Shown: positions 1 through 48,982, numbered from the stretch's first letter. The stretch is 48,982 nucleotides of DNA from Gammaproteobacteria bacterium (GCA_026710875.1 JAPOQE010000039.1:1-48982); one strand, 5' to 3'. Notes: a model not told the origin generated them from the sequence alone. Translations and numbers: made by a program.

Positions 1-323
1 CCGCTGCTGCCAGAAAGCTCCAGCCCCAGGTCCCCCATGCCCTGGCCGATGGAAAGCTCGAGCCCGCTGCCGCGGTCGGTACCCAGATCAAAAACCCAGC
101 GGTCCCCGCCAATGGAATCCTTGTTACTGCAGTCATCGACCGGGTAACAGATGGTGTCCCGGTTCCAACCGGCCTGCTTCAGATCGGAAACCCAGTTCAC
201 GCCTGCACCTGCACCCACGTACCAGCCAGCACGCTGCGTATCATCCGCCATACCTGGCGCACTGAGCAAAGCGCCAAGTCCCAACAGGGCGATACCGCTT
301 TTCGCTTTTGATACCCACTTCAC
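1..323 (-). CDS. Outer-membrane beta-barrel protein, N-terminal part (runs off the window)
   Basis: Not in the ORF track. GTG start at 323 after a strong SD (AAGGAGGT); reads MKWVSKAKSGIALLGLGALLSAPGMA-DDTQRAGWYVGAGAGVNW..., a signal peptide followed by the GWYVGAGAG first strand typical of OmpA/OmpW-like barrels; open to the window edge. Confidence 0.7.
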   Translation of the reverse strand, partial: MKWVSKAKSGIALLGLGALLSAPGMADDTQRAGWYVGAGAGVNWVSDLKQAGWNRDTICYPVDDCSNKDSIGGDRWVFDLGTDRGSGLELSIGQGMGDLGLELSGSS

Positions 324-489
324 TTGCCACCTCCTTCCTTTGATGACTGTATTGCTTTCACTGCAGGCTGAATGAGCCGGCAACTCATTTTCATCGTAAT
401 GGAGCACCTTCGGGGAATCAACTTTGCCTGGCAGGCCTTTTACGAAGGAACCGATGTTGATTTCCGTAGGCTTTACCGGTCTTGAAAGC

Positions 490-2154
490 TCATGCCGCTC
501 GCATGGGTGGAACCAGTTTGGGAACCGCACTCAGCAGTCGTTTCGTATACTCGTGCTGCGGGTCGGTCAGCACCTGTTCCACCCCTCCTTGCTCGACAAT
601 CTTGCCCTGGTACATCACTGCGACACGATCTGCAAAATACGCGACCACGGACATGTTATGGGTGATAAACAGGTAGCTGATTCCGTACTGTTCCTGCAGT
701 TGATTGAGGAGATCGAGAATCTGTGCCTGCACGGAGACATCCAGTGCACTGGTGGGCTCATCGCAGATGATGATTTTTGGATTCACGGCCAGTGCACGTG
801 CAATGCAGATTCGCTGGCGCTGACCGCCGGAGAATTCATGTGGATAACGCAAATGGGCGTCCTCGTCCAGCCCGACCTGTTTCAACAGTTCCAGTACGCG
901 GTCTCTGCGCGCCTGCGGATCCGTAATCACGCTCAGGGCCTTGATTCCTTCTTCGATGATCTGACCGACCAGCATGCGCGGATTCATTGACGAATAGGGG
1001 TCTTGAAAAACGATCTGCAGGTTGGCGCGCTGTTCCAGCAATTGGCTCTGATCAATTTCGTGCAGGCGCAGTCCCCGATAGGTTACCTCCCCAAGAGTCG
1101 GCTGTATCAGCCGCAAGATGCCCTTGCCGACCGTTGTCTTGCCGCTGCCAGACTCGCCTACCAGCGCAACTGTTTTTCCTGGTGGAATTTCCAGGGATAC
1201 CCCGTCCACGGCCTTGACGTAGCCGACCGTGCGCTTGAAGATGCCCTTGCGGATGGGGAAGTGCACGGCGAGATCGCGAACCCTCAACGTGTCATCTTTC
1301 GTGATGCCGGTGTTGGCTGGCTTGTCCGGGAGATGGTTTTGCCCGAGCAACGGCCGACCCCGTTTTTCCATTGCCGGCAGGGCGGCAAAAAGATCCCAGC
1401 TGTACGCATGCTTGGGGTCAGAAAAGAACACCTCATTACTGGACTCCTCCACGATCACTCCATCCTTCATCACTGCGACATGATCGGCAACCTGCTTCAC
1501 CACGGCCAGATCATGCGTGATAAAGAGGATCGCCATCCCGAAACGCTCACGCAGATCATTAATCAGGCCCAGGACTTGCGCCTGGATTGTGACATCCAGC
1601 GCGGTCGTGGGCTCATCGGCAATCAACAGCCGGGGTTCACAGGCCAGTGCGATGGCGATCATGACCCGCTGCTTCATGCCACCGGAAAGTTCATGTGCAT
1701 AGGTGTCGATGGTGTAATCAGGCTTCGGAATCCTGACCGCCTCAAGCAGGTCCAGGGCACGCTCGCGGGCCTCCCGTGCAGACAGGTTGCGGTGGCGCAT
1801 CAGTACTTCCGAAATCTGCCGACCCACCTTCAGGACCGGATTCAGGGACGTCATCGGTTCCTGGAATATCATGGAGATGCCGCGCCCGCGGATATTGCGC
1901 ATTTCGCGTTCCGGTAGCGCTAGCAGATCCTGACCTTCAAAATGAATACTGCCCGATGTCAGGCGCGCAGCTTCTGGCAGCAAGCGGATGACCGACAGCG
2001 CAGTCACGGATTTGCCGCTGCCTGACTCCCCTACCAGCGCGAAGGTCTGCCCTTCGCGAATATCGAAGCTGATGCAGTTGACCGCAGTGACGGTGCGCCG
2101 AGTGCTTCTGAATTCTGTCGTCAGATTGCGAACCTGTAAGAGAATCTTGGACAT
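490..2154 (-). CDS. Dipeptide/oligopeptide-type ABC transporter ATP-binding protein (two fused NBDs)
   Basis: Two Walker A motifs (GESGSGKS/T), signatures LSGGMKQR and FSGGQRQR, DEPT Walker B twice. Confidence 0.95.
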   Translation of the reverse strand: MSKILLQVRNLTTEFRSTRRTVTAVNCISFDIREGQTFALVGESGSGKSVTALSVIRLLPEAARLTSGSIHFEGQDLLALPEREMRNIRGRGISMIFQEPMTSLNPVLKVGRQISEVLMRHRNLSAREARERALDLLEAVRIPKPDYTIDTYAHELSGGMKQRVMIAIALACEPRLLIADEPTTALDVTIQAQVLGLINDLRERFGMAILFITHDLAVVKQVADHVAVMKDGVIVEESSNEVFFSDPKHAYSWDLFAALPAMEKRGRPLLGQNHLPDKPANTGITKDDTLRVRDLAVHFPIRKGIFKRTVGYVKAVDGVSLEIPPGKTVALVGESGSGKTTVGKGILRLIQPTLGEVTYRGLRLHEIDQSQLLEQRANLQIVFQDPYSSMNPRMLVGQIIEEGIKALSVITDPQARRDRVLELLKQVGLDEDAHLRYPHEFSGGQRQRICIARALAVNPKIIICDEPTSALDVSVQAQILDLLNQLQEQYGISYLFITHNMSVVAYFADRVAVMYQGKIVEQGGVEQVLTDPQHEYTKRLLSAVPKLVPPMRAA

Positions 2155-2156
2155 GA

Positions 2157-3572
2157 TTACCTGGATGTGCGTGGGTCGAGTGCGTCACGGACGACATCCG
2201 CAAACAGGTTGGCGAACAACACCAGTGTGAACATGAAAAACAACGAAGCGGCAAGCGACCACCATACGATGGGTTCGCGTGCCATCTCCAAGCGGGCACT
2301 GTTGATCATGTTCCCCCAGCTGTTCATGGTCGGGTCCACGCCGATGTTGATGTAGGACAACACCGCCTCCGCGAGCACCAGCCCGCTGAAATCAAGCACC
2401 AGCGTGATCAGTACGATGTGCATCACGTTGGGCAGGATGTGACGGAATATGGTCTGCATCGAGCCGACCCCGAACGCTGTGGCAGCCTGTACGTAGTCCA
2501 CCGCCCGCAACTTCAGCGTCTCTGCACGCAGCAGGCGACACAGGCCAGTCCAGCTGGTCAGCCCGAGAATCAGACACAGGAACAGCAGGCGCATGTCCGC
2601 ACGTTGGGTCAGACTGGCGAACGCCTCCGCATGCTTGCTCATGTACACGTTCAGCATGAGCACGGCAGCTGCAATCAGCAATACGCCCGGTACCGAATTA
2701 AGGGTCGTGTAGAGATACTGGATCAGGTCATCGATCCAGCCACGGAAAAAACCGGCCATGATCCCCAGCGTGATGGCAAAAGGTAGCATCAACAGGGTCG
2801 TTAATGTGCCGATCACCACACCGGTACGAATGCTTTTGAGTGCCTGGTACAGGACATCTTCACCCACCTTGTCGGTACCCAGCACGTGGTATTTTGAAGC
2901 CCACTCCGCACCAACCAGCAATACCAGCAATACCACTCCAAGCGTCAGGCTCAAAGTCCTCCAGGGCATGCCCGAACGGTTGTCAAACAGACTGCGAAAC
3001 GTTGCAGTAAAGGTTTGCGCACTCCTTACGGACAGGTACAGTGCCAGCAGCAGCAACACCATCATCCATACGAATACGGCCTTGAGTGCACCCGTTATCG
3101 CAAGACTGAGCACGTCTGTCACTTTCTCAGTCTGGGGGTCCTCCAGGTGGGATGCTCCCCAGGAAAGTCGCGGATACACACGCTGCCGTGTGCCATCCGC
3201 CATTTGCACGGTTTCCTTGGCATACAAGTGAGTGGCGAATGGCGCCGAATAGGTCTTTTCGGTACTTTTCCGAATGTCCGAAACCAGCTGATCGAAAACG
3301 CTGATCACCTCGCCGCTGTACTGCACCTTTTCGGAGTTGGTGGTGTGATTTTCCAGCATGGGGTGGAAGTGCAGCGAGTCAAGCAATGCGATTGCCACAT
3401 AGACCGACAGCACGATCATGGAAATGATGCCGGCCCTGCTGCGCACTACCTGGCCCCAGGGTTGGCGCAGATGCGGTTTACGCATGGCATAGACGAAAAA
3501 CGAGACAATACTCAACACCAGCACAAAGATCAGGATGTCTGTCAAAAGAAAAACTGGCTTGCCGGGCAACAT
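2157..3572 (-). CDS. Peptide ABC transporter permease (OppC/DppC-like)
   Basis: LGTDKVGED motif, EAA-like loop (YVQAATAFG...RHILPN), multiple TM segments, operon context. Confidence 0.92.
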   Translation of the reverse strand: MLPGKPVFLLTDILIFVLVLSIVSFFVYAMRKPHLRQPWGQVVRSRAGIISMIVLSVYVAIALLDSLHFHPMLENHTTNSEKVQYSGEVISVFDQLVSDIRKSTEKTYSAPFATHLYAKETVQMADGTRQRVYPRLSWGASHLEDPQTEKVTDVLSLAITGALKAVFVWMMVLLLLALYLSVRSAQTFTATFRSLFDNRSGMPWRTLSLTLGVVLLVLLVGAEWASKYHVLGTDKVGEDVLYQALKSIRTGVVIGTLTTLLMLPFAITLGIMAGFFRGWIDDLIQYLYTTLNSVPGVLLIAAAVLMLNVYMSKHAEAFASLTQRADMRLLFLCLILGLTSWTGLCRLLRAETLKLRAVDYVQAATAFGVGSMQTIFRHILPNVMHIVLITLVLDFSGLVLAEAVLSYINIGVDPTMNSWGNMINSARLEMAREPIVWWSLAASLFFMFTLVLFANLFADVVRDALDPRTSR

Positions 3573-3574
3573 GT

Positions 3575-4552
3575 TCAGCTGAGCCTCACCCTGGGGTCGA
3601 CGATGGTGTAAGAGATATCCGTCAGCAGCAAGCCGATGATGTACAACACCGCGCCCAGGAAAACCATGGAACGCACAATCGCAAAGTCTTGCCGGTTAAT
3701 CGCATCAATGGTGTAGCTACCGAGTCCCGGGATGCCGAAGAACGATTCGGTGATCAGGCTGCCCATGAACAGAAGCGGCAAAATAACCACCACGCCGGTA
3801 AGGATCGGAATCAGTGCATTGCGCAGCACGTGCCGGAACAGCACGGTCTGCTCCGCGATCCCCTTGGCACGCACAGTGCGTACATAGTCCTTGTTCATTT
3901 CCTCGAGGAAGATCGTGCGATACCAGCGTGTGCTTGAACCGATGCCGCCGAACACACCAATCAGTACGGGAAGGATCAGGAACTTGACTCCAAAGAGACC
4001 GCTTTCGAACCCGGAAATCGGGACAACCCGCAAAAGCTTGCCCATGACGAACTGCCCGCCAATAATGTAAAAAAGGCTGGAAATCGACATCAGTGCCACG
4101 CAGATCACCACGGCCCAGTAGTCAATGTACGTGGCGCGGAAAAAGGCAATAAGCAAGGCAAAAGTAATCGCCAACAGCAAGCCGATAAGCAGTTGAGGGA
4201 CGGCGATTGCGAGGCTCGGCCACATCCGCTGGCTGATGTCGTAGCTGATATCCCGTCCGCTGTCGGAACGTCCGAAATCGAAAACAAACAAACGCAGGGA
4301 CTTGGTGTAGAAAATGGTTTCCTTGAAGCTGTCCATGCCCTGCTCTTGTGCATTGTAGAAAAGCGGGTTGTGGTAGCCACGTTCTGCCTTCCAGTCCTCG
4401 ACCTGCGCCTCGGTTACATGTTTTTGTCCGAGGAACATGCGCGCCATGTCGTCCGGTGTATTGACCACGAAAAACAGCAGGAACGTAAGGATGTTGACTC
4501 CCACGAGAATCGGGATGGCGTACAGGGCACGACGAACAATGTAAGCAATCAT
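3575..4552 (-). CDS. Peptide ABC transporter permease (OppB/DppB-like)
   Basis: MIAYIVRR N-terminus, DFGRS, DYVRTVRAKG...HVLRNA, DPRVR C-terminus. Confidence 0.93.
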   Translation of the reverse strand: MIAYIVRRALYAIPILVGVNILTFLLFFVVNTPDDMARMFLGQKHVTEAQVEDWKAERGYHNPLFYNAQEQGMDSFKETIFYTKSLRLFVFDFGRSDSGRDISYDISQRMWPSLAIAVPQLLIGLLLAITFALLIAFFRATYIDYWAVVICVALMSISSLFYIIGGQFVMGKLLRVVPISGFESGLFGVKFLILPVLIGVFGGIGSSTRWYRTIFLEEMNKDYVRTVRAKGIAEQTVLFRHVLRNALIPILTGVVVILPLLFMGSLITESFFGIPGLGSYTIDAINRQDFAIVRSMVFLGAVLYIIGLLLTDISYTIVDPRVRLS

Positions 4553-6705
4553 TTCAGGGTACTGTGCTCACGCCGGTAAAATCCGAACACTGCCGGGATA
4601 AAGGAGGCCAGCAACAGTACGAACAGGATGATCAGGGGCCAATAATTCGGACGATTCCATTCTGCTCGTTTCCTGTCCCTATGCTCGCCGTCCACGCGCT
4701 TGTATTTGAGCAGATTATTGGCCATCAGATTGGGTTTGACATTCTTGTACCAGTCGTGAAAAAGCGAAAATGCCTTGGGATGGTGTCCCCACAGCCAGGG
4801 GGCGTCGCGCTGCAGTATCTGTGTCATCTGCCGGATGATTTCCAGCCTCGCAGACCCATTTTCAATATTCTTCATCTGTTCAAACAGGCGGTCAAACTCC
4901 GGGTTCTGGTAATTCGCAGTGTTCTCGCCGCTGTGCTTCACCTTGGCATTCGGCCCGTACAGAAGGAAGAAAAAATTCTCGGGATCCGGATAGTCCGCGT
5001 TCCAGCCCCACTGGAATATCTGCCCGGTCCCCTTGCGCATTTTCTCCTGGAAGCGGTTGTAGTCAGTCGCACGGATCACCAGCTGGATGCCAAGTTTCTG
5101 ATATTGCTTTCTCAACCAGTTGAAATGAGCCTTGGCCCCGGGTCCGGCACCGGGTGTATCAAAATACAGGATCAGCGGCTTACCGGATGCGTGATCAAAG
5201 CCATCCACGTACCCGGCTAGGGCCATCAGTTGTCTGGCTTCCTCGATATCCTTTCTTTTGGGTTCTCCATCCACCCACTCGTAAACGTATGGGTTGATGC
5301 CCGCCTCGCCCCCGATGTTACCAAAAATTCCAGGGGGCACCGGACCTTGCGCCGGGATTCCCCGGCCATTGGCAAAGATGGAAATATATTCCTCGTAATC
5401 TACCGCAATAGAAATGGCCCGGCGCAGCAGGCGCGCACGTTCGGAGTCACCGCCAACCACCGGGTCCATCATGTTAAAGCCCATGTACAGAATGGAGGCC
5501 GTCACAGAGGTCTCCAGCTGGATATCCTTCTCCTGCATCAGTTCGGTTAACTGAACATCGCCCTGTGAGCCGAACTGGATGGCCTGGTCGAAGCTGTCTG
5601 AACTGACCCCTGAGGCATCATAGTAGCCCTGCAGGAACTTGTTCCAGTACGGGATATTCTCTTTCTCCAGACTGAAGACCGCCCTGTCCAGGAGGGGTAG
5701 AGCTTTGCCTGCATCGTCCAGGAGCCCCTTTTCCCGATCCTGTGCCTCGCCATGGGAGGGGTACAGTTCCCCGTGAAAGTTCGGGTTTTTCTCCATCACC
5801 ATGCGCAGATTTGGATTGTTTTCTGTCAGCATGAAAGGACCGGTGCCTACCGGGTACCAGTTCAGTATAATATTTCGCTCCTCCATCCCCTGCTGGCTGT
5901 AAAACTTTTCAGCCTCCCACGGCATCGGGGCAAAAAACGGCATGGCAAGCCAATACACCAGTTGCGGGTACTGTCCTTCGATCCGGATGCGGTAGGTATA
6001 ACGGTCATCCACCGACAAGCCAACAAAATCAATCTCCCTCAAATCCTGCCAGACACCCTTCGGGCTATCTTTGTAACGCTCGCTTACCTGCTTTCTGAAG
6101 GTGTCGAAGCCGACAATGTACTCGCGCATGACCCCGGCAATGGGAGAGTGCAGATAAGGGCTGGCAATGCGCTTGATCTGGTATACGTAGTCCGCCGCAG
6201 TGAGTTCACGGGTACCGTTCATCGTGAAATCACCCAGCACATTGATGCCTTCCAGATCATCGGTCCCCAGGTCCAGATAGCGGGCATTGCCTTCATCATC
6301 CTTTGCCAGGGCCGGGTGGGGCTGGTAGTGGATGCCCGGCTGAATGCTCACAATATATTCGGTAAAGGCGATGGGTTCATCACGCTCCCAGGATACCGGC
6401 CGACCGGCAGCGTTCAGATAGCGTACCTGAGGCAGGCGTGTAGCTGTAAGGGGAATCAGTTTGTAGGGCCGAACAAGATAGTGGTACTGCAGGGGCGGCT
6501 CGTAGATCTGTGCGATAAACTGGTACTCATTGGAGCTGTAGGACCGTACCGGGTCGAGGTGTTTGGGCCGTTCACTGAATGATGAATACATCACATTCGA
6601 GGTTTCTTCGCCATCCGGGTAAGGATTGTTCCAAGCTCCTTCGCTGCATGCCCCGAGCAGGCAGGCTATAATCGCCGGAAACCAAAGGACGAGACGGTTG
6701 TTCAC
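4549..6705 (-). CDS. ABC transporter substrate-binding lipoprotein, family 5
   Basis: Lipobox LLGAC; LDP, GTGPF and WNADYPDPENF family-5 motifs. Start moved to GTG 6705 (6711 also possible) because a minus-strand TATAAT at 6754-6759 lies inside the ORF-track extension. Confidence 0.88.
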   Translation of the reverse strand: MNNRLVLWFPAIIACLLGACSEGAWNNPYPDGEETSNVMYSSFSERPKHLDPVRSYSSNEYQFIAQIYEPPLQYHYLVRPYKLIPLTATRLPQVRYLNAAGRPVSWERDEPIAFTEYIVSIQPGIHYQPHPALAKDDEGNARYLDLGTDDLEGINVLGDFTMNGTRELTAADYVYQIKRIASPYLHSPIAGVMREYIVGFDTFRKQVSERYKDSPKGVWQDLREIDFVGLSVDDRYTYRIRIEGQYPQLVYWLAMPFFAPMPWEAEKFYSQQGMEERNIILNWYPVGTGPFMLTENNPNLRMVMEKNPNFHGELYPSHGEAQDREKGLLDDAGKALPLLDRAVFSLEKENIPYWNKFLQGYYDASGVSSDSFDQAIQFGSQGDVQLTELMQEKDIQLETSVTASILYMGFNMMDPVVGGDSERARLLRRAISIAVDYEEYISIFANGRGIPAQGPVPPGIFGNIGGEAGINPYVYEWVDGEPKRKDIEEARQLMALAGYVDGFDHASGKPLILYFDTPGAGPGAKAHFNWLRKQYQKLGIQLVIRATDYNRFQEKMRKGTGQIFQWGWNADYPDPENFFFLLYGPNAKVKHSGENTANYQNPEFDRLFEQMKNIENGSARLEIIRQMTQILQRDAPWLWGHHPKAFSLFHDWYKNVKPNLMANNLLKYKRVDGEHRDRKRAEWNRPNYWPLIILFVLLLASFIPAVFGFYRREHSTLK

Positions 6706-6843
6706 GTGCACACTATCACTTGGGCAATCATGGATATTTTCCTCTGGGCGGGCATTATAGACGTCCTTGGGTAAGAATAATTCAGTCTGACGCTCAGGCA
6801 CCTACCGTACTTGACCTATCGGGCCACAGACAAGGGAGTAAAA

Positions 6844-7629
6844 ATGGGATTTCTGGCAGGAAAACGAGCCTTGATCATCGGCATTGCAAGTAACCGGTCC
6901 ATTGCCTGGGGAATCGCTGAGGCGATGCGGCGCGAAGGGGCCGAACTGGTGTTCACGTACCAGAACGAAAAACTCAAGGCCCGGGTGGAAAAATTTGCCG
7001 GCGAATGTGGTGCCAAGGCGACCTTGCCCTGTGACCTGGAAAACGACGATGAGATTACCGGGCTGTTTGATGCGCTGGGAGAAATCTGGGATGGCCTCGA
7101 CATCCTGGTTCACTCGGCAGCGTTTGCGCCAAGAGATGAGCTTGCAGGAGACTTTGTCGATGTGACCACCCGCGAGGGCTCGAAAATCGCCCACGACATC
7201 AGCAGCTACAGCTTGACGGCATTAGGCAAGGCGGCGCGCCCCATGATGCGTGGACGCAGTGGAGCCATCCTCTCGCTGACGTACATGGGCTCGGTACGTG
7301 CCATGCCAAGCTACAACGTGATGGGTCTGGCCAAGGCCAGCCTGGAAGCCAACATACGGTACATGGCGTATGCCCTGGGCCCGGAAGGGATCCGTGTCAA
7401 TGGCGTATCGGCAGGCCCCATTCGTACCCTCGCGGCGGCAGGTATCGCAGATTTTCGCAAGATGCTGGATCATGTCGAGCAGAATGCGCCCCTTCGTAAA
7501 AACGTCACCATCGAGGAGGTAGGAAATACGGCAGCATTCCTGTGCTCCGATTTGGCAAGCGGAATCACGGGCGAGATCACCTATGTCGATGCAGGGTTCA
7601 ATATCATCGGGATGTCGGGCTACAGCTGA
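6844..7629 (+). CDS. fabI: Enoyl-ACP reductase (NADH)
   Basis: [37 protein letters not shown] (catalytic Y/K), [10 protein letters not shown]; SD AAGGGAG before ATG 6844. Confidence 0.97.
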
Positions 7630-7704
7630 TCAGGGGTCGCTGCGCACCGCACCTACACTGGAGACGTGGTCAGGGCATTGTAAGACCAGGACCCGCCGGA
7701 TGGA

Positions 7705-9609
7705 CTAGAGGTTGCTCTCAAATACCTGCACGTCAAATTCATCCTTGATGGACTGCAAAACTGCGCTGTATTCACGACGACCATAATTTACGCGTTGGGA
7801 CAGTTGCAGAGCTTGTGCCTTATCCAGCGTACCTGTCCCGTCAATGATCGAATGCAGCTCCAACAGGGCAAAACTGCCATCGTCCAGTGCAAGCCCACTA
7901 ACCGATGTCCCTCCTGAACCTGGACGAGAAAGCGTGAAGGCCAAATTCATGATCTCAGTCGGGACACGTTCGTCATCACGGCGCAGTGCACCATGACGGA
8001 CGCGTTCCAGGGCGTACTTGTCCGACAACTCATACAGGCCGATGCCGCCTTGCAGCTGGGCAAGTAGCTCCTCACCCGTCTCAACCGCCTGTTCCGCAGC
8101 CTTTCGAACACGCAGCTCATCGCGTATCAGTCCCGCCACATCATCCCGTGGCTTCATCTCGGATATCCTGTGTCCAAGCAAACGAAAAGCCAGAACATGC
8201 CCATTTTCAACCTCGATCAGTTCGCTGTTCAAACCCTCTTCCAGGATGTCGGGCGTAAACGCACTCAGGCGAACTTTTGGATAGCGAAAAATTCCCGTGG
8301 TAGCAGAGAAGGTGAGCCAGTCCGTTTCCTGGATTTCCAGTCCGAAGGTCTCTGCCGCATGCGTCAGTTCATCAGGTTCTTCGACCACCAGGTTGGCCAA
8401 CTCATCTGTCATTTCGAGATAGCGCGCTTGCGCCATCTGGCTTCTGCGTTCATTGACGATGTTTTCATGTACCTCGTCAAACGGCTGGCGCTGGGAATCC
8501 TGAACCTCAACCAGCTGTATGATCTGGATGCCTTGCTCGGTGCGGATCGGCTTGCTGTAGGCACCGGTACTCAGACTGAACAGGGCCTTTTCCAGCGCAT
8601 CACTGGCCAGGTCACCCGATGCGATAAAACCAATATCGCCGCCCTTATCCGCTGACAAGGTGTCTTCTGAATGCTGTTTGGCAATTTTCTCGAACGCGGT
8701 GCCCGCCTCTAGCTGGCTGTGGTACTCGTTCGCCTTGGCCATCGCCTGGTCCCATCCTGCAGCATCGTCAGCACCCTGCTCAGGCCCCCTGACCAGGATA
8801 TGGCGAGCCTTGCGCAATTCAGCCGTTACAAAACGCTCGGGCTGCTCCTGATAAATGGCAAGGGCTTCATCCTCGCTTACAGACACCTGGTCAAACAGGG
8901 CTTCCTCGGAAAGCTCAATATAGGCCAGCCTGACTTGCTCGGGGGTTTGAAACCGCGTCTGGTTTTCTCCATAAAAGTCATCGATATCCTGGTCGGAAAC
9001 CTCGACGCCCTCCGGATCGACCCGTACTTGCGCGTAGCTGAAATCCCGCCCCTGTTCGGCCAGTTTCTTGAAGCGCTGCAAATCAGCACCTGTCATGAAA
9101 GAAGAGGACGCAAGCGAGAGTTCGAACTGCCCCAGTTTTTCCTGCTCGCGAAGTTCTGCCTCGAATCGGGTCTTGTTGTAGCGTTGTGAAAACAGGATTC
9201 TCGTATACAGTTCCGGATCAAACTTCCCATCCCTTCGAAACTGCGGCACTTGCTGAATTTTCTCTGCCAGGGTTGCATCGCTGACACGAAATCCCGCTTC
9301 TGTAGCCTCCTGGCGCAGTATTTCCAGGTCCACCATTTCCTGGAGCACCTGCGTCTTGATCACACTCTCATCCGGATACTGTTGCTCAAAGCTTGCACCG
9401 AGAGTGGAACGCAACTGCTGCCTGTACTGCTGAAACTGTTCGCTGAACTCGGGGACACTGATCTCCGCATCATTCACAGCGGCCGCAGCAGGTGCACCAC
9501 CGGCACCAAAGTATTCCTGGATTCCCCACAACGCAAACGAGATTACAAGCAGCCCGATGATCACATAGGCCACAACGCTGCTTGCCCGATCCCGAATATC
9601 AATCAGCAT
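7705..9609 (-). CDS. ppiD: Peptidyl-prolyl isomerase D (SurA N-terminal plus rotamase domain)
   Basis: N-terminal TM (IISFALWGI-like), ARHILV and SEDTLSADKGGDIG rotamase motifs; usual position after hupB. Confidence 0.9.
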   Translation of the reverse strand: MLIDIRDRASSVVAYVIIGLLVISFALWGIQEYFGAGGAPAAAAVNDAEISVPEFSEQFQQYRQQLRSTLGASFEQQYPDESVIKTQVLQEMVDLEILRQEATEAGFRVSDATLAEKIQQVPQFRRDGKFDPELYTRILFSQRYNKTRFEAELREQEKLGQFELSLASSSFMTGADLQRFKKLAEQGRDFSYAQVRVDPEGVEVSDQDIDDFYGENQTRFQTPEQVRLAYIELSEEALFDQVSVSEDEALAIYQEQPERFVTAELRKARHILVRGPEQGADDAAGWDQAMAKANEYHSQLEAGTAFEKIAKQHSEDTLSADKGGDIGFIASGDLASDALEKALFSLSTGAYSKPIRTEQGIQIIQLVEVQDSQRQPFDEVHENIVNERRSQMAQARYLEMTDELANLVVEEPDELTHAAETFGLEIQETDWLTFSATTGIFRYPKVRLSAFTPDILEEGLNSELIEVENGHVLAFRLLGHRISEMKPRDDVAGLIRDELRVRKAAEQAVETGEELLAQLQGGIGLYELSDKYALERVRHGALRRDDERVPTEIMNLAFTLSRPGSGGTSVSGLALDDGSFALLELHSIIDGTGTLDKAQALQLSQRVNYGRREYSAVLQSIKDEFDVQVFESNL

Positions 9610-10006
9610 GTCCGCTTACCTGCAATGGTCTCATCTGCATTTTTCCAAAAGTATTTGTGTCGCGCATTGTAAAGGTTCTGTTCACCTGTGCGCACCCTGT
9701 TTCATGAGTTTCTCAACGAAATTCGCACCCCTGTGCATGCAGGAGTGCATCGACAACCTGTTGGGCCATGCGAAATTCAATGCCACGCTGCGGAGCCGAC
9801 ACACCATTATGGTATTTTGAAATCACCGCGCCCGATCTGCTGCACTGGGCCGTGCACGATCTTTTGGATAATGGACAACGGACCAGCGAGGATTCAACTA
9901 GTGTGGCCGGATACAGGCAGAACGGCCTGTTCCGGTGCCTCTTGGACTTGATTCGACTCGTTGAGCCTTCAGACCTGCCACAGTGCGATTTCCTGGCTCG
10001 AAACTA

Positions 10007-10083
10007 TGGCGGAGTGGACGGGATTCGAACCCGCGACCCCCGGCGTGACAGGCCGGTATTCTAACCAGCTGAACTACCACTCC
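10007..10083 (-). tRNA. tRNA-Asp(GTC)
   Basis: GGAGTGGTAGTTCAGCTGGTTAGAATACCGGCCTGTCACGCCGG...GTTCGAATCCCGTCCACTCCGCCA; cloverleaf, encoded CCA. Confidence 0.97.
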
Positions 10084-10097
10084 TATAGTAAAGCCCT

Positions 10098-10173
10098 TGG
10101 TGGGTGCTGAGGGATTCGAACCCCCGACATCCGCCTTGTAAGGGCGACGCTCTACCAGCTGAGCTAAGCACCC
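10098..10173 (-). tRNA. tRNA-Val(TAC)
   Basis: GGGTGCTTAGCTCAGCTGGTAGAGCGTCGCCCTTACAAGGCG...GTTCGAATCCCTCAGCACCCACCA. Confidence 0.97.
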
Positions 10174-10183
10174 AAAAGGCGCG

Positions 10184-10456
10184 TCAGCTTACAGCATCCT
10201 TTAGCGCTTTGCCAGCCTTGAAACTGGGAACTTTACTTGCAGAAATCTGGATTTTTTCACCGGTACGGGGGTTATGGCCTGTACGGGCATTCCGGTGCTT
10301 TACCGAAAAGGTTCCAAAGCCTACCACTGTTACGTTATCTCCTCGATTCAATGCGGCTGCAATCGAGCTGAACACTGCATCAACTGCACGTGCTCCATCA
10401 GCTTTAGAAAGCTTCGCTGCTTCGGATACTGATTCTACAAGTTCACTTTTATTCAT
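10184..10456 (-). CDS. hupB: DNA-binding protein HU
   Basis: MNKSELV...GFGTF...RTGHNPRTGEKIQI...PSFKAGKALKDAV; downstream of lon. Confidence 0.96.
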   Translation of the reverse strand: MNKSELVESVSEAAKLSKADGARAVDAVFSSIAAALNRGDNVTVVGFGTFSVKHRNARTGHNPRTGEKIQISASKVPSFKAGKALKDAVS

Positions 10457-10630
10457 TAGACTAAACTCCCCTGATTGTTAGTATGCAACCCAGACAATCG
10501 CACGTTATCGTTAAGAACTGAAGGCAGCCTGCGGACCTCATGATTAGCATACGTAACAAGCTGAGATATCATTGCTGCTGGTCGAGATATGTAATGTGCA
10601 CGTGGTTACAAAGGCATTCGAATAGGTTTT

Positions 10631-10660
10631 GTTATACCAAGTGTGTCCGAACCAAGTCAA
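10631..10660 (-). promoter_or_regulatory. Putative sigma70 promoter for hupB and the tRNAs
   Basis: Minus strand TTGACT-N18-TATAAC with extended -10 (TGgTATAAC). Confidence 0.6.
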
Positions 10661-10672
10661 TAAAACGTACAC

Positions 10673-13108
10673 TTAGTGGGCCTGAACCGGCTCACTTTTT
10701 TGGATGGATTTCTTGTGCTCAGGCTCAACTGCAGCGACGACCTCGGGATCACCTAGTGGCTCAGGCATGTTGACCAACGCCACCTGGAGCACTTCATCGA
10801 TCCACTGTACCGGAATGATTTCAAGTTTTTGTTTGATATTCTTGGGAATCTCACTGAGGTCCTTTTCGTTGTCTTTCGGGATCAGCACCGTCTTGATCTC
10901 AGCCCGATGAGCAGCCAGCAGCTTCTCTTTCAGGCCGCCAATCGGCAATATCTCGCCGCGCAGGGTGATTTCGCCTGTCATGGCAACATCTGCACGTACA
11001 GCAACCTTGCTCAAGGCTGAGACGATCGCGGTCGTCATGCCAACCCCGGCACTGGGTCCGTCTTTTTTCACTGCGCCCTCGGGGACATGGATATGGATAT
11101 CCGACTTCTCATAGAAATCCGGCTGGATACCGAGGCCACTGGCACGGCTCCTGACCACCGTCTGGGCCACCTGGATCGATTCCTGCATCACATCCTCGAG
11201 CTGTCCGGTGCGGCTGGTCTTTCCCTTTCCCGGGATCACTACCGCTTCAATGGTAAGTAATTCACCACCGGTTTCTGTCCACGCCAGACCGGTAACCTGT
11301 CCAACCTGGTCGTTGTCCTCGGCAAGCCCGTACCGGAATAGCTTGACGCCGAGGTACTTCACCAGTGAGCGCGGTGTAATGGATACCTTCTTCCTGCCGT
11401 CACCAAGCACCAGTGATTTCACCACCTTCCGGCATATTTTCGAGATCTCTCTTTCCAGATTGCGCACGCCGGCCTCACGCGTGTAGTACCTGATCATGTC
11501 ACGAATCGCAGACTCACTGATCTGCAGTTCGTTTTTCTTCAGGCCATTGGCCTTCAGCTGCTTGGGAATCAGGTAGCGAATTGCAATATTTTTCTTTTCA
11601 TCTTCGGTATAGCCCGGCAACCGAATGACTTCCATGCGGTCGAGCAAGGGACTGGGGATGTTCAGGCTGTTGGCCGTGGCTACGAACATAACATCCGACA
11701 GGTCAAAATCGACCTCGAGGTAGTGGTCGTTGAAGGTGTGGTTCTGTTCCGGGTCCAGCACTTCCAGCATGGCCGATGCCGGGTCACCCCTGAAGTCCAT
11801 GGCCATCTTGTCAATCTCATCAAGAAGAAACAGCGGATTACGAACCCCAACCTTGGACAGGTTCTGCACAATCTTCCCCGGCAGTGACCCGATATAGGTA
11901 CGCCGATGTCCGCGAATCTCAGCCTCGTCATGCACACCGCCCAAAGACATGCGCGTGAACTTTCTGCTGGTGGCCCGTGCAATGGATTTGCCAATGGATG
12001 TCTTACCCACTCCCGGTGGTCCTACCAGGCACAGGATCGGCCCCTTGGGCTTGCGCACGCGCTGCTGCACAGCCAGGTATTCAATGATCCGTTCCTTGAC
12101 CTTGTGCAGGCCATAATGGTCCTCTTCCAGGATACGTTCAGCGGCCGCCAGATCTTTGCGCACCTTGGATTTCTTTTTCCAGGGTACGCCCACCAGCCAG
12201 TCAATATAGTTTCGCACTACTGTCGCTTCCGCAGACATCGGCGACATCATCTTCAGCTTGTTCAGCTCGGTCGTCGCTTTCTTCTTGGCCTCTTTCGACA
12301 TGCCGACTTTTTCAATCTTTTCTGTCAGCTCATCCACCTCGTTGGGCGCTTCCTCAAGCTCGCCAAGTTCTTTCTGTATGGCCTTCATCTGCTCATTGAG
12401 GTAGTACTCCCGCTGGGATTTTTCCATCTGCTGCTTGACGCGACCACGAAGACGTTTTTCAATCTGCAAGACGTCCAGTTCTCCCTCAATCAGCTTGACC
12501 AGATGCTCGAGGCGCTTACGCACATCACCAATCTCGAGCACATACTGCTTTTCATCCAGCTTCAGGGACATATGCGCCGCGATCGTGTCCGCCAGATGCG
12601 TGGGCTCATCAATCCCCGCAAGCGAGGTCAGGACTTCCGGCGGGATCTTCTTGTTGAGTTTTACGTACTGCTCGAAAAGGTTGGTCACCGAGCGTGCCAT
12701 GACCTCGAGTTCACGCTCATCCTCTGGCGAAGTATCCGATTCCAGCAGGGACACGCTGGCTCTGAGATAATCTTCTTCATCTAGGAAACGCATGACGCGC
12801 GCACGGTCGACGCCCTCCACCAGCACCTTGATCGTGCCGTCCGGAAGCTTCAGCAATTGCAGGATGGTCGACACTGTGCCAATGGTATGCACCTGGTCCG
12901 TACCCGGCTCATCCACCTCGGCATTTTTCTGTGCAACCAGCAAAATCTGCTTGTTGCTGGCCATGGCGACATCCAGGGCCTTGATCGACTTTTCCCGACC
13001 TACGAACAGTGGGATCACCATATGCGGGTACACCACCACATCGCGCAGCGGTAACACTGGCATGATGGCATCATCTGTCAGCTTGTCCGGTACTTGTTTC
13101 TCGCTCAT
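10673..13108 (-). CDS. lon: Endopeptidase La
   Basis: PLRDVVVYP N-domain, GPPGVGKTS Walker A, KDGPSAG catalytic Ser, IGGLKEK. Confidence 0.98.
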   Translation of the reverse strand: MSEKQVPDKLTDDAIMPVLPLRDVVVYPHMVIPLFVGREKSIKALDVAMASNKQILLVAQKNAEVDEPGTDQVHTIGTVSTILQLLKLPDGTIKVLVEGVDRARVMRFLDEEDYLRASVSLLESDTSPEDERELEVMARSVTNLFEQYVKLNKKIPPEVLTSLAGIDEPTHLADTIAAHMSLKLDEKQYVLEIGDVRKRLEHLVKLIEGELDVLQIEKRLRGRVKQQMEKSQREYYLNEQMKAIQKELGELEEAPNEVDELTEKIEKVGMSKEAKKKATTELNKLKMMSPMSAEATVVRNYIDWLVGVPWKKKSKVRKDLAAAERILEEDHYGLHKVKERIIEYLAVQQRVRKPKGPILCLVGPPGVGKTSIGKSIARATSRKFTRMSLGGVHDEAEIRGHRRTYIGSLPGKIVQNLSKVGVRNPLFLLDEIDKMAMDFRGDPASAMLEVLDPEQNHTFNDHYLEVDFDLSDVMFVATANSLNIPSPLLDRMEVIRLPGYTEDEKKNIAIRYLIPKQLKANGLKKNELQISESAIRDMIRYYTREAGVRNLEREISKICRKVVKSLVLGDGRKKVSITPRSLVKYLGVKLFRYGLAEDNDQVGQVTGLAWTETGGELLTIEAVVIPGKGKTSRTGQLEDVMQESIQVAQTVVRSRASGLGIQPDFYEKSDIHIHVPEGAVKKDGPSAGVGMTTAIVSALSKVAVRADVAMTGEITLRGEILPIGGLKEKLLAAHRAEIKTVLIPKDNEKDLSEIPKNIKQKLEIIPVQWIDEVLQVALVNMPEPLGDPEVVAAVEPEHKKSIQKSEPVQAH

Positions 13109-13195
13109 TTCAATAATTTCCTGGATACTGGCTAAACTATGTAAATCTTCGTCGGTACTTCCGTCTCAACATGTGCGGACGCACCTGAACCCTTC

Positions 13196-13224
13196 ATATG
13201 GGGGCATTCTTCTGGAAATTCAAC
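13196..13224 (-). promoter_or_regulatory. Sigma32 (RpoH) heat-shock promoter of lon
   Basis: Minus strand GTTGAAT-N14-CCCCATAT, close to the CTTGAAA-N13/14-CCCCATNT consensus; lon is a classic RpoH target. Confidence 0.75.
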
Positions 13225-13279
13225 GTTGCTGGGCGCCGCGGCACCCGGTACGGCATGCACAGCCCTTTACAGGACCCAT

Positions 13280-14560
13280 TTACTCATCCGATGCCACTTT
13301 CTCATATTCCGAGCTTTCATAGAGCAGGTAGGGCTTTTCTCCATGAATTACAGATTCATCGACCACCACCTTGCCGATGCTGTTTTGCGATGGCATCTCG
13401 TACATGGTGTCCAGCAGCACATTTTCCAGTATGGTCCGCAGCCCGCGTGCACCGGTTTTACGATCCATCGCCTTGCGCGCCGTGGCATAGAGCGCATTTT
13501 CCCGAAATTCGATCTCTACACCTTCCATCTCGAACAGACGGTGATACTGCTTGGTAATGGCATTCTTGGGTTCAGTAAGAATCCGGACCAGAGCCTCTTC
13601 ATCGAGTTCATCCAGCGTTGCGACCACCGGCAGGCGTCCGACAAATTCCGGGATAAGGCCATACTTGATCAAATCCTCCGGTTCCACACTGTGCAGGACC
13701 TCACCAATCTTGATCGCATTGTCCTTGCTGCGCACATCCGCTGAAAAACCGATGCCACTGGTTTCCTTACGGTTGAGAATGACCTTGTCGAGGCCGGCAA
13801 ATGCTCCACCACAGATGAACAGGATATTGCTGGTATCCACCTGCAGGAATTCCTGCTGCGGGTGCTTTCGCCCACCCTGGGGCGGGACCGACGCGATCGT
13901 GCCTTCGATCAGTTTCAGGAGAGCCTGCTGGACCCCCTCTCCGGACACATCACGCGTAATCGAGGGGTTGTCGGACTTGCGTGAGATCTTGTCGATCTCA
14001 TCGATATACACGATCCCGGTCTGCGCCTTGTCGACATCGTAGTCACACTTTTGCAGCAGTTTCTGGATGATGTTCTCGACATCCTCCCCGACATAACCCG
14101 CTTCGGTCAGCGTGGTGGCATCCGCAATGGTGAACGGTACATTCAGCAAACGTGCCAGGGTTTCCGCGAGCAGGGTCTTGCCTGAGCCTGTCGGGCCCAC
14201 CAGCAGGATATTGCTCTTGGCCAACTCGACTGCATGCTTGCCCGAGTTGCGGGCATCGAGGCGCTTGTAATGATTGTATACCGCCACGGACAGGATTTTC
14301 TTGGCGCGGTCCTGACCAATGACATACTCCTCAAGGATGGCGTTGATCTCGACCGGCTTTGGAAGCTTGGTACCGTCTGACGAGGACTGCTCCTGCATTT
14401 CCTCCCGAATGATGTCGTTACACAGTTCGACACATTCATCGCAGATAAAAACCGAGGGTCCGGCAATCAGCTTGCGCACCTCGTGCTGGCTTTTGCCGCA
14501 GAAAGAGCAGTACAGAAGCTTGCCGCTGTCCCGATCCTTGGTTGTCGTGTTATCACTCAT
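13280..14560 (-). CDS. clpX: ATP-dependent Clp protease ATP-binding subunit
   Basis: CSFCGK...CDEC zinc finger, [30 protein letters not shown] loop. Confidence 0.98.
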
Positions 14561-14747
14561 CGTACCTTGCCAGACATCTGTGCTTTGAAAGGGTGCAGAG
14601 TTTGTGTCTTAGGTTCCAAATGAATCAGACGAATGCGCCTCAGGAAACACTTACTCGAGTCCCAACTATACGCTTTTTTGAAATATTATACATCGCCCGC
14701 GCAGGGCCCCACCGAGGTGGCCTTTTCAGGCAAAAAGCCCTTGAAAT

Positions 14748-15401
14748 CTATGAGGTTGAATCCGAGAGGCTCTCGCCGCGCTTGTCCAGGACCTCATCCA
14801 CCAGGCCGTATTCCTTCGCCTCGATGCTGTTCAAAAAATGATCACGTTCAGTGTCCTGTGCAATGCGCTCGACGGGCTGTCCCGTGTGTTGGGCCAACAC
14901 CAGGTTCAGTTCCTCCCTGATTTTCAGGATTTCGCGGGCATGGATATCGACATCTGTTGCCTGCCCCTGAAAGCCACCCAGCGGCTGATGGATCATGATG
15001 CGTGAATGCGGCAAGGCATACCGCTTGTTCGCGGCGCCACCTGCCAGCAGCAAGGCGCCCATGCTGGCAGCCTGACCGACGCACAGCGTACTGATGTCAG
15101 GCGTGGTGAACTGCATGGTGTCATAAATGGCCATGCCGGCACTGACCGATCCACCCGGAGAGTTGATGTAGATGGAAATATCCTTGTCAGGATTTTCAGA
15201 TTCCAAGAACAGCAGCTGGGCCACCACGAGGTTGGCCATCTGGTCCTCGATTGCACCGACGATGAATATGACCCGCTCTTTGAGCAGACGCGAGTAGATG
15301 TCATAGGCGCGTTCCCCGCGTGCAGACTGCTCGATAACCATCGGCACGAGATTCAAAGCCTGTGTGTTCAGGGCCCCGCTCTTTGGGTATCTTTCTCCCA
15401 T
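14748..15401 (-). CDS. clpP: ATP-dependent Clp protease proteolytic subunit
   Basis: [22 protein letters not shown] (Ser), MIHQP (His); ATG 15401 follows SD GAGGAG. Confidence 0.97.
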
Positions 15402-15426
15402 ATCGCTTCTCCTCAAATAATCTGTA

Positions 15427-16719
15427 TCAATGCTGGCTGTTTACCATCTCATCAAAGGTAAATGACCGTGCGGTCTGCTGTGCCTGGCTGAGCACCCACT
15501 CGACCACCTGCTCTTCCATGACCTGCGATTCTATCCCAGCCCTGGCCTCGACACTGTTGTTGTAATACTGAACCACATCATCGGGTTTGTCATACCCTGC
15601 AGCAATTGCCTCGATGTGCTGGGCCACACGTCCTGTATCCAGCTTGATCTGGTTTTGACGGATAATTTCGCCGATGATCAGTCCCAGCGTGAGCCGACGC
15701 TTTGCCTGTTCCTCCAGCAAGGACTGCGGCAGCTTGGAATCATCCTCAAGCTGCAGGTTGCTCATGGCCTGCTGTCGAACCGACTGTACCTCATCCGCCA
15801 ACAGCTTCTGCGGCAATTCGAACTGGTTGGCTTCAAACAGTCGTTGCATGACCTGGTCCTTGCCGAAGGCCTTTTTGCGCTGTTCAAGCTCGGCTTCCAG
15901 GTTTTGCTGAAGCCGCGCGCTCAAAGTCTCAACCTTGCCATCCTCAATTCCGAGTTCACGTATAAAATGCTCATCAAGCTCAGGCAGTTTCCCGGCTTCC
16001 ACTCTCTTAACGCTCACCTCGAATACCGCTGTCCTGTCTGCCAGATCCTGCTGGCGGTAGTCTTTGGGAAAGCGCGCTTCAATCGGCTTGGCATCGCCGA
16101 CCTTGACGCCCTCAAGCTGCTGCTCGAACTCAGGTAAAAGGGCCTGGCTGCCGAGCACGACCTCGAAATCGTCATGGCTGCCCCCCGCAAAAGGCTCACC
16201 GTCCAGTGTGCCCTTGAAATCGATCGTTACCCTGTCCTCCTTAGCAGCGGCGCGCTTGACCAGGCGCCAGCGCATTTTCTGAGTACGCAGCTTCTCGATC
16301 ATGCCCTCCACATCCTCGGCAGTGACTTCGGCCTGCGCAGTTTCGATCTCGAATGCCGAGGCGTCCGCAAGCTCAATTTCCGGATAGACTTCAATGGTCG
16401 CAACGTACTTCAGATCCTGATCCGCCTCCTGGTCGAGGCGTTCGACCTGCGGGGGGCCCGCAGGGCGCAATTTTTCCTGCTGTATCGCCTCCCCGTAACT
16501 GGTCTGCATGGTATCTGCCAAGACTTCCTGATGTACCTGCTTGCCGTACCGCTGGCGCACTACCGCCAGGGGAACCTTGCCGGGCCGAAACCCAGGCAGC
16601 TTGACCGTGCGGGTCATGTCCTGGAGCTTCTTCTCCACCGCAGTGCGGATATTCTCACCAGGCACCTCCACGGTGATCTTGCGCTCCAGCGTCCCTGTTG
16701 TTTCCAGTGATACCTGCAT
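15427..16719 (-). CDS. tig: Trigger factor
   Basis: PGFRPGKVP ribosome-binding signature, FKBP domain, position upstream of clpP. Confidence 0.97.
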
Positions 16720-16884
16720 CCAATAACCCTCTGATCAATACCCCTTGGGGTGTTCACGCCAATCGTTCATGCCGTGCAACCGGTTCCCGGGTGCTGGCGG
16801 CTTTGTCCGGCGACAGTATATTGAGTGCGCCAGCATATTGCATCCCGGGACATCCAGCCGGAGAATGCCCGCCGGCATTGAATC

Positions 16885-16970
<86 letters not shown>

Positions 16971-17091
16971 TCCGTTGATATCGGCATACCATATCAACCG
17001 GCATGCGTTGCCCTGTATTATACCTGCAACCCTGCATCTGGATTTCAACCAGCTGCCGGGCACTACTCATTCTATTCATGTTCTGCCACAG

Positions 17092-17985
17092 ATGTACGCA
17101 CTACTTGTATTTGTTCTGCTCGTTGCGCTGGTCCTCATTGCCGGAGCCGCCCTTGCCTATCCGGTGCATGCGTTTCTGGGTCTCTGGCTTGAGACCGATT
17201 TCGAGGAGGTCGCCAAACGAACGGTACTTGGCCTTGGGATTTTCGCCTTGGTGGCCCTGTTTCGAACATTCGGTTTTCGTACCTTGCAGGACATCGGCTT
17301 TACCTCGAAGGGATCGCAATTCTGGAAAGACTCGCTGACAGGATTCGGCGTGGGTGTTTTGATCATGGGGCCTGTCATCACCGGCCTGCTGCTCTCCCGA
17401 AACCGGGTCCTTGACCTGCAATGGGACTGGTCTTTTTCAGGCGTGGCTCTACTGCTGGCGACCGCTGTGATATCCGGCACGGCCGTGGCACTGCTCGAGG
17501 AGACCATCTTCCGGGGGGCCTTGCTGAGCGCAATACTGCGAAGAAGCTCGGTTTCCCTGGCAGTGCTATCAACGAGCTTTATGTATGCGCTGGTGCATTT
17601 CCTGGAGCCTGGGGCGCCTGTGGACCCCGATGCGCTGGGCTGGGGCAGTGGTTTGATCCTGCTGCGCGATGCCTTCACCTTCCTGTACCACCCTGCGCTC
17701 ATATTCGACTCGTTCATCGCCCTGTTCGCAGCAGGCATCCTGCTTGCCCTTGTACGGGTTCAAACCGGCGGACTGGCCGCATGTATCGGCATCCATGCCG
17801 GCTGGGGATTTACCATCAAGATTTTCAAACGAGTGACCAACTCAAATCAAGACACGTCGTTTGCTTTCCTGACCGGCAACTATGATCATGTCATCGGTTA
17901 TCTCGCGACCCTTGTGTTGATTCTTGCTATCGGAATCTACCTCGGCATCAGCCGGCAGACCGGGGAGAGAACGGGAATGGGGTGA
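17092..17985 (+). CDS. CPBP (Abi/CAAX) family intramembrane glutamic endopeptidase
   Basis: EETIFRG (EExxxR), YALVH, IGIHAGW motifs; multiple TM; start set to ATG 17092 to avoid overlapping tRNA-Leu. Confidence 0.88.
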   Translation: MYALLVFVLLVALVLIAGAALAYPVHAFLGLWLETDFEEVAKRTVLGLGIFALVALFRTFGFRTLQDIGFTSKGSQFWKDSLTGFGVGVLIMGPVITGLLLSRNRVLDLQWDWSFSGVALLLATAVISGTAVALLEETIFRGALLSAILRRSSVSLAVLSTSFMYALVHFLEPGAPVDPDALGWGSGLILLRDAFTFLYHPALIFDSFIALFAAGILLALVRVQTGGLAACIGIHAGWGFTIKIFKRVTNSNQDTSFAFLTGNYDHVIGYLATLVLILAIGIYLGISRQTGERTGMG

Positions 17986-18054
17986 GCGATGGGGATCGAA
18001 CCCACGACCACAGGAACCACAATCCTGCGCTCTACCAACTGAGCTACGCTCACC
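17978..18054 (-). tRNA. tRNA-His(GTG)
   Basis: GGTGAGCGTAGCTCAGTTGGTAGAGCGCAGGATTGTGGTTCCTG...GTTCGATCCCCATCGCTCACCCCA; G-1 and C73 His identity elements. Confidence 0.96.
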
Positions 18055-18138
18055 GTAGTGGAGTGGATGTTAACGCATGAAATGCTGTAGCTCCACTCGA
18101 ATAAGCCGCCTGCAGCACACGATGCGCACTGCGCCGGC

Positions 18139-18960
18139 TCAGTGCCAGCCTCGAGAGGCGATCAGTGCCGAAAAGCGATCCTCTTGCAGGGCCTGTGCGT
18201 TCTCAATGCGGCGCACCGTTCCATCATGGACAGTAAAGAAAGACAACACCTCGTGAATACAGCCCGACGGGCAATCCCCCCAAGCCTCGCGAACAGCGAC
18301 ATGCCAGGTGCCGCGGGCGCTACTCACTGCCATGTCCGGACCATCCCCGAGCTGTGCATCGGGTTGTGCAAACCGCACGCCGGGTATCTTCAGGTAAGCC
18401 CGTGCAGCAGCCTCCAGGTTGACAGGCTTCCCGAAGTGCAGTGCGGCCACTCCTGTACGGCGAAAGACCTGTGCATGTTGCAACCCGAGCCGAGCATTCA
18501 AGGCATCAAACTTGGCAAAACCCGTCGGCACGCCGTTTTCACGCTCGGCCAGCATCGTGCCAGCAAGAAGAGCCGGTGCAAGGCCCACGAGCAGCATGCC
18601 GGGCCGGTAGTCAAGTCGCGGTGAAACATCGGCAAGCTCCGGGTAGGCCGTCCTGACCTGGATCAGCACCTTCTCGATTTCGCGAATGAGCTGGTCCCGG
18701 TGTGCGGTTTCCAGCAGCAGGCCAGCGCCTCGTCTACGCAATATGCGATCGGCCAGTACCTGCGCATCCGTGATTTTATCAGGTTGCTGTACAGCCGGAC
18801 TTGCTACGCTTTCCCCGGCACCCAGGCCCTGTACGCCCGACAGGAAAAGAGCCGCAAGCAAGCAGACACCTGCCGAGCGCAATGGACTGGAAAAAACATT
18901 CCGGCCGATGACTGCGAGGCCTTTACTGAATGTGCAGAAACCGAGCGTTTGAGCTTGCAT
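18139..18960 (-). CDS. Hypothetical exported protein with C-terminal WGDCPSGC motif
   Basis: Fills the intergenic space; hydrophobic signal-like stretch (AGVCLLAALFLSGVQGLGA); true start may be downstream. Confidence 0.65.
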   Translation of the reverse strand: MQAQTLGFCTFSKGLAVIGRNVFSSPLRSAGVCLLAALFLSGVQGLGAGESVASPAVQQPDKITDAQVLADRILRRRGAGLLLETAHRDQLIREIEKVLIQVRTAYPELADVSPRLDYRPGMLLVGLAPALLAGTMLAERENGVPTGFAKFDALNARLGLQHAQVFRRTGVAALHFGKPVNLEAAARAYLKIPGVRFAQPDAQLGDGPDMAVSSARGTWHVAVREAWGDCPSGCIHEVLSFFTVHDGTVRRIENAQALQEDRFSALIASRGWH

Positions 18961-19040
18961 GAAGACAAATTTGTGGGCTAGCGCCTATCGTCGGCAAAAG
19001 TCTGGGCTCCGTATGGACACAGGCCACCCGTGACCATGCA

Positions 19041-20204
19041 CTAGTCTGCCGGCTCAAGACGCAGCAGCATACCGTTACGCGCATCGGTAAGCAGGTAAAT
19101 GAGGCCATCCGGACCCTGACGCACATCCCGGACCCGCCGCCCCCAGTCCTCAAGCAACCGTTCTTCGGCCACTACCCTGTCCCTCTCGATTCCAAGACGG
19201 GCCAGCAGTCTCCCGGAAAGCGCTCCTACGAACAGGCTTCCGCGCCAGTTCGGGAAGGCATCTCCATCATAAACCATCAGTCCGGAAGGTGAGATCGAGG
19301 GCACCCAGTAATGCAGCGGCTGGGTCATGCCCGCCTTGTGTGTACCCTCGCCAATCTTGAAACCGGAGTAGCTCAGGCCATACGTGATTACCGGCCAGCC
19401 AAAGTTCGCCCCGGGCTCGACGCGGTTCAGTTCGTCCCCGCCCCTGGGACCGTGCTCAACGAGATAGAGCTGTCCGCTCATCGGGTCCTTTGCCATGCCC
19501 TGCGGATTGCGGTTGCCATGGGTGTATATCTCGGGTCTGGCATTGGACCGGGCAACGAACGGATTGTTCTCCGGAACGCGTCCGTCCTCATGCAGGCGGA
19601 TCACGGAGCCCGCCGGGTCATCCAGGGCCTGCGCCCGGTCCGGGTCACCGCGCTCACCCGTAGTGATGAAAAGGTAACCATCGGAAAACACCAGGCGGGA
19701 ACCGAAATGACGGCTGCCTCGTGTGTGTGGCAATGCCACATAGAGCTCCTCGACGTCCTCGAGACGGTTGCCGACCAGTCGGCCGCGTGCGACCGCGGTG
19801 GCACCTCCTCCCTTGCCCGGGCTTGCATACGACAGATAGACCAGTCGGTTCTCGTCGAAGCGCGGATGGATTACGACATCGAGCAGGCCTCCCTGGCCGC
19901 TTGCATAGACCTGTGGAACCCCGGCCACTGGCTCCGGATCAAGCCTGCCTTGTACGATAAGTCGCAGGCGTCCCGGGCGCTCGGTGACCAGCATGGAGCC
20001 TTTCGGCAAGAAGGCCAGACTCCAGGGATGCTCAAGTCCATCGAGGATCTTGACCAGTCGGTAACGATGGTCCAGCGAATCAAACTCCCCGAGCAGTTCG
20101 CCGGCATCTGCCGAGCGACTCGCACCGAGAACAACCAATGCTGCAACAATCACTGCGAAAAGCCGGCAGGCGGTTCCCTCTATTGCGTCATGAATGTGCT
20201 TCAT
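19041..20204 (-). CDS. PQQ-dependent sugar dehydrogenase (YliI/GSDH beta-propeller)
   Basis: LEHPWSLAFLP, GQGGLLDV, HFGSRL, GNRNPQG, EHGPRGGDELN, G.NFGWP; signal peptide; start uncertain (20204 or 20258). Confidence 0.92.
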   Translation of the reverse strand: MKHIHDAIEGTACRLFAVIVAALVVLGASRSADAGELLGEFDSLDHRYRLVKILDGLEHPWSLAFLPKGSMLVTERPGRLRLIVQGRLDPEPVAGVPQVYASGQGGLLDVVIHPRFDENRLVYLSYASPGKGGGATAVARGRLVGNRLEDVEELYVALPHTRGSRHFGSRLVFSDGYLFITTGERGDPDRAQALDDPAGSVIRLHEDGRVPENNPFVARSNARPEIYTHGNRNPQGMAKDPMSGQLYLVEHGPRGGDELNRVEPGANFGWPVITYGLSYSGFKIGEGTHKAGMTQPLHYWVPSISPSGLMVYDGDAFPNWRGSLFVGALSGRLLARLGIERDRVVAEERLLEDWGRRVRDVRQGPDGLIYLLTDARNGMLLRLEPAD

Positions 20205-20524
20205 ACCCAAATCCGTATTTTGCAAGCCCTCTATAGAGCGTATGTTCCTGCGGCCCACCCCGATAGCTTATACAATGAGTGTAGCAATCACACACGGCCA
20301 TTTACCATAGAATCTGGCATCAGAATCGTGGGCCTCGTAACAAAAGTAACACCCGAATAACGTACTATTGAGACCAATCGTACTACCAGGGAACCGGGAG
20401 TACAGGGGAATTGTCAAAATTCACTTGAACTAAAGTAAAAAGACCCCATTATTGCAGAGAGTGTAAAGTGCTTGATTCCGGCAATGTAAGGCAAGCGAAA
20501 GAAGATAGGAGAACATCTAAGTTT

Positions 20525-20755
20525 ATGGGTAAAAAAAGTGAATTAACGGCTCGAGTGGACAGGATGAACCTAGTGATGGCTGAGGTACGAAACGATCTCA
20601 AGTCGTTGCAAGAAGAGATGACGTACACGCTTCAAAAGTTTGGCTTGCCTGTAGAAGAACATACCAAGTGTGTTCACAGCATAGGTAAAATGCGTAAAAA
20701 ACTCAGTGGCGCAATGACTAAGACAGACGATTCCAAGAAGAAACAAGAATCGTAG
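20525..20755 (+). CDS. Small hypothetical protein (76 aa, helical)
   Basis: ORF track; AGGAG upstream of ATG 20525 (spacing somewhat long); no recognisable motif. Confidence 0.5.
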   Translation: MGKKSELTARVDRMNLVMAEVRNDLKSLQEEMTYTLQKFGLPVEEHTKCVHSIGKMRKKLSGAMTKTDDSKKKQES

Positions 20756-21021
20756 TCCTTAAATTCAACAGGCATGACATCACACCGCTGGATGCGCATA
20801 GTCAGCATGTCACACACCACATCCTAGATTAGCAGCGGCCAGGGGAAGAAATTCCAACTGACGCTGTTTCATCCGTCCCATTCGGGAGCCTGCTAATCTC
20901 GTCTTTGCCAAGCTCGCCGCAGGCAGTTGTTTTATTTGAAATCCAAGTATCTCACTGCGAGTCATTCCAAATGCAGCTTGCAAGCCAAATAACTCATCAG
21001 CAGTGTCAACAATTGTCACTT

Positions 21022-21399
21022 TTATTCTGCGCAACCTCTTCCCAGAATAGTCAGTCTGATAAGATCATCCACGCTCCTTACATGACCTAGCTTATGCACA
21101 CCCATTTCAATTAAACCCACAGTTACTTCGCGGATATCTCCTTCAATTTGATTATCAAGCATAAATTTTTTTATCAGAAGTTCATATGTTGCAGCTAAAT
21201 CTCCAAACAAGACTTCTCTACTTAACTCTTGTCCATTATTGTCCTCTACGCCTGAATTACTAATCCCAGTTTCTTTGCTGAGACTGATAGAAATGGCAAT
21301 TCTAGAAAGTATATTGGGTGTAACGCCAGTATTAGCCTTAATAGCTCTAAACCGATCACTAGCCTTCTTGGATAGCTGTATCCTTGATGGTAGCGTCAT
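21022..21399 (-). CDS. dndE: DNA sulfur modification protein DndE
   Basis: RIQLSKKASDRF...TGVTPNILSRIAISISL...ELSREVLFGD matches the DndE pattern; ATGA overlap with the dndD stop. Confidence 0.88.
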   Translation of the reverse strand: MTLPSRIQLSKKASDRFRAIKANTGVTPNILSRIAISISLSKETGISNSGVEDNNGQELSREVLFGDLAATYELLIKKFMLDNQIEGDIREVTVGLIEMGVHKLGHVRSVDDLIRLTILGRGCAE

Positions 21400-23393
21400 G
21401 CTACACCTGATTGCTTCCAAAAATAACCTTGCTTGACAAAACTGGATTTCTTCTCAGGACTGTATACCACTTCAAATGCGTGGGAGATATTGGGTGATAG
21501 TTCAGAAAAAAAAGTTTTGTCAATTTCTGTATCAGTCGATAGCAAAATTACCTGATGGCTTGCTATGGGAAAATAATATTTTGCTAACTTTTTTCTATGT
21601 TTAGAATCAAGGCGGCCCAAAGGTGTGTCGATCATTACAGGTAAATTTCTTCCGCTTGCTTTTGCCAAAGAATTTAGCATAGCTATAGCATAAATCTGAC
21701 GCTCCCCAGCCGACATTTCATCTATAGAAACCTCATCTTCATTTCCTGCATCAATTAGCTTGATATCGAATGAATGAAGGTCAATCTGTGCCGTGAGATG
21801 TAAGTCTTCTTTTCGGGCAAGAACTCGATACGAGTTTTCAAATATCTCTTTAAGATAATCTACTTTGTATTTTTTCATTTTTTCTGAAAACTCTTTTAAT
21901 AATATTTGAGTAGTCGCTGCATATTCAATTTGTCGATCTAATTTACTACTAGAGTCTATTTGTTCCGTTATATTTTCTAGTTTTTTAACAATCATCAATG
22001 CTGACTTTAGAAAGGCTCTTCTTTTTTCAAAGTGTTTCTCAATTTTTCCATATTGTTCGGCTTTTTTTGTTTGTAATCTGGATAGTTTAGAAAGAGTTTC
22101 TCGTAGCAGTTCATCCTCCGGGGCGCGGGCAAAATTGTCTTCTAAATGCTGTTGCTTCTCACGAAGCTGTTGAAGTTTAGCCAACGTATCTGTAGCGGAA
22201 TGCTGTTCTGCAACACAAAATTCCAAGTCCTTTTGCACTTGGCTTCGCACTGCTGGGCCCACATTAAATACGCTTTCTAACGTATTTTGGGGGTTCTGGA
22301 GAGAATGTTGCTTTCTGCGTAGAATCTCCAAGACTGTTGCCGAGCCATGCAAATTTTCCAGCTTTACTTCTGATATCAAGTCTTCAGCCAGTTGCAATGC
22401 TCCTTTTCTCTGCAGATTCTTACTGTAAGACTGCTTTTCTTGTTCTAGACTTTTAAGCAATGATTTTAAAGGATCAATTGCCAAAGCCAGGGTGAGTCTG
22501 CTAGACAACAGTTCACGTGCATTTTGTTCTAAATGATCTATTTTGTATTTTGTATCAATTGAATCAATTGATGATTTTTGACGCGATCTTGCCCAAGCCC
22601 CTCCCATTTCCATGAGTGTAGCTTCAGTTCGTTGAATATTTACTTCTAGTTCTGCTAATTCACATCTACAGTTATCTATCTCAGTTTGCTCAGAATAAGC
22701 TAATTCCCGAAATTGGCTTAGCTCTTTTTCCATGACTTTTTGATGCCTAGCCAAGTCATCAGGTGCTGTAGTGAGCCGCCTTTTCCTCTTGTAAAGAGCT
22801 AAGTCCGCTGAAAGTATATTTATTATGTCTAGCCCAATTAGCTTCTGGATTGAATTTGATAGTTCAAGATTGCTATTCTCAGCCGCTAAGTCAGAAACCT
22901 TTTCACCATCAAAGAAAAACAACTCTGACACACCTAGAGGTACTAATTCGTTCAAGAAGGCTTGTGCTTGGTCTTGGCTTAACCCGCCAATTTCCTTACC
23001 GTCTTTGCTAATAAAAAGATCTTCAAGAACTCCTTCCCCTTTCCTTTCCCAACGTCTCGTTACTTGATATTCGCTAATCTCCCCTAGATGTGCGTATTCA
23101 AATGTGACTTCGACACTTGCACCACCAGCCGGTACGATGCTGTCTTGTGTTTTGTGAATGGATTTCAATAAGAAGTTTGAATATACCTTTTTAGAGGTGC
23201 CCCTCCCTAGAGATTGACGCCCATGAAATGCTAACCGGATTGCCAACAATATGCTGGTCTTCCCAGCACCATTAAGACCTCCGAACAGTATGATTGGTCT
23301 TGTATGCCCGTACTTAACTCCAGGTTTCAGTGTGATTTGATGAGTGCCTCGGAAAATACGAAAATCTGTCATCCGTAGAACAGACAATATCAT
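21396..23393 (-). CDS. dndD: DNA sulfur modification protein DndD (SMC-like ATPase)
   Basis: GGLNGAGKTS Walker A, LFFFDGE, coiled coil, MSAGERQ signature, IDTPLGRLDSKHR, QVILLSTDTEI. Confidence 0.95.
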   Translation of the reverse strand: MILSVLRMTDFRIFRGTHQITLKPGVKYGHTRPIILFGGLNGAGKTSILLAIRLAFHGRQSLGRGTSKKVYSNFLLKSIHKTQDSIVPAGGASVEVTFEYAHLGEISEYQVTRRWERKGEGVLEDLFISKDGKEIGGLSQDQAQAFLNELVPLGVSELFFFDGEKVSDLAAENSNLELSNSIQKLIGLDIINILSADLALYKRKRRLTTAPDDLARHQKVMEKELSQFRELAYSEQTEIDNCRCELAELEVNIQRTEATLMEMGGAWARSRQKSSIDSIDTKYKIDHLEQNARELLSSRLTLALAIDPLKSLLKSLEQEKQSYSKNLQRKGALQLAEDLISEVKLENLHGSATVLEILRRKQHSLQNPQNTLESVFNVGPAVRSQVQKDLEFCVAEQHSATDTLAKLQQLREKQQHLEDNFARAPEDELLRETLSKLSRLQTKKAEQYGKIEKHFEKRRAFLKSALMIVKKLENITEQIDSSSKLDRQIEYAATTQILLKEFSEKMKKYKVDYLKEIFENSYRVLARKEDLHLTAQIDLHSFDIKLIDAGNEDEVSIDEMSAGERQIYAIAMLNSLAKASGRNLPVMIDTPLGRLDSKHRKKLAKYYFPIASHQVILLSTDTEIDKTFFSELSPNISHAFEVVYSPEKKSSFVKQGYFWKQSGVA

Positions 23394-24925
23394 TGGTTTC
23401 TACCAATAAATTCAGATTCTTGTTCTCCTAGCATTTTCATAATTTCATCTCGATCTTTTTCCCAGTCTGAGTACCTGGCTTTATCTCGATGATGCTGGTT
23501 TTCTATTTTCTCTAGGCTTTCCCAATCTTGGCTAAGCAATGTGTCCAACTGTTTTTGAATTCCCCGTCTGTTGCCTGATCCTATAGCCGCAACCTCCAAA
23601 TCAATTAGCTTCTGAACAAGCGGAGCCGGAATTGAGTACTCCTTGCTCAAAGACTCAACGAGTTCTATATCAAATTCAGAGAAAGTACCAAAATCATCTT
23701 TAACCCACTGAATTGGGTCATCTGGATATACCTCCTTATAAATTTTAGGAAGTGAATCTTTCCAATCTGGCTCGTTTGGGTCACTCAGCCACTGTTGACG
23801 TATTTCATGCAGTTCATCTCTTTGGATTAATTCAATATCCTGTCCGTTTTGCCTAAGTTTTTTTTCAATTTTGAGCAATCTCCTGAGCCAAGTCTTGCGC
23901 TGTTTCATCCAGTATGGACCAGGTATTACTTTCGAAATGGTGGATGAGTCATCATTAATTTTTTTACTCGCAGAAAATGTCACTTTCCCACTGCGGCGCT
24001 TGTAATTTCGATACTTGCGTTTATTTTCAGGTATGGTGGATTTAGCTAATTCATTCCTAAAATCTAGAAGTGGCTGCATCCAAGTCTCACCTGACTCAAT
24101 TAGCCCGTGCATGGCCTTATCCTCATTTACAACTGTGCATGTCCAGCAACCAAACCGAGAATTACCACAGGACGGTGTAGATGTATCTATGACCAGTGGG
24201 CATTCACCCTGGTTAGAACCTTTATAAAGTTCAAAAAGTTTTTTATTTGTGTCCCCCCACGGAGTAGGTGCACCAAGTAGGTACTCCCAAACTTCATCGG
24301 CAGACCAATCTTCTATTGGCATATAGGTATATGCATTCGGTAGTGATTTATGCCTTCCTAGTAAAGAATTTTTTATCCGATGCCGTGCAATGACCTGTGC
24401 GCGTGTTGCACTCTCCTGGCGGCGAGAACCAAGCACAATTATCGCCTCACCAAACTCAGCAACCTTGTCAAGAATAAACGTATTTACTGGATCAATTTTC
24501 ATCCTTTCCGTACACCATCTAAAACTTTTAGTTGGTGCTGGGTATCCCCTGCCAAGCAAATTGGCCCAGAAAGTTTGACTTTTTTTAGGATGAACTTGAT
24601 TAAGGCTGACTTTAAAAGAATTTTCTCCAGCTGCTGACGCAACAGATTTCAGAACATGTTTAATTTGATCAACGACAACAGGAGTTTCAACCAATGTGTC
24701 AGAAGATACGACATAGAGAGTTTTATTCCGTTTATCTTCGCTTAGGGTCACAATAGATTCATAAACGAGAGAAAGCACAGCAGTTGAGTCTTTACCTCCA
24801 CTGAACCCGATAACCCACGGCCTTTCATCCGCGGTGTACATGGTTTGAATCTCTTGGATAAGATTAGAGCAGGGCCGGCCTGCAAATTTTGTATTTCTTA
24901 CTAATTCACTGTGAGTCTTGTACAT
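23390..24925 (-). CDS. dndC: DNA phosphorothioation protein DndC (PAPS reductase family, Fe-S)
   Basis: PWVIGFSGGKDS, SDTLVETP, GRGYPAP..FRWCTERMKI, ECPLVID...CGNSRFGCWTCTVV. Confidence 0.96.
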   Translation of the reverse strand: MYKTHSELVRNTKFAGRPCSNLIQEIQTMYTADERPWVIGFSGGKDSTAVLSLVYESIVTLSEDKRNKTLYVVSSDTLVETPVVVDQIKHVLKSVASAAGENSFKVSLNQVHPKKSQTFWANLLGRGYPAPTKSFRWCTERMKIDPVNTFILDKVAEFGEAIIVLGSRRQESATRAQVIARHRIKNSLLGRHKSLPNAYTYMPIEDWSADEVWEYLLGAPTPWGDTNKKLFELYKGSNQGECPLVIDTSTPSCGNSRFGCWTCTVVNEDKAMHGLIESGETWMQPLLDFRNELAKSTIPENKRKYRNYKRRSGKVTFSASKKINDDSSTISKVIPGPYWMKQRKTWLRRLLKIEKKLRQNGQDIELIQRDELHEIRQQWLSDPNEPDWKDSLPKIYKEVYPDDPIQWVKDDFGTFSEFDIELVESLSKEYSIPAPLVQKLIDLEVAAIGSGNRRGIQKQLDTLLSQDWESLEKIENQHHRDKARYSDWEKDRDEIMKMLGEQESEFIGRNQ

Positions 24926-24930
24926 TGGGA

Positions 24931-26007
24931 CTAGGTAAACTCCTGCTCAATTTGCTTATCCTCATCACGTAAAGGCATATTCAGTTCTTTTTTAATGTAT
25001 ATGGCTGTGCGAGCAACATTGTATGTTGCCTTGCTTATCCTGCCGTTGTTCATAGCTCGGCCTTCCCAGGCAGGATTTATCCTAGACCAATCTATACTTT
25101 TCAGCTTCTTCAATTTTGCTTTCCAGGACCTCTCAGGAAGTAACAATAGTTCTGACCCTACAATTCCTATCGCCTGGAGTGTTACACCGTGGGCGTGTAC
25201 GAAGGATTCTCTAAGTCCGCTGGGAGCTATTTCTCGGCTGAGGACTTTTTGCCAATCAGGCATGTTCGCAGCCACATCATTCCAAAATTTAACTGCGAGA
25301 TCCTTATCCCCCTTGCTTATTGTATCCTTGCCGCTTTTTTTCAAAAGTGCTTTGGTTGCATTCTTGATAGCACTAAGTGTGAATAGCTTAAGACTACGAT
25401 TTGAAATACTGGATTTCTCCATTTCAGTAGTGCGGCTAAAAACATGAACATTCTTTTGTACATGTCGTCCTAGCTCAGAGATTTGGTCCCGCAAATCATA
25501 CAATGTACTTAGTGAGTCAGAAGGTCGTACCGCGTGCTTGTTTAAATCAGCAAACATTTGTTGAGCCCGTGCTAGGCCCTCATCAATGAAAAACATTACA
25601 GGGATGCTATCGTGGCCCAACTCAGGGTTTTCTTTGATTGCCGCCTCAATTGCTTTTCGGCGATGCTGGCCATCATTAATTATGATCTGCGCGTCCATTG
25701 GAACAGTGAGTGTTCCTATATTTGCACCTAAACCTATGTCTTCTGATGGTGCAAAAGACACTTTAGAATTTATAGATGCAGTAACGCAAGATAGTGTGTA
25801 ATCCTGTGGGTTATCAAGAAGATAGGAAGCAATTTCTGGAACCCGATTGAGATTTAGCGTACGTTGGGCACGCAGCTCTGGAGGTACTTCTTCTTCATCA
25901 AATTTAAATAGGGTAGGCACTACTCGCATCGGACACATCGCTATATAGCATGGACGACCCGACTGAATACCGCGCACGGCAGGAAATGAATGAAGATAAG
26001 TACTCAT
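24931..26007 (-). CDS. dndB: DNA sulfur modification regulator DndB
   Basis: FPAVRGIQ, RAQRTLN..RVPEIA.Y, INDGQHRR (DGQHR), QQMFADLN; first gene of dndBCDE. Confidence 0.95.
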   Translation of the reverse strand: MSTYLHSFPAVRGIQSGRPCYIAMCPMRVVPTLFKFDEEEVPPELRAQRTLNLNRVPEIASYLLDNPQDYTLSCVTASINSKVSFAPSEDIGLGANIGTLTVPMDAQIIINDGQHRRKAIEAAIKENPELGHDSIPVMFFIDEGLARAQQMFADLNKHAVRPSDSLSTLYDLRDQISELGRHVQKNVHVFSRTTEMEKSSISNRSLKLFTLSAIKNATKALLKKSGKDTISKGDKDLAVKFWNDVAANMPDWQKVLSREIAPSGLRESFVHAHGVTLQAIGIVGSELLLLPERSWKAKLKKLKSIDWSRINPAWEGRAMNNGRISKATYNVARTAIYIKKELNMPLRDEDKQIEQEFT

Positions 26008-26019
26008 GAGGCATTGCGA

Positions 26020-26061
26020 AAGTTAAATTAAAATTTATTGGAAGTCAAATTAAAGTTTATT
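26020..26061. promoter_or_regulatory. Tandem 20-bp direct repeat upstream of dndB (candidate DndB operator)
   Basis: AAGTTAAATTAAAATTTATT (26020-26039) and AAGTCAAATTAAAGTTTATT (26042-26061), 18/20 identical, 22-bp period; core TCAAATTAAAGT recurs at 26188-26199. Confidence 0.55.
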
Positions 26062-26622
26062 TTAACATACATGCTATTGGATAATACGCTATAGTCTCAA
26101 AAATAAAGAATACGCTGCCAACCCAAAGAGTAAAGTATGTTTATTTTCGAGATTACTTTGCAATAACGACCTGAATTTGGCATGCCCTCAAATTAAAGTC
26201 AGCTTTTGATGGATAACATTTTGGACCTGTAAAGGCTCAAGCATTCCCAAGAGGCTGCAGCAAAAGAATTCTACGTATAACCAGTATGAGAATGACTGGA
26301 TCGACGAACCTCAAGAGTATTCTAATCCGACATTCTTGAATACTACTGGAGATTTCTAAGCATGCTTAGTAGAGGTTGGCAACAACATCAATCTGCAAAA
26401 TACCAGCAATGTTTGTTAACCGTAACACGTGATTCACACTGTACACTTCAATCTCCTACGCAACATCGTGTATTCCAGACATAGTAAATATCATTTCGTT
26501 CATTTTCTTATAACTTAGCAAACAGATATTAGTGACCGTGATGTGAGAGTAGTTCTGACAATTTCGGTTGCGAAATATGTCTCAAACTAGCAATGTTTCT
26601 TTGCTACATGTTGGAGGATTTA

Positions 26623-27513
26623 ATGTCATATCTGCAATCATTATTAGAAATATTCGATAATCTTAAAATGGGAAAAAGGAAGGGCCAACATGCACCGCAT
26701 AAGCCTCTATTGATTTTGTACGCACTTAGTGAACTCCAAAGAGGTCAAAAAACATTTGCCTATAGAGATGTAGATCCTGCACTTACGAGTCTTCTCAAGA
26801 CCTTTGGACCGCAGCGAGTGTCGCATCACTCTGAATACCCATTTTGGAGACTGCAGAACGATGGAATTTGGATCGTAACTGCTGATGCACCTCTAGAATC
26901 GCGCAAAAGTAATTCAGACGCCAAGAAATCTGAATTGATACAGAAAAACGCTATAGGAGCATTTTCTCCTAGTGCAATGAAAACTCTTATGGCACATCCA
27001 CAAAACATAAGAACTGTAGCAAAATGGCTATTAGAAGCAAATTTCCCAGAATCATTGCATCATGACATTCTTGATGCAGTTGGGCTAAATTTGGAAGTAG
27101 CGGGAAATCAGCAAAGGCGCAGCCCAGATTTTCGTCGAAGAGTATTAAGGGCATACGAATCCCGATGTTGCGTGTGTGGTTATGACATGCGACTAGGAGA
27201 CAATTCTGCTGGACTCGAAGCAGCACATATTATGTGGCATCAAGTCGGCGGACCAGACAAAGAGTCTAATGGCCTTGCATTGTGTGTGCTACACCATAAG
27301 GCATTTGACCTCGGTGCGTTTGCTATTGATGATGATGGACAAACCGTTGTTTGTAGCCAAGAACTATCTGGTACTACTAGAACGGAATGGTTGCTTGCTT
27401 TTCACGGTACGCGTTTAAAGCGCCCACAGAGTGTATGTTATTTCCCAGAAAGAAAGTTCTTGGAGTGGCACCGCGTTACAATATTCAAGGGCCCTGGGAG
27501 AGACTTTAAATAG
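26623..27513 (+). CDS. SBD-HNH endonuclease (phosphorothioate-dependent restriction type)
   Basis: N-terminal APHKPLLIL and EYPFWRLQNDGIW motifs typical of sulfur-binding domains; C-terminal CCVCG...LEAAHI...NGLALCVLHHKAFD HNH; GGAGG SD before ATG 26623. Confidence 0.82.
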   Translation: MSYLQSLLEIFDNLKMGKRKGQHAPHKPLLILYALSELQRGQKTFAYRDVDPALTSLLKTFGPQRVSHHSEYPFWRLQNDGIWIVTADAPLESRKSNSDAKKSELIQKNAIGAFSPSAMKTLMAHPQNIRTVAKWLLEANFPESLHHDILDAVGLNLEVAGNQQRRSPDFRRRVLRAYESRCCVCGYDMRLGDNSAGLEAAHIMWHQVGGPDKESNGLALCVLHHKAFDLGAFAIDDDGQTVVCSQELSGTTRTEWLLAFHGTRLKRPQSVCYFPERKFLEWHRVTIFKGPGRDFK

Positions 27514-27721
27514 TGATGCTATCTAGGAAGTATAAAAATGCAAGTAAGATGAAAAATTCAAACTCCTCTAAAACTTGATCCGCTTTGCACAAAACCAACT
27601 ACGATTAGTCCGCTTAACTCCCCATGCATGGACTAGGTATATTACATTTCTAACAAGAATTACCCGCAAATACCTTCCGCAATTGGATTGGGGTGGGCTC
27701 TGATTTAAAAACATTTAAAAG

Positions 27722-28003
27722 TCATAACAACTGTTCAAACTTTTTCAAACATTTAATTACCGTAAAGGCATCTCTTTTGCTATTTATAGAAAATGATTGC
27801 GCAACTTTCCAAGTATTGTTGCGCCTCTGCCAACGATAAAATTTTAGGAATAGCTTTTCTGTCTTGGGGTTTTCGATCAAAAGGATCGCAGTCCACCACG
27901 AACCAGTTCGACTTATTGTGAGTGCTTCTTTTATGTGGTTAGCATAGTAATCAGAGACTGGAAACCCATCGAACTCATCTATTCCACCCACATTCTCCGA
28001 CAT
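27722..28003 (-). CDS. Small hypothetical protein, possibly PC4-like nucleic-acid-binding fold
   Basis: 93 aa; beta-strand pattern with aromatics (WWTAILLI, FLKFYRWQRR, WKVAQSFSI) and a C-terminal helix; fold is inference. Confidence 0.7.
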   Translation of the reverse strand: MSENVGGIDEFDGFPVSDYYANHIKEALTISRTGSWWTAILLIENPKTEKLFLKFYRWQRRNNTWKVAQSFSINSKRDAFTVIKCLKKFEQLL

Positions 28004-28146
28004 TGTTTGTCCCTGAAAGTTGCCTTACGTCCCAGCAATTATCCTGATGCAGTTTCATCCTCGACCTAGTAACTAGGTGGCAAACTATGTACTTGAGAGA
28101 ACTAGCAACTCATCCCAGGATTGAATGCTAAAGTATAAGGCTAACA

Positions 28147-29184
28147 CTACCCCCACTTATGGACACGGGCATTGCTGCTAGGTCTACATTTAATACCTAA
28201 TTCGTTTGAAAGCACATTAGCAAGAATTCGACCACGATCATTTCTGCCGCGGCAATTATCAGTAACTACATACTGAGCTCCAGATTTCTCCACATACTCC
28301 AGTGTTCCAGCAAAGTCTGCATGAGCTGATAATCCACATCTATATGCTTGATCTCCGTACTGCATAACAGGTTGTTCTGCACGATACTTACTAAGCTTAA
28401 CAGTTGAACCTTCGACAATTCCATCAACTCGACCACCTTCAGATAGTTGCCAACACCGGACATATCGACCATTTGCAAGTGCATTATGGCCATCTTTCGT
28501 ATCAACACAAATTGGCTCATCGATGGGCCACCCATATTTCTGGTGGACTTTAATACTGGCACAAAGCTTACGATTCGCTATTATCGGAACCGAGTCCTGA
28601 ATATCCGCAGTACTCAAAATCATCAATGCTCTTTCAATAACTGCAGTGTGAGCCATGAGATGAATTGGGCCGTTCCCTAGAAGTTTCTTGCTCAATTCGA
28701 CAAATTTTTCTTCTACTTCTGTTTGCGAATAATTGTATCCAGAGCCTGGTTTTCCATATGTTGCATCAACTACCAATGCATCAACTTTGATCACCTTGTC
28801 CAATGGCCATGAAAAGTCCCCGGAGTAGCCTAATCGTGTACCATCATCCAGCACGACAAGCACTTGTGATGCTCCTAACATATGCCCCGCAGCAACTATA
28901 GAAATAGTTGAGTTTCCATAATGAAATTGATCCCCAGCTGAAAGCTCACGAATATTCGTACGAAATTCAAAATCTGGATGATCAAACGTTAATAACTCTC
29001 GGACACATGGGCTCATTACAAGCACCCTGCCCTTACTAGTTTCGAAATCAGCCATATGATCACTGTGGATATGAGTTTGCACGCGCACATCTCTGTTGCA
29101 GTGGAAACCATCACAGGTCACGTCTGGCCCAAGTATTACCGTACCTGAGCGGATAACATCAATCTCAAAATCGTTTTCAACCAT
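28147..29184 (-). CDS. MBL-fold hydrolase, beta-CASP nuclease type
   Basis: THIHSDH (HxHxDH), AGHMLGA, YSGDF, VVDATYG (motif A), SAHADF (motif B). Confidence 0.85.
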   Translation of the reverse strand: MVENDFEIDVIRSGTVILGPDVTCDGFHCNRDVRVQTHIHSDHMADFETSKGRVLVMSPCVRELLTFDHPDFEFRTNIRELSAGDQFHYGNSTISIVAAGHMLGASQVLVVLDDGTRLGYSGDFSWPLDKVIKVDALVVDATYGKPGSGYNYSQTEVEEKFVELSKKLLGNGPIHLMAHTAVIERALMILSTADIQDSVPIIANRKLCASIKVHQKYGWPIDEPICVDTKDGHNALANGRYVRCWQLSEGGRVDGIVEGSTVKLSKYRAEQPVMQYGDQAYRCGLSAHADFAGTLEYVEKSGAQYVVTDNCRGRNDRGRILANVLSNELGIKCRPSSNARVHKWG

Positions 29185-29905
29185 TATCTGTTATCTTCAT
29201 TGTCAATAGTCTGCTAACCCTTTCCTCGAATTCAAGATCCGAAGCTACTACTGCGCCAACATGCTTACTTCCAATAACGGCAAAGTTCTTTTCGCCGAGC
29301 TTGGCAGAAAATTCTCCTAAATTTGGGTACAAATCTTTCACGATCTTCTTAATTAGCTGGTCCCGCTCTGACTGTCGCATTCTTTTTAAATTCTTGCTAA
29401 TTGAATTTCGATTAAGTTCTTCTTCAGTTAGTTTTCCAAGCACTACATGACGTACTTGCGTACGAACACGCCTTTGCACAACGTCTTTGATGCAATCTGA
29501 CAGTGATCGGTTGGATCGTTCACGCAACTGGCGCATGGATACAACTTCCTTTTTTGTAAGATGGTTTTCAATTATTGCGCTGATCATTTTTGGATGATTA
29601 CTCTGCGGCATCTTCGCAAGCTCAACTGCAACTGAAAAACCAATGCTACTGCTGGTAGACTCTCTCCATTCGACCAAATATTGAATTTCTTCTGACAGCT
29701 TAAGTAGCTGCAAAAACCGAGAAACCATTGTTGCATCATTGAATCCAAATGCCTTGGCAATTTCTGTTTTCGATGCTCCTGCTTTCTCAGCTTTGTGTAT
29801 ATTCCAAGCAACTTCAACTGGGGTTAAAGGCCGTTGTTTTCGATGTGAACCAACAGACAAAAACGTCTGATCTATTTCGCTCGAGTCAAGACCTAAAAGT
29901 CTCAT
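29177..29905 (-). CDS. ParB/Spo0J HTH-domain protein lacking the N-terminal CTPase domain
   Basis: RPLTPVEVA...SKTEIAKAFG...MVSRFLQLLKLSEEIQYLVE...IGFSVAVELAKM follows the ParB central DNA-binding pattern; no GxxRR motif. Confidence 0.7.
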   Translation of the reverse strand: MRLLGLDSSEIDQTFLSVGSHRKQRPLTPVEVAWNIHKAEKAGASKTEIAKAFGFNDATMVSRFLQLLKLSEEIQYLVEWRESTSSSIGFSVAVELAKMPQSNHPKMISAIIENHLTKKEVVSMRQLRERSNRSLSDCIKDVVQRRVRTQVRHVVLGKLTEEELNRNSISKNLKRMRQSERDQLIKKIVKDLYPNLGEFSAKLGEKNFAVIGSKHVGAVVASDLEFEERVSRLLTMKITDNG

Positions 29906-29907
29906 GT

Positions 29908-30729
29908 TTAATTGTTCTCAACCAATCCCATAGAGTCTAAGCTAGACTCGAGCATGTCTTGGGCCGCAACGCTGGGATCAGCATCTTGCCCTTCAGCATA
30001 CTTTCTTAAAGCATCCCCATATGAAGGGCCCATAGTAAATGAAATCTTAAGCCTAGTATCTGGCTTCTTTGCACTTTCAACTATCTTGCTGACCTCAGCT
30101 GTAGGGTTACTCTTGTTAACTTCCAAAATGCGTTTTCTTAACTCATCGTCTGATTCCTGCAACACATCAACAAGTTCCTCAGCCCTTTCAGGGCTATAGA
30201 CTCCATCCACAGTTGCAGCATCTTGTGATTTAATTGCGAGGTCTACAGGCAACGCATTGTTGTCAACAAGTGACTTTAAATTTGGCTCGAGCCTGCTATA
30301 ACGAACATACTTTCTAACCATATCGTACGGCAGTCGAGTCTTTTCCCACACCGCTTTCAAAGTGCCGTAACGCAAAAAGAGCTTTTCACAAAGATCAATC
30401 AAGTCCGTTCTCGTCATGTCTAACTGATGGACATTCTCATTGCCAGATATTGCCAATCCTTCATCTTCAGATAGTACTCGGTCAATAACACCAGCTTTAA
30501 TCTTTTGTTTACCAAGCTTCTTGTGTGCAAGGAGTCGTCGCTGCCCACAAACAACTTCCCATTTCGCTGAGTCATATTCAGAAATGGAAACTACGATAGG
30601 ATGCAATAATCCGAATTCCTGAATACTTGCAGCCAGTGTTTCTATTTCCTCTCCTGTATTTGATTTTCGAACTTGGAATCTATCAATTACCAATTTTTCA
30701 ATAGGTATATCCTCATATCTTTCAATCAT
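29908..30729 (-). CDS. ParB N-terminal (CTPase) domain protein
   Basis: IPIEKL...QVRK...LAASIQEFGLLHPIVV...VVCGQRRLLA (Arg patch)...ENVHQ; C-terminus resembles a ribbon-helix-helix; SD AGGAGG. Confidence 0.88.
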   Translation of the reverse strand: MIERYEDIPIEKLVIDRFQVRKSNTGEEIETLAASIQEFGLLHPIVVSISEYDSAKWEVVCGQRRLLAHKKLGKQKIKAGVIDRVLSEDEGLAISGNENVHQLDMTRTDLIDLCEKLFLRYGTLKAVWEKTRLPYDMVRKYVRYSRLEPNLKSLVDNNALPVDLAIKSQDAATVDGVYSPERAEELVDVLQESDDELRKRILEVNKSNPTAEVSKIVESAKKPDTRLKISFTMGPSYGDALRKYAEGQDADPSVAAQDMLESSLDSMGLVENN

Positions 30730-30776
30730 TACCTGCCTCCTATAATTCCGAATATGAAAATGAAATTGTGGAAAAG

Positions 30777-32105
30777 TTAACTAAGAATTTGCTGCAAAGT
30801 TTTAAGTGACTCTTTTGTGCTAACTTTAGTCGCAGCAGAGTCAATATATTCCTTAAATAATTGACGCTTTGACTTCAATACTTCGTCGATCCTCTCCTCA
30901 ATTGAATTACGTACTAAATATTTAATAACATGCAGTGGATGTATTCGCCCAAATCTGTGAGCTCGATGTACGGCCTGATTTTCAACCGACGGATTCCACC
31001 AACGGTCAAACATCACTACTGTATCTGCTTCTTTCAAGTTGAGGCCAACACCACCTGCTTTTAATGAAATGAGAAGTATATGTGAATCCACAGATTCTCG
31101 AAATCGCTTGATAGATTCGTGCCTAACCTTTGCATCCATTGCTCCAGTGTAGAGATCGTGGGAATAATCTCCCAACTGCTGACTTAACCATTTCAAAGTT
31201 TCAACAAACTGTGAAAAAACAATAAGCTTGCTGTTTGAAGCAAATGTATTTTCAATTACAGTTTTCAATGCATCCAACTTAACTGACTCTCCACTTTTGA
31301 AATCAAAATTACATACCTTTTTGAGTTTTACAATTAGCTCTAAAAGATGCGCACTTTCGTGCTTTTCGCGCTGCCATGTTGGGGTACCTCTGGCTTCCCA
31401 GATTTCATGATAGGAGACCCATTGTTTACCAGTGAGGGTGAGATGTACTTCTTGCTCTATAATTGGCGGGAGTTCAGGTATTACATCTTTTTTGATTCTG
31501 CGGAGAAAGTACGGTGCCATTAAATTCTGCATCTCGTCAGATGACATTTCAGGCAGCAATATCCCTGGCTTTACAAAGGAAAATATTGAAACTATATCTT
31601 CTGTAACGTTTTCAAGAGGTGTGCCAGATAGTGCCCAAGACCTTCTTCTTGGCAAAGTAGAACATGCGATACTTGTCGATGAGGAAGGAGATTTGATTCG
31701 TTGCGCTTCGTCCAGAACTACGACCTCAAACTTTTCAGCATAGTCAAGAAGGTGACTGTCAATTCGGACCTGATCATATGTAGCAATTAGTACAGGAAAC
31801 GGTAACAAATAGCTTGCCTCACGATTTTTTTGATTGCCTTGGACCATTCTTACTGAAAGCTGCGGGGCCCATACTGCAAATTCTTCTTGCCAATTCCTAG
31901 ATAATGCCTCAGGAACTACTACTAGTACCCTAGCCCCAGAGTTATTGGCAACAACTGTACGAATTGCAACAATTGTCTGGACCGTCTTTCCGAGACCCAT
32001 TTCATCAGCTAATAGTGCACTATTAGATCTAACAAGAAAATTGATGCCCTCCTCCTGATAGGCTCTTATCTCGTGAGGCATAATATATTGGGATGACCTA
32101 TTCAT
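30777..32105 (-). CDS. SNF2-family DEAx-box ATPase (core only)
   Basis: LADEMGLGKT, VVLDEAQRIK, LSGTPLEN, LRRIK, VFSQF, SLKAGGVGLNL, DRWWNPSVENQAVHRAHRFG. Confidence 0.93.
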   Translation of the reverse strand: MNRSSQYIMPHEIRAYQEEGINFLVRSNSALLADEMGLGKTVQTIVAIRTVVANNSGARVLVVVPEALSRNWQEEFAVWAPQLSVRMVQGNQKNREASYLLPFPVLIATYDQVRIDSHLLDYAEKFEVVVLDEAQRIKSPSSSTSIACSTLPRRRSWALSGTPLENVTEDIVSIFSFVKPGILLPEMSSDEMQNLMAPYFLRRIKKDVIPELPPIIEQEVHLTLTGKQWVSYHEIWEARGTPTWQREKHESAHLLELIVKLKKVCNFDFKSGESVKLDALKTVIENTFASNSKLIVFSQFVETLKWLSQQLGDYSHDLYTGAMDAKVRHESIKRFRESVDSHILLISLKAGGVGLNLKEADTVVMFDRWWNPSVENQAVHRAHRFGRIHPLHVIKYLVRNSIEERIDEVLKSKRQLFKEYIDSAATKVSTKESLKTLQQILS

Positions 32106-32617
32106 AGAAATATATAGCCAAGCAAAAAATTTTAGTAATTAAGGGACAATCCGAATAAATTACATAACCGATTTAAGATGCGCTTTAGCACGCATGCAGG
32201 GGGTGGTGTGTTTTAGCTTAGGATAGACCGAGCCTGGAGGGCGACTGGTTAAACTTTTCTTTACTACACGAGACATAACCGAAACCAATGATAATCGTAA
32301 ATGTTGAGCACAATTTAAAAGTCAAGATTTTGATCTAATGTCACAAATCCCCGCTATCCTTCTCTGTTCACTCAGACTCTGTTCAGGCAAAATTATTTTC
32401 TACATTAGGACACTATAGCTTGGTAATGACCACTACATCTGTACGGTTCCACATTAATTACCATATAACAAGTTCCTTGTTTCCCTCACAGACCAAGAGA
32501 CTTGGTCAATTTAAAATCTAGGCTAAAACAAAATTGAAGCTTCATGGTAGTTCACCATAACCTGATTACAACACCTCAAAGACCTCTTTTTATGAGAGGA
32601 TTGCGAACAAAAATCGA

Positions 32618-33397
32618 ATGAGCAGAATAGTCTTTCTTGGGGTTGTGCTGATTACTGTATGCACTATCACGTTTGGTGTCTCAGGAAACACCAAAAATCA
32701 ATTTATCAAAAAGTCAAAATCCGGCATCTGCCACTGCCCGGGCGGGCAATACTATGCTCGCACCTCAAAATTCACGGCTTTCGATTCCATTGAGGCCTGT
32801 CTTGCCAGCGGGGGCCGACACCCCAAGCGTGGACAGGGACAATGTTCAGCATCAGGCAAGCAAGGTCCAGCGGCCGCCAAAACACTGCCCCTGCCCCCTG
32901 CCACAAAGCCTAGGTCAAAACCCTATGATAGAAGCGTGTTCGGCGGATGGGCAGATACGGATGGCGACTGCCAGAATACGCGCCATAAGCGCCTGATCGA
33001 CTTGTCCGGGACGCCTGTCCACCTTTCCGACAACGGCTGCCTGGTCATTCAAGGGCATTGGTACGATCCGTATACCGGAAAAGTCCATCGTACTGCCCGG
33101 GACATGCACATCGATCACCTGGTCCCACTTTTCTATGCCTGGAAAAGGGGTGCTGCACACTGGGAGCCTGCGAAACAGCGAAGCTTCATGAATGATCCGG
33201 CAAACCTTCTCGCTATCGAGGCTGGTGTAAACCAGGACAAGGGTGCAAACGGTCCGCTTGCATGGCTTCCACCACGCATCGAGTTTCATTGCGAGTACCT
33301 GTTGAGATTTTCACGCGTGACAACCCGTTACGGGTTGCAGCACACACCCACCGAGCGCGTAGCCCTGGAACAGTTGACTGCGCAGAAATGTGACTAA
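32618..33397 (+). CDS. Secreted HNH-family nuclease (DUF1524-like) with small Cys/His N-terminal domain
   Basis: Signal peptide; KKSKSGICHC...YY.RT..F..F.SIEACLASGGR.PK module; WADTDGDCQNTR, WYDPYTG, IDHLVPL, NQDKG..GP..WLP. Confidence 0.8.
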   Translation: MSRIVFLGVVLITVCTITFGVSGNTKNQFIKKSKSGICHCPGGQYYARTSKFTAFDSIEACLASGGRHPKRGQGQCSASGKQGPAAAKTLPLPPATKPRSKPYDRSVFGGWADTDGDCQNTRHKRLIDLSGTPVHLSDNGCLVIQGHWYDPYTGKVHRTARDMHIDHLVPLFYAWKRGAAHWEPAKQRSFMNDPANLLAIEAGVNQDKGANGPLAWLPPRIEFHCEYLLRFSRVTTRYGLQHTPTERVALEQLTAQKCD

Positions 33398-33586
33398 ACC
33401 CCGGGAAACTGCCCTGTAGGCTTGGCAAGTCCAGGACTCGCAAAAACAGTCAAAAAATGAACGATAACCTACAAATTGCCGGTTAGGATTGTCGTAAGAT
33501 GGGTACTGCGGTATTTTTATAGCCCATAATCTATCGAAGCATAGGGCGATGGACTTATACCCTGCCGGGTTCATGCTGACTAGAAT

Positions 33587-35497
33587 GTGCAAGTAAACAT
33601 GCCAAGACATAGCCTGAAATTCCTGACATCCTGGGCCCCGCCCAACTCCTTCATGCCCTCCGGGATCTGTGTGGTCCTTGCAGGATGGCTGGCCCTGGCC
33701 GGTCTGTTTCCGGTTCAGTTGGCAGCCGTTGAGTTGTCAGGCAGCGAGCCCGGAATCTCGGGATATTTTGATACTACCGTCTCGGTAGGGGCTGCAATTC
33801 GCACCCAGGGGCGCAAAGACAACCTGATTGCCGTATCCAATGGTGGCTCGGCCTGGTCCATCAACGAAGATAACGGGAATCTCAACTACGATACGGGCGA
33901 TTTCGTCTCGGCCAACACTAAAATCACTCATGAACTCGAGTTGAGTCGTAATAATCTGGGCATGTTTGTACGTGCCTTGTACTTTTACGATTACGCCATT
34001 GCAGACGAACATACCGACCGTACACGCCTGTCTCGAAGTGCCAAAAACGATGCCGGTTACGACTTCAAGCTGCTGGATGCATACATCAATGGCCAGTTCG
34101 ACCTTGGAGGCTCCCCTCTGATGATCCGTGCGGGCGATCAGGTGATCCATTGGGGGGAAAGCGTCTTTATCCGTAACGGGCTCAACTCGATCAATCCGGT
34201 GGAAAGCGCCAAGGTTCGCGTGGCAGGCGCCGAAATCCGTGATGTGCTTGAGCCGATCACCGCGGCCAACCTGCGTCTCGGTCTCACCGACAACCTGTTT
34301 CTTGAAAGCTTCTATCAGCTGCGCTCGGCGCACTCTGAACTCGAGCCCGCCGGTACATTCTTCTCAACCAGTGATGCGGCAAGCCCCGGCGGCAACACTG
34401 TACATTTCGGATTTGGTGTCCCCGGCAGGGCGGATGATAATGACAACACTGATGACCCTGGCTGCACCAGCATCTGCTCGAGGGTACCCCGTGCCAGTGA
34501 TCGGGACGCTGACGATGATGGCCAGTTCGGTCTAGCACTTCGCTACTTTTCCCCGGCCCTTAATGATGCCGAACTCGGCTTTTATTACGCACGCATCCAC
34601 AGCCGTCTGCCACTGGTCTCGGTTCGTGCGGGTCAACTGGATGCGGTTCATGCCCCCACGGGCTATGTCGGATCCATCGGCTATTTCCGGGAATTCCCCG
34701 AAGATATCGATCTCATGGGTATCAGTATCAACACCGAACTCGGGAACAGCGGATTTGCGTTCCAGGGTGAGGTTTCCTACCGCAAGGATCAGCCATTGCA
34801 AATTGATTCTGCGGAGCTTTTCTTTTCCTCGCTCTCACCGCTTCGGCTTGTACAAGTGCCAGACGGCTTGCCTCCAGAACATACGGCTGTGCTGACGCAG
34901 CTGCAGCAGGCGGGAGGCCTGTTCAGTTTGAGCCAAACTGGTCCTTTGGCACCAGGGGAGGAGTTGCGTGGTTTCCGTCGCAAGAATGTGCTGCAGGGCT
35001 CGATGGCCCTTACCAAGGTGCTGGGACCGATTGCCATGATTGGGTCCAGCCAGAGCGTATTCCTGCTTGAAGCCGGCTTCACCCGGGTGCAGGGCCTGGA
35101 AAAGAGGTCGGAGTTGCGCTATGAGGCTCCCGGTACTTGGACCAGCGCCAATCCGGTGTTCACACTCGCACAATTACAACCGGCAACCCAGGATGGCGGC
35201 TTTGCCGACTCCTTCTCCTGGGGATATCGCGCACTGCTGCGTACAATATACAACAATGCCTTTGGCCCGGTGAGCCTCACACCACAGATCGCATTTGCGC
35301 ATGATGTCAACGGCACAACTCCAACACCGATCAGTAATTTTGTTGAGGACCGAAAAACTGTCACGCTGTCAGTCAATGCCAGTTATCTGCATACCTGGCA
35401 GGCGGGATTGTCCTATACCAATTCATTCGGAGGTGGCGCGGCCAACCTGCTCAATGATCGTGACTTCCTCGCTTTCACACTCAAATATTCCTTCTGA
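33587..35497 (+). CDS. DUF1302 family outer-membrane protein
   Basis: DTTVSVGA, DNGNLNYD, LLDAYI, QVIHWGES, GQFGLALRY, C-terminal DRDFLAFTLKYSF; start uncertain. Confidence 0.88.
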   Translation: MQVNMPRHSLKFLTSWAPPNSFMPSGICVVLAGWLALAGLFPVQLAAVELSGSEPGISGYFDTTVSVGAAIRTQGRKDNLIAVSNGGSAWSINEDNGNLNYDTGDFVSANTKITHELELSRNNLGMFVRALYFYDYAIADEHTDRTRLSRSAKNDAGYDFKLLDAYINGQFDLGGSPLMIRAGDQVIHWGESVFIRNGLNSINPVESAKVRVAGAEIRDVLEPITAANLRLGLTDNLFLESFYQLRSAHSELEPAGTFFSTSDAASPGGNTVHFGFGVPGRADDNDNTDDPGCTSICSRVPRASDRDADDDGQFGLALRYFSPALNDAELGFYYARIHSRLPLVSVRAGQLDAVHAPTGYVGSIGYFREFPEDIDLMGISINTELGNSGFAFQGEVSYRKDQPLQIDSAELFFSSLSPLRLVQVPDGLPPEHTAVLTQLQQAGGLFSLSQTGPLAPGEELRGFRRKNVLQGSMALTKVLGPIAMIGSSQSVFLLEAGFTRVQGLEKRSELRYEAPGTWTSANPVFTLAQLQPATQDGGFADSFSWGYRALLRTIYNNAFGPVSLTPQIAFAHDVNGTTPTPISNFVEDRKTVTLSVNASYLHTWQAGLSYTNSFGGGAANLLNDRDFLAFTLKYSF

Positions 35498-35525
35498 GCA
35501 ACACGTGGAGTACAGGAGAAACACA

Positions 35526-36893
35526 ATGATGCACAAAAAAAGATGGCCTACACTGGTGCATCTGATTTTGCTGACCTGTATGAGCTTGCCTGTCTCTGCG
35601 GGTGTGACAGCGGATGAGGCGGCCCGGCTCGGAGCCGACCTGACTCCAGTGGGTGCAACAAAAGCCGGCAATGCGGCAGGCACCATCCCGGCCTGGCAGG
35701 GCGGTATCACCCAGCCTCCGGCAAACTACAAGCCTGGCATGCATCATCCCGACCCCTTCGCCGAGGACCGGCCACTGTTTGTCATCACGGCTGAAAACCT
35801 GCATGAGCACGAAGCCAATCTTTCGCCTGGGCAAATCGCACTCTTCAAACGATATCCGGATACCTTCCGGATGCCGGTCTATGCAAGCCGACGAACAGCT
35901 TCCCTGCCAGAACAGATTTATGAGCGCACAATTGCCAATGCAACGACCGCGACACTGACCAAGCACGGTAACGGCGTACTGAATGCCGCGGAGGGCATCC
36001 CCTTCCCGATTCCGAAAAACGGCCTTGAAGCCGTCTGGAATCACCTGCTCCGTTACCGCGGCACCACACTAAGCACCTCAAGTGGCCAAGCGTCTCCTAC
36101 GGCTGACGGTTCCTATGTCGTGGTACGACTCAAGGAAGATATTCTCTGGGCTTACCACCAGCCAGGGGCCAACATCGAAACCATCGACAACAAGCTGGCC
36201 TACTTTCGACAGGAGGTGCTGTCCCCTCCTCGGCTTGCAGGACAGATCCTTGTGGTCCACGAGACCCTCAACCAGGCAGCCGAGCCTCGCAAGGCCTGGA
36301 CCTACAACCCGGGGCAGCGCCGGGTTCGGCGCGCACCGAACGTTGGCTATGACAACCCGGGCACCGCATCAGATGGACAACGTACCAATGATCAATCCGA
36401 TGTCTTCAACGGCGCCCCAGACCGTTATGACTGGACACTCGTCGGCAAGAGGGAACTTTATGTCCCCTACAACAGCTATCGACTGCACAGCGACCAAAAC
36501 AGCTTCGATGACATCCTGCAACCAGGGCACATCAACCCGGAACTGACACGCTACGAGTTGCACCGGGTCTGGGTCATAGAAGCGCGGCTGAAAGAGGGCC
36601 TGCGTAACATTTATGCAAGACGCACATTTTACCTGGATGAGGACAGCTGGCAGATTTCCATTGCCGACCAGTATGACGGTCGCGGCGAGATCTGGAGGGT
36701 CAGCGAGGCACATGTAATCAATTACTATGATGTCCCCCTTACCTGGACTACGCTGCTGGCCGTCTATGACGTTCAAAACGGGCGTTACCTGGCCATGGGC
36801 CTCAGTAACGAATTCAAGCCTGCGCGCTTTGATCACCCACTGGATCGTAACCAGTTCACCACTGAAGCCCTGCGCCAGCTGGGTCGCCGTTAA
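35526..36893 (+). CDS. DUF1329 family periplasmic protein
   Basis: LGADLTPVGA.KAGNA.GTIPAW.GG, GIPFPIP, W.YNPGQRRVRRAP, YLDEDSW; AGGAG SD before ATG 35526. Confidence 0.92.
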   Translation: MMHKKRWPTLVHLILLTCMSLPVSAGVTADEAARLGADLTPVGATKAGNAAGTIPAWQGGITQPPANYKPGMHHPDPFAEDRPLFVITAENLHEHEANLSPGQIALFKRYPDTFRMPVYASRRTASLPEQIYERTIANATTATLTKHGNGVLNAAEGIPFPIPKNGLEAVWNHLLRYRGTTLSTSSGQASPTADGSYVVVRLKEDILWAYHQPGANIETIDNKLAYFRQEVLSPPRLAGQILVVHETLNQAAEPRKAWTYNPGQRRVRRAPNVGYDNPGTASDGQRTNDQSDVFNGAPDRYDWTLVGKRELYVPYNSYRLHSDQNSFDDILQPGHINPELTRYELHRVWVIEARLKEGLRNIYARRTFYLDEDSWQISIADQYDGRGEIWRVSEAHVINYYDVPLTWTTLLAVYDVQNGRYLAMGLSNEFKPARFDHPLDRNQFTTEALRQLGRR

Positions 36894-36914
36894 TCCAAGC
36901 CGGGACCTCTGCTG

Positions 36915-37883
36915 GTGAGGCACGCGCTTGCACCTGCCCTGCTTCTGATTTTTGCAGCCTTCCCTTTGCCCAGTGGCAGCGAGCCACTGTATGAGACTCC
37001 TGCAATCCTTACCTGTCCTGAGTGCAGCCCGATTAATGCAGCCACCCAGGTTGCGGACGGGATCGTTGCCGTAGGCCAGCGAGGTCTTATCCTGCGCAGC
37101 ACCACCGATGGTGGCTGGGAACAGCAATATGCGCCGATACGCCGTACGCTGAACGCCGTTATCCACACAGGTGACGATCGACTGATTGCTGTCGGACAGG
37201 ATGCCTTGGTGATCTCAAGAGACAGTCCGGGGGCCTCCTGGACACTCATTCAGGCGGATCCGACACTTGATGCACCGCTCCTTGATCTGTGGATCGGGAA
37301 TGAGGGAAGAGGCTTTGCCGTAGGTGCCTACGGGCTGGCACTGGTGACAGATGATGGTGGCCGAAACTGGTCGGAAAGGAAGATTGATGCACAGGAGCCG
37401 CATTTCTATGCCATACGCGAGGCCCCTGAAGGGACACTGTACATCTGTGGTGAGTACGGCACCGTATTGCAGTCTCGCAACCGCGGTGCCAGCTGGACAC
37501 CGCTTACGTTGGGTTGGGATGGAACATTTTTTGGCTGCCGGGCCGGGCATGAGGGCCGTATCCTTGTGTATGGCCTGGAGGGCATGATCCTGGAGAGCCG
37601 TGATCAGGGGGCAAGCTGGCGGCGCCTGGAAACCGGGAGTTCTGCATCGATCTATGATGCGACGTTCCTGGCCGATGGACGTGCCGTCGTTGTAGGTGCA
37701 GGTGGTACTGTGCTGATCGAGACGGCCACAGGCAAGTTCGAACACATCGCACACCCCCATCGCGGATCACTGACGGCCGTTCTGGCAAGGAATCCGCACA
37801 CCCTGGTACTGTTTGGCGAGGGCGGAGTACACACACTGGCCTTGGCTGATTCTCCTCACTTCAGAATACGTCGCGAACCGTAA
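36915..37883 (+). CDS. YCF48/BNR-repeat beta-propeller protein
   Basis: Repeated AVG..G.IL.S.D.G.SW Asp-box motifs; signal peptide; cluster context. Confidence 0.85.
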   Translation: MRHALAPALLLIFAAFPLPSGSEPLYETPAILTCPECSPINAATQVADGIVAVGQRGLILRSTTDGGWEQQYAPIRRTLNAVIHTGDDRLIAVGQDALVISRDSPGASWTLIQADPTLDAPLLDLWIGNEGRGFAVGAYGLALVTDDGGRNWSERKIDAQEPHFYAIREAPEGTLYICGEYGTVLQSRNRGASWTPLTLGWDGTFFGCRAGHEGRILVYGLEGMILESRDQGASWRRLETGSSASIYDATFLADGRAVVVGAGGTVLIETATGKFEHIAHPHRGSLTAVLARNPHTLVLFGEGGVHTLALADSPHFRIRREP

Positions 37884-37895
37884 CGCTCGGAGCTA

Positions 37896-40238
37896 ATGAT
37901 GGCGAAGATTCACTGGAAACATCGCCTGGAAGAGGCGCTTTTTTGCCACCGACCGAGGGTGATCGCAGCCTTCGTTCTAGTCAGTCTAGGACTCGGACTG
38001 TCATTCGCACATCTGCAAATCGATGCTGGCTTTGAGAAGCATCTGCCCCAGGACCATCCATTCATGCAGGTTTTCAAAACGTACCAAGCCGAGTTCGGCG
38101 GTGCCAATCGATTGCTGATCTCGGTTCGTGCGCATTCCGGGGATATCTACTCAGCACCCTTTCTGGAAACCCTGAAATCCGTCACCGACGCCGTTTTTTT
38201 CCTGCCTGGAGTTAACAAGGCGTCCGTACGCTCCCTGTTCACGCCCAATGTTCGTTTTGTCGAAGTAGTACGGGGCGGGTTCGTAGGTGGAAACGTTGTG
38301 CCCCCCGACTACCGGGGAACCGATGCAGACGTACATCAGGTTCGAGTCAACGTCCAGAAGGCAGGCATCGTAGGTCGGCTGGTTTCCCACGATTTTTCCG
38401 CGGCAATGATTACCGCTGAACTGGTTGAGATCGATCCACGAACAGGAGAGCGTCTTGACTATATCGAGGTAGCCCATCTCCTCGAGGAACAGCTGCGTGC
38501 ACGCTACTCAAGTCCGGATATTGAGATTCATATCATCGGCTTTGCCAAGATGATAGGCGACATCGCCGATCATGCAGGAAACACGCTGATGTTTTTTGCC
38601 ATTGCATTTGTATTGTCCCTGTTGCCGGTCTACCTGTTCACGCGCTCTGTCCCGTATACGGGCCTGCTGATGCTATGCTCGACTGTGGCAGTGGTCTGGA
38701 CACTGGGCCTTCTGGCCCTGTTCGGCTTCCACATTGATCCGATGTCGATCCTGGTGCCGTTCCTGGTTCTCGCGATCGGCATATCGCACGCTGTTCAGGT
38801 TGCAGGGGCTGCCAGGGATTCACAAAGAAAAGGCGCCACCTCCCTAGCTGCGGCCCGTGCGGCATTTCGACGGCTGATCCTGCCAGGGAGTGTTGCACTG
38901 ATAAGCGATGGCGCCGGCTTTTTGACCATGCTGATCATTGATGTCCAGATCATTCGTGATCTCGCGATCACCATGTGCCTTGGTGTGGCAGCCATCCTAT
39001 GCACCAATCTTCTACTTTTACCGGTACTGATGTCCTATACCCGCAACAATGCCAGCTACCAGGTGCCCGTGCAGATCACGGACAGCAGCAGTGCCTTGCT
39101 CTGGAAGCGTCTCTCGCGTCTGGCGTCCTGGCCATCCTCAGGGGTGGTCCTGCTGATTGCACTTGTCCTGTTTGGGGTTGGTGCACAGGAGGCACGCAAC
39201 TATGCAATCGGGGATGTCCATGAAGGTGTACCCGAGTTGCGCCCGGATTCCCGCTACAATCTTGACAGCGCGACGATTACGCAGTTGTATACCGTGGGGG
39301 TAGATGTGCTCACGGTGATCGTTGAAACCTACCCGAACGCGTGTGTCGATTTCACAATTCTTGATCGAATTGACGATTTTGCGACGAGGATGGCACAAAT
39401 TCCCGGAGTGCAGTCCACGCTGTCCCTGCCCGGCGTTGCCCGCAAGATCAACGCGGGCTACAACGAGGGCCATCCCAAATGGCTGACCCTGCCCCGCAAG
39501 ACGGCAACACTCGTGCAATCTACTGGTCCGATTGAGACAGGCTCAGGCTTGTTGAATGCGGACTGCTCCGTAATGCCGGTGCTGATTTTCACAACAGACC
39601 ACCGTGCCGAAACCATAGACCGGATCGTTGCCGGTGTCACCGCGTATGCCGAGCTGCATGAAAACGATACGATCCGGTTCCGCCTTGCCACAGGAAACCT
39701 CGGCGTCATGGCTGCAACCAATGACCTTGTGCGCGATGCCGAGTTTGAAATGCTGCTGTGGATCTATTCAGCCGTACTGGGGCTTGCACTGCTGGCCTTT
39801 CGCTCTGTGCGTGCAACCCTTTGTGTCGTGCTGCCACTGGCTCTGGTGTCCACCTTGGCCTTTGCACTGATGGCCTGGCTTGAGATCGGGCTGAAGGTTT
39901 CGACCCTGCCTGTGGCTGCTTTAGGGGTCGGCATTGGAGTCGACTATGGGATTTATCTTTTCAGCGATGTGAAGAGACGACTTGATGCAGGCACGAAGCT
40001 TGTCGACGCCTTTCAGGGGGCTCTTGGTGTGACAGGCAAAGCGGTTCTCGTCACCGGAATGACACTTGCCCTGGGCGTTATTACCTGGGTGTTCTCGGAG
40101 TTGAAGCTTCAGGCGGATATGGGACTGTTACTCGCTTTCATGTTTTTAGCCAACATGGCCGGAGCGGTCATTCTTGCTCCAGCACTTGCCTGGCTCTTCT
40201 ATACGTTTCCTAGGAAAGGCTTGGCTCGGCAGCAGTGA
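37896..40238 (+). CDS. MMPL/RND family transporter
   Basis: Two periplasmic loops, about 12 TM, LAIGISH and GIGVDYGIY motifs; follows DUF1302-DUF1329-YCF48. Confidence 0.92.
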   Translation: MMAKIHWKHRLEEALFCHRPRVIAAFVLVSLGLGLSFAHLQIDAGFEKHLPQDHPFMQVFKTYQAEFGGANRLLISVRAHSGDIYSAPFLETLKSVTDAVFFLPGVNKASVRSLFTPNVRFVEVVRGGFVGGNVVPPDYRGTDADVHQVRVNVQKAGIVGRLVSHDFSAAMITAELVEIDPRTGERLDYIEVAHLLEEQLRARYSSPDIEIHIIGFAKMIGDIADHAGNTLMFFAIAFVLSLLPVYLFTRSVPYTGLLMLCSTVAVVWTLGLLALFGFHIDPMSILVPFLVLAIGISHAVQVAGAARDSQRKGATSLAAARAAFRRLILPGSVALISDGAGFLTMLIIDVQIIRDLAITMCLGVAAILCTNLLLLPVLMSYTRNNASYQVPVQITDSSSALLWKRLSRLASWPSSGVVLLIALVLFGVGAQEARNYAIGDVHEGVPELRPDSRYNLDSATITQLYTVGVDVLTVIVETYPNACVDFTILDRIDDFATRMAQIPGVQSTLSLPGVARKINAGYNEGHPKWLTLPRKTATLVQSTGPIETGSGLLNADCSVMPVLIFTTDHRAETIDRIVAGVTAYAELHENDTIRFRLATGNLGVMAATNDLVRDAEFEMLLWIYSAVLGLALLAFRSVRATLCVVLPLALVSTLAFALMAWLEIGLKVSTLPVAALGVGIGVDYGIYLFSDVKRRLDAGTKLVDAFQGALGVTGKAVLVTGMTLALGVITWVFSELKLQADMGLLLAFMFLANMAGAVILAPALAWLFYTFPRKGLARQQ

Positions 40239-40281
40239 GTCATCAGGAAAATTTCAAAGTACTATGAAAAAAGTACGAGAC

Positions 40282-40358
40282 TGGTGCGCCTGGCAGGACT
40301 CGAACCTGCAACCCTCGGCTTAGAAGGCCGATGCTCTATCCAGTTGAGCTACAGGCGC
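40282..40358 (-). tRNA. tRNA-Arg(TCT)
   Basis: GCGCCTGTAGCTCAACTGGATAGAGCATCGGCCTTCTAAGCCGA...GTTCGAGTCCTGCCAGGCGCACCA. Confidence 0.97.
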
Positions 40359-40392
40359 GTGGCACAAGGCGCCACTAGTGTAGCACTTAGGT

Positions 40393-41124
40393 TTATCCAG
40401 GGTGCGCATCCCTGGCAGGTGCTGTTGCATGGCGCTGTAGGTACAGATAAATGGCAGCAGAAGCTCCTGAGGAGCCGAACAGAACACTCATGATGACGAT
40501 CTGGTATTTGACGGCGATCAGGGGCGAGACTCCGGACAGAATCTGTCCTGTCATCATTCCCGGAAAGGCCACCAAACCGACTGCAAAAAATGTGTTGATG
40601 GAGGGTATGAGTGCGGCTGTGAATGCACTGTTGCGCGCACGAATATAGTCCGGCACAACGGCCATATCAGACTCGAAACGCTCTGCGGCAAGGCTCACTG
40701 TATTCATGGCATTGGAGAAGATCATTCCCGCCAGCGGGATGACATACTGCGGTTGATACCAGTAATCGATCTGGAGTACGGCAAAAGTGGTCAGGGCAAG
40801 CGTTGAAATTCCGCCCACAGAGATTCCAAACAGCGCTTTTGCATACAGATCCGTGCTCTTCTGTCTGAGTGGGCGCAATGCAATCCAGCTTGCCAGCAAC
40901 AGCATCAGGGCCAGCACGATCACCACGATGCCCGCATTGTCCAGGGCAAAGATCGAAGTCAGAACATAACCGACAACCGTCAACTGAACCAGCATCCTGA
41001 CCGAGGCGTACATGGCCGTCTTGCTCTTCAATGACCACATCATGAGTATTGCAATTACCACCAGGATTGGAATCACGGCAATCGCCAGATTCAGCACTCC
41101 GATTTCATATATGGTAAGTTTCAT
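40393..41124 (-). CDS. UPF0014 / FetB(YbbM)-like ABC permease
   Basis: RMLVQL..VGYVL, PQYVIPLAGMIFSNAM, GLVAFPGMMTGQILSGVSPLIAVKYQI. Confidence 0.88.
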   Translation of the reverse strand: MKLTIYEIGVLNLAIAVIPILVVIAILMMWSLKSKTAMYASVRMLVQLTVVGYVLTSIFALDNAGIVVIVLALMLLLASWIALRPLRQKSTDLYAKALFGISVGGISTLALTTFAVLQIDYWYQPQYVIPLAGMIFSNAMNTVSLAAERFESDMAVVPDYIRARNSAFTAALIPSINTFFAVGLVAFPGMMTGQILSGVSPLIAVKYQIVIMSVLFGSSGASAAIYLYLQRHATAPARDAHPG

Positions 41125-41240
41125 AATCTAATCCACCCTGAATTGTATTTGGTCCGTTTACATCACTGGGAAATCTGTCCACTCCCCGGGATACAGGCAT
41201 ATCCACCTGCCGACACGGTATTGCCCAACTGGAAAATCCC

Positions 41241-42098
41241 TTGCCAAAACTCTTGCTCAAATTTCTTGCACACCTGCCCATGCCGGTATTGTATGGCTTG
41301 GCGAGACCGCTGTACCTGCTGCTATTTTATGTGCTGCGCTTCAGGAGAAAAATTGCAGAGAACAACATCAGCAACTCGTTCCCGGAGTTGGACGGTCGCG
41401 CGCGTACCGCACTGCTGAAAAACCATTACAGGAAGCTTTGTGAAGTCGCCCTTGAGGTCGCCAGGAGCCTGGCCATGCCCCCCTCAAAACTGGAGCGTCA
41501 TGTGAGCTTCACAAATCTTGCTGTCATCCAGCAGGCGCTTGAGCACAACCAGACCGTCCTGCTGGCAATTGCCCATCATTGCAATCCGGTGTGGGCCGTG
41601 CTGGCGGCAGGGCAACGGCTAGAAGCTCCCGTGGACAGCATATACAAACCTCCTCATCTAGCCTGGCTGGACGAGCTGACCCTGAAGTCCCTGTCTCGAT
41701 TCAACATCACTCCGGTACCAGCAAAAACCTGTGTGACAGACCTGATCCAACGGGCAGCCAGTACCCGCGCGATAGCCATTGTGGCAGACCAGGCACCGCG
41801 GCGAAGCGACCCGGCGTACTGGACACAGTTCATGCACCAGGACACACCATTTTATCTTGGGCTTGAAAAGATCGCCCAGGTGTTCAGATATCCCGTGTAT
41901 TTCATGGATCTCAAGCGCGTGTCTCGCGGCCATTACGAGGCCACTTTCAGCTTACTTTCCGAACCGCCCTACGACAAGCACTCACACGAGATTTCAGAAC
42001 GCTTTGCAAGAGCCGTGGAGGATCAGATTCTGCAATCTCCACAAGACTGGCTATGGACGCACCGCCGATGGAAAAGGACCCGGTCCCTATACGACTGA
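41241..42098 (+). CDS. Lipid A late acyltransferase family (LpxL/LpxM-like)
   Basis: NISNSFPEL, AHHCNP (HxxxxE-like position, divergent), YKP, ADQAP, PQDWLWTHRRWK. Confidence 0.85.
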   Translation: MPKLLLKFLAHLPMPVLYGLARPLYLLLFYVLRFRRKIAENNISNSFPELDGRARTALLKNHYRKLCEVALEVARSLAMPPSKLERHVSFTNLAVIQQALEHNQTVLLAIAHHCNPVWAVLAAGQRLEAPVDSIYKPPHLAWLDELTLKSLSRFNITPVPAKTCVTDLIQRAASTRAIAIVADQAPRRSDPAYWTQFMHQDTPFYLGLEKIAQVFRYPVYFMDLKRVSRGHYEATFSLLSEPPYDKHSHEISERFARAVEDQILQSPQDWLWTHRRWKRTRSLYD

Positions 42099-44036
42099 AC
42101 CCCTGCTTTTCAAAAACGCTGCCAACTGTGCAATGCTCGGGTGATCTACCAGGTCGGTAATAGCAAGGGTGTCCGGGAACAGGTCATCCAGACCCGAATG
42201 GATCTCGACCAGGGCCAGTGAATCTGCCCCGATTTCAAGCAAGCTGTCGTGCACTGTGAAGCGCTTGTCCGGCAGCGCCTCCCGGCAAACTGCAAGTACT
42301 GCATTCTCGATTCCGTCTTCTTGCACCTGCACCCGGCCGGTGTCTTGCTTGTCAAGTTCAACGGCCAACTGACTCAGGACACCATCATATTCGCCAGCCA
42401 GATATTCCTCGGCCAGAGCCGAACGCTGGATTTTTCCACTCGTGGTCTTCGGTATTCGGCTGACGGGAATGACATGGCGCACCTCGATAGAAAAGTTCTC
42501 GCTTACCGTGCTTTTCACCTGCAAACAGGTGGGCAAAAAATCCGGCAAGGCACCCTTGTACGCCACGAACACCAGCACTTCCTCCACGCCATCCTGCCTG
42601 GAAGACACGCCCGCCAGTGCCACTTTGCCGAGTTCCAGTCCCTCGATCGTACACAGGACTTCCTCAAGATCATGAGGGTAGTAGTTCTGGCCATGGACAA
42701 ACAGCACTTCCTTGTACCGTCCAGTGATATACAGTGCTTCGTGTAAAACAAACCCCAGATCGCCCGTATTCAGCCAGTCACCTGAATACAGGCTGCCATC
42801 GTCTCCCAAGACTTTTTCAGTGACGTTTATTCCCCGAATCTGGATGTGACCGACGCGCCCCTTGGGCTGGACAGTACCCTGGTGGTCAACGATCTGGACC
42901 TTGCAATGCGTAACCGGCTTGCCAACGCTAACCAGGGACACCGTGTCCTGCGCCGGCTGTGCGCACACGTGTACATCGGCATCAATGGAAAGTGAATCAC
43001 GCTGCACGTGGAGGATATCCAGATCAGCATTGATCGCCGGGAAGCTTACTGCCAGACTGGCTTCCGCCAGACCATAGACGGGAAACATGCTCCTTGCCGG
43101 CAGCCTGAAGCGGGCCATGGCATCGGTAAACTGTCTGCAGAGACTGACCGAGATCGGTTCCGCTCCGTTGAAGATCAGACGTACCTGCGACAAGTCGATC
43201 CCTTCCATCCCCTTGCGATTGAAAGCCTTCAGGAAGTGCTTGAAACCGAAATTCGGAGAGCCCAGCATGCTTGCCTTTTTCTCGCTGGCCGCCTCCATCC
43301 AGTACAGGGGCCTTCGAACGAACAGGTCCGTACGCATGATGCAGTGGCTGTAATTATTGACTACCGGACTCAGATGGAAACCGATCAGCCCCATATCGTG
43401 AGTGAGTGGCATCCAGCAAAGACTGACATCCTCCGGGGACATTGCCGCGCACTCGCGTATCCCTTCGATGTTTGCAATCAGGTTGCGGTGTTTTAGGACT
43501 ACCCCTTTGGGGCTTCCGGTGGAACCGGACGAGAACTGGATGAAGGCAACATCCTGAGGCCCAACCTCGACCATTTCCCCGGGAATCGTGATGTCTTGGA
43601 CCTCATCGCTCAAGAGCACATGCTGCGGCTGGGGCCAGTGACTGCCCTGGTCTTTCCCGGTTGTGCTGGATCGCAGACGGTTCAGGTTTTTGCGGTCAGT
43701 ATACAAATAAGCCGCACCGCCCAGTTGTTCGGCAACATTGAAAACCTTCTGTCGATGCTGGTCACTGATCCCCACGGCAAGTGGTACCGGGATGATGCCC
43801 CCGAACTGGCAGGCCCAGAACACATCGACGAACTGCCGATTATCATTCAGAAACATGATCAGATGATCGCCCTTGCGCATGCCTTGCTGCTGCAGGACAT
43901 GCAGCAATCCCAATGCCCGCTGGTACAGGGCCTCAAAACTGATGCACTTCTCATTCTCCTGCCCATCAATAAAGCTGACAGAGCGAACTTCACTGCGACG
44001 ACATGACAGCGCTTCGGTCAGTGTTTGAAAGTGCAT
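42087..44036 (-). CDS. Fatty acyl-AMP ligase-like adenylation domain fused to a C-terminal carrier domain
   Basis: FIQFSSGSTGSPKG, WMPLTHDMGLIG, YGLAEA, TGDLGF, PKTTSGKIQR; C-terminal IGADSL phosphopantetheine site. Confidence 0.87.
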   Translation of the reverse strand: MHFQTLTEALSCRRSEVRSVSFIDGQENEKCISFEALYQRALGLLHVLQQQGMRKGDHLIMFLNDNRQFVDVFWACQFGGIIPVPLAVGISDQHRQKVFNVAEQLGGAAYLYTDRKNLNRLRSSTTGKDQGSHWPQPQHVLLSDEVQDITIPGEMVEVGPQDVAFIQFSSGSTGSPKGVVLKHRNLIANIEGIRECAAMSPEDVSLCWMPLTHDMGLIGFHLSPVVNNYSHCIMRTDLFVRRPLYWMEAASEKKASMLGSPNFGFKHFLKAFNRKGMEGIDLSQVRLIFNGAEPISVSLCRQFTDAMARFRLPARSMFPVYGLAEASLAVSFPAINADLDILHVQRDSLSIDADVHVCAQPAQDTVSLVSVGKPVTHCKVQIVDHQGTVQPKGRVGHIQIRGINVTEKVLGDDGSLYSGDWLNTGDLGFVLHEALYITGRYKEVLFVHGQNYYPHDLEEVLCTIEGLELGKVALAGVSSRQDGVEEVLVFVAYKGALPDFLPTCLQVKSTVSENFSIEVRHVIPVSRIPKTTSGKIQRSALAEEYLAGEYDGVLSQLAVELDKQDTGRVQVQEDGIENAVLAVCREALPDKRFTVHDSLLEIGADSLALVEIHSGLDDLFPDTLAITDLVDHPSIAQLAAFLKSRGSVV

Positions 44037-44321
44037 TGGCAGTAACTCGTGGAAATTTGAACAAGCTGCAGTACAGTCGGTATGTCTCTTTCAGAAATCC
44101 CATTTGTCCTGTATCCGGACAGTGACAAGTCTCAGATCAAATCCCCGCTAACGTATCCATACACGCCTGGGCTCATAAAACTCGATTATGAAGGATATTC
44201 GACTTATGGGGAAACCCAAGCAGGGATGACTAAAGGTTGTCTGATCAGCCGCTGACTCCGAAATCCGAGAAGCAGAACAAGGGCAGCTGAGGGCGATGCA
44301 TGGGACAGGCACCCTGTGTAC

Positions 44322-44927
44322 TCACACTGAAAACAGATCGGGGCTCCTCGATTCCTGAATGAGCCGGAGCTTGCTGTCATGGAGAGGCTGCATCATGGAT
44401 TCCAGCGATTCGCGATTCCCCGCACCCAGCCAGTCCGCGTAGTCCGCCCTGTCCAGAATAACAGGCATGCGATGATGAATTTCAGACAGCTTCGGGCTGG
44501 GCCGGGTGGTAAGGATGCTCATGAACATCTCACCGTCCACAGTGATTTCATAAAGCCCGGCGAAAGCGAACCCATCGTCTTCTGCGGGCTCGATCCTGTA
44601 CTTGTCCCGCCTCCCTTTTGGCTGGTTTTCATCCCATTCGAAAAATCCACTGGCTGGAACAATGCATCTATGGTTGCGCAAGGCCTGCGCCCAGGTCTTC
44701 TTGTCCCAGGCGCCTGCGCTACGGGCATTGATCAGGGGCTTGCTGGTAAAGGACCGCTTCCAGCCCCACTGCATTGGAGCGACTTCGTTACCTTCATCCC
44801 TGCAAAAGACAACATCCACACGGTCACCAGGAAAAACCTCCTCTCGAGGCGCGAATTCGATCTCGGCATCGATCAGGGCTGTAACGACTGACTCGGGGAA
44901 ATGATCCAGTGAAAAGCGCCCACACAT
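44322..44927 (-). CDS. SOS response-associated peptidase (SRAP/YedK, abasic-site protection)
   Basis: MCGRF N-terminus (ATG 44927), INARS, RCIVPASGFFEW, HHRMPVIL. Confidence 0.93.
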   Translation of the reverse strand: MCGRFSLDHFPESVVTALIDAEIEFAPREEVFPGDRVDVVFCRDEGNEVAPMQWGWKRSFTSKPLINARSAGAWDKKTWAQALRNHRCIVPASGFFEWDENQPKGRRDKYRIEPAEDDGFAFAGLYEITVDGEMFMSILTTRPSPKLSEIHHRMPVILDRADYADWLGAGNRESLESMMQPLHDSKLRLIQESRSPDLFSV

Positions 44928-44961
44928 GCCCCTACTCGCCGTCGACTCTACCAAAAGACGT

Positions 44962-45498
44962 TCAGGCGGCTTTGGAGTCGGTGTTGTTGATAATTACTTC
45001 CTTGGAGACATCCACGCTTCGAACCAGCATATCCAGCACTGGGCACTGTTCGTTGACGGCTTCTGCAAGCTGCTGCAGTTGTTCCTGTGAGGCGGAACTC
45101 TCCAGTGTCGTCTTGTAGTGAATCTTGGTAAAACCCGGAGGCACATTTTCATCCTTGCCCATCCCTAACAGACCTCGAACGTCCAGGTCTCCTTCAAGTG
45201 CTACATGGCACTTCTGCAGCGGGATACCCATCACCGATGCCAATGCCACATACATGATTTCCTGGCACGTACCCAATGCTGCAAGCACCAGTTCGACCGG
45301 GCTCGGGCCGAGATCACTTCCGCCAAATGCCGGCGGCTCATCAATGACCATTGCCGGAAACTTCCTGACATTAGCGGAACAGCGCACATCATCTTCCCAC
45401 GCAGTATCTACACGGTATTTGAATTGTCCGCTTTCAGGCGATCCTGAAACACTCTCCATAATCTTTTCCACTGCTGCCTTGATGTCTGCCTGACTCAT
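44962..45498 (-). CDS. OsmC/Ohr family protein
   Basis: DEPPAFGGSDLGPSPVELVLAALGTC ... CPVLD two-Cys pattern; SD GGAGG. Confidence 0.88.
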   Translation of the reverse strand: MSQADIKAAVEKIMESVSGSPESGQFKYRVDTAWEDDVRCSANVRKFPAMVIDEPPAFGGSDLGPSPVELVLAALGTCQEIMYVALASVMGIPLQKCHVALEGDLDVRGLLGMGKDENVPPGFTKIHYKTTLESSASQEQLQQLAEAVNEQCPVLDMLVRSVDVSKEVIINNTDSKAA

Positions 45499-45701
45499 TT
45501 CTATTCCCTCCTGTTTTTGCTAGGTGCAAGAATACTCGATGATTATTCTTCTGTTTTTCATGAACATACCCGATAGAAACCGGGGTACGGTGCAAGGATA
45601 GCCTACCAGAATTTTTGACGACGCTGTATGCCGGCAGGCCCTGCAAAATGCTGGGCACCGAAATGATTCATCATCGATATGGTGGGAAGGACCCTGGATG
45701 G

Positions 45702-45778
45702 TGGTCGGGGCAGAGGGATTTGACCCCCCGCCCCTCTGCTCCCAAAGCAGATGCGCTACCAGACTGCGCTATGCCCCG
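45702..45778 (-). tRNA. tRNA-Pro(TGG), non-canonical T-loop as sequenced
   Basis: CGGGGCATAGCGCAGTCTGGTAGCGCATCTGCTTTGGGAGCAGA...GTCAAATCCCTCTGCCCCGACCA; T54 reads G. Confidence 0.88.
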
Positions 45779-45873
45779 TTACCGGGCGTGCCCTTCAAGC
45801 ACGGGTGGGTCCTAACCAAGCGCGGATGATACGTCCCCGTCGTGATGCAGGTCAATGGCACAGAAAAGCCTGA

Positions 45874-47256
45874 TCAGTGCACGGCCGGGGCTTCACGCCT
45901 GGATAGCTGTAAAACCAGTCTGTCGGACAGGCCCTCGAAGCTGCCATTACTTAGTATCAGGATATTGTCACCCTCTTTGAGATCACCGAGCAGCCAGGTG
46001 ATGATCTCATCCGTGGTAACACAAACCTTTGCAGGCGAACTCATTTGATCTGCCACCTCCCTGAGTGACCACTGGAGGTCCTCGGGCTCAAACAGCACGA
46101 CACTGTCTGCATCATTGAATGCATCAGCAAGCTGGTCGACATGGGCTCCGAGGCGCATGGTGTTGGAACGGGGCTCAAACACCGTCACGATTCGCCCTCG
46201 CGGCTGCTGGTCCCGGAACGCCGAGATCGTGGCCATGATCGCAGTCGGGTGGTGTGCAAAGTCGTCGTACACACGAATACCATTGAATGTTCCCTTGTGC
46301 TCCAGGCGGCGTTTGACTCCTGAAAAGGATGCCAGGGCGCGCAGGGCTTCTGCAGGAGGAACCCCGACATGTTGAGCACCGGCCACTGCCGCGACGGCAT
46401 TCGCTATGTTGTGTCTGCCGTACAATCCAAGGGTGCCCTCACCACTGGGCTTGCCCTTATGAACCAGGGAAAACCGGGAAGTTCGTATATCCACTTCATC
46501 TGCAAACCATGCAGCCGAGGGGTCACTGACCGAAAAAGACTCTGCAGGGGTCCAGCAGCCCATTTCGATCACGTCACGAATATTCTGATCATCGTGGCTG
46601 ATGATCATGCGACCCTCATTAGGCATGATGCGCAGCAGATGATGAAACTGGCGCTTGACATCCTGGATCCCGTCAAAGATATCCGCGTGATCAAATTCCA
46701 GATTGTTCACGATCAGGGTATGCGGACAGTAGTGCAGGAATTTGGAGCGCTTGTCAAAAAATGCAGTGTCGTATTCGTCTGCTTCGATCACGAAGTACTT
46801 CGAGTTCCCGAGCCTCGAAGAAAATTCAAAATTCTCCGGTACACCGCCAATCAGGAAGCCGGGCTCGAGTCCGTGACATTCCAAAATCCAGGCCAGCATG
46901 CTGGAGACGGTGGTTTTGCCATGTGTTCCAGCAACCGCAAGTACCCAGCGGTTTTGCAGGACATGATCGTGTAACCAGGCCGGACCGGAGGTAAAGGCCA
47001 AGCGGTTGTTGAGCAGGTACTCGATCACCGCATTACCACGCGTCATGACATTGCCAACAATAATCTGGTCGGGCATTGGATAAAGATGATCGATGGAATA
47101 ACCCTCCATGATTTCTATACCTGCCATTTCAAGCTGCGTGCTCATCGGCGGATAGGCATTGGTGTCCGAACCGGAGACCTCATGCCCCAATTGCCTTGCA
47201 ATGATGGCGAGACTGCCCATGAACGTGCCGCCGATGCCAAGGATATGAATACGCAT
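45874..47256 (-). CDS. mpl: Murein peptide ligase
   Basis: MRIHILGIGGTFMGSLA start (TGATG coupling with upstream gene), AGTHGKTT, EADEYDTAFFDKRSKF, DDFAHHPTAI, EPRSNTM. Confidence 0.96.
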   Translation of the reverse strand: MRIHILGIGGTFMGSLAIIARQLGHEVSGSDTNAYPPMSTQLEMAGIEIMEGYSIDHLYPMPDQIIVGNVMTRGNAVIEYLLNNRLAFTSGPAWLHDHVLQNRWVLAVAGTHGKTTVSSMLAWILECHGLEPGFLIGGVPENFEFSSRLGNSKYFVIEADEYDTAFFDKRSKFLHYCPHTLIVNNLEFDHADIFDGIQDVKRQFHHLLRIMPNEGRMIISHDDQNIRDVIEMGCWTPAESFSVSDPSAAWFADEVDIRTSRFSLVHKGKPSGEGTLGLYGRHNIANAVAAVAGAQHVGVPPAEALRALASFSGVKRRLEHKGTFNGIRVYDDFAHHPTAIMATISAFRDQQPRGRIVTVFEPRSNTMRLGAHVDQLADAFNDADSVVLFEPEDLQWSLREVADQMSSPAKVCVTTDEIITWLLGDLKEGDNILILSNGSFEGLSDRLVLQLSRREAPAVH

Positions 47257-47771
47257 CAGGCGTGCATGTTCCCTGAAACAAACATCTCCAGCATCATGAC
47301 TTGCAGCAGGGCATAGCCGACACTGATTGCGATGCCATAGCTCATGGCACACGATAGAGCCTTGCTGAAAATATGCCCGTACACGATGACGATCCACACA
47401 AAGAGCGCGAATGCTGTCAGGCCGAAAAACATCTCGGCTGTGTGCCCGAGTTTCAGGTACCTCATGGAGTAACTGGCAGGAAGTGAAATGATATTGATCA
47501 GGGTCACGGTCCCAAGCATGGCGCTGAAGGTCTGCAGGAATCGCTCCGGTCTTTTCAGCAGTAAAAGTCTCACAAACACGAATGAAAGAAACAATCCTGC
47601 GATACTCGTAAGCATGGCACCAGTGACATCGTAAACCATCGACCCGATCAGTATCGAGACTCCCAGACTAATGACAATTATGGTGGCGAGAAAAGCCAGT
47701 GAGCTCGGCAAAACATCCGGCCCTTCCCGCAAAAGGCATATGTTCAAAAATGTGGTTATCAGATTCGTCAT
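47256..47771 (-). CDS. Hypothetical inner-membrane protein
   Basis: About 5 TM segments, ICLLREGPDVLP and RFLQTFSAMLGT motifs, coupled to mpl. Confidence 0.8.
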   Translation of the reverse strand: MTNLITTFLNICLLREGPDVLPSSLAFLATIIVISLGVSILIGSMVYDVTGAMLTSIAGLFLSFVFVRLLLLKRPERFLQTFSAMLGTVTLINIISLPASYSMRYLKLGHTAEMFFGLTAFALFVWIVIVYGHIFSKALSCAMSYGIAISVGYALLQVMMLEMFVSGNMHA

Positions 47772-47804
47772 GTTGAATTGGGTAACAATAGTACCGATGC
47801 CGGA

Positions 47805-48572
47805 TCAATCCTGAGACTGCAGAAACCCGTAAATCCCACGCTTGGATGGCGCCAGCATCCAGTCACGAAGCAGATCAACCTCGGGCGAGCCCTGCAGGCT
47901 CTCGACTGATTCGCCCTGGCGTAAATGCCGGTAGGCCTGCTCCAGTTCGCGGTAACGCTTGCCTTTGATCCCGGCACGACGCAGGCCGATAGAATTCAAC
48001 CGGTAATGGCGTACAGGATCACCACCCAGCAGACAATACGGCATGACATCCTTGCGCACGGGAGTGTATCCGGCCACCATGGACAATGTCCCGATACGTA
48101 TGTGCTGATGGGTCCCCACATGGCCCCCCAGATTGGCCTTGTCGCCAATCTCGATATGACCGCTCAGTCCTACGTAGGCTGTTAAAACAACCTCATCACC
48201 CAGCTGACAGTCATGGGCAACATGTGAATAGCCCATCAGATAACAGCGGTTGCCGATACGCGTAGGCACGTCAGGGCGGGTGGAGCGGTGTACGGAACAG
48301 TTTTCCCGAAAGACATTCCCGTCCCCGATCTCAAGCCAGCTTTCCTCGCCTGAAAAAGAAAGATCCTGCGGCAGTCCGCCCAGTACCACCTGTGCATGCA
48401 GCTGGTTGTCGGCCCCCAATCGCACGTACGGATGGATTACACACTGGGGGCCAATTTCAGTGCCCGAATGTATGGTCACATGATCTTCCACCACACTATG
48501 GGGGCCCACGGTCACATGGGTATCAATTTCAGCCTTTGGGGAGACGACTGCTGTAGGGTGTATGTTTGGCAA
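47805..48572 (-). CDS. lpxA: UDP-N-acetylglucosamine O-acyltransferase
   Basis: IHPTAVV hexapeptide repeats, GGLPQD, HVAHDC (catalytic His), HQH, C-terminal N.IGLRR helical domain. Confidence 0.88.
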   Translation of the reverse strand: MPNIHPTAVVSPKAEIDTHVTVGPHSVVEDHVTIHSGTEIGPQCVIHPYVRLGADNQLHAQVVLGGLPQDLSFSGEESWLEIGDGNVFRENCSVHRSTRPDVPTRIGNRCYLMGYSHVAHDCQLGDEVVLTAYVGLSGHIEIGDKANLGGHVGTHQHIRIGTLSMVAGYTPVRKDVMPYCLLGGDPVRHYRLNSIGLRRAGIKGKRYRELEQAYRHLRQGESVESLQGSPEVDLLRDWMLAPSKRGIYGFLQSQD

Positions 48573-48709
48573 GCCTGGGGACCGATTCTATTTGCTGAAT
48601 GAGGCAGGTATACGGAAGTTCACTTATGGGTTTCCGGGCGATGTAACCGGCGGTGCGAGCCGACCCGAAACCAGTCGTATTCTAGCAGAATCCGGGTACA
48701 TTCAGGGTC

Positions 48710-48982
48710 TCAAAGCTGATGATCCTGCAGCAAGGCAAGCAGGTTTTCCTCAGACAGGACTTCCACACCAAGAGAAAGCGCCTTGTCCACTTTTGACCCC
48801 GGGTTTTCTCCCGCGATTACTGCGGTGGTTTGTTTGGACACGCTGCCGGTTACTTTCGCGCCCAATGCCTTCAATTGCAGAGAAGCTTCCGTACGGCTGA
48901 AATTTTCAAGCTTGCCAGTCAAAACGAATGTTTGCCCATCAAGCAGTCTTTCCTTTGCCTCAGGTGTGGACTTTACCTCCCA
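48710..48982 (-). CDS. ligA: NAD-dependent DNA ligase, C-terminal BRCT domain (partial)
   Basis: [15 protein letters not shown]...[13 protein letters not shown]...GENPGSK..KA..LGV; open to the window edge. Confidence 0.9.

Follow-up and report, generated by a model that had tools for sequence, protein, structure and literature searches.

[quoted passage not shown] The evidence from family profiles, structural modelling and conserved residues showed that its predicted product is an intact SBD-HNH endonuclease with two domains and no SRA, as in EcoWI and SprMcrA. The initial annotation had proposed an SBD and an intact HNH domain at this position, and both were borne out; it had also described the co-residence of a PT reader with a PT writer as self-destructive, and this framing proved too strong, since the pairing recurs. 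The adjacency count that it had set as a test found dnd genes at 11 of the 80 closest homologue loci and in metagenome islands as well, which excludes a one-off. We hold with moderate confidence that the nuclease is a type IV enzyme of the ordinary PT-dependent sort, retained beside a writer whose marks escape its cutting.

The gene (26623–27513, plus strand) was assigned to the PT-dependent SBD-HNH endonucleases through its match to the NCBIfam family NF045808 ("phosphorothioated DNA-binding restriction endonuclease"; 335.5 bits, cut-off 180), a match that spans profile positions 4–284 of 284; this identification is far beyond chance. The true start is likely the ATG at 26623, giving 296 aa, because a GGAGGA box precedes it by 5 nt, the gene call in the database has the same length and homologues start there; an alternative in-frame ATG at 26593 would yield 306 aa (ORF 26593–27513, plus strand). 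The SBD, of winged-helix fold, spans approximately residues 1–158 (26623–27096, plus strand). When compared with solved SBDs by phmmer, it matched SprMcrA 7cc9 (E 1e-5), ScoMcrA 5zmo (E 3e-4) and Hga 8h0l (E 0.068). An AlphaFold model of the nuclease (mean pLDDT 79.2) was submitted to a Foldseek search of the PDB, and the best 11 matches were all SBD structures of SprMcrA or ScoMcrA. The TM scores on the target were 0.79 for 5zmo (rmsd 2.7 over 153 columns), 0.70–0.77 for SprMcrA 7ccd/7ccj/7cc9 and 0.71 for Hga 8h0l, and hence the proposed check of the SBD by profile and structure prediction confirmed it. The HNH (beta-beta-alpha-Me) domain (27166–27330, plus strand) was matched by Pfam HNH_2 (E 9e-11) and by the HNH domain of TagI, 6ghs (E 2.6e-6), with none of the elements C182-x-x-C185, A-A-H202, N216 and C221-x-x-H224-H225 missing. 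No SRA/SAD domain was matched by Pfam at E <= 0.01; in the model the HNH domain follows the SBD directly, and 296 aa is too short to accommodate an SRA between them.

The phmmer alignment to 5zmo placed H26-K27-P28 (in APHKPLL; 26698–26706, plus strand) against the sulfur-cavity residues H116-R117 of ScoMcrA, and Y72-P73-F74-W75-R76-L77 (26836–26853, plus strand) against Y164-P165-F-W-A168-L, with R76 at the A168 position. The residues aligned to E156 and D157 are R65 and V66. A loop at S98-D99-A100-K101-K102 (26914–26928, plus strand), counted along the same alignment from the anchors H116 and Y164, corresponds to S187-R-G-R-R191 of ScoMcrA, for which a base-contacting role has been described (PMC6224610). 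In an alignment of 34 sequences, H26, K27, P73, F74 and the HNH elements were invariant, and the sulfur-cavity pairs H26-K27 and Y72-P73 as a whole were invariant or nearly so. Among 81 homologues, HK was retained in 79 and the HNH residues in all 81, minor Cys variants aside.

On the minus strand, the writer genes comprise dndB (24931–26007), encoding a DGQHR, ParB-superfamily regulator of PT level (TIGR03233, 482.3 bits, cut-off 328; Pfam DndB, 444.7; PADLOC DndB, 541); dndC (23390–24925), a PAPS-reductase-like sulfurtransferase (TIGR03183, 559.8 bits, cut-off 290.4) whose translation contains the SGGKDS and CGxSRFGCWxC motifs; dndD (21396–23393), an SMC-like ABC ATPase (TIGR03185, 471.2 bits, cut-off 245.85, profile 1–650 of 650); and dndE (21022–21420; Pfam DndE, 67.7 bits, cut-off 25; PADLOC DndE, 64.4 bits), which on TIGR03184 scored 56.4 bits, under the 71.85 cut-off. 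All four ORFs of this dndBCDE operon are full-length. While dndA is absent from the island, a cysteine desulfurase, IscS (750.6 bits, cut-off 643.2), is encoded on another contig (C143) of the same genome. The writer thus looks functional, as judged from the full-length DndB, DndC and DndD scoring above their cut-offs and from IscS elsewhere in the genome.

These observations bear on whether the nuclease is simply a passenger, the enzyme being weak or PT-indifferent or the dnd genes modifying no DNA, in which case there would be nothing to reconcile. Such an explanation would agree with Bsp48385I, the sole dnd-linked enzyme tested in PMC7461809, which showed low residual activity regardless of PT, and with a frameshifted nuclease copy at two loci, L128 and L129, which shows that the nuclease is dispensable and is in line with a type IV role as well. 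We nevertheless consider it very unlikely: the pocket and catalytic residues are intact in the window nuclease and in all 12 dnd-linked proteins, the nuclease ORF is, like those of the writer, full-length, the linkage has been kept in at least five lineages, and the sequence recurs unchanged in sponge metagenomes. Six sponge-metagenome runs are listed as containing the stretch, none of them of RNA, and the contigs from four of them over 19000–34500, short and of low depth, exhibited no variants, indels or joints.

The nuclease, dndBCDE and the cassette described below are located in a low-GC region (20400–33000; GC 0.36–0.47 against 0.53–0.63 in the flanks), a defence island of about 12.5 kb in a sponge-symbiont genome. 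No integrase was found among the island ORFs, no direct repeat of at least 15 nt flanks its ends, and there are no tRNA genes at its borders, the nearest lying outside the island. Between dndB and the nuclease gene is a divergent intergenic region of 615 bp (26008–26622). By the upstream side of dndB it contains a tandem 20-nt direct repeat (26020–26061) and a third, 12-nt copy (26188–26199), for which we can only infer an operator role from the sequence. A scan of 25900–28200 returned four promoter-like sites, against 5.3 +/- 2.1 in shuffled sequences, and two terminator-like sites, against 1.9 +/- 1.3.

A control region with repeats common to dndB and the nuclease would suit a suicide, or abortive-infection, switch. 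The nuclease would then cut the PT sites of the host, normally be held in check by low expression or because PT is sparse or partial, and kill when infection raises the nuclease level or the PT density, for instance when control by DndB is lost. Several published observations are consistent with this scheme: DndB negatively regulates the PT level (PMC7461809), Dnd+ genomes carry the modification at fewer than 15–20% of their GAAC/GTTC sites (PMC9521924), EcoWI cleaves better when given two sites (PMC7461809), and suicide modes are named as possible in section 17 of PMC10853773. Against it, no regulator site was identified in the divergent region, and the promoter-like sites are at background. 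Furthermore, divergence from dndB is not a constant feature across loci, as the nuclease gene elsewhere follows dndE immediately or is encoded on the same strand as the cassette. The repressed switch proposed in the initial annotation therefore fits poorly with the same-strand placements behind dndE, and we regard host suicide as improbable.

On the other side of the nuclease gene is a cassette of five genes, all on the minus strand: a minimal SNF2 helicase/translocase (30777–32105; Pfam SNF2-rel_dom, 179.5 bits, Helicase_C, 78.2 bits), a ParB N-terminal-domain protein (29908–30729; Pfam ParB_N, 51.5 bits), a ParB paralogue that has just the HTH part (29177–29905; Pfam HTH_ParB, E 1.8e-5), a putative nuclease of the metallo-beta-lactamase (MBL) fold, beta-CASP-like (28147–29184), and, as the final gene, a small conserved ORF of 93 aa without a family match (27722–28003). 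The MBL protein scored 26.5 bits on Lactamase_B_2, just short of the cut-off of 27, gave weak NCBIfam matches to ligase-associated exonuclease and beta-CASP families, and belongs to a family of 410 proteins; at 22 of 80 metagenome loci a homologue of the 93-aa ORF comes after the MBL gene. The cassette was dnd-linked in 27 of the 37 metagenome loci long enough to judge. The slot between it and dndB is filled by either an SBD-HNH or a HARE-HTH-Mrr nuclease, HARE-HTH plus Mrr_cat occupying it in six of 12 cassette-dndB loci. This resembles the way type IV enzymes sit within R-M loci and speaks for a type IV role.

Neither the cassette nor the 93-aa ORF could be named as a known system from PHROGs or PADLOC. 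Identity with PbeABCD, which consists of the HKD-helicase PbeA, the small PbeB, the CxC ABC ATPase PbeC and the DndE-like PbeD (PMC10853773), was rejected, as the PADLOC PbeC models matched DndD alone and the MBL and ParB-HTH proteins had no PADLOC match. Identity with DndFGH was likewise rejected: the DptF, DptG and DptH models (TIGR03238, TIGR03236 and TIGR03237) matched nothing in the genome (90% complete), with the limit that these genome searches matched no control genome either, while the same models did detect DptFGH at one homologue locus (L047). The literature search returned nothing that combines phosphorothioation with SNF2, ParB and metallo-beta-lactamase, or dndBCDE with SNF2, and Table S4 of PMC7461809 and Dataset S1 of PMC10853773 may list the architecture. 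The main text of PMC10853773 contains neither "lactamase" nor "beta-CASP" and mentions SNF2 solely with regard to DndH. The dnd-linked cassette is conserved and apparently undescribed. Since it adjoins the nuclease here and DptFGH is present at L047, the nuclease is not needed as the restriction arm, which speaks for a type IV role and weakens the earlier proposal that it is a single-gene replacement for DndFGH; the part of that proposal in which PT binding licenses or inhibits a cognate reader keeps some standing and is taken up below.

The dnd genes at the 11 of 80 homologue loci (~14%) are spread over several distinct parts of the protein tree, and at least eight changes of adjacency are required on it. 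This linkage exceeds what a simple defence-island effect would predict and counts against a type IV role. The pairing is also recurrent within the conserved three-part island in metagenomes. Among the 79 homologue-bearing genomes, 12 had a DndC above the cut-off, compared with 15 of the 400 genomes of a phylum sample (Fisher p 4e-4, with taxa unmatched between the samples and genomes non-independent); the latter sample included four SBD-HNH genomes, none of them with DndC. Also counting against a type IV role, the dnd genes are beside the nuclease gene in eight of the 12 genomes with DndC, and at two loci the arrangement is near-operonic: at L097 the nuclease gene is 16 bp behind a 126-aa ORF in the dndE position, and at L005 it is 234 bp behind dndE, in each case on the same strand, so that the nuclease looks to be co-transcribed with the writer. 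Among the 81 homologues, dnd adjacency was seen in 12 of the 24 with a base-contact loop of the S/T-D-A-K-K type and in none of the 57 with other loops, and the four co-resident but unlinked cases lack the motif. That one loop type is found in all 12 dnd-adjacent proteins is a further point against a type IV role, as a cognate pair predicts the same pattern. The motif was chosen after inspection of the data and a phylogenetically controlled independent-pairs test (5 pairs) gave p 0.25, and for these reasons we treat the association as a lead only.

In a cognate relationship of this kind, the SBD would read the PT placed by the neighbouring dndBCDE and control the HNH domain through this binding, making the nuclease an integral Dnd effector or sensor like DndI and SspE. 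PT binding could release or silence the nuclease on self DNA, or license nicking in a defence context alone. The recurrent and tight linkage, the DndC enrichment and the distribution of the loop motif, each with the limits given above, are in line with this, as is the absence of matches to DptF, DptG and DptH. PT readers are known to coexist with cognate writers in IscS-DndBCDE-DndI (PMC11662687) and SspABCD-SspE (PMC9646914), and wHTH(SBD)+SAD+HNH proteins in dnd loci, counted in 698 taxa of which 197 have DndFGH, have been proposed as alternative restriction components (PMC10853773). On the other hand, the island already has a separate cassette that is a candidate effector, the DptFGH searches carry the limits of completeness and controls noted above, and proteins 45–65% identical to the window nuclease reside in genomes without a PT writer. 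A nuclease for which PT is the mark of self would be lethal in such genomes, so a subgroup that reads its own marks must have inverted the logic of the family, that is, of the characterised stand-alone SBD-HNH enzymes. We consider reading of the resident marks to be rather unlikely. In its fullest form, which we put forward only tentatively, dndBCDE would write the marks, the cassette would be the main effector, and the exchangeable slot nuclease, SBD-HNH or HARE-HTH-Mrr, would read them within a three-part PT immune system; the SBD-HNH proteins with the S/T-D-A-K-K loop would be the cognate readers, PT switching the HNH domain off on self DNA or licensing it during attack.

We favour the type IV enzyme because most of the homologue-bearing genomes have no sulfur writer: 67 are DndC-negative, and SspD was absent as well from 46 of the 50 of these that were tested. 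The lack of DndC in all four SBD-HNH genomes of the phylum sample points the same way. An enzyme that resides in unmodified genomes must spare unmodified DNA, and would thus be activated by PT. The characterised members of the family do cut PT-DNA and restrict dnd+ plasmids (PMC7461809; PMC6224610), and the statement in the initial annotation that ScoMcrA-type enzymes are incompatible with a cognate dnd system was right. In the mechanism we propose, the SBD would use its H26/K27-Y72/P73 cavity to clamp an Rp phosphorothioate, with the S98-D-A-K-K102 loop reading the adjacent bases in the major groove, and the HNH domain would then cleave the DNA nearby. The nuclease would form the modification-dependent arm of the island, directed at incoming DNA whose PT differs in sequence context or density from what the resident Dnd system makes, while the writer and the cassette would handle unmarked DNA. 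A mismatched reader and writer would be mutually lethal, and only pre-matched, compatible pairs would spread; this would select for tight linkage, so that reader and writer travel together. Of the alternatives raised initially, recognition of a different PT context is the one we prefer, and it has a direct experimental precedent in ScoMcrA, which restricts GpsGCC-writing dnd clusters and not GAAC/GTTC-writing ones (PMC7470945). A substitution in the same protein, E156R, widens recognition to GpsAAC and GpsATC (PMC7470945); R65 at the equivalent position hints that the window nuclease recognizes PT broadly and not narrowly, which would go against a type IV role.

The reader-writer paradox and the linkage have already been published in silico (PMC7461809; PMC10853773), and all three of the initial alternatives are in print, in the genomic-neighbourhood sections of the former and section 17 of the latter. 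That PT writers and PT-dependent nucleases coexist is a recognized puzzle, and the two papers hold opposite expectations of it, PMC7461809 regarding such coexistence as rare and accidental and PMC10853773 as a genuine restriction partnership. Our literature search found no experiment on a naturally linked nuclease-writer pair. The locus described here is a compact and fully intact natural pair that is clonable as one ~11-kb fragment; it could separate compatible-specificity type IV enzymes from own-mark readers among the dnd-adjacent SBD-HNH proteins, and could supply PT-mapping tools with SBDs that have new sequence specificities.

Among known enzymes, EcoWI, Ksp11411I, Bsp305I, Mae9806I and Sau43800I (Lutz et al., 2020; PMC7461809) likewise have an SBD followed by HNH without an SRA and belong to NF045808, and the window nuclease also has the conserved HK and YP residues to which that work assigns sulfur recognition. 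The EcoWI-group enzymes were characterized as stand-alone genes and recognize GpsAAC/GpsTTC, whereas the window gene is situated in a dnd island. SprMcrA (7CC9, 7CCD, 7CCJ; PMC7470945), also SBD-HNH without an SRA, is the best match to the window SBD in sequence and fold combined, and both have a basic residue at the loop-34 position, which is R65 here. The two differ in that identity over the SBD is only ~21%, the base-reading motif HGD of SprMcrA is replaced by S-D-A-K-K, and SprMcrA is an H-N-R catalytic variant of low activity (PMC7461809), while the window nuclease has H-N-H. ScoMcrA (SBD-SRA-HNH; 5ZMM, 5ZMO; PMC6224610) shares the SBD fold and the sulfur cavity, H116/R117 and Y164/P165 being equivalent to H26/K27 and Y72/P73; in the window nuclease the SRA is absent, A168 is changed to R76, SRGRR to SDAKK, and E156 and D157 to R65 and V66.

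With respect to gene context, fewer than 3.6% of the predicted PT-dependent enzymes adjoin dnd genes according to PMC7461809, against the ~14% in the subfamily sampled here. Bsp48385I of the same study is an SBD-HNH gene within a dnd locus, as in the window, and L047 shares its layout type (dptFGH - SBD-HNH - dndA-E); the partner at Bsp48385I-type loci is DndFGH, whereas in the window it is the SNF2-ParB-ParB-MBL cassette. The wHTH(SBD)+SAD+HNH and HARE-HTH+REase proteins of PMC10853773 represent the same class of reader plus nuclease, and both kinds alternate in one slot here. The former are three-domain proteins encoded mostly downstream of the modification genes, in contrast to the two-domain form in the window, which is upstream of and divergent from dndB. 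Finally, DndI (PMC11662687) and SspE (PMC9646914) are nucleases that sense PT and live alongside their cognate writers, and reader-writer co-residence is therefore not self-destructive in principle. Both have folds unrelated to that of the window nuclease and are NTPase-coupled nickases in which PT sensing spares self or activates defence, whereas the window nuclease is without an NTPase domain.

The nuclease gene that diverges from dndB occupies positions 26623–27513 of the plus strand, and an in-frame ATG upstream of it, at 26593, is the source of the coordinates used for it in the initial annotation. [quoted passage not shown] The protein scored 335.5 bits against NCBIfam NF045808 ("phosphorothioated DNA-binding restriction endonuclease"; cut-off 180) with the whole profile covered, its C-terminal part matched Pfam HNH_2 (E 9e-11), and the Pfam search found no SRA domain. 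Used as the sole query, the N-terminal half retrieved the solved SBDs of SprMcrA (E 1e-5) and ScoMcrA (E 3e-4) and, weakly, that of Hga (E 0.068). The SBD was also confirmed by an AlphaFold model (alignment of 34 homologues, mean pLDDT 79.2), whose 11 best PDB matches were SprMcrA and ScoMcrA SBD structures (TM on target up to 0.79), followed by the HNH enzymes VcaM4I and TagI. None of the HNH residues (H202, N216, H224/H225) or zinc cysteines is missing. Alignment with ScoMcrA placed H26-K27 opposite H116-R117, Y72-P73 opposite Y164-P165, R76 opposite A168, R65 and V66 opposite E156 and D157, and S98-D-A-K-K102 opposite S187-R-G-R-R191, the base-contacting loop of ScoMcrA (PMC6224610). The acidic loop-34 patch E156/D157/D160 of ScoMcrA reads R, V and H here (R65–H68, window positions 26815–26826). 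In ScoMcrA, E156R/D157R leads to recognition of a broader range of phosphorothioate (PT) contexts (PMC7470945), and the substitutions at R65–H68 hint at a broad PT specificity of the window's nuclease.

The PT writer genes all lie on the minus strand: dndB (24931–26007), dndC (23390–24925) and dndD (21396–23393) are full-length and well over their NCBIfam cut-offs, and dndE (21022–21420) passed Pfam and missed the TIGR03184 cut-off. No dndA accompanies dndBCDE in the island; IscS, a known substitute for DndA (PMC7461809), is instead encoded on another contig (750.6 bits). DptF, DptG and DptH had no match in this 90% complete genome, and the profile searches matched no control genome either; the same models do match the DptFGH of one comparison locus, L047. 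A 615-bp spacer separates dndB from the nuclease gene. Two tandem copies of the 20-nt direct repeat AAGTYAAATTAAARTTTATT (26020–26061) precede the dndB start by 13 nt, with a third, 12-nt copy (26188–26199) 143 nt further on, and these repeats may form an operator within the control region that both genes share. The window is one complete contig of the 171 in a 1.79-Mb genome that encodes a single DndC and a single SBD-HNH protein, and the stretch is present in six sponge-metagenome DNA runs. GC content dips to 0.36–0.47 between about 20.4 and 33.0 kb, compared with 0.53–0.63 in the flanks. At the right edge, where GC rises again, lies a plus-strand gene (32618–33397) for a 259-aa protein that combines an N-terminal hydrophobic segment with a GmrSD_C (DUF1524-type HNH) domain (E 8e-11).

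Adjacency of reader and writer, which the initial annotation had proposed to count across genomes, is not a one-off. The SBD-HNH family numbers 4312 proteins at E ≤ 1e-10, with 298 relatives in one-genome-per-species records; the best 80 loci of the 298, most of them from metagenome bins and short contigs, were compared with flanks of up to 10 kb on either side. Among these 80, HMM-confirmed dnd genes were found in 11 (L003, L004, L005, L019, L021, L047, L050, L052, L058, L063 and L068), and they were present in 5 of the 33 loci whose flanks both measure 9 kb or more. The layouts vary: (i) L019 has the dndB-divergent arrangement of the window, (ii) in L005 the nuclease gene is co-oriented with dndE and lies 234 bp behind it, (iii) in L021 it comes after dnd_assoc_4, (iv) in L047 it is flanked by dptFGH and dndA-E, and (v) in L052, L058, L063 and L068 it converges with dndB. 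L052 (3312–5144) and L063 (3093–5156), both Planctomycetaceae, carry tandem diverged SBD-HNH paralogues convergent on dndB-dndA, with NF045808 scores of about 365 bits for one and 114–126 bits for its partner. A TIGR04096 [quoted passage not shown] occurs in three dnd-linked loci (L004, 4563–6017; L050, 7038–9410; L052, 2563–3198). The closest homologue locus, L003 (2659–9581, an Arenicellales MAG), has an atypical dnd set comprising a short DndC (370 bits, profile 4–364), a DndD-like ATPase under the cut-off, a CedB/HerA-like ATPase and a 425-aa DGQHR protein; a second, canonical DndC is encoded 310 kb away.

In the protein tree, dnd-linked members are scattered over five or more distinct positions, requiring at least eight changes of state, and the window's own clade (with L003, L004 and L005) is entirely dnd-linked. 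The 80 loci come from 79 genomes, and 12 of these have a DndC above the cut-off; their dnd genes adjoin the nuclease gene in 8 and lie elsewhere in 4. A sample of 400 genomes from the window's phylum yielded DndC in 15 and full SBD-HNH in 4, none of these 4 having DndC; the comparison of 12/79 with 15/400 (Fisher p 4e-4) is a rough one, given unmatched taxa and non-independent genomes. Most homologue-bearing genomes lack any PT writer, SspD being absent as well from 46 of the 50 DndC-negative genomes tested (of 67) and lying far from the nuclease gene in the other four.

Converging on the nuclease gene from the side opposite dndB is an operon, also on the minus strand, encoding SNF2 (30777–32105), ParB_N (29908–30729), ParB-HTH (29177–29905), an MBL-fold, beta-CASP-like protein (28147–29184) and a 93-aa ORF (27722–28003). 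PADLOC gave this cassette no name, and it was absent from the best 80 of the 298 SBD-HNH loci. In metagenome contigs the MBL family had 223 relatives, and in the best 80 loci the order SNF2-ParB-ParB-MBL was constant wherever the contig reached (49, 57, 68 and 80 matches, respectively), with a small ORF behind MBL in 22. Genes of dnd were present in 34 of these 80, and in 27 of the 37 loci extending at least 3 kb past the cassette. Conserved and strongly linked to dndBCDE, the cassette is a candidate for a Dnd partner with a restriction or effector function. In twelve loci a dndB was also visible downstream of the cassette. The gap between them held SBD-HNH in three (L111, L128 and L129), a HARE-HTH + Mrr_cat nuclease in six (L091, L113, L115, L121, L126 and L131), dndA in one and nothing in two. 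The window thus displays one form of a recurrent three-part island whose reader-nuclease is both optional and exchangeable. The SBD-HNH gene of L111 is intact (327 bits); those of L128 (4597–5480) and L129 (7382–8265) are frameshifted near residue 64–68, with the identical break in both contigs, which derive from related samples; in each, the cassette and dndBCD on either side are intact. In L097, dndD is followed by a 126-aa ORF at the dndE position and, 16 bp behind it, by an SBD-HNH gene convergent with the cassette.

Tested members of the SBD-HNH family cleave PT-modified DNA and restrict dnd+ plasmids (PMC6224610, PMC7461809), and close relatives mostly lack a writer; PT activation would therefore be the simplest reading for the window's nuclease. 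Beside a writer, such an enzyme must then spare the marks of its neighbour, for which there is a precedent in that ScoMcrA restricts GpsGCC-writing dnd clusters and not GAAC/GTTC-writing ones (PMC7470945). We give about an even chance to a compatible type IV enzyme of this kind, PT-activated and leaving the neighbouring marks uncut. Mismatched reader-writer pairs would be lethal, so that selection should favour compatible pairs travelling as a single unit, which would explain why linkage is tight and the loop type common to the linked proteins. A type IV arm is also consistent with the exchange of SBD-HNH for HARE-HTH-Mrr proteins and with the presence of distinct effector modules beside it, namely the cassette in the window and DptFGH in L047. 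As to the loop, the motif [STNKQH]-D-[AGP]-[KRLP]-[KR]-S, chosen post hoc from the dnd-adjacent set, occurs at the ScoMcrA base-contact position in 12 of 12 dnd-adjacent proteins, the window's included, and in 24 of 81 sequences overall; no dnd-adjacent protein is among the 57 sequences that lack it, nor do the four co-resident, unlinked cases have it. Because of this post-hoc definition, and because phylogenetic control left just five independent pairs (2.6 in the same direction, 0 opposite, p 0.25), the association with adjacency is a lead and not a result.

The near-operonic layouts, and the fact that a co-resident dnd is usually adjacent, either speak against the type IV reading or fit equally well a nuclease that recognizes the PT made by its own linked dnd. 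The same holds for the basic residue in place of E156, a substitution (E156R) that widens specificity in ScoMcrA (PMC7470945). The PT readers DndI and SspE coexist with cognate writers (PMC11662687, PMC9646914); overall we consider such a cognate reader rather unlikely. That coexistence reflects a suicide switch appears improbable, and an inert passenger seems just as poor a prospect.

Outside the supplementary tables of PMC7461809 and PMC10853773, we found in the literature neither the SNF2-ParB-ParB-MBL cassette as a dnd partner nor an experiment on a naturally linked SBD-HNH/dnd pair. The adjacency itself is a computational observation already published, as it is reported both by Lutz et al. 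(2020) and by a 2024 reappraisal of Dnd. Lutz et al. expected such nuclease genes to avoid dnd, found fewer than 3.6% of them linked, and observed low, PT-independent activity for Bsp48385I, the one linked enzyme tested; the explanations they offered are those of the initial annotation, namely a different PT context, a repressed switch acting on the host's own marks, or control by PT binding (PMC7461809). The 2024 reappraisal counts 698 taxa whose dnd loci include wHTH(SBD)+SAD+HNH genes, 197 of these taxa having DndFGH, describes HARE-HTH+REase genes as well, and proposes both kinds as restriction components (PMC10853773).
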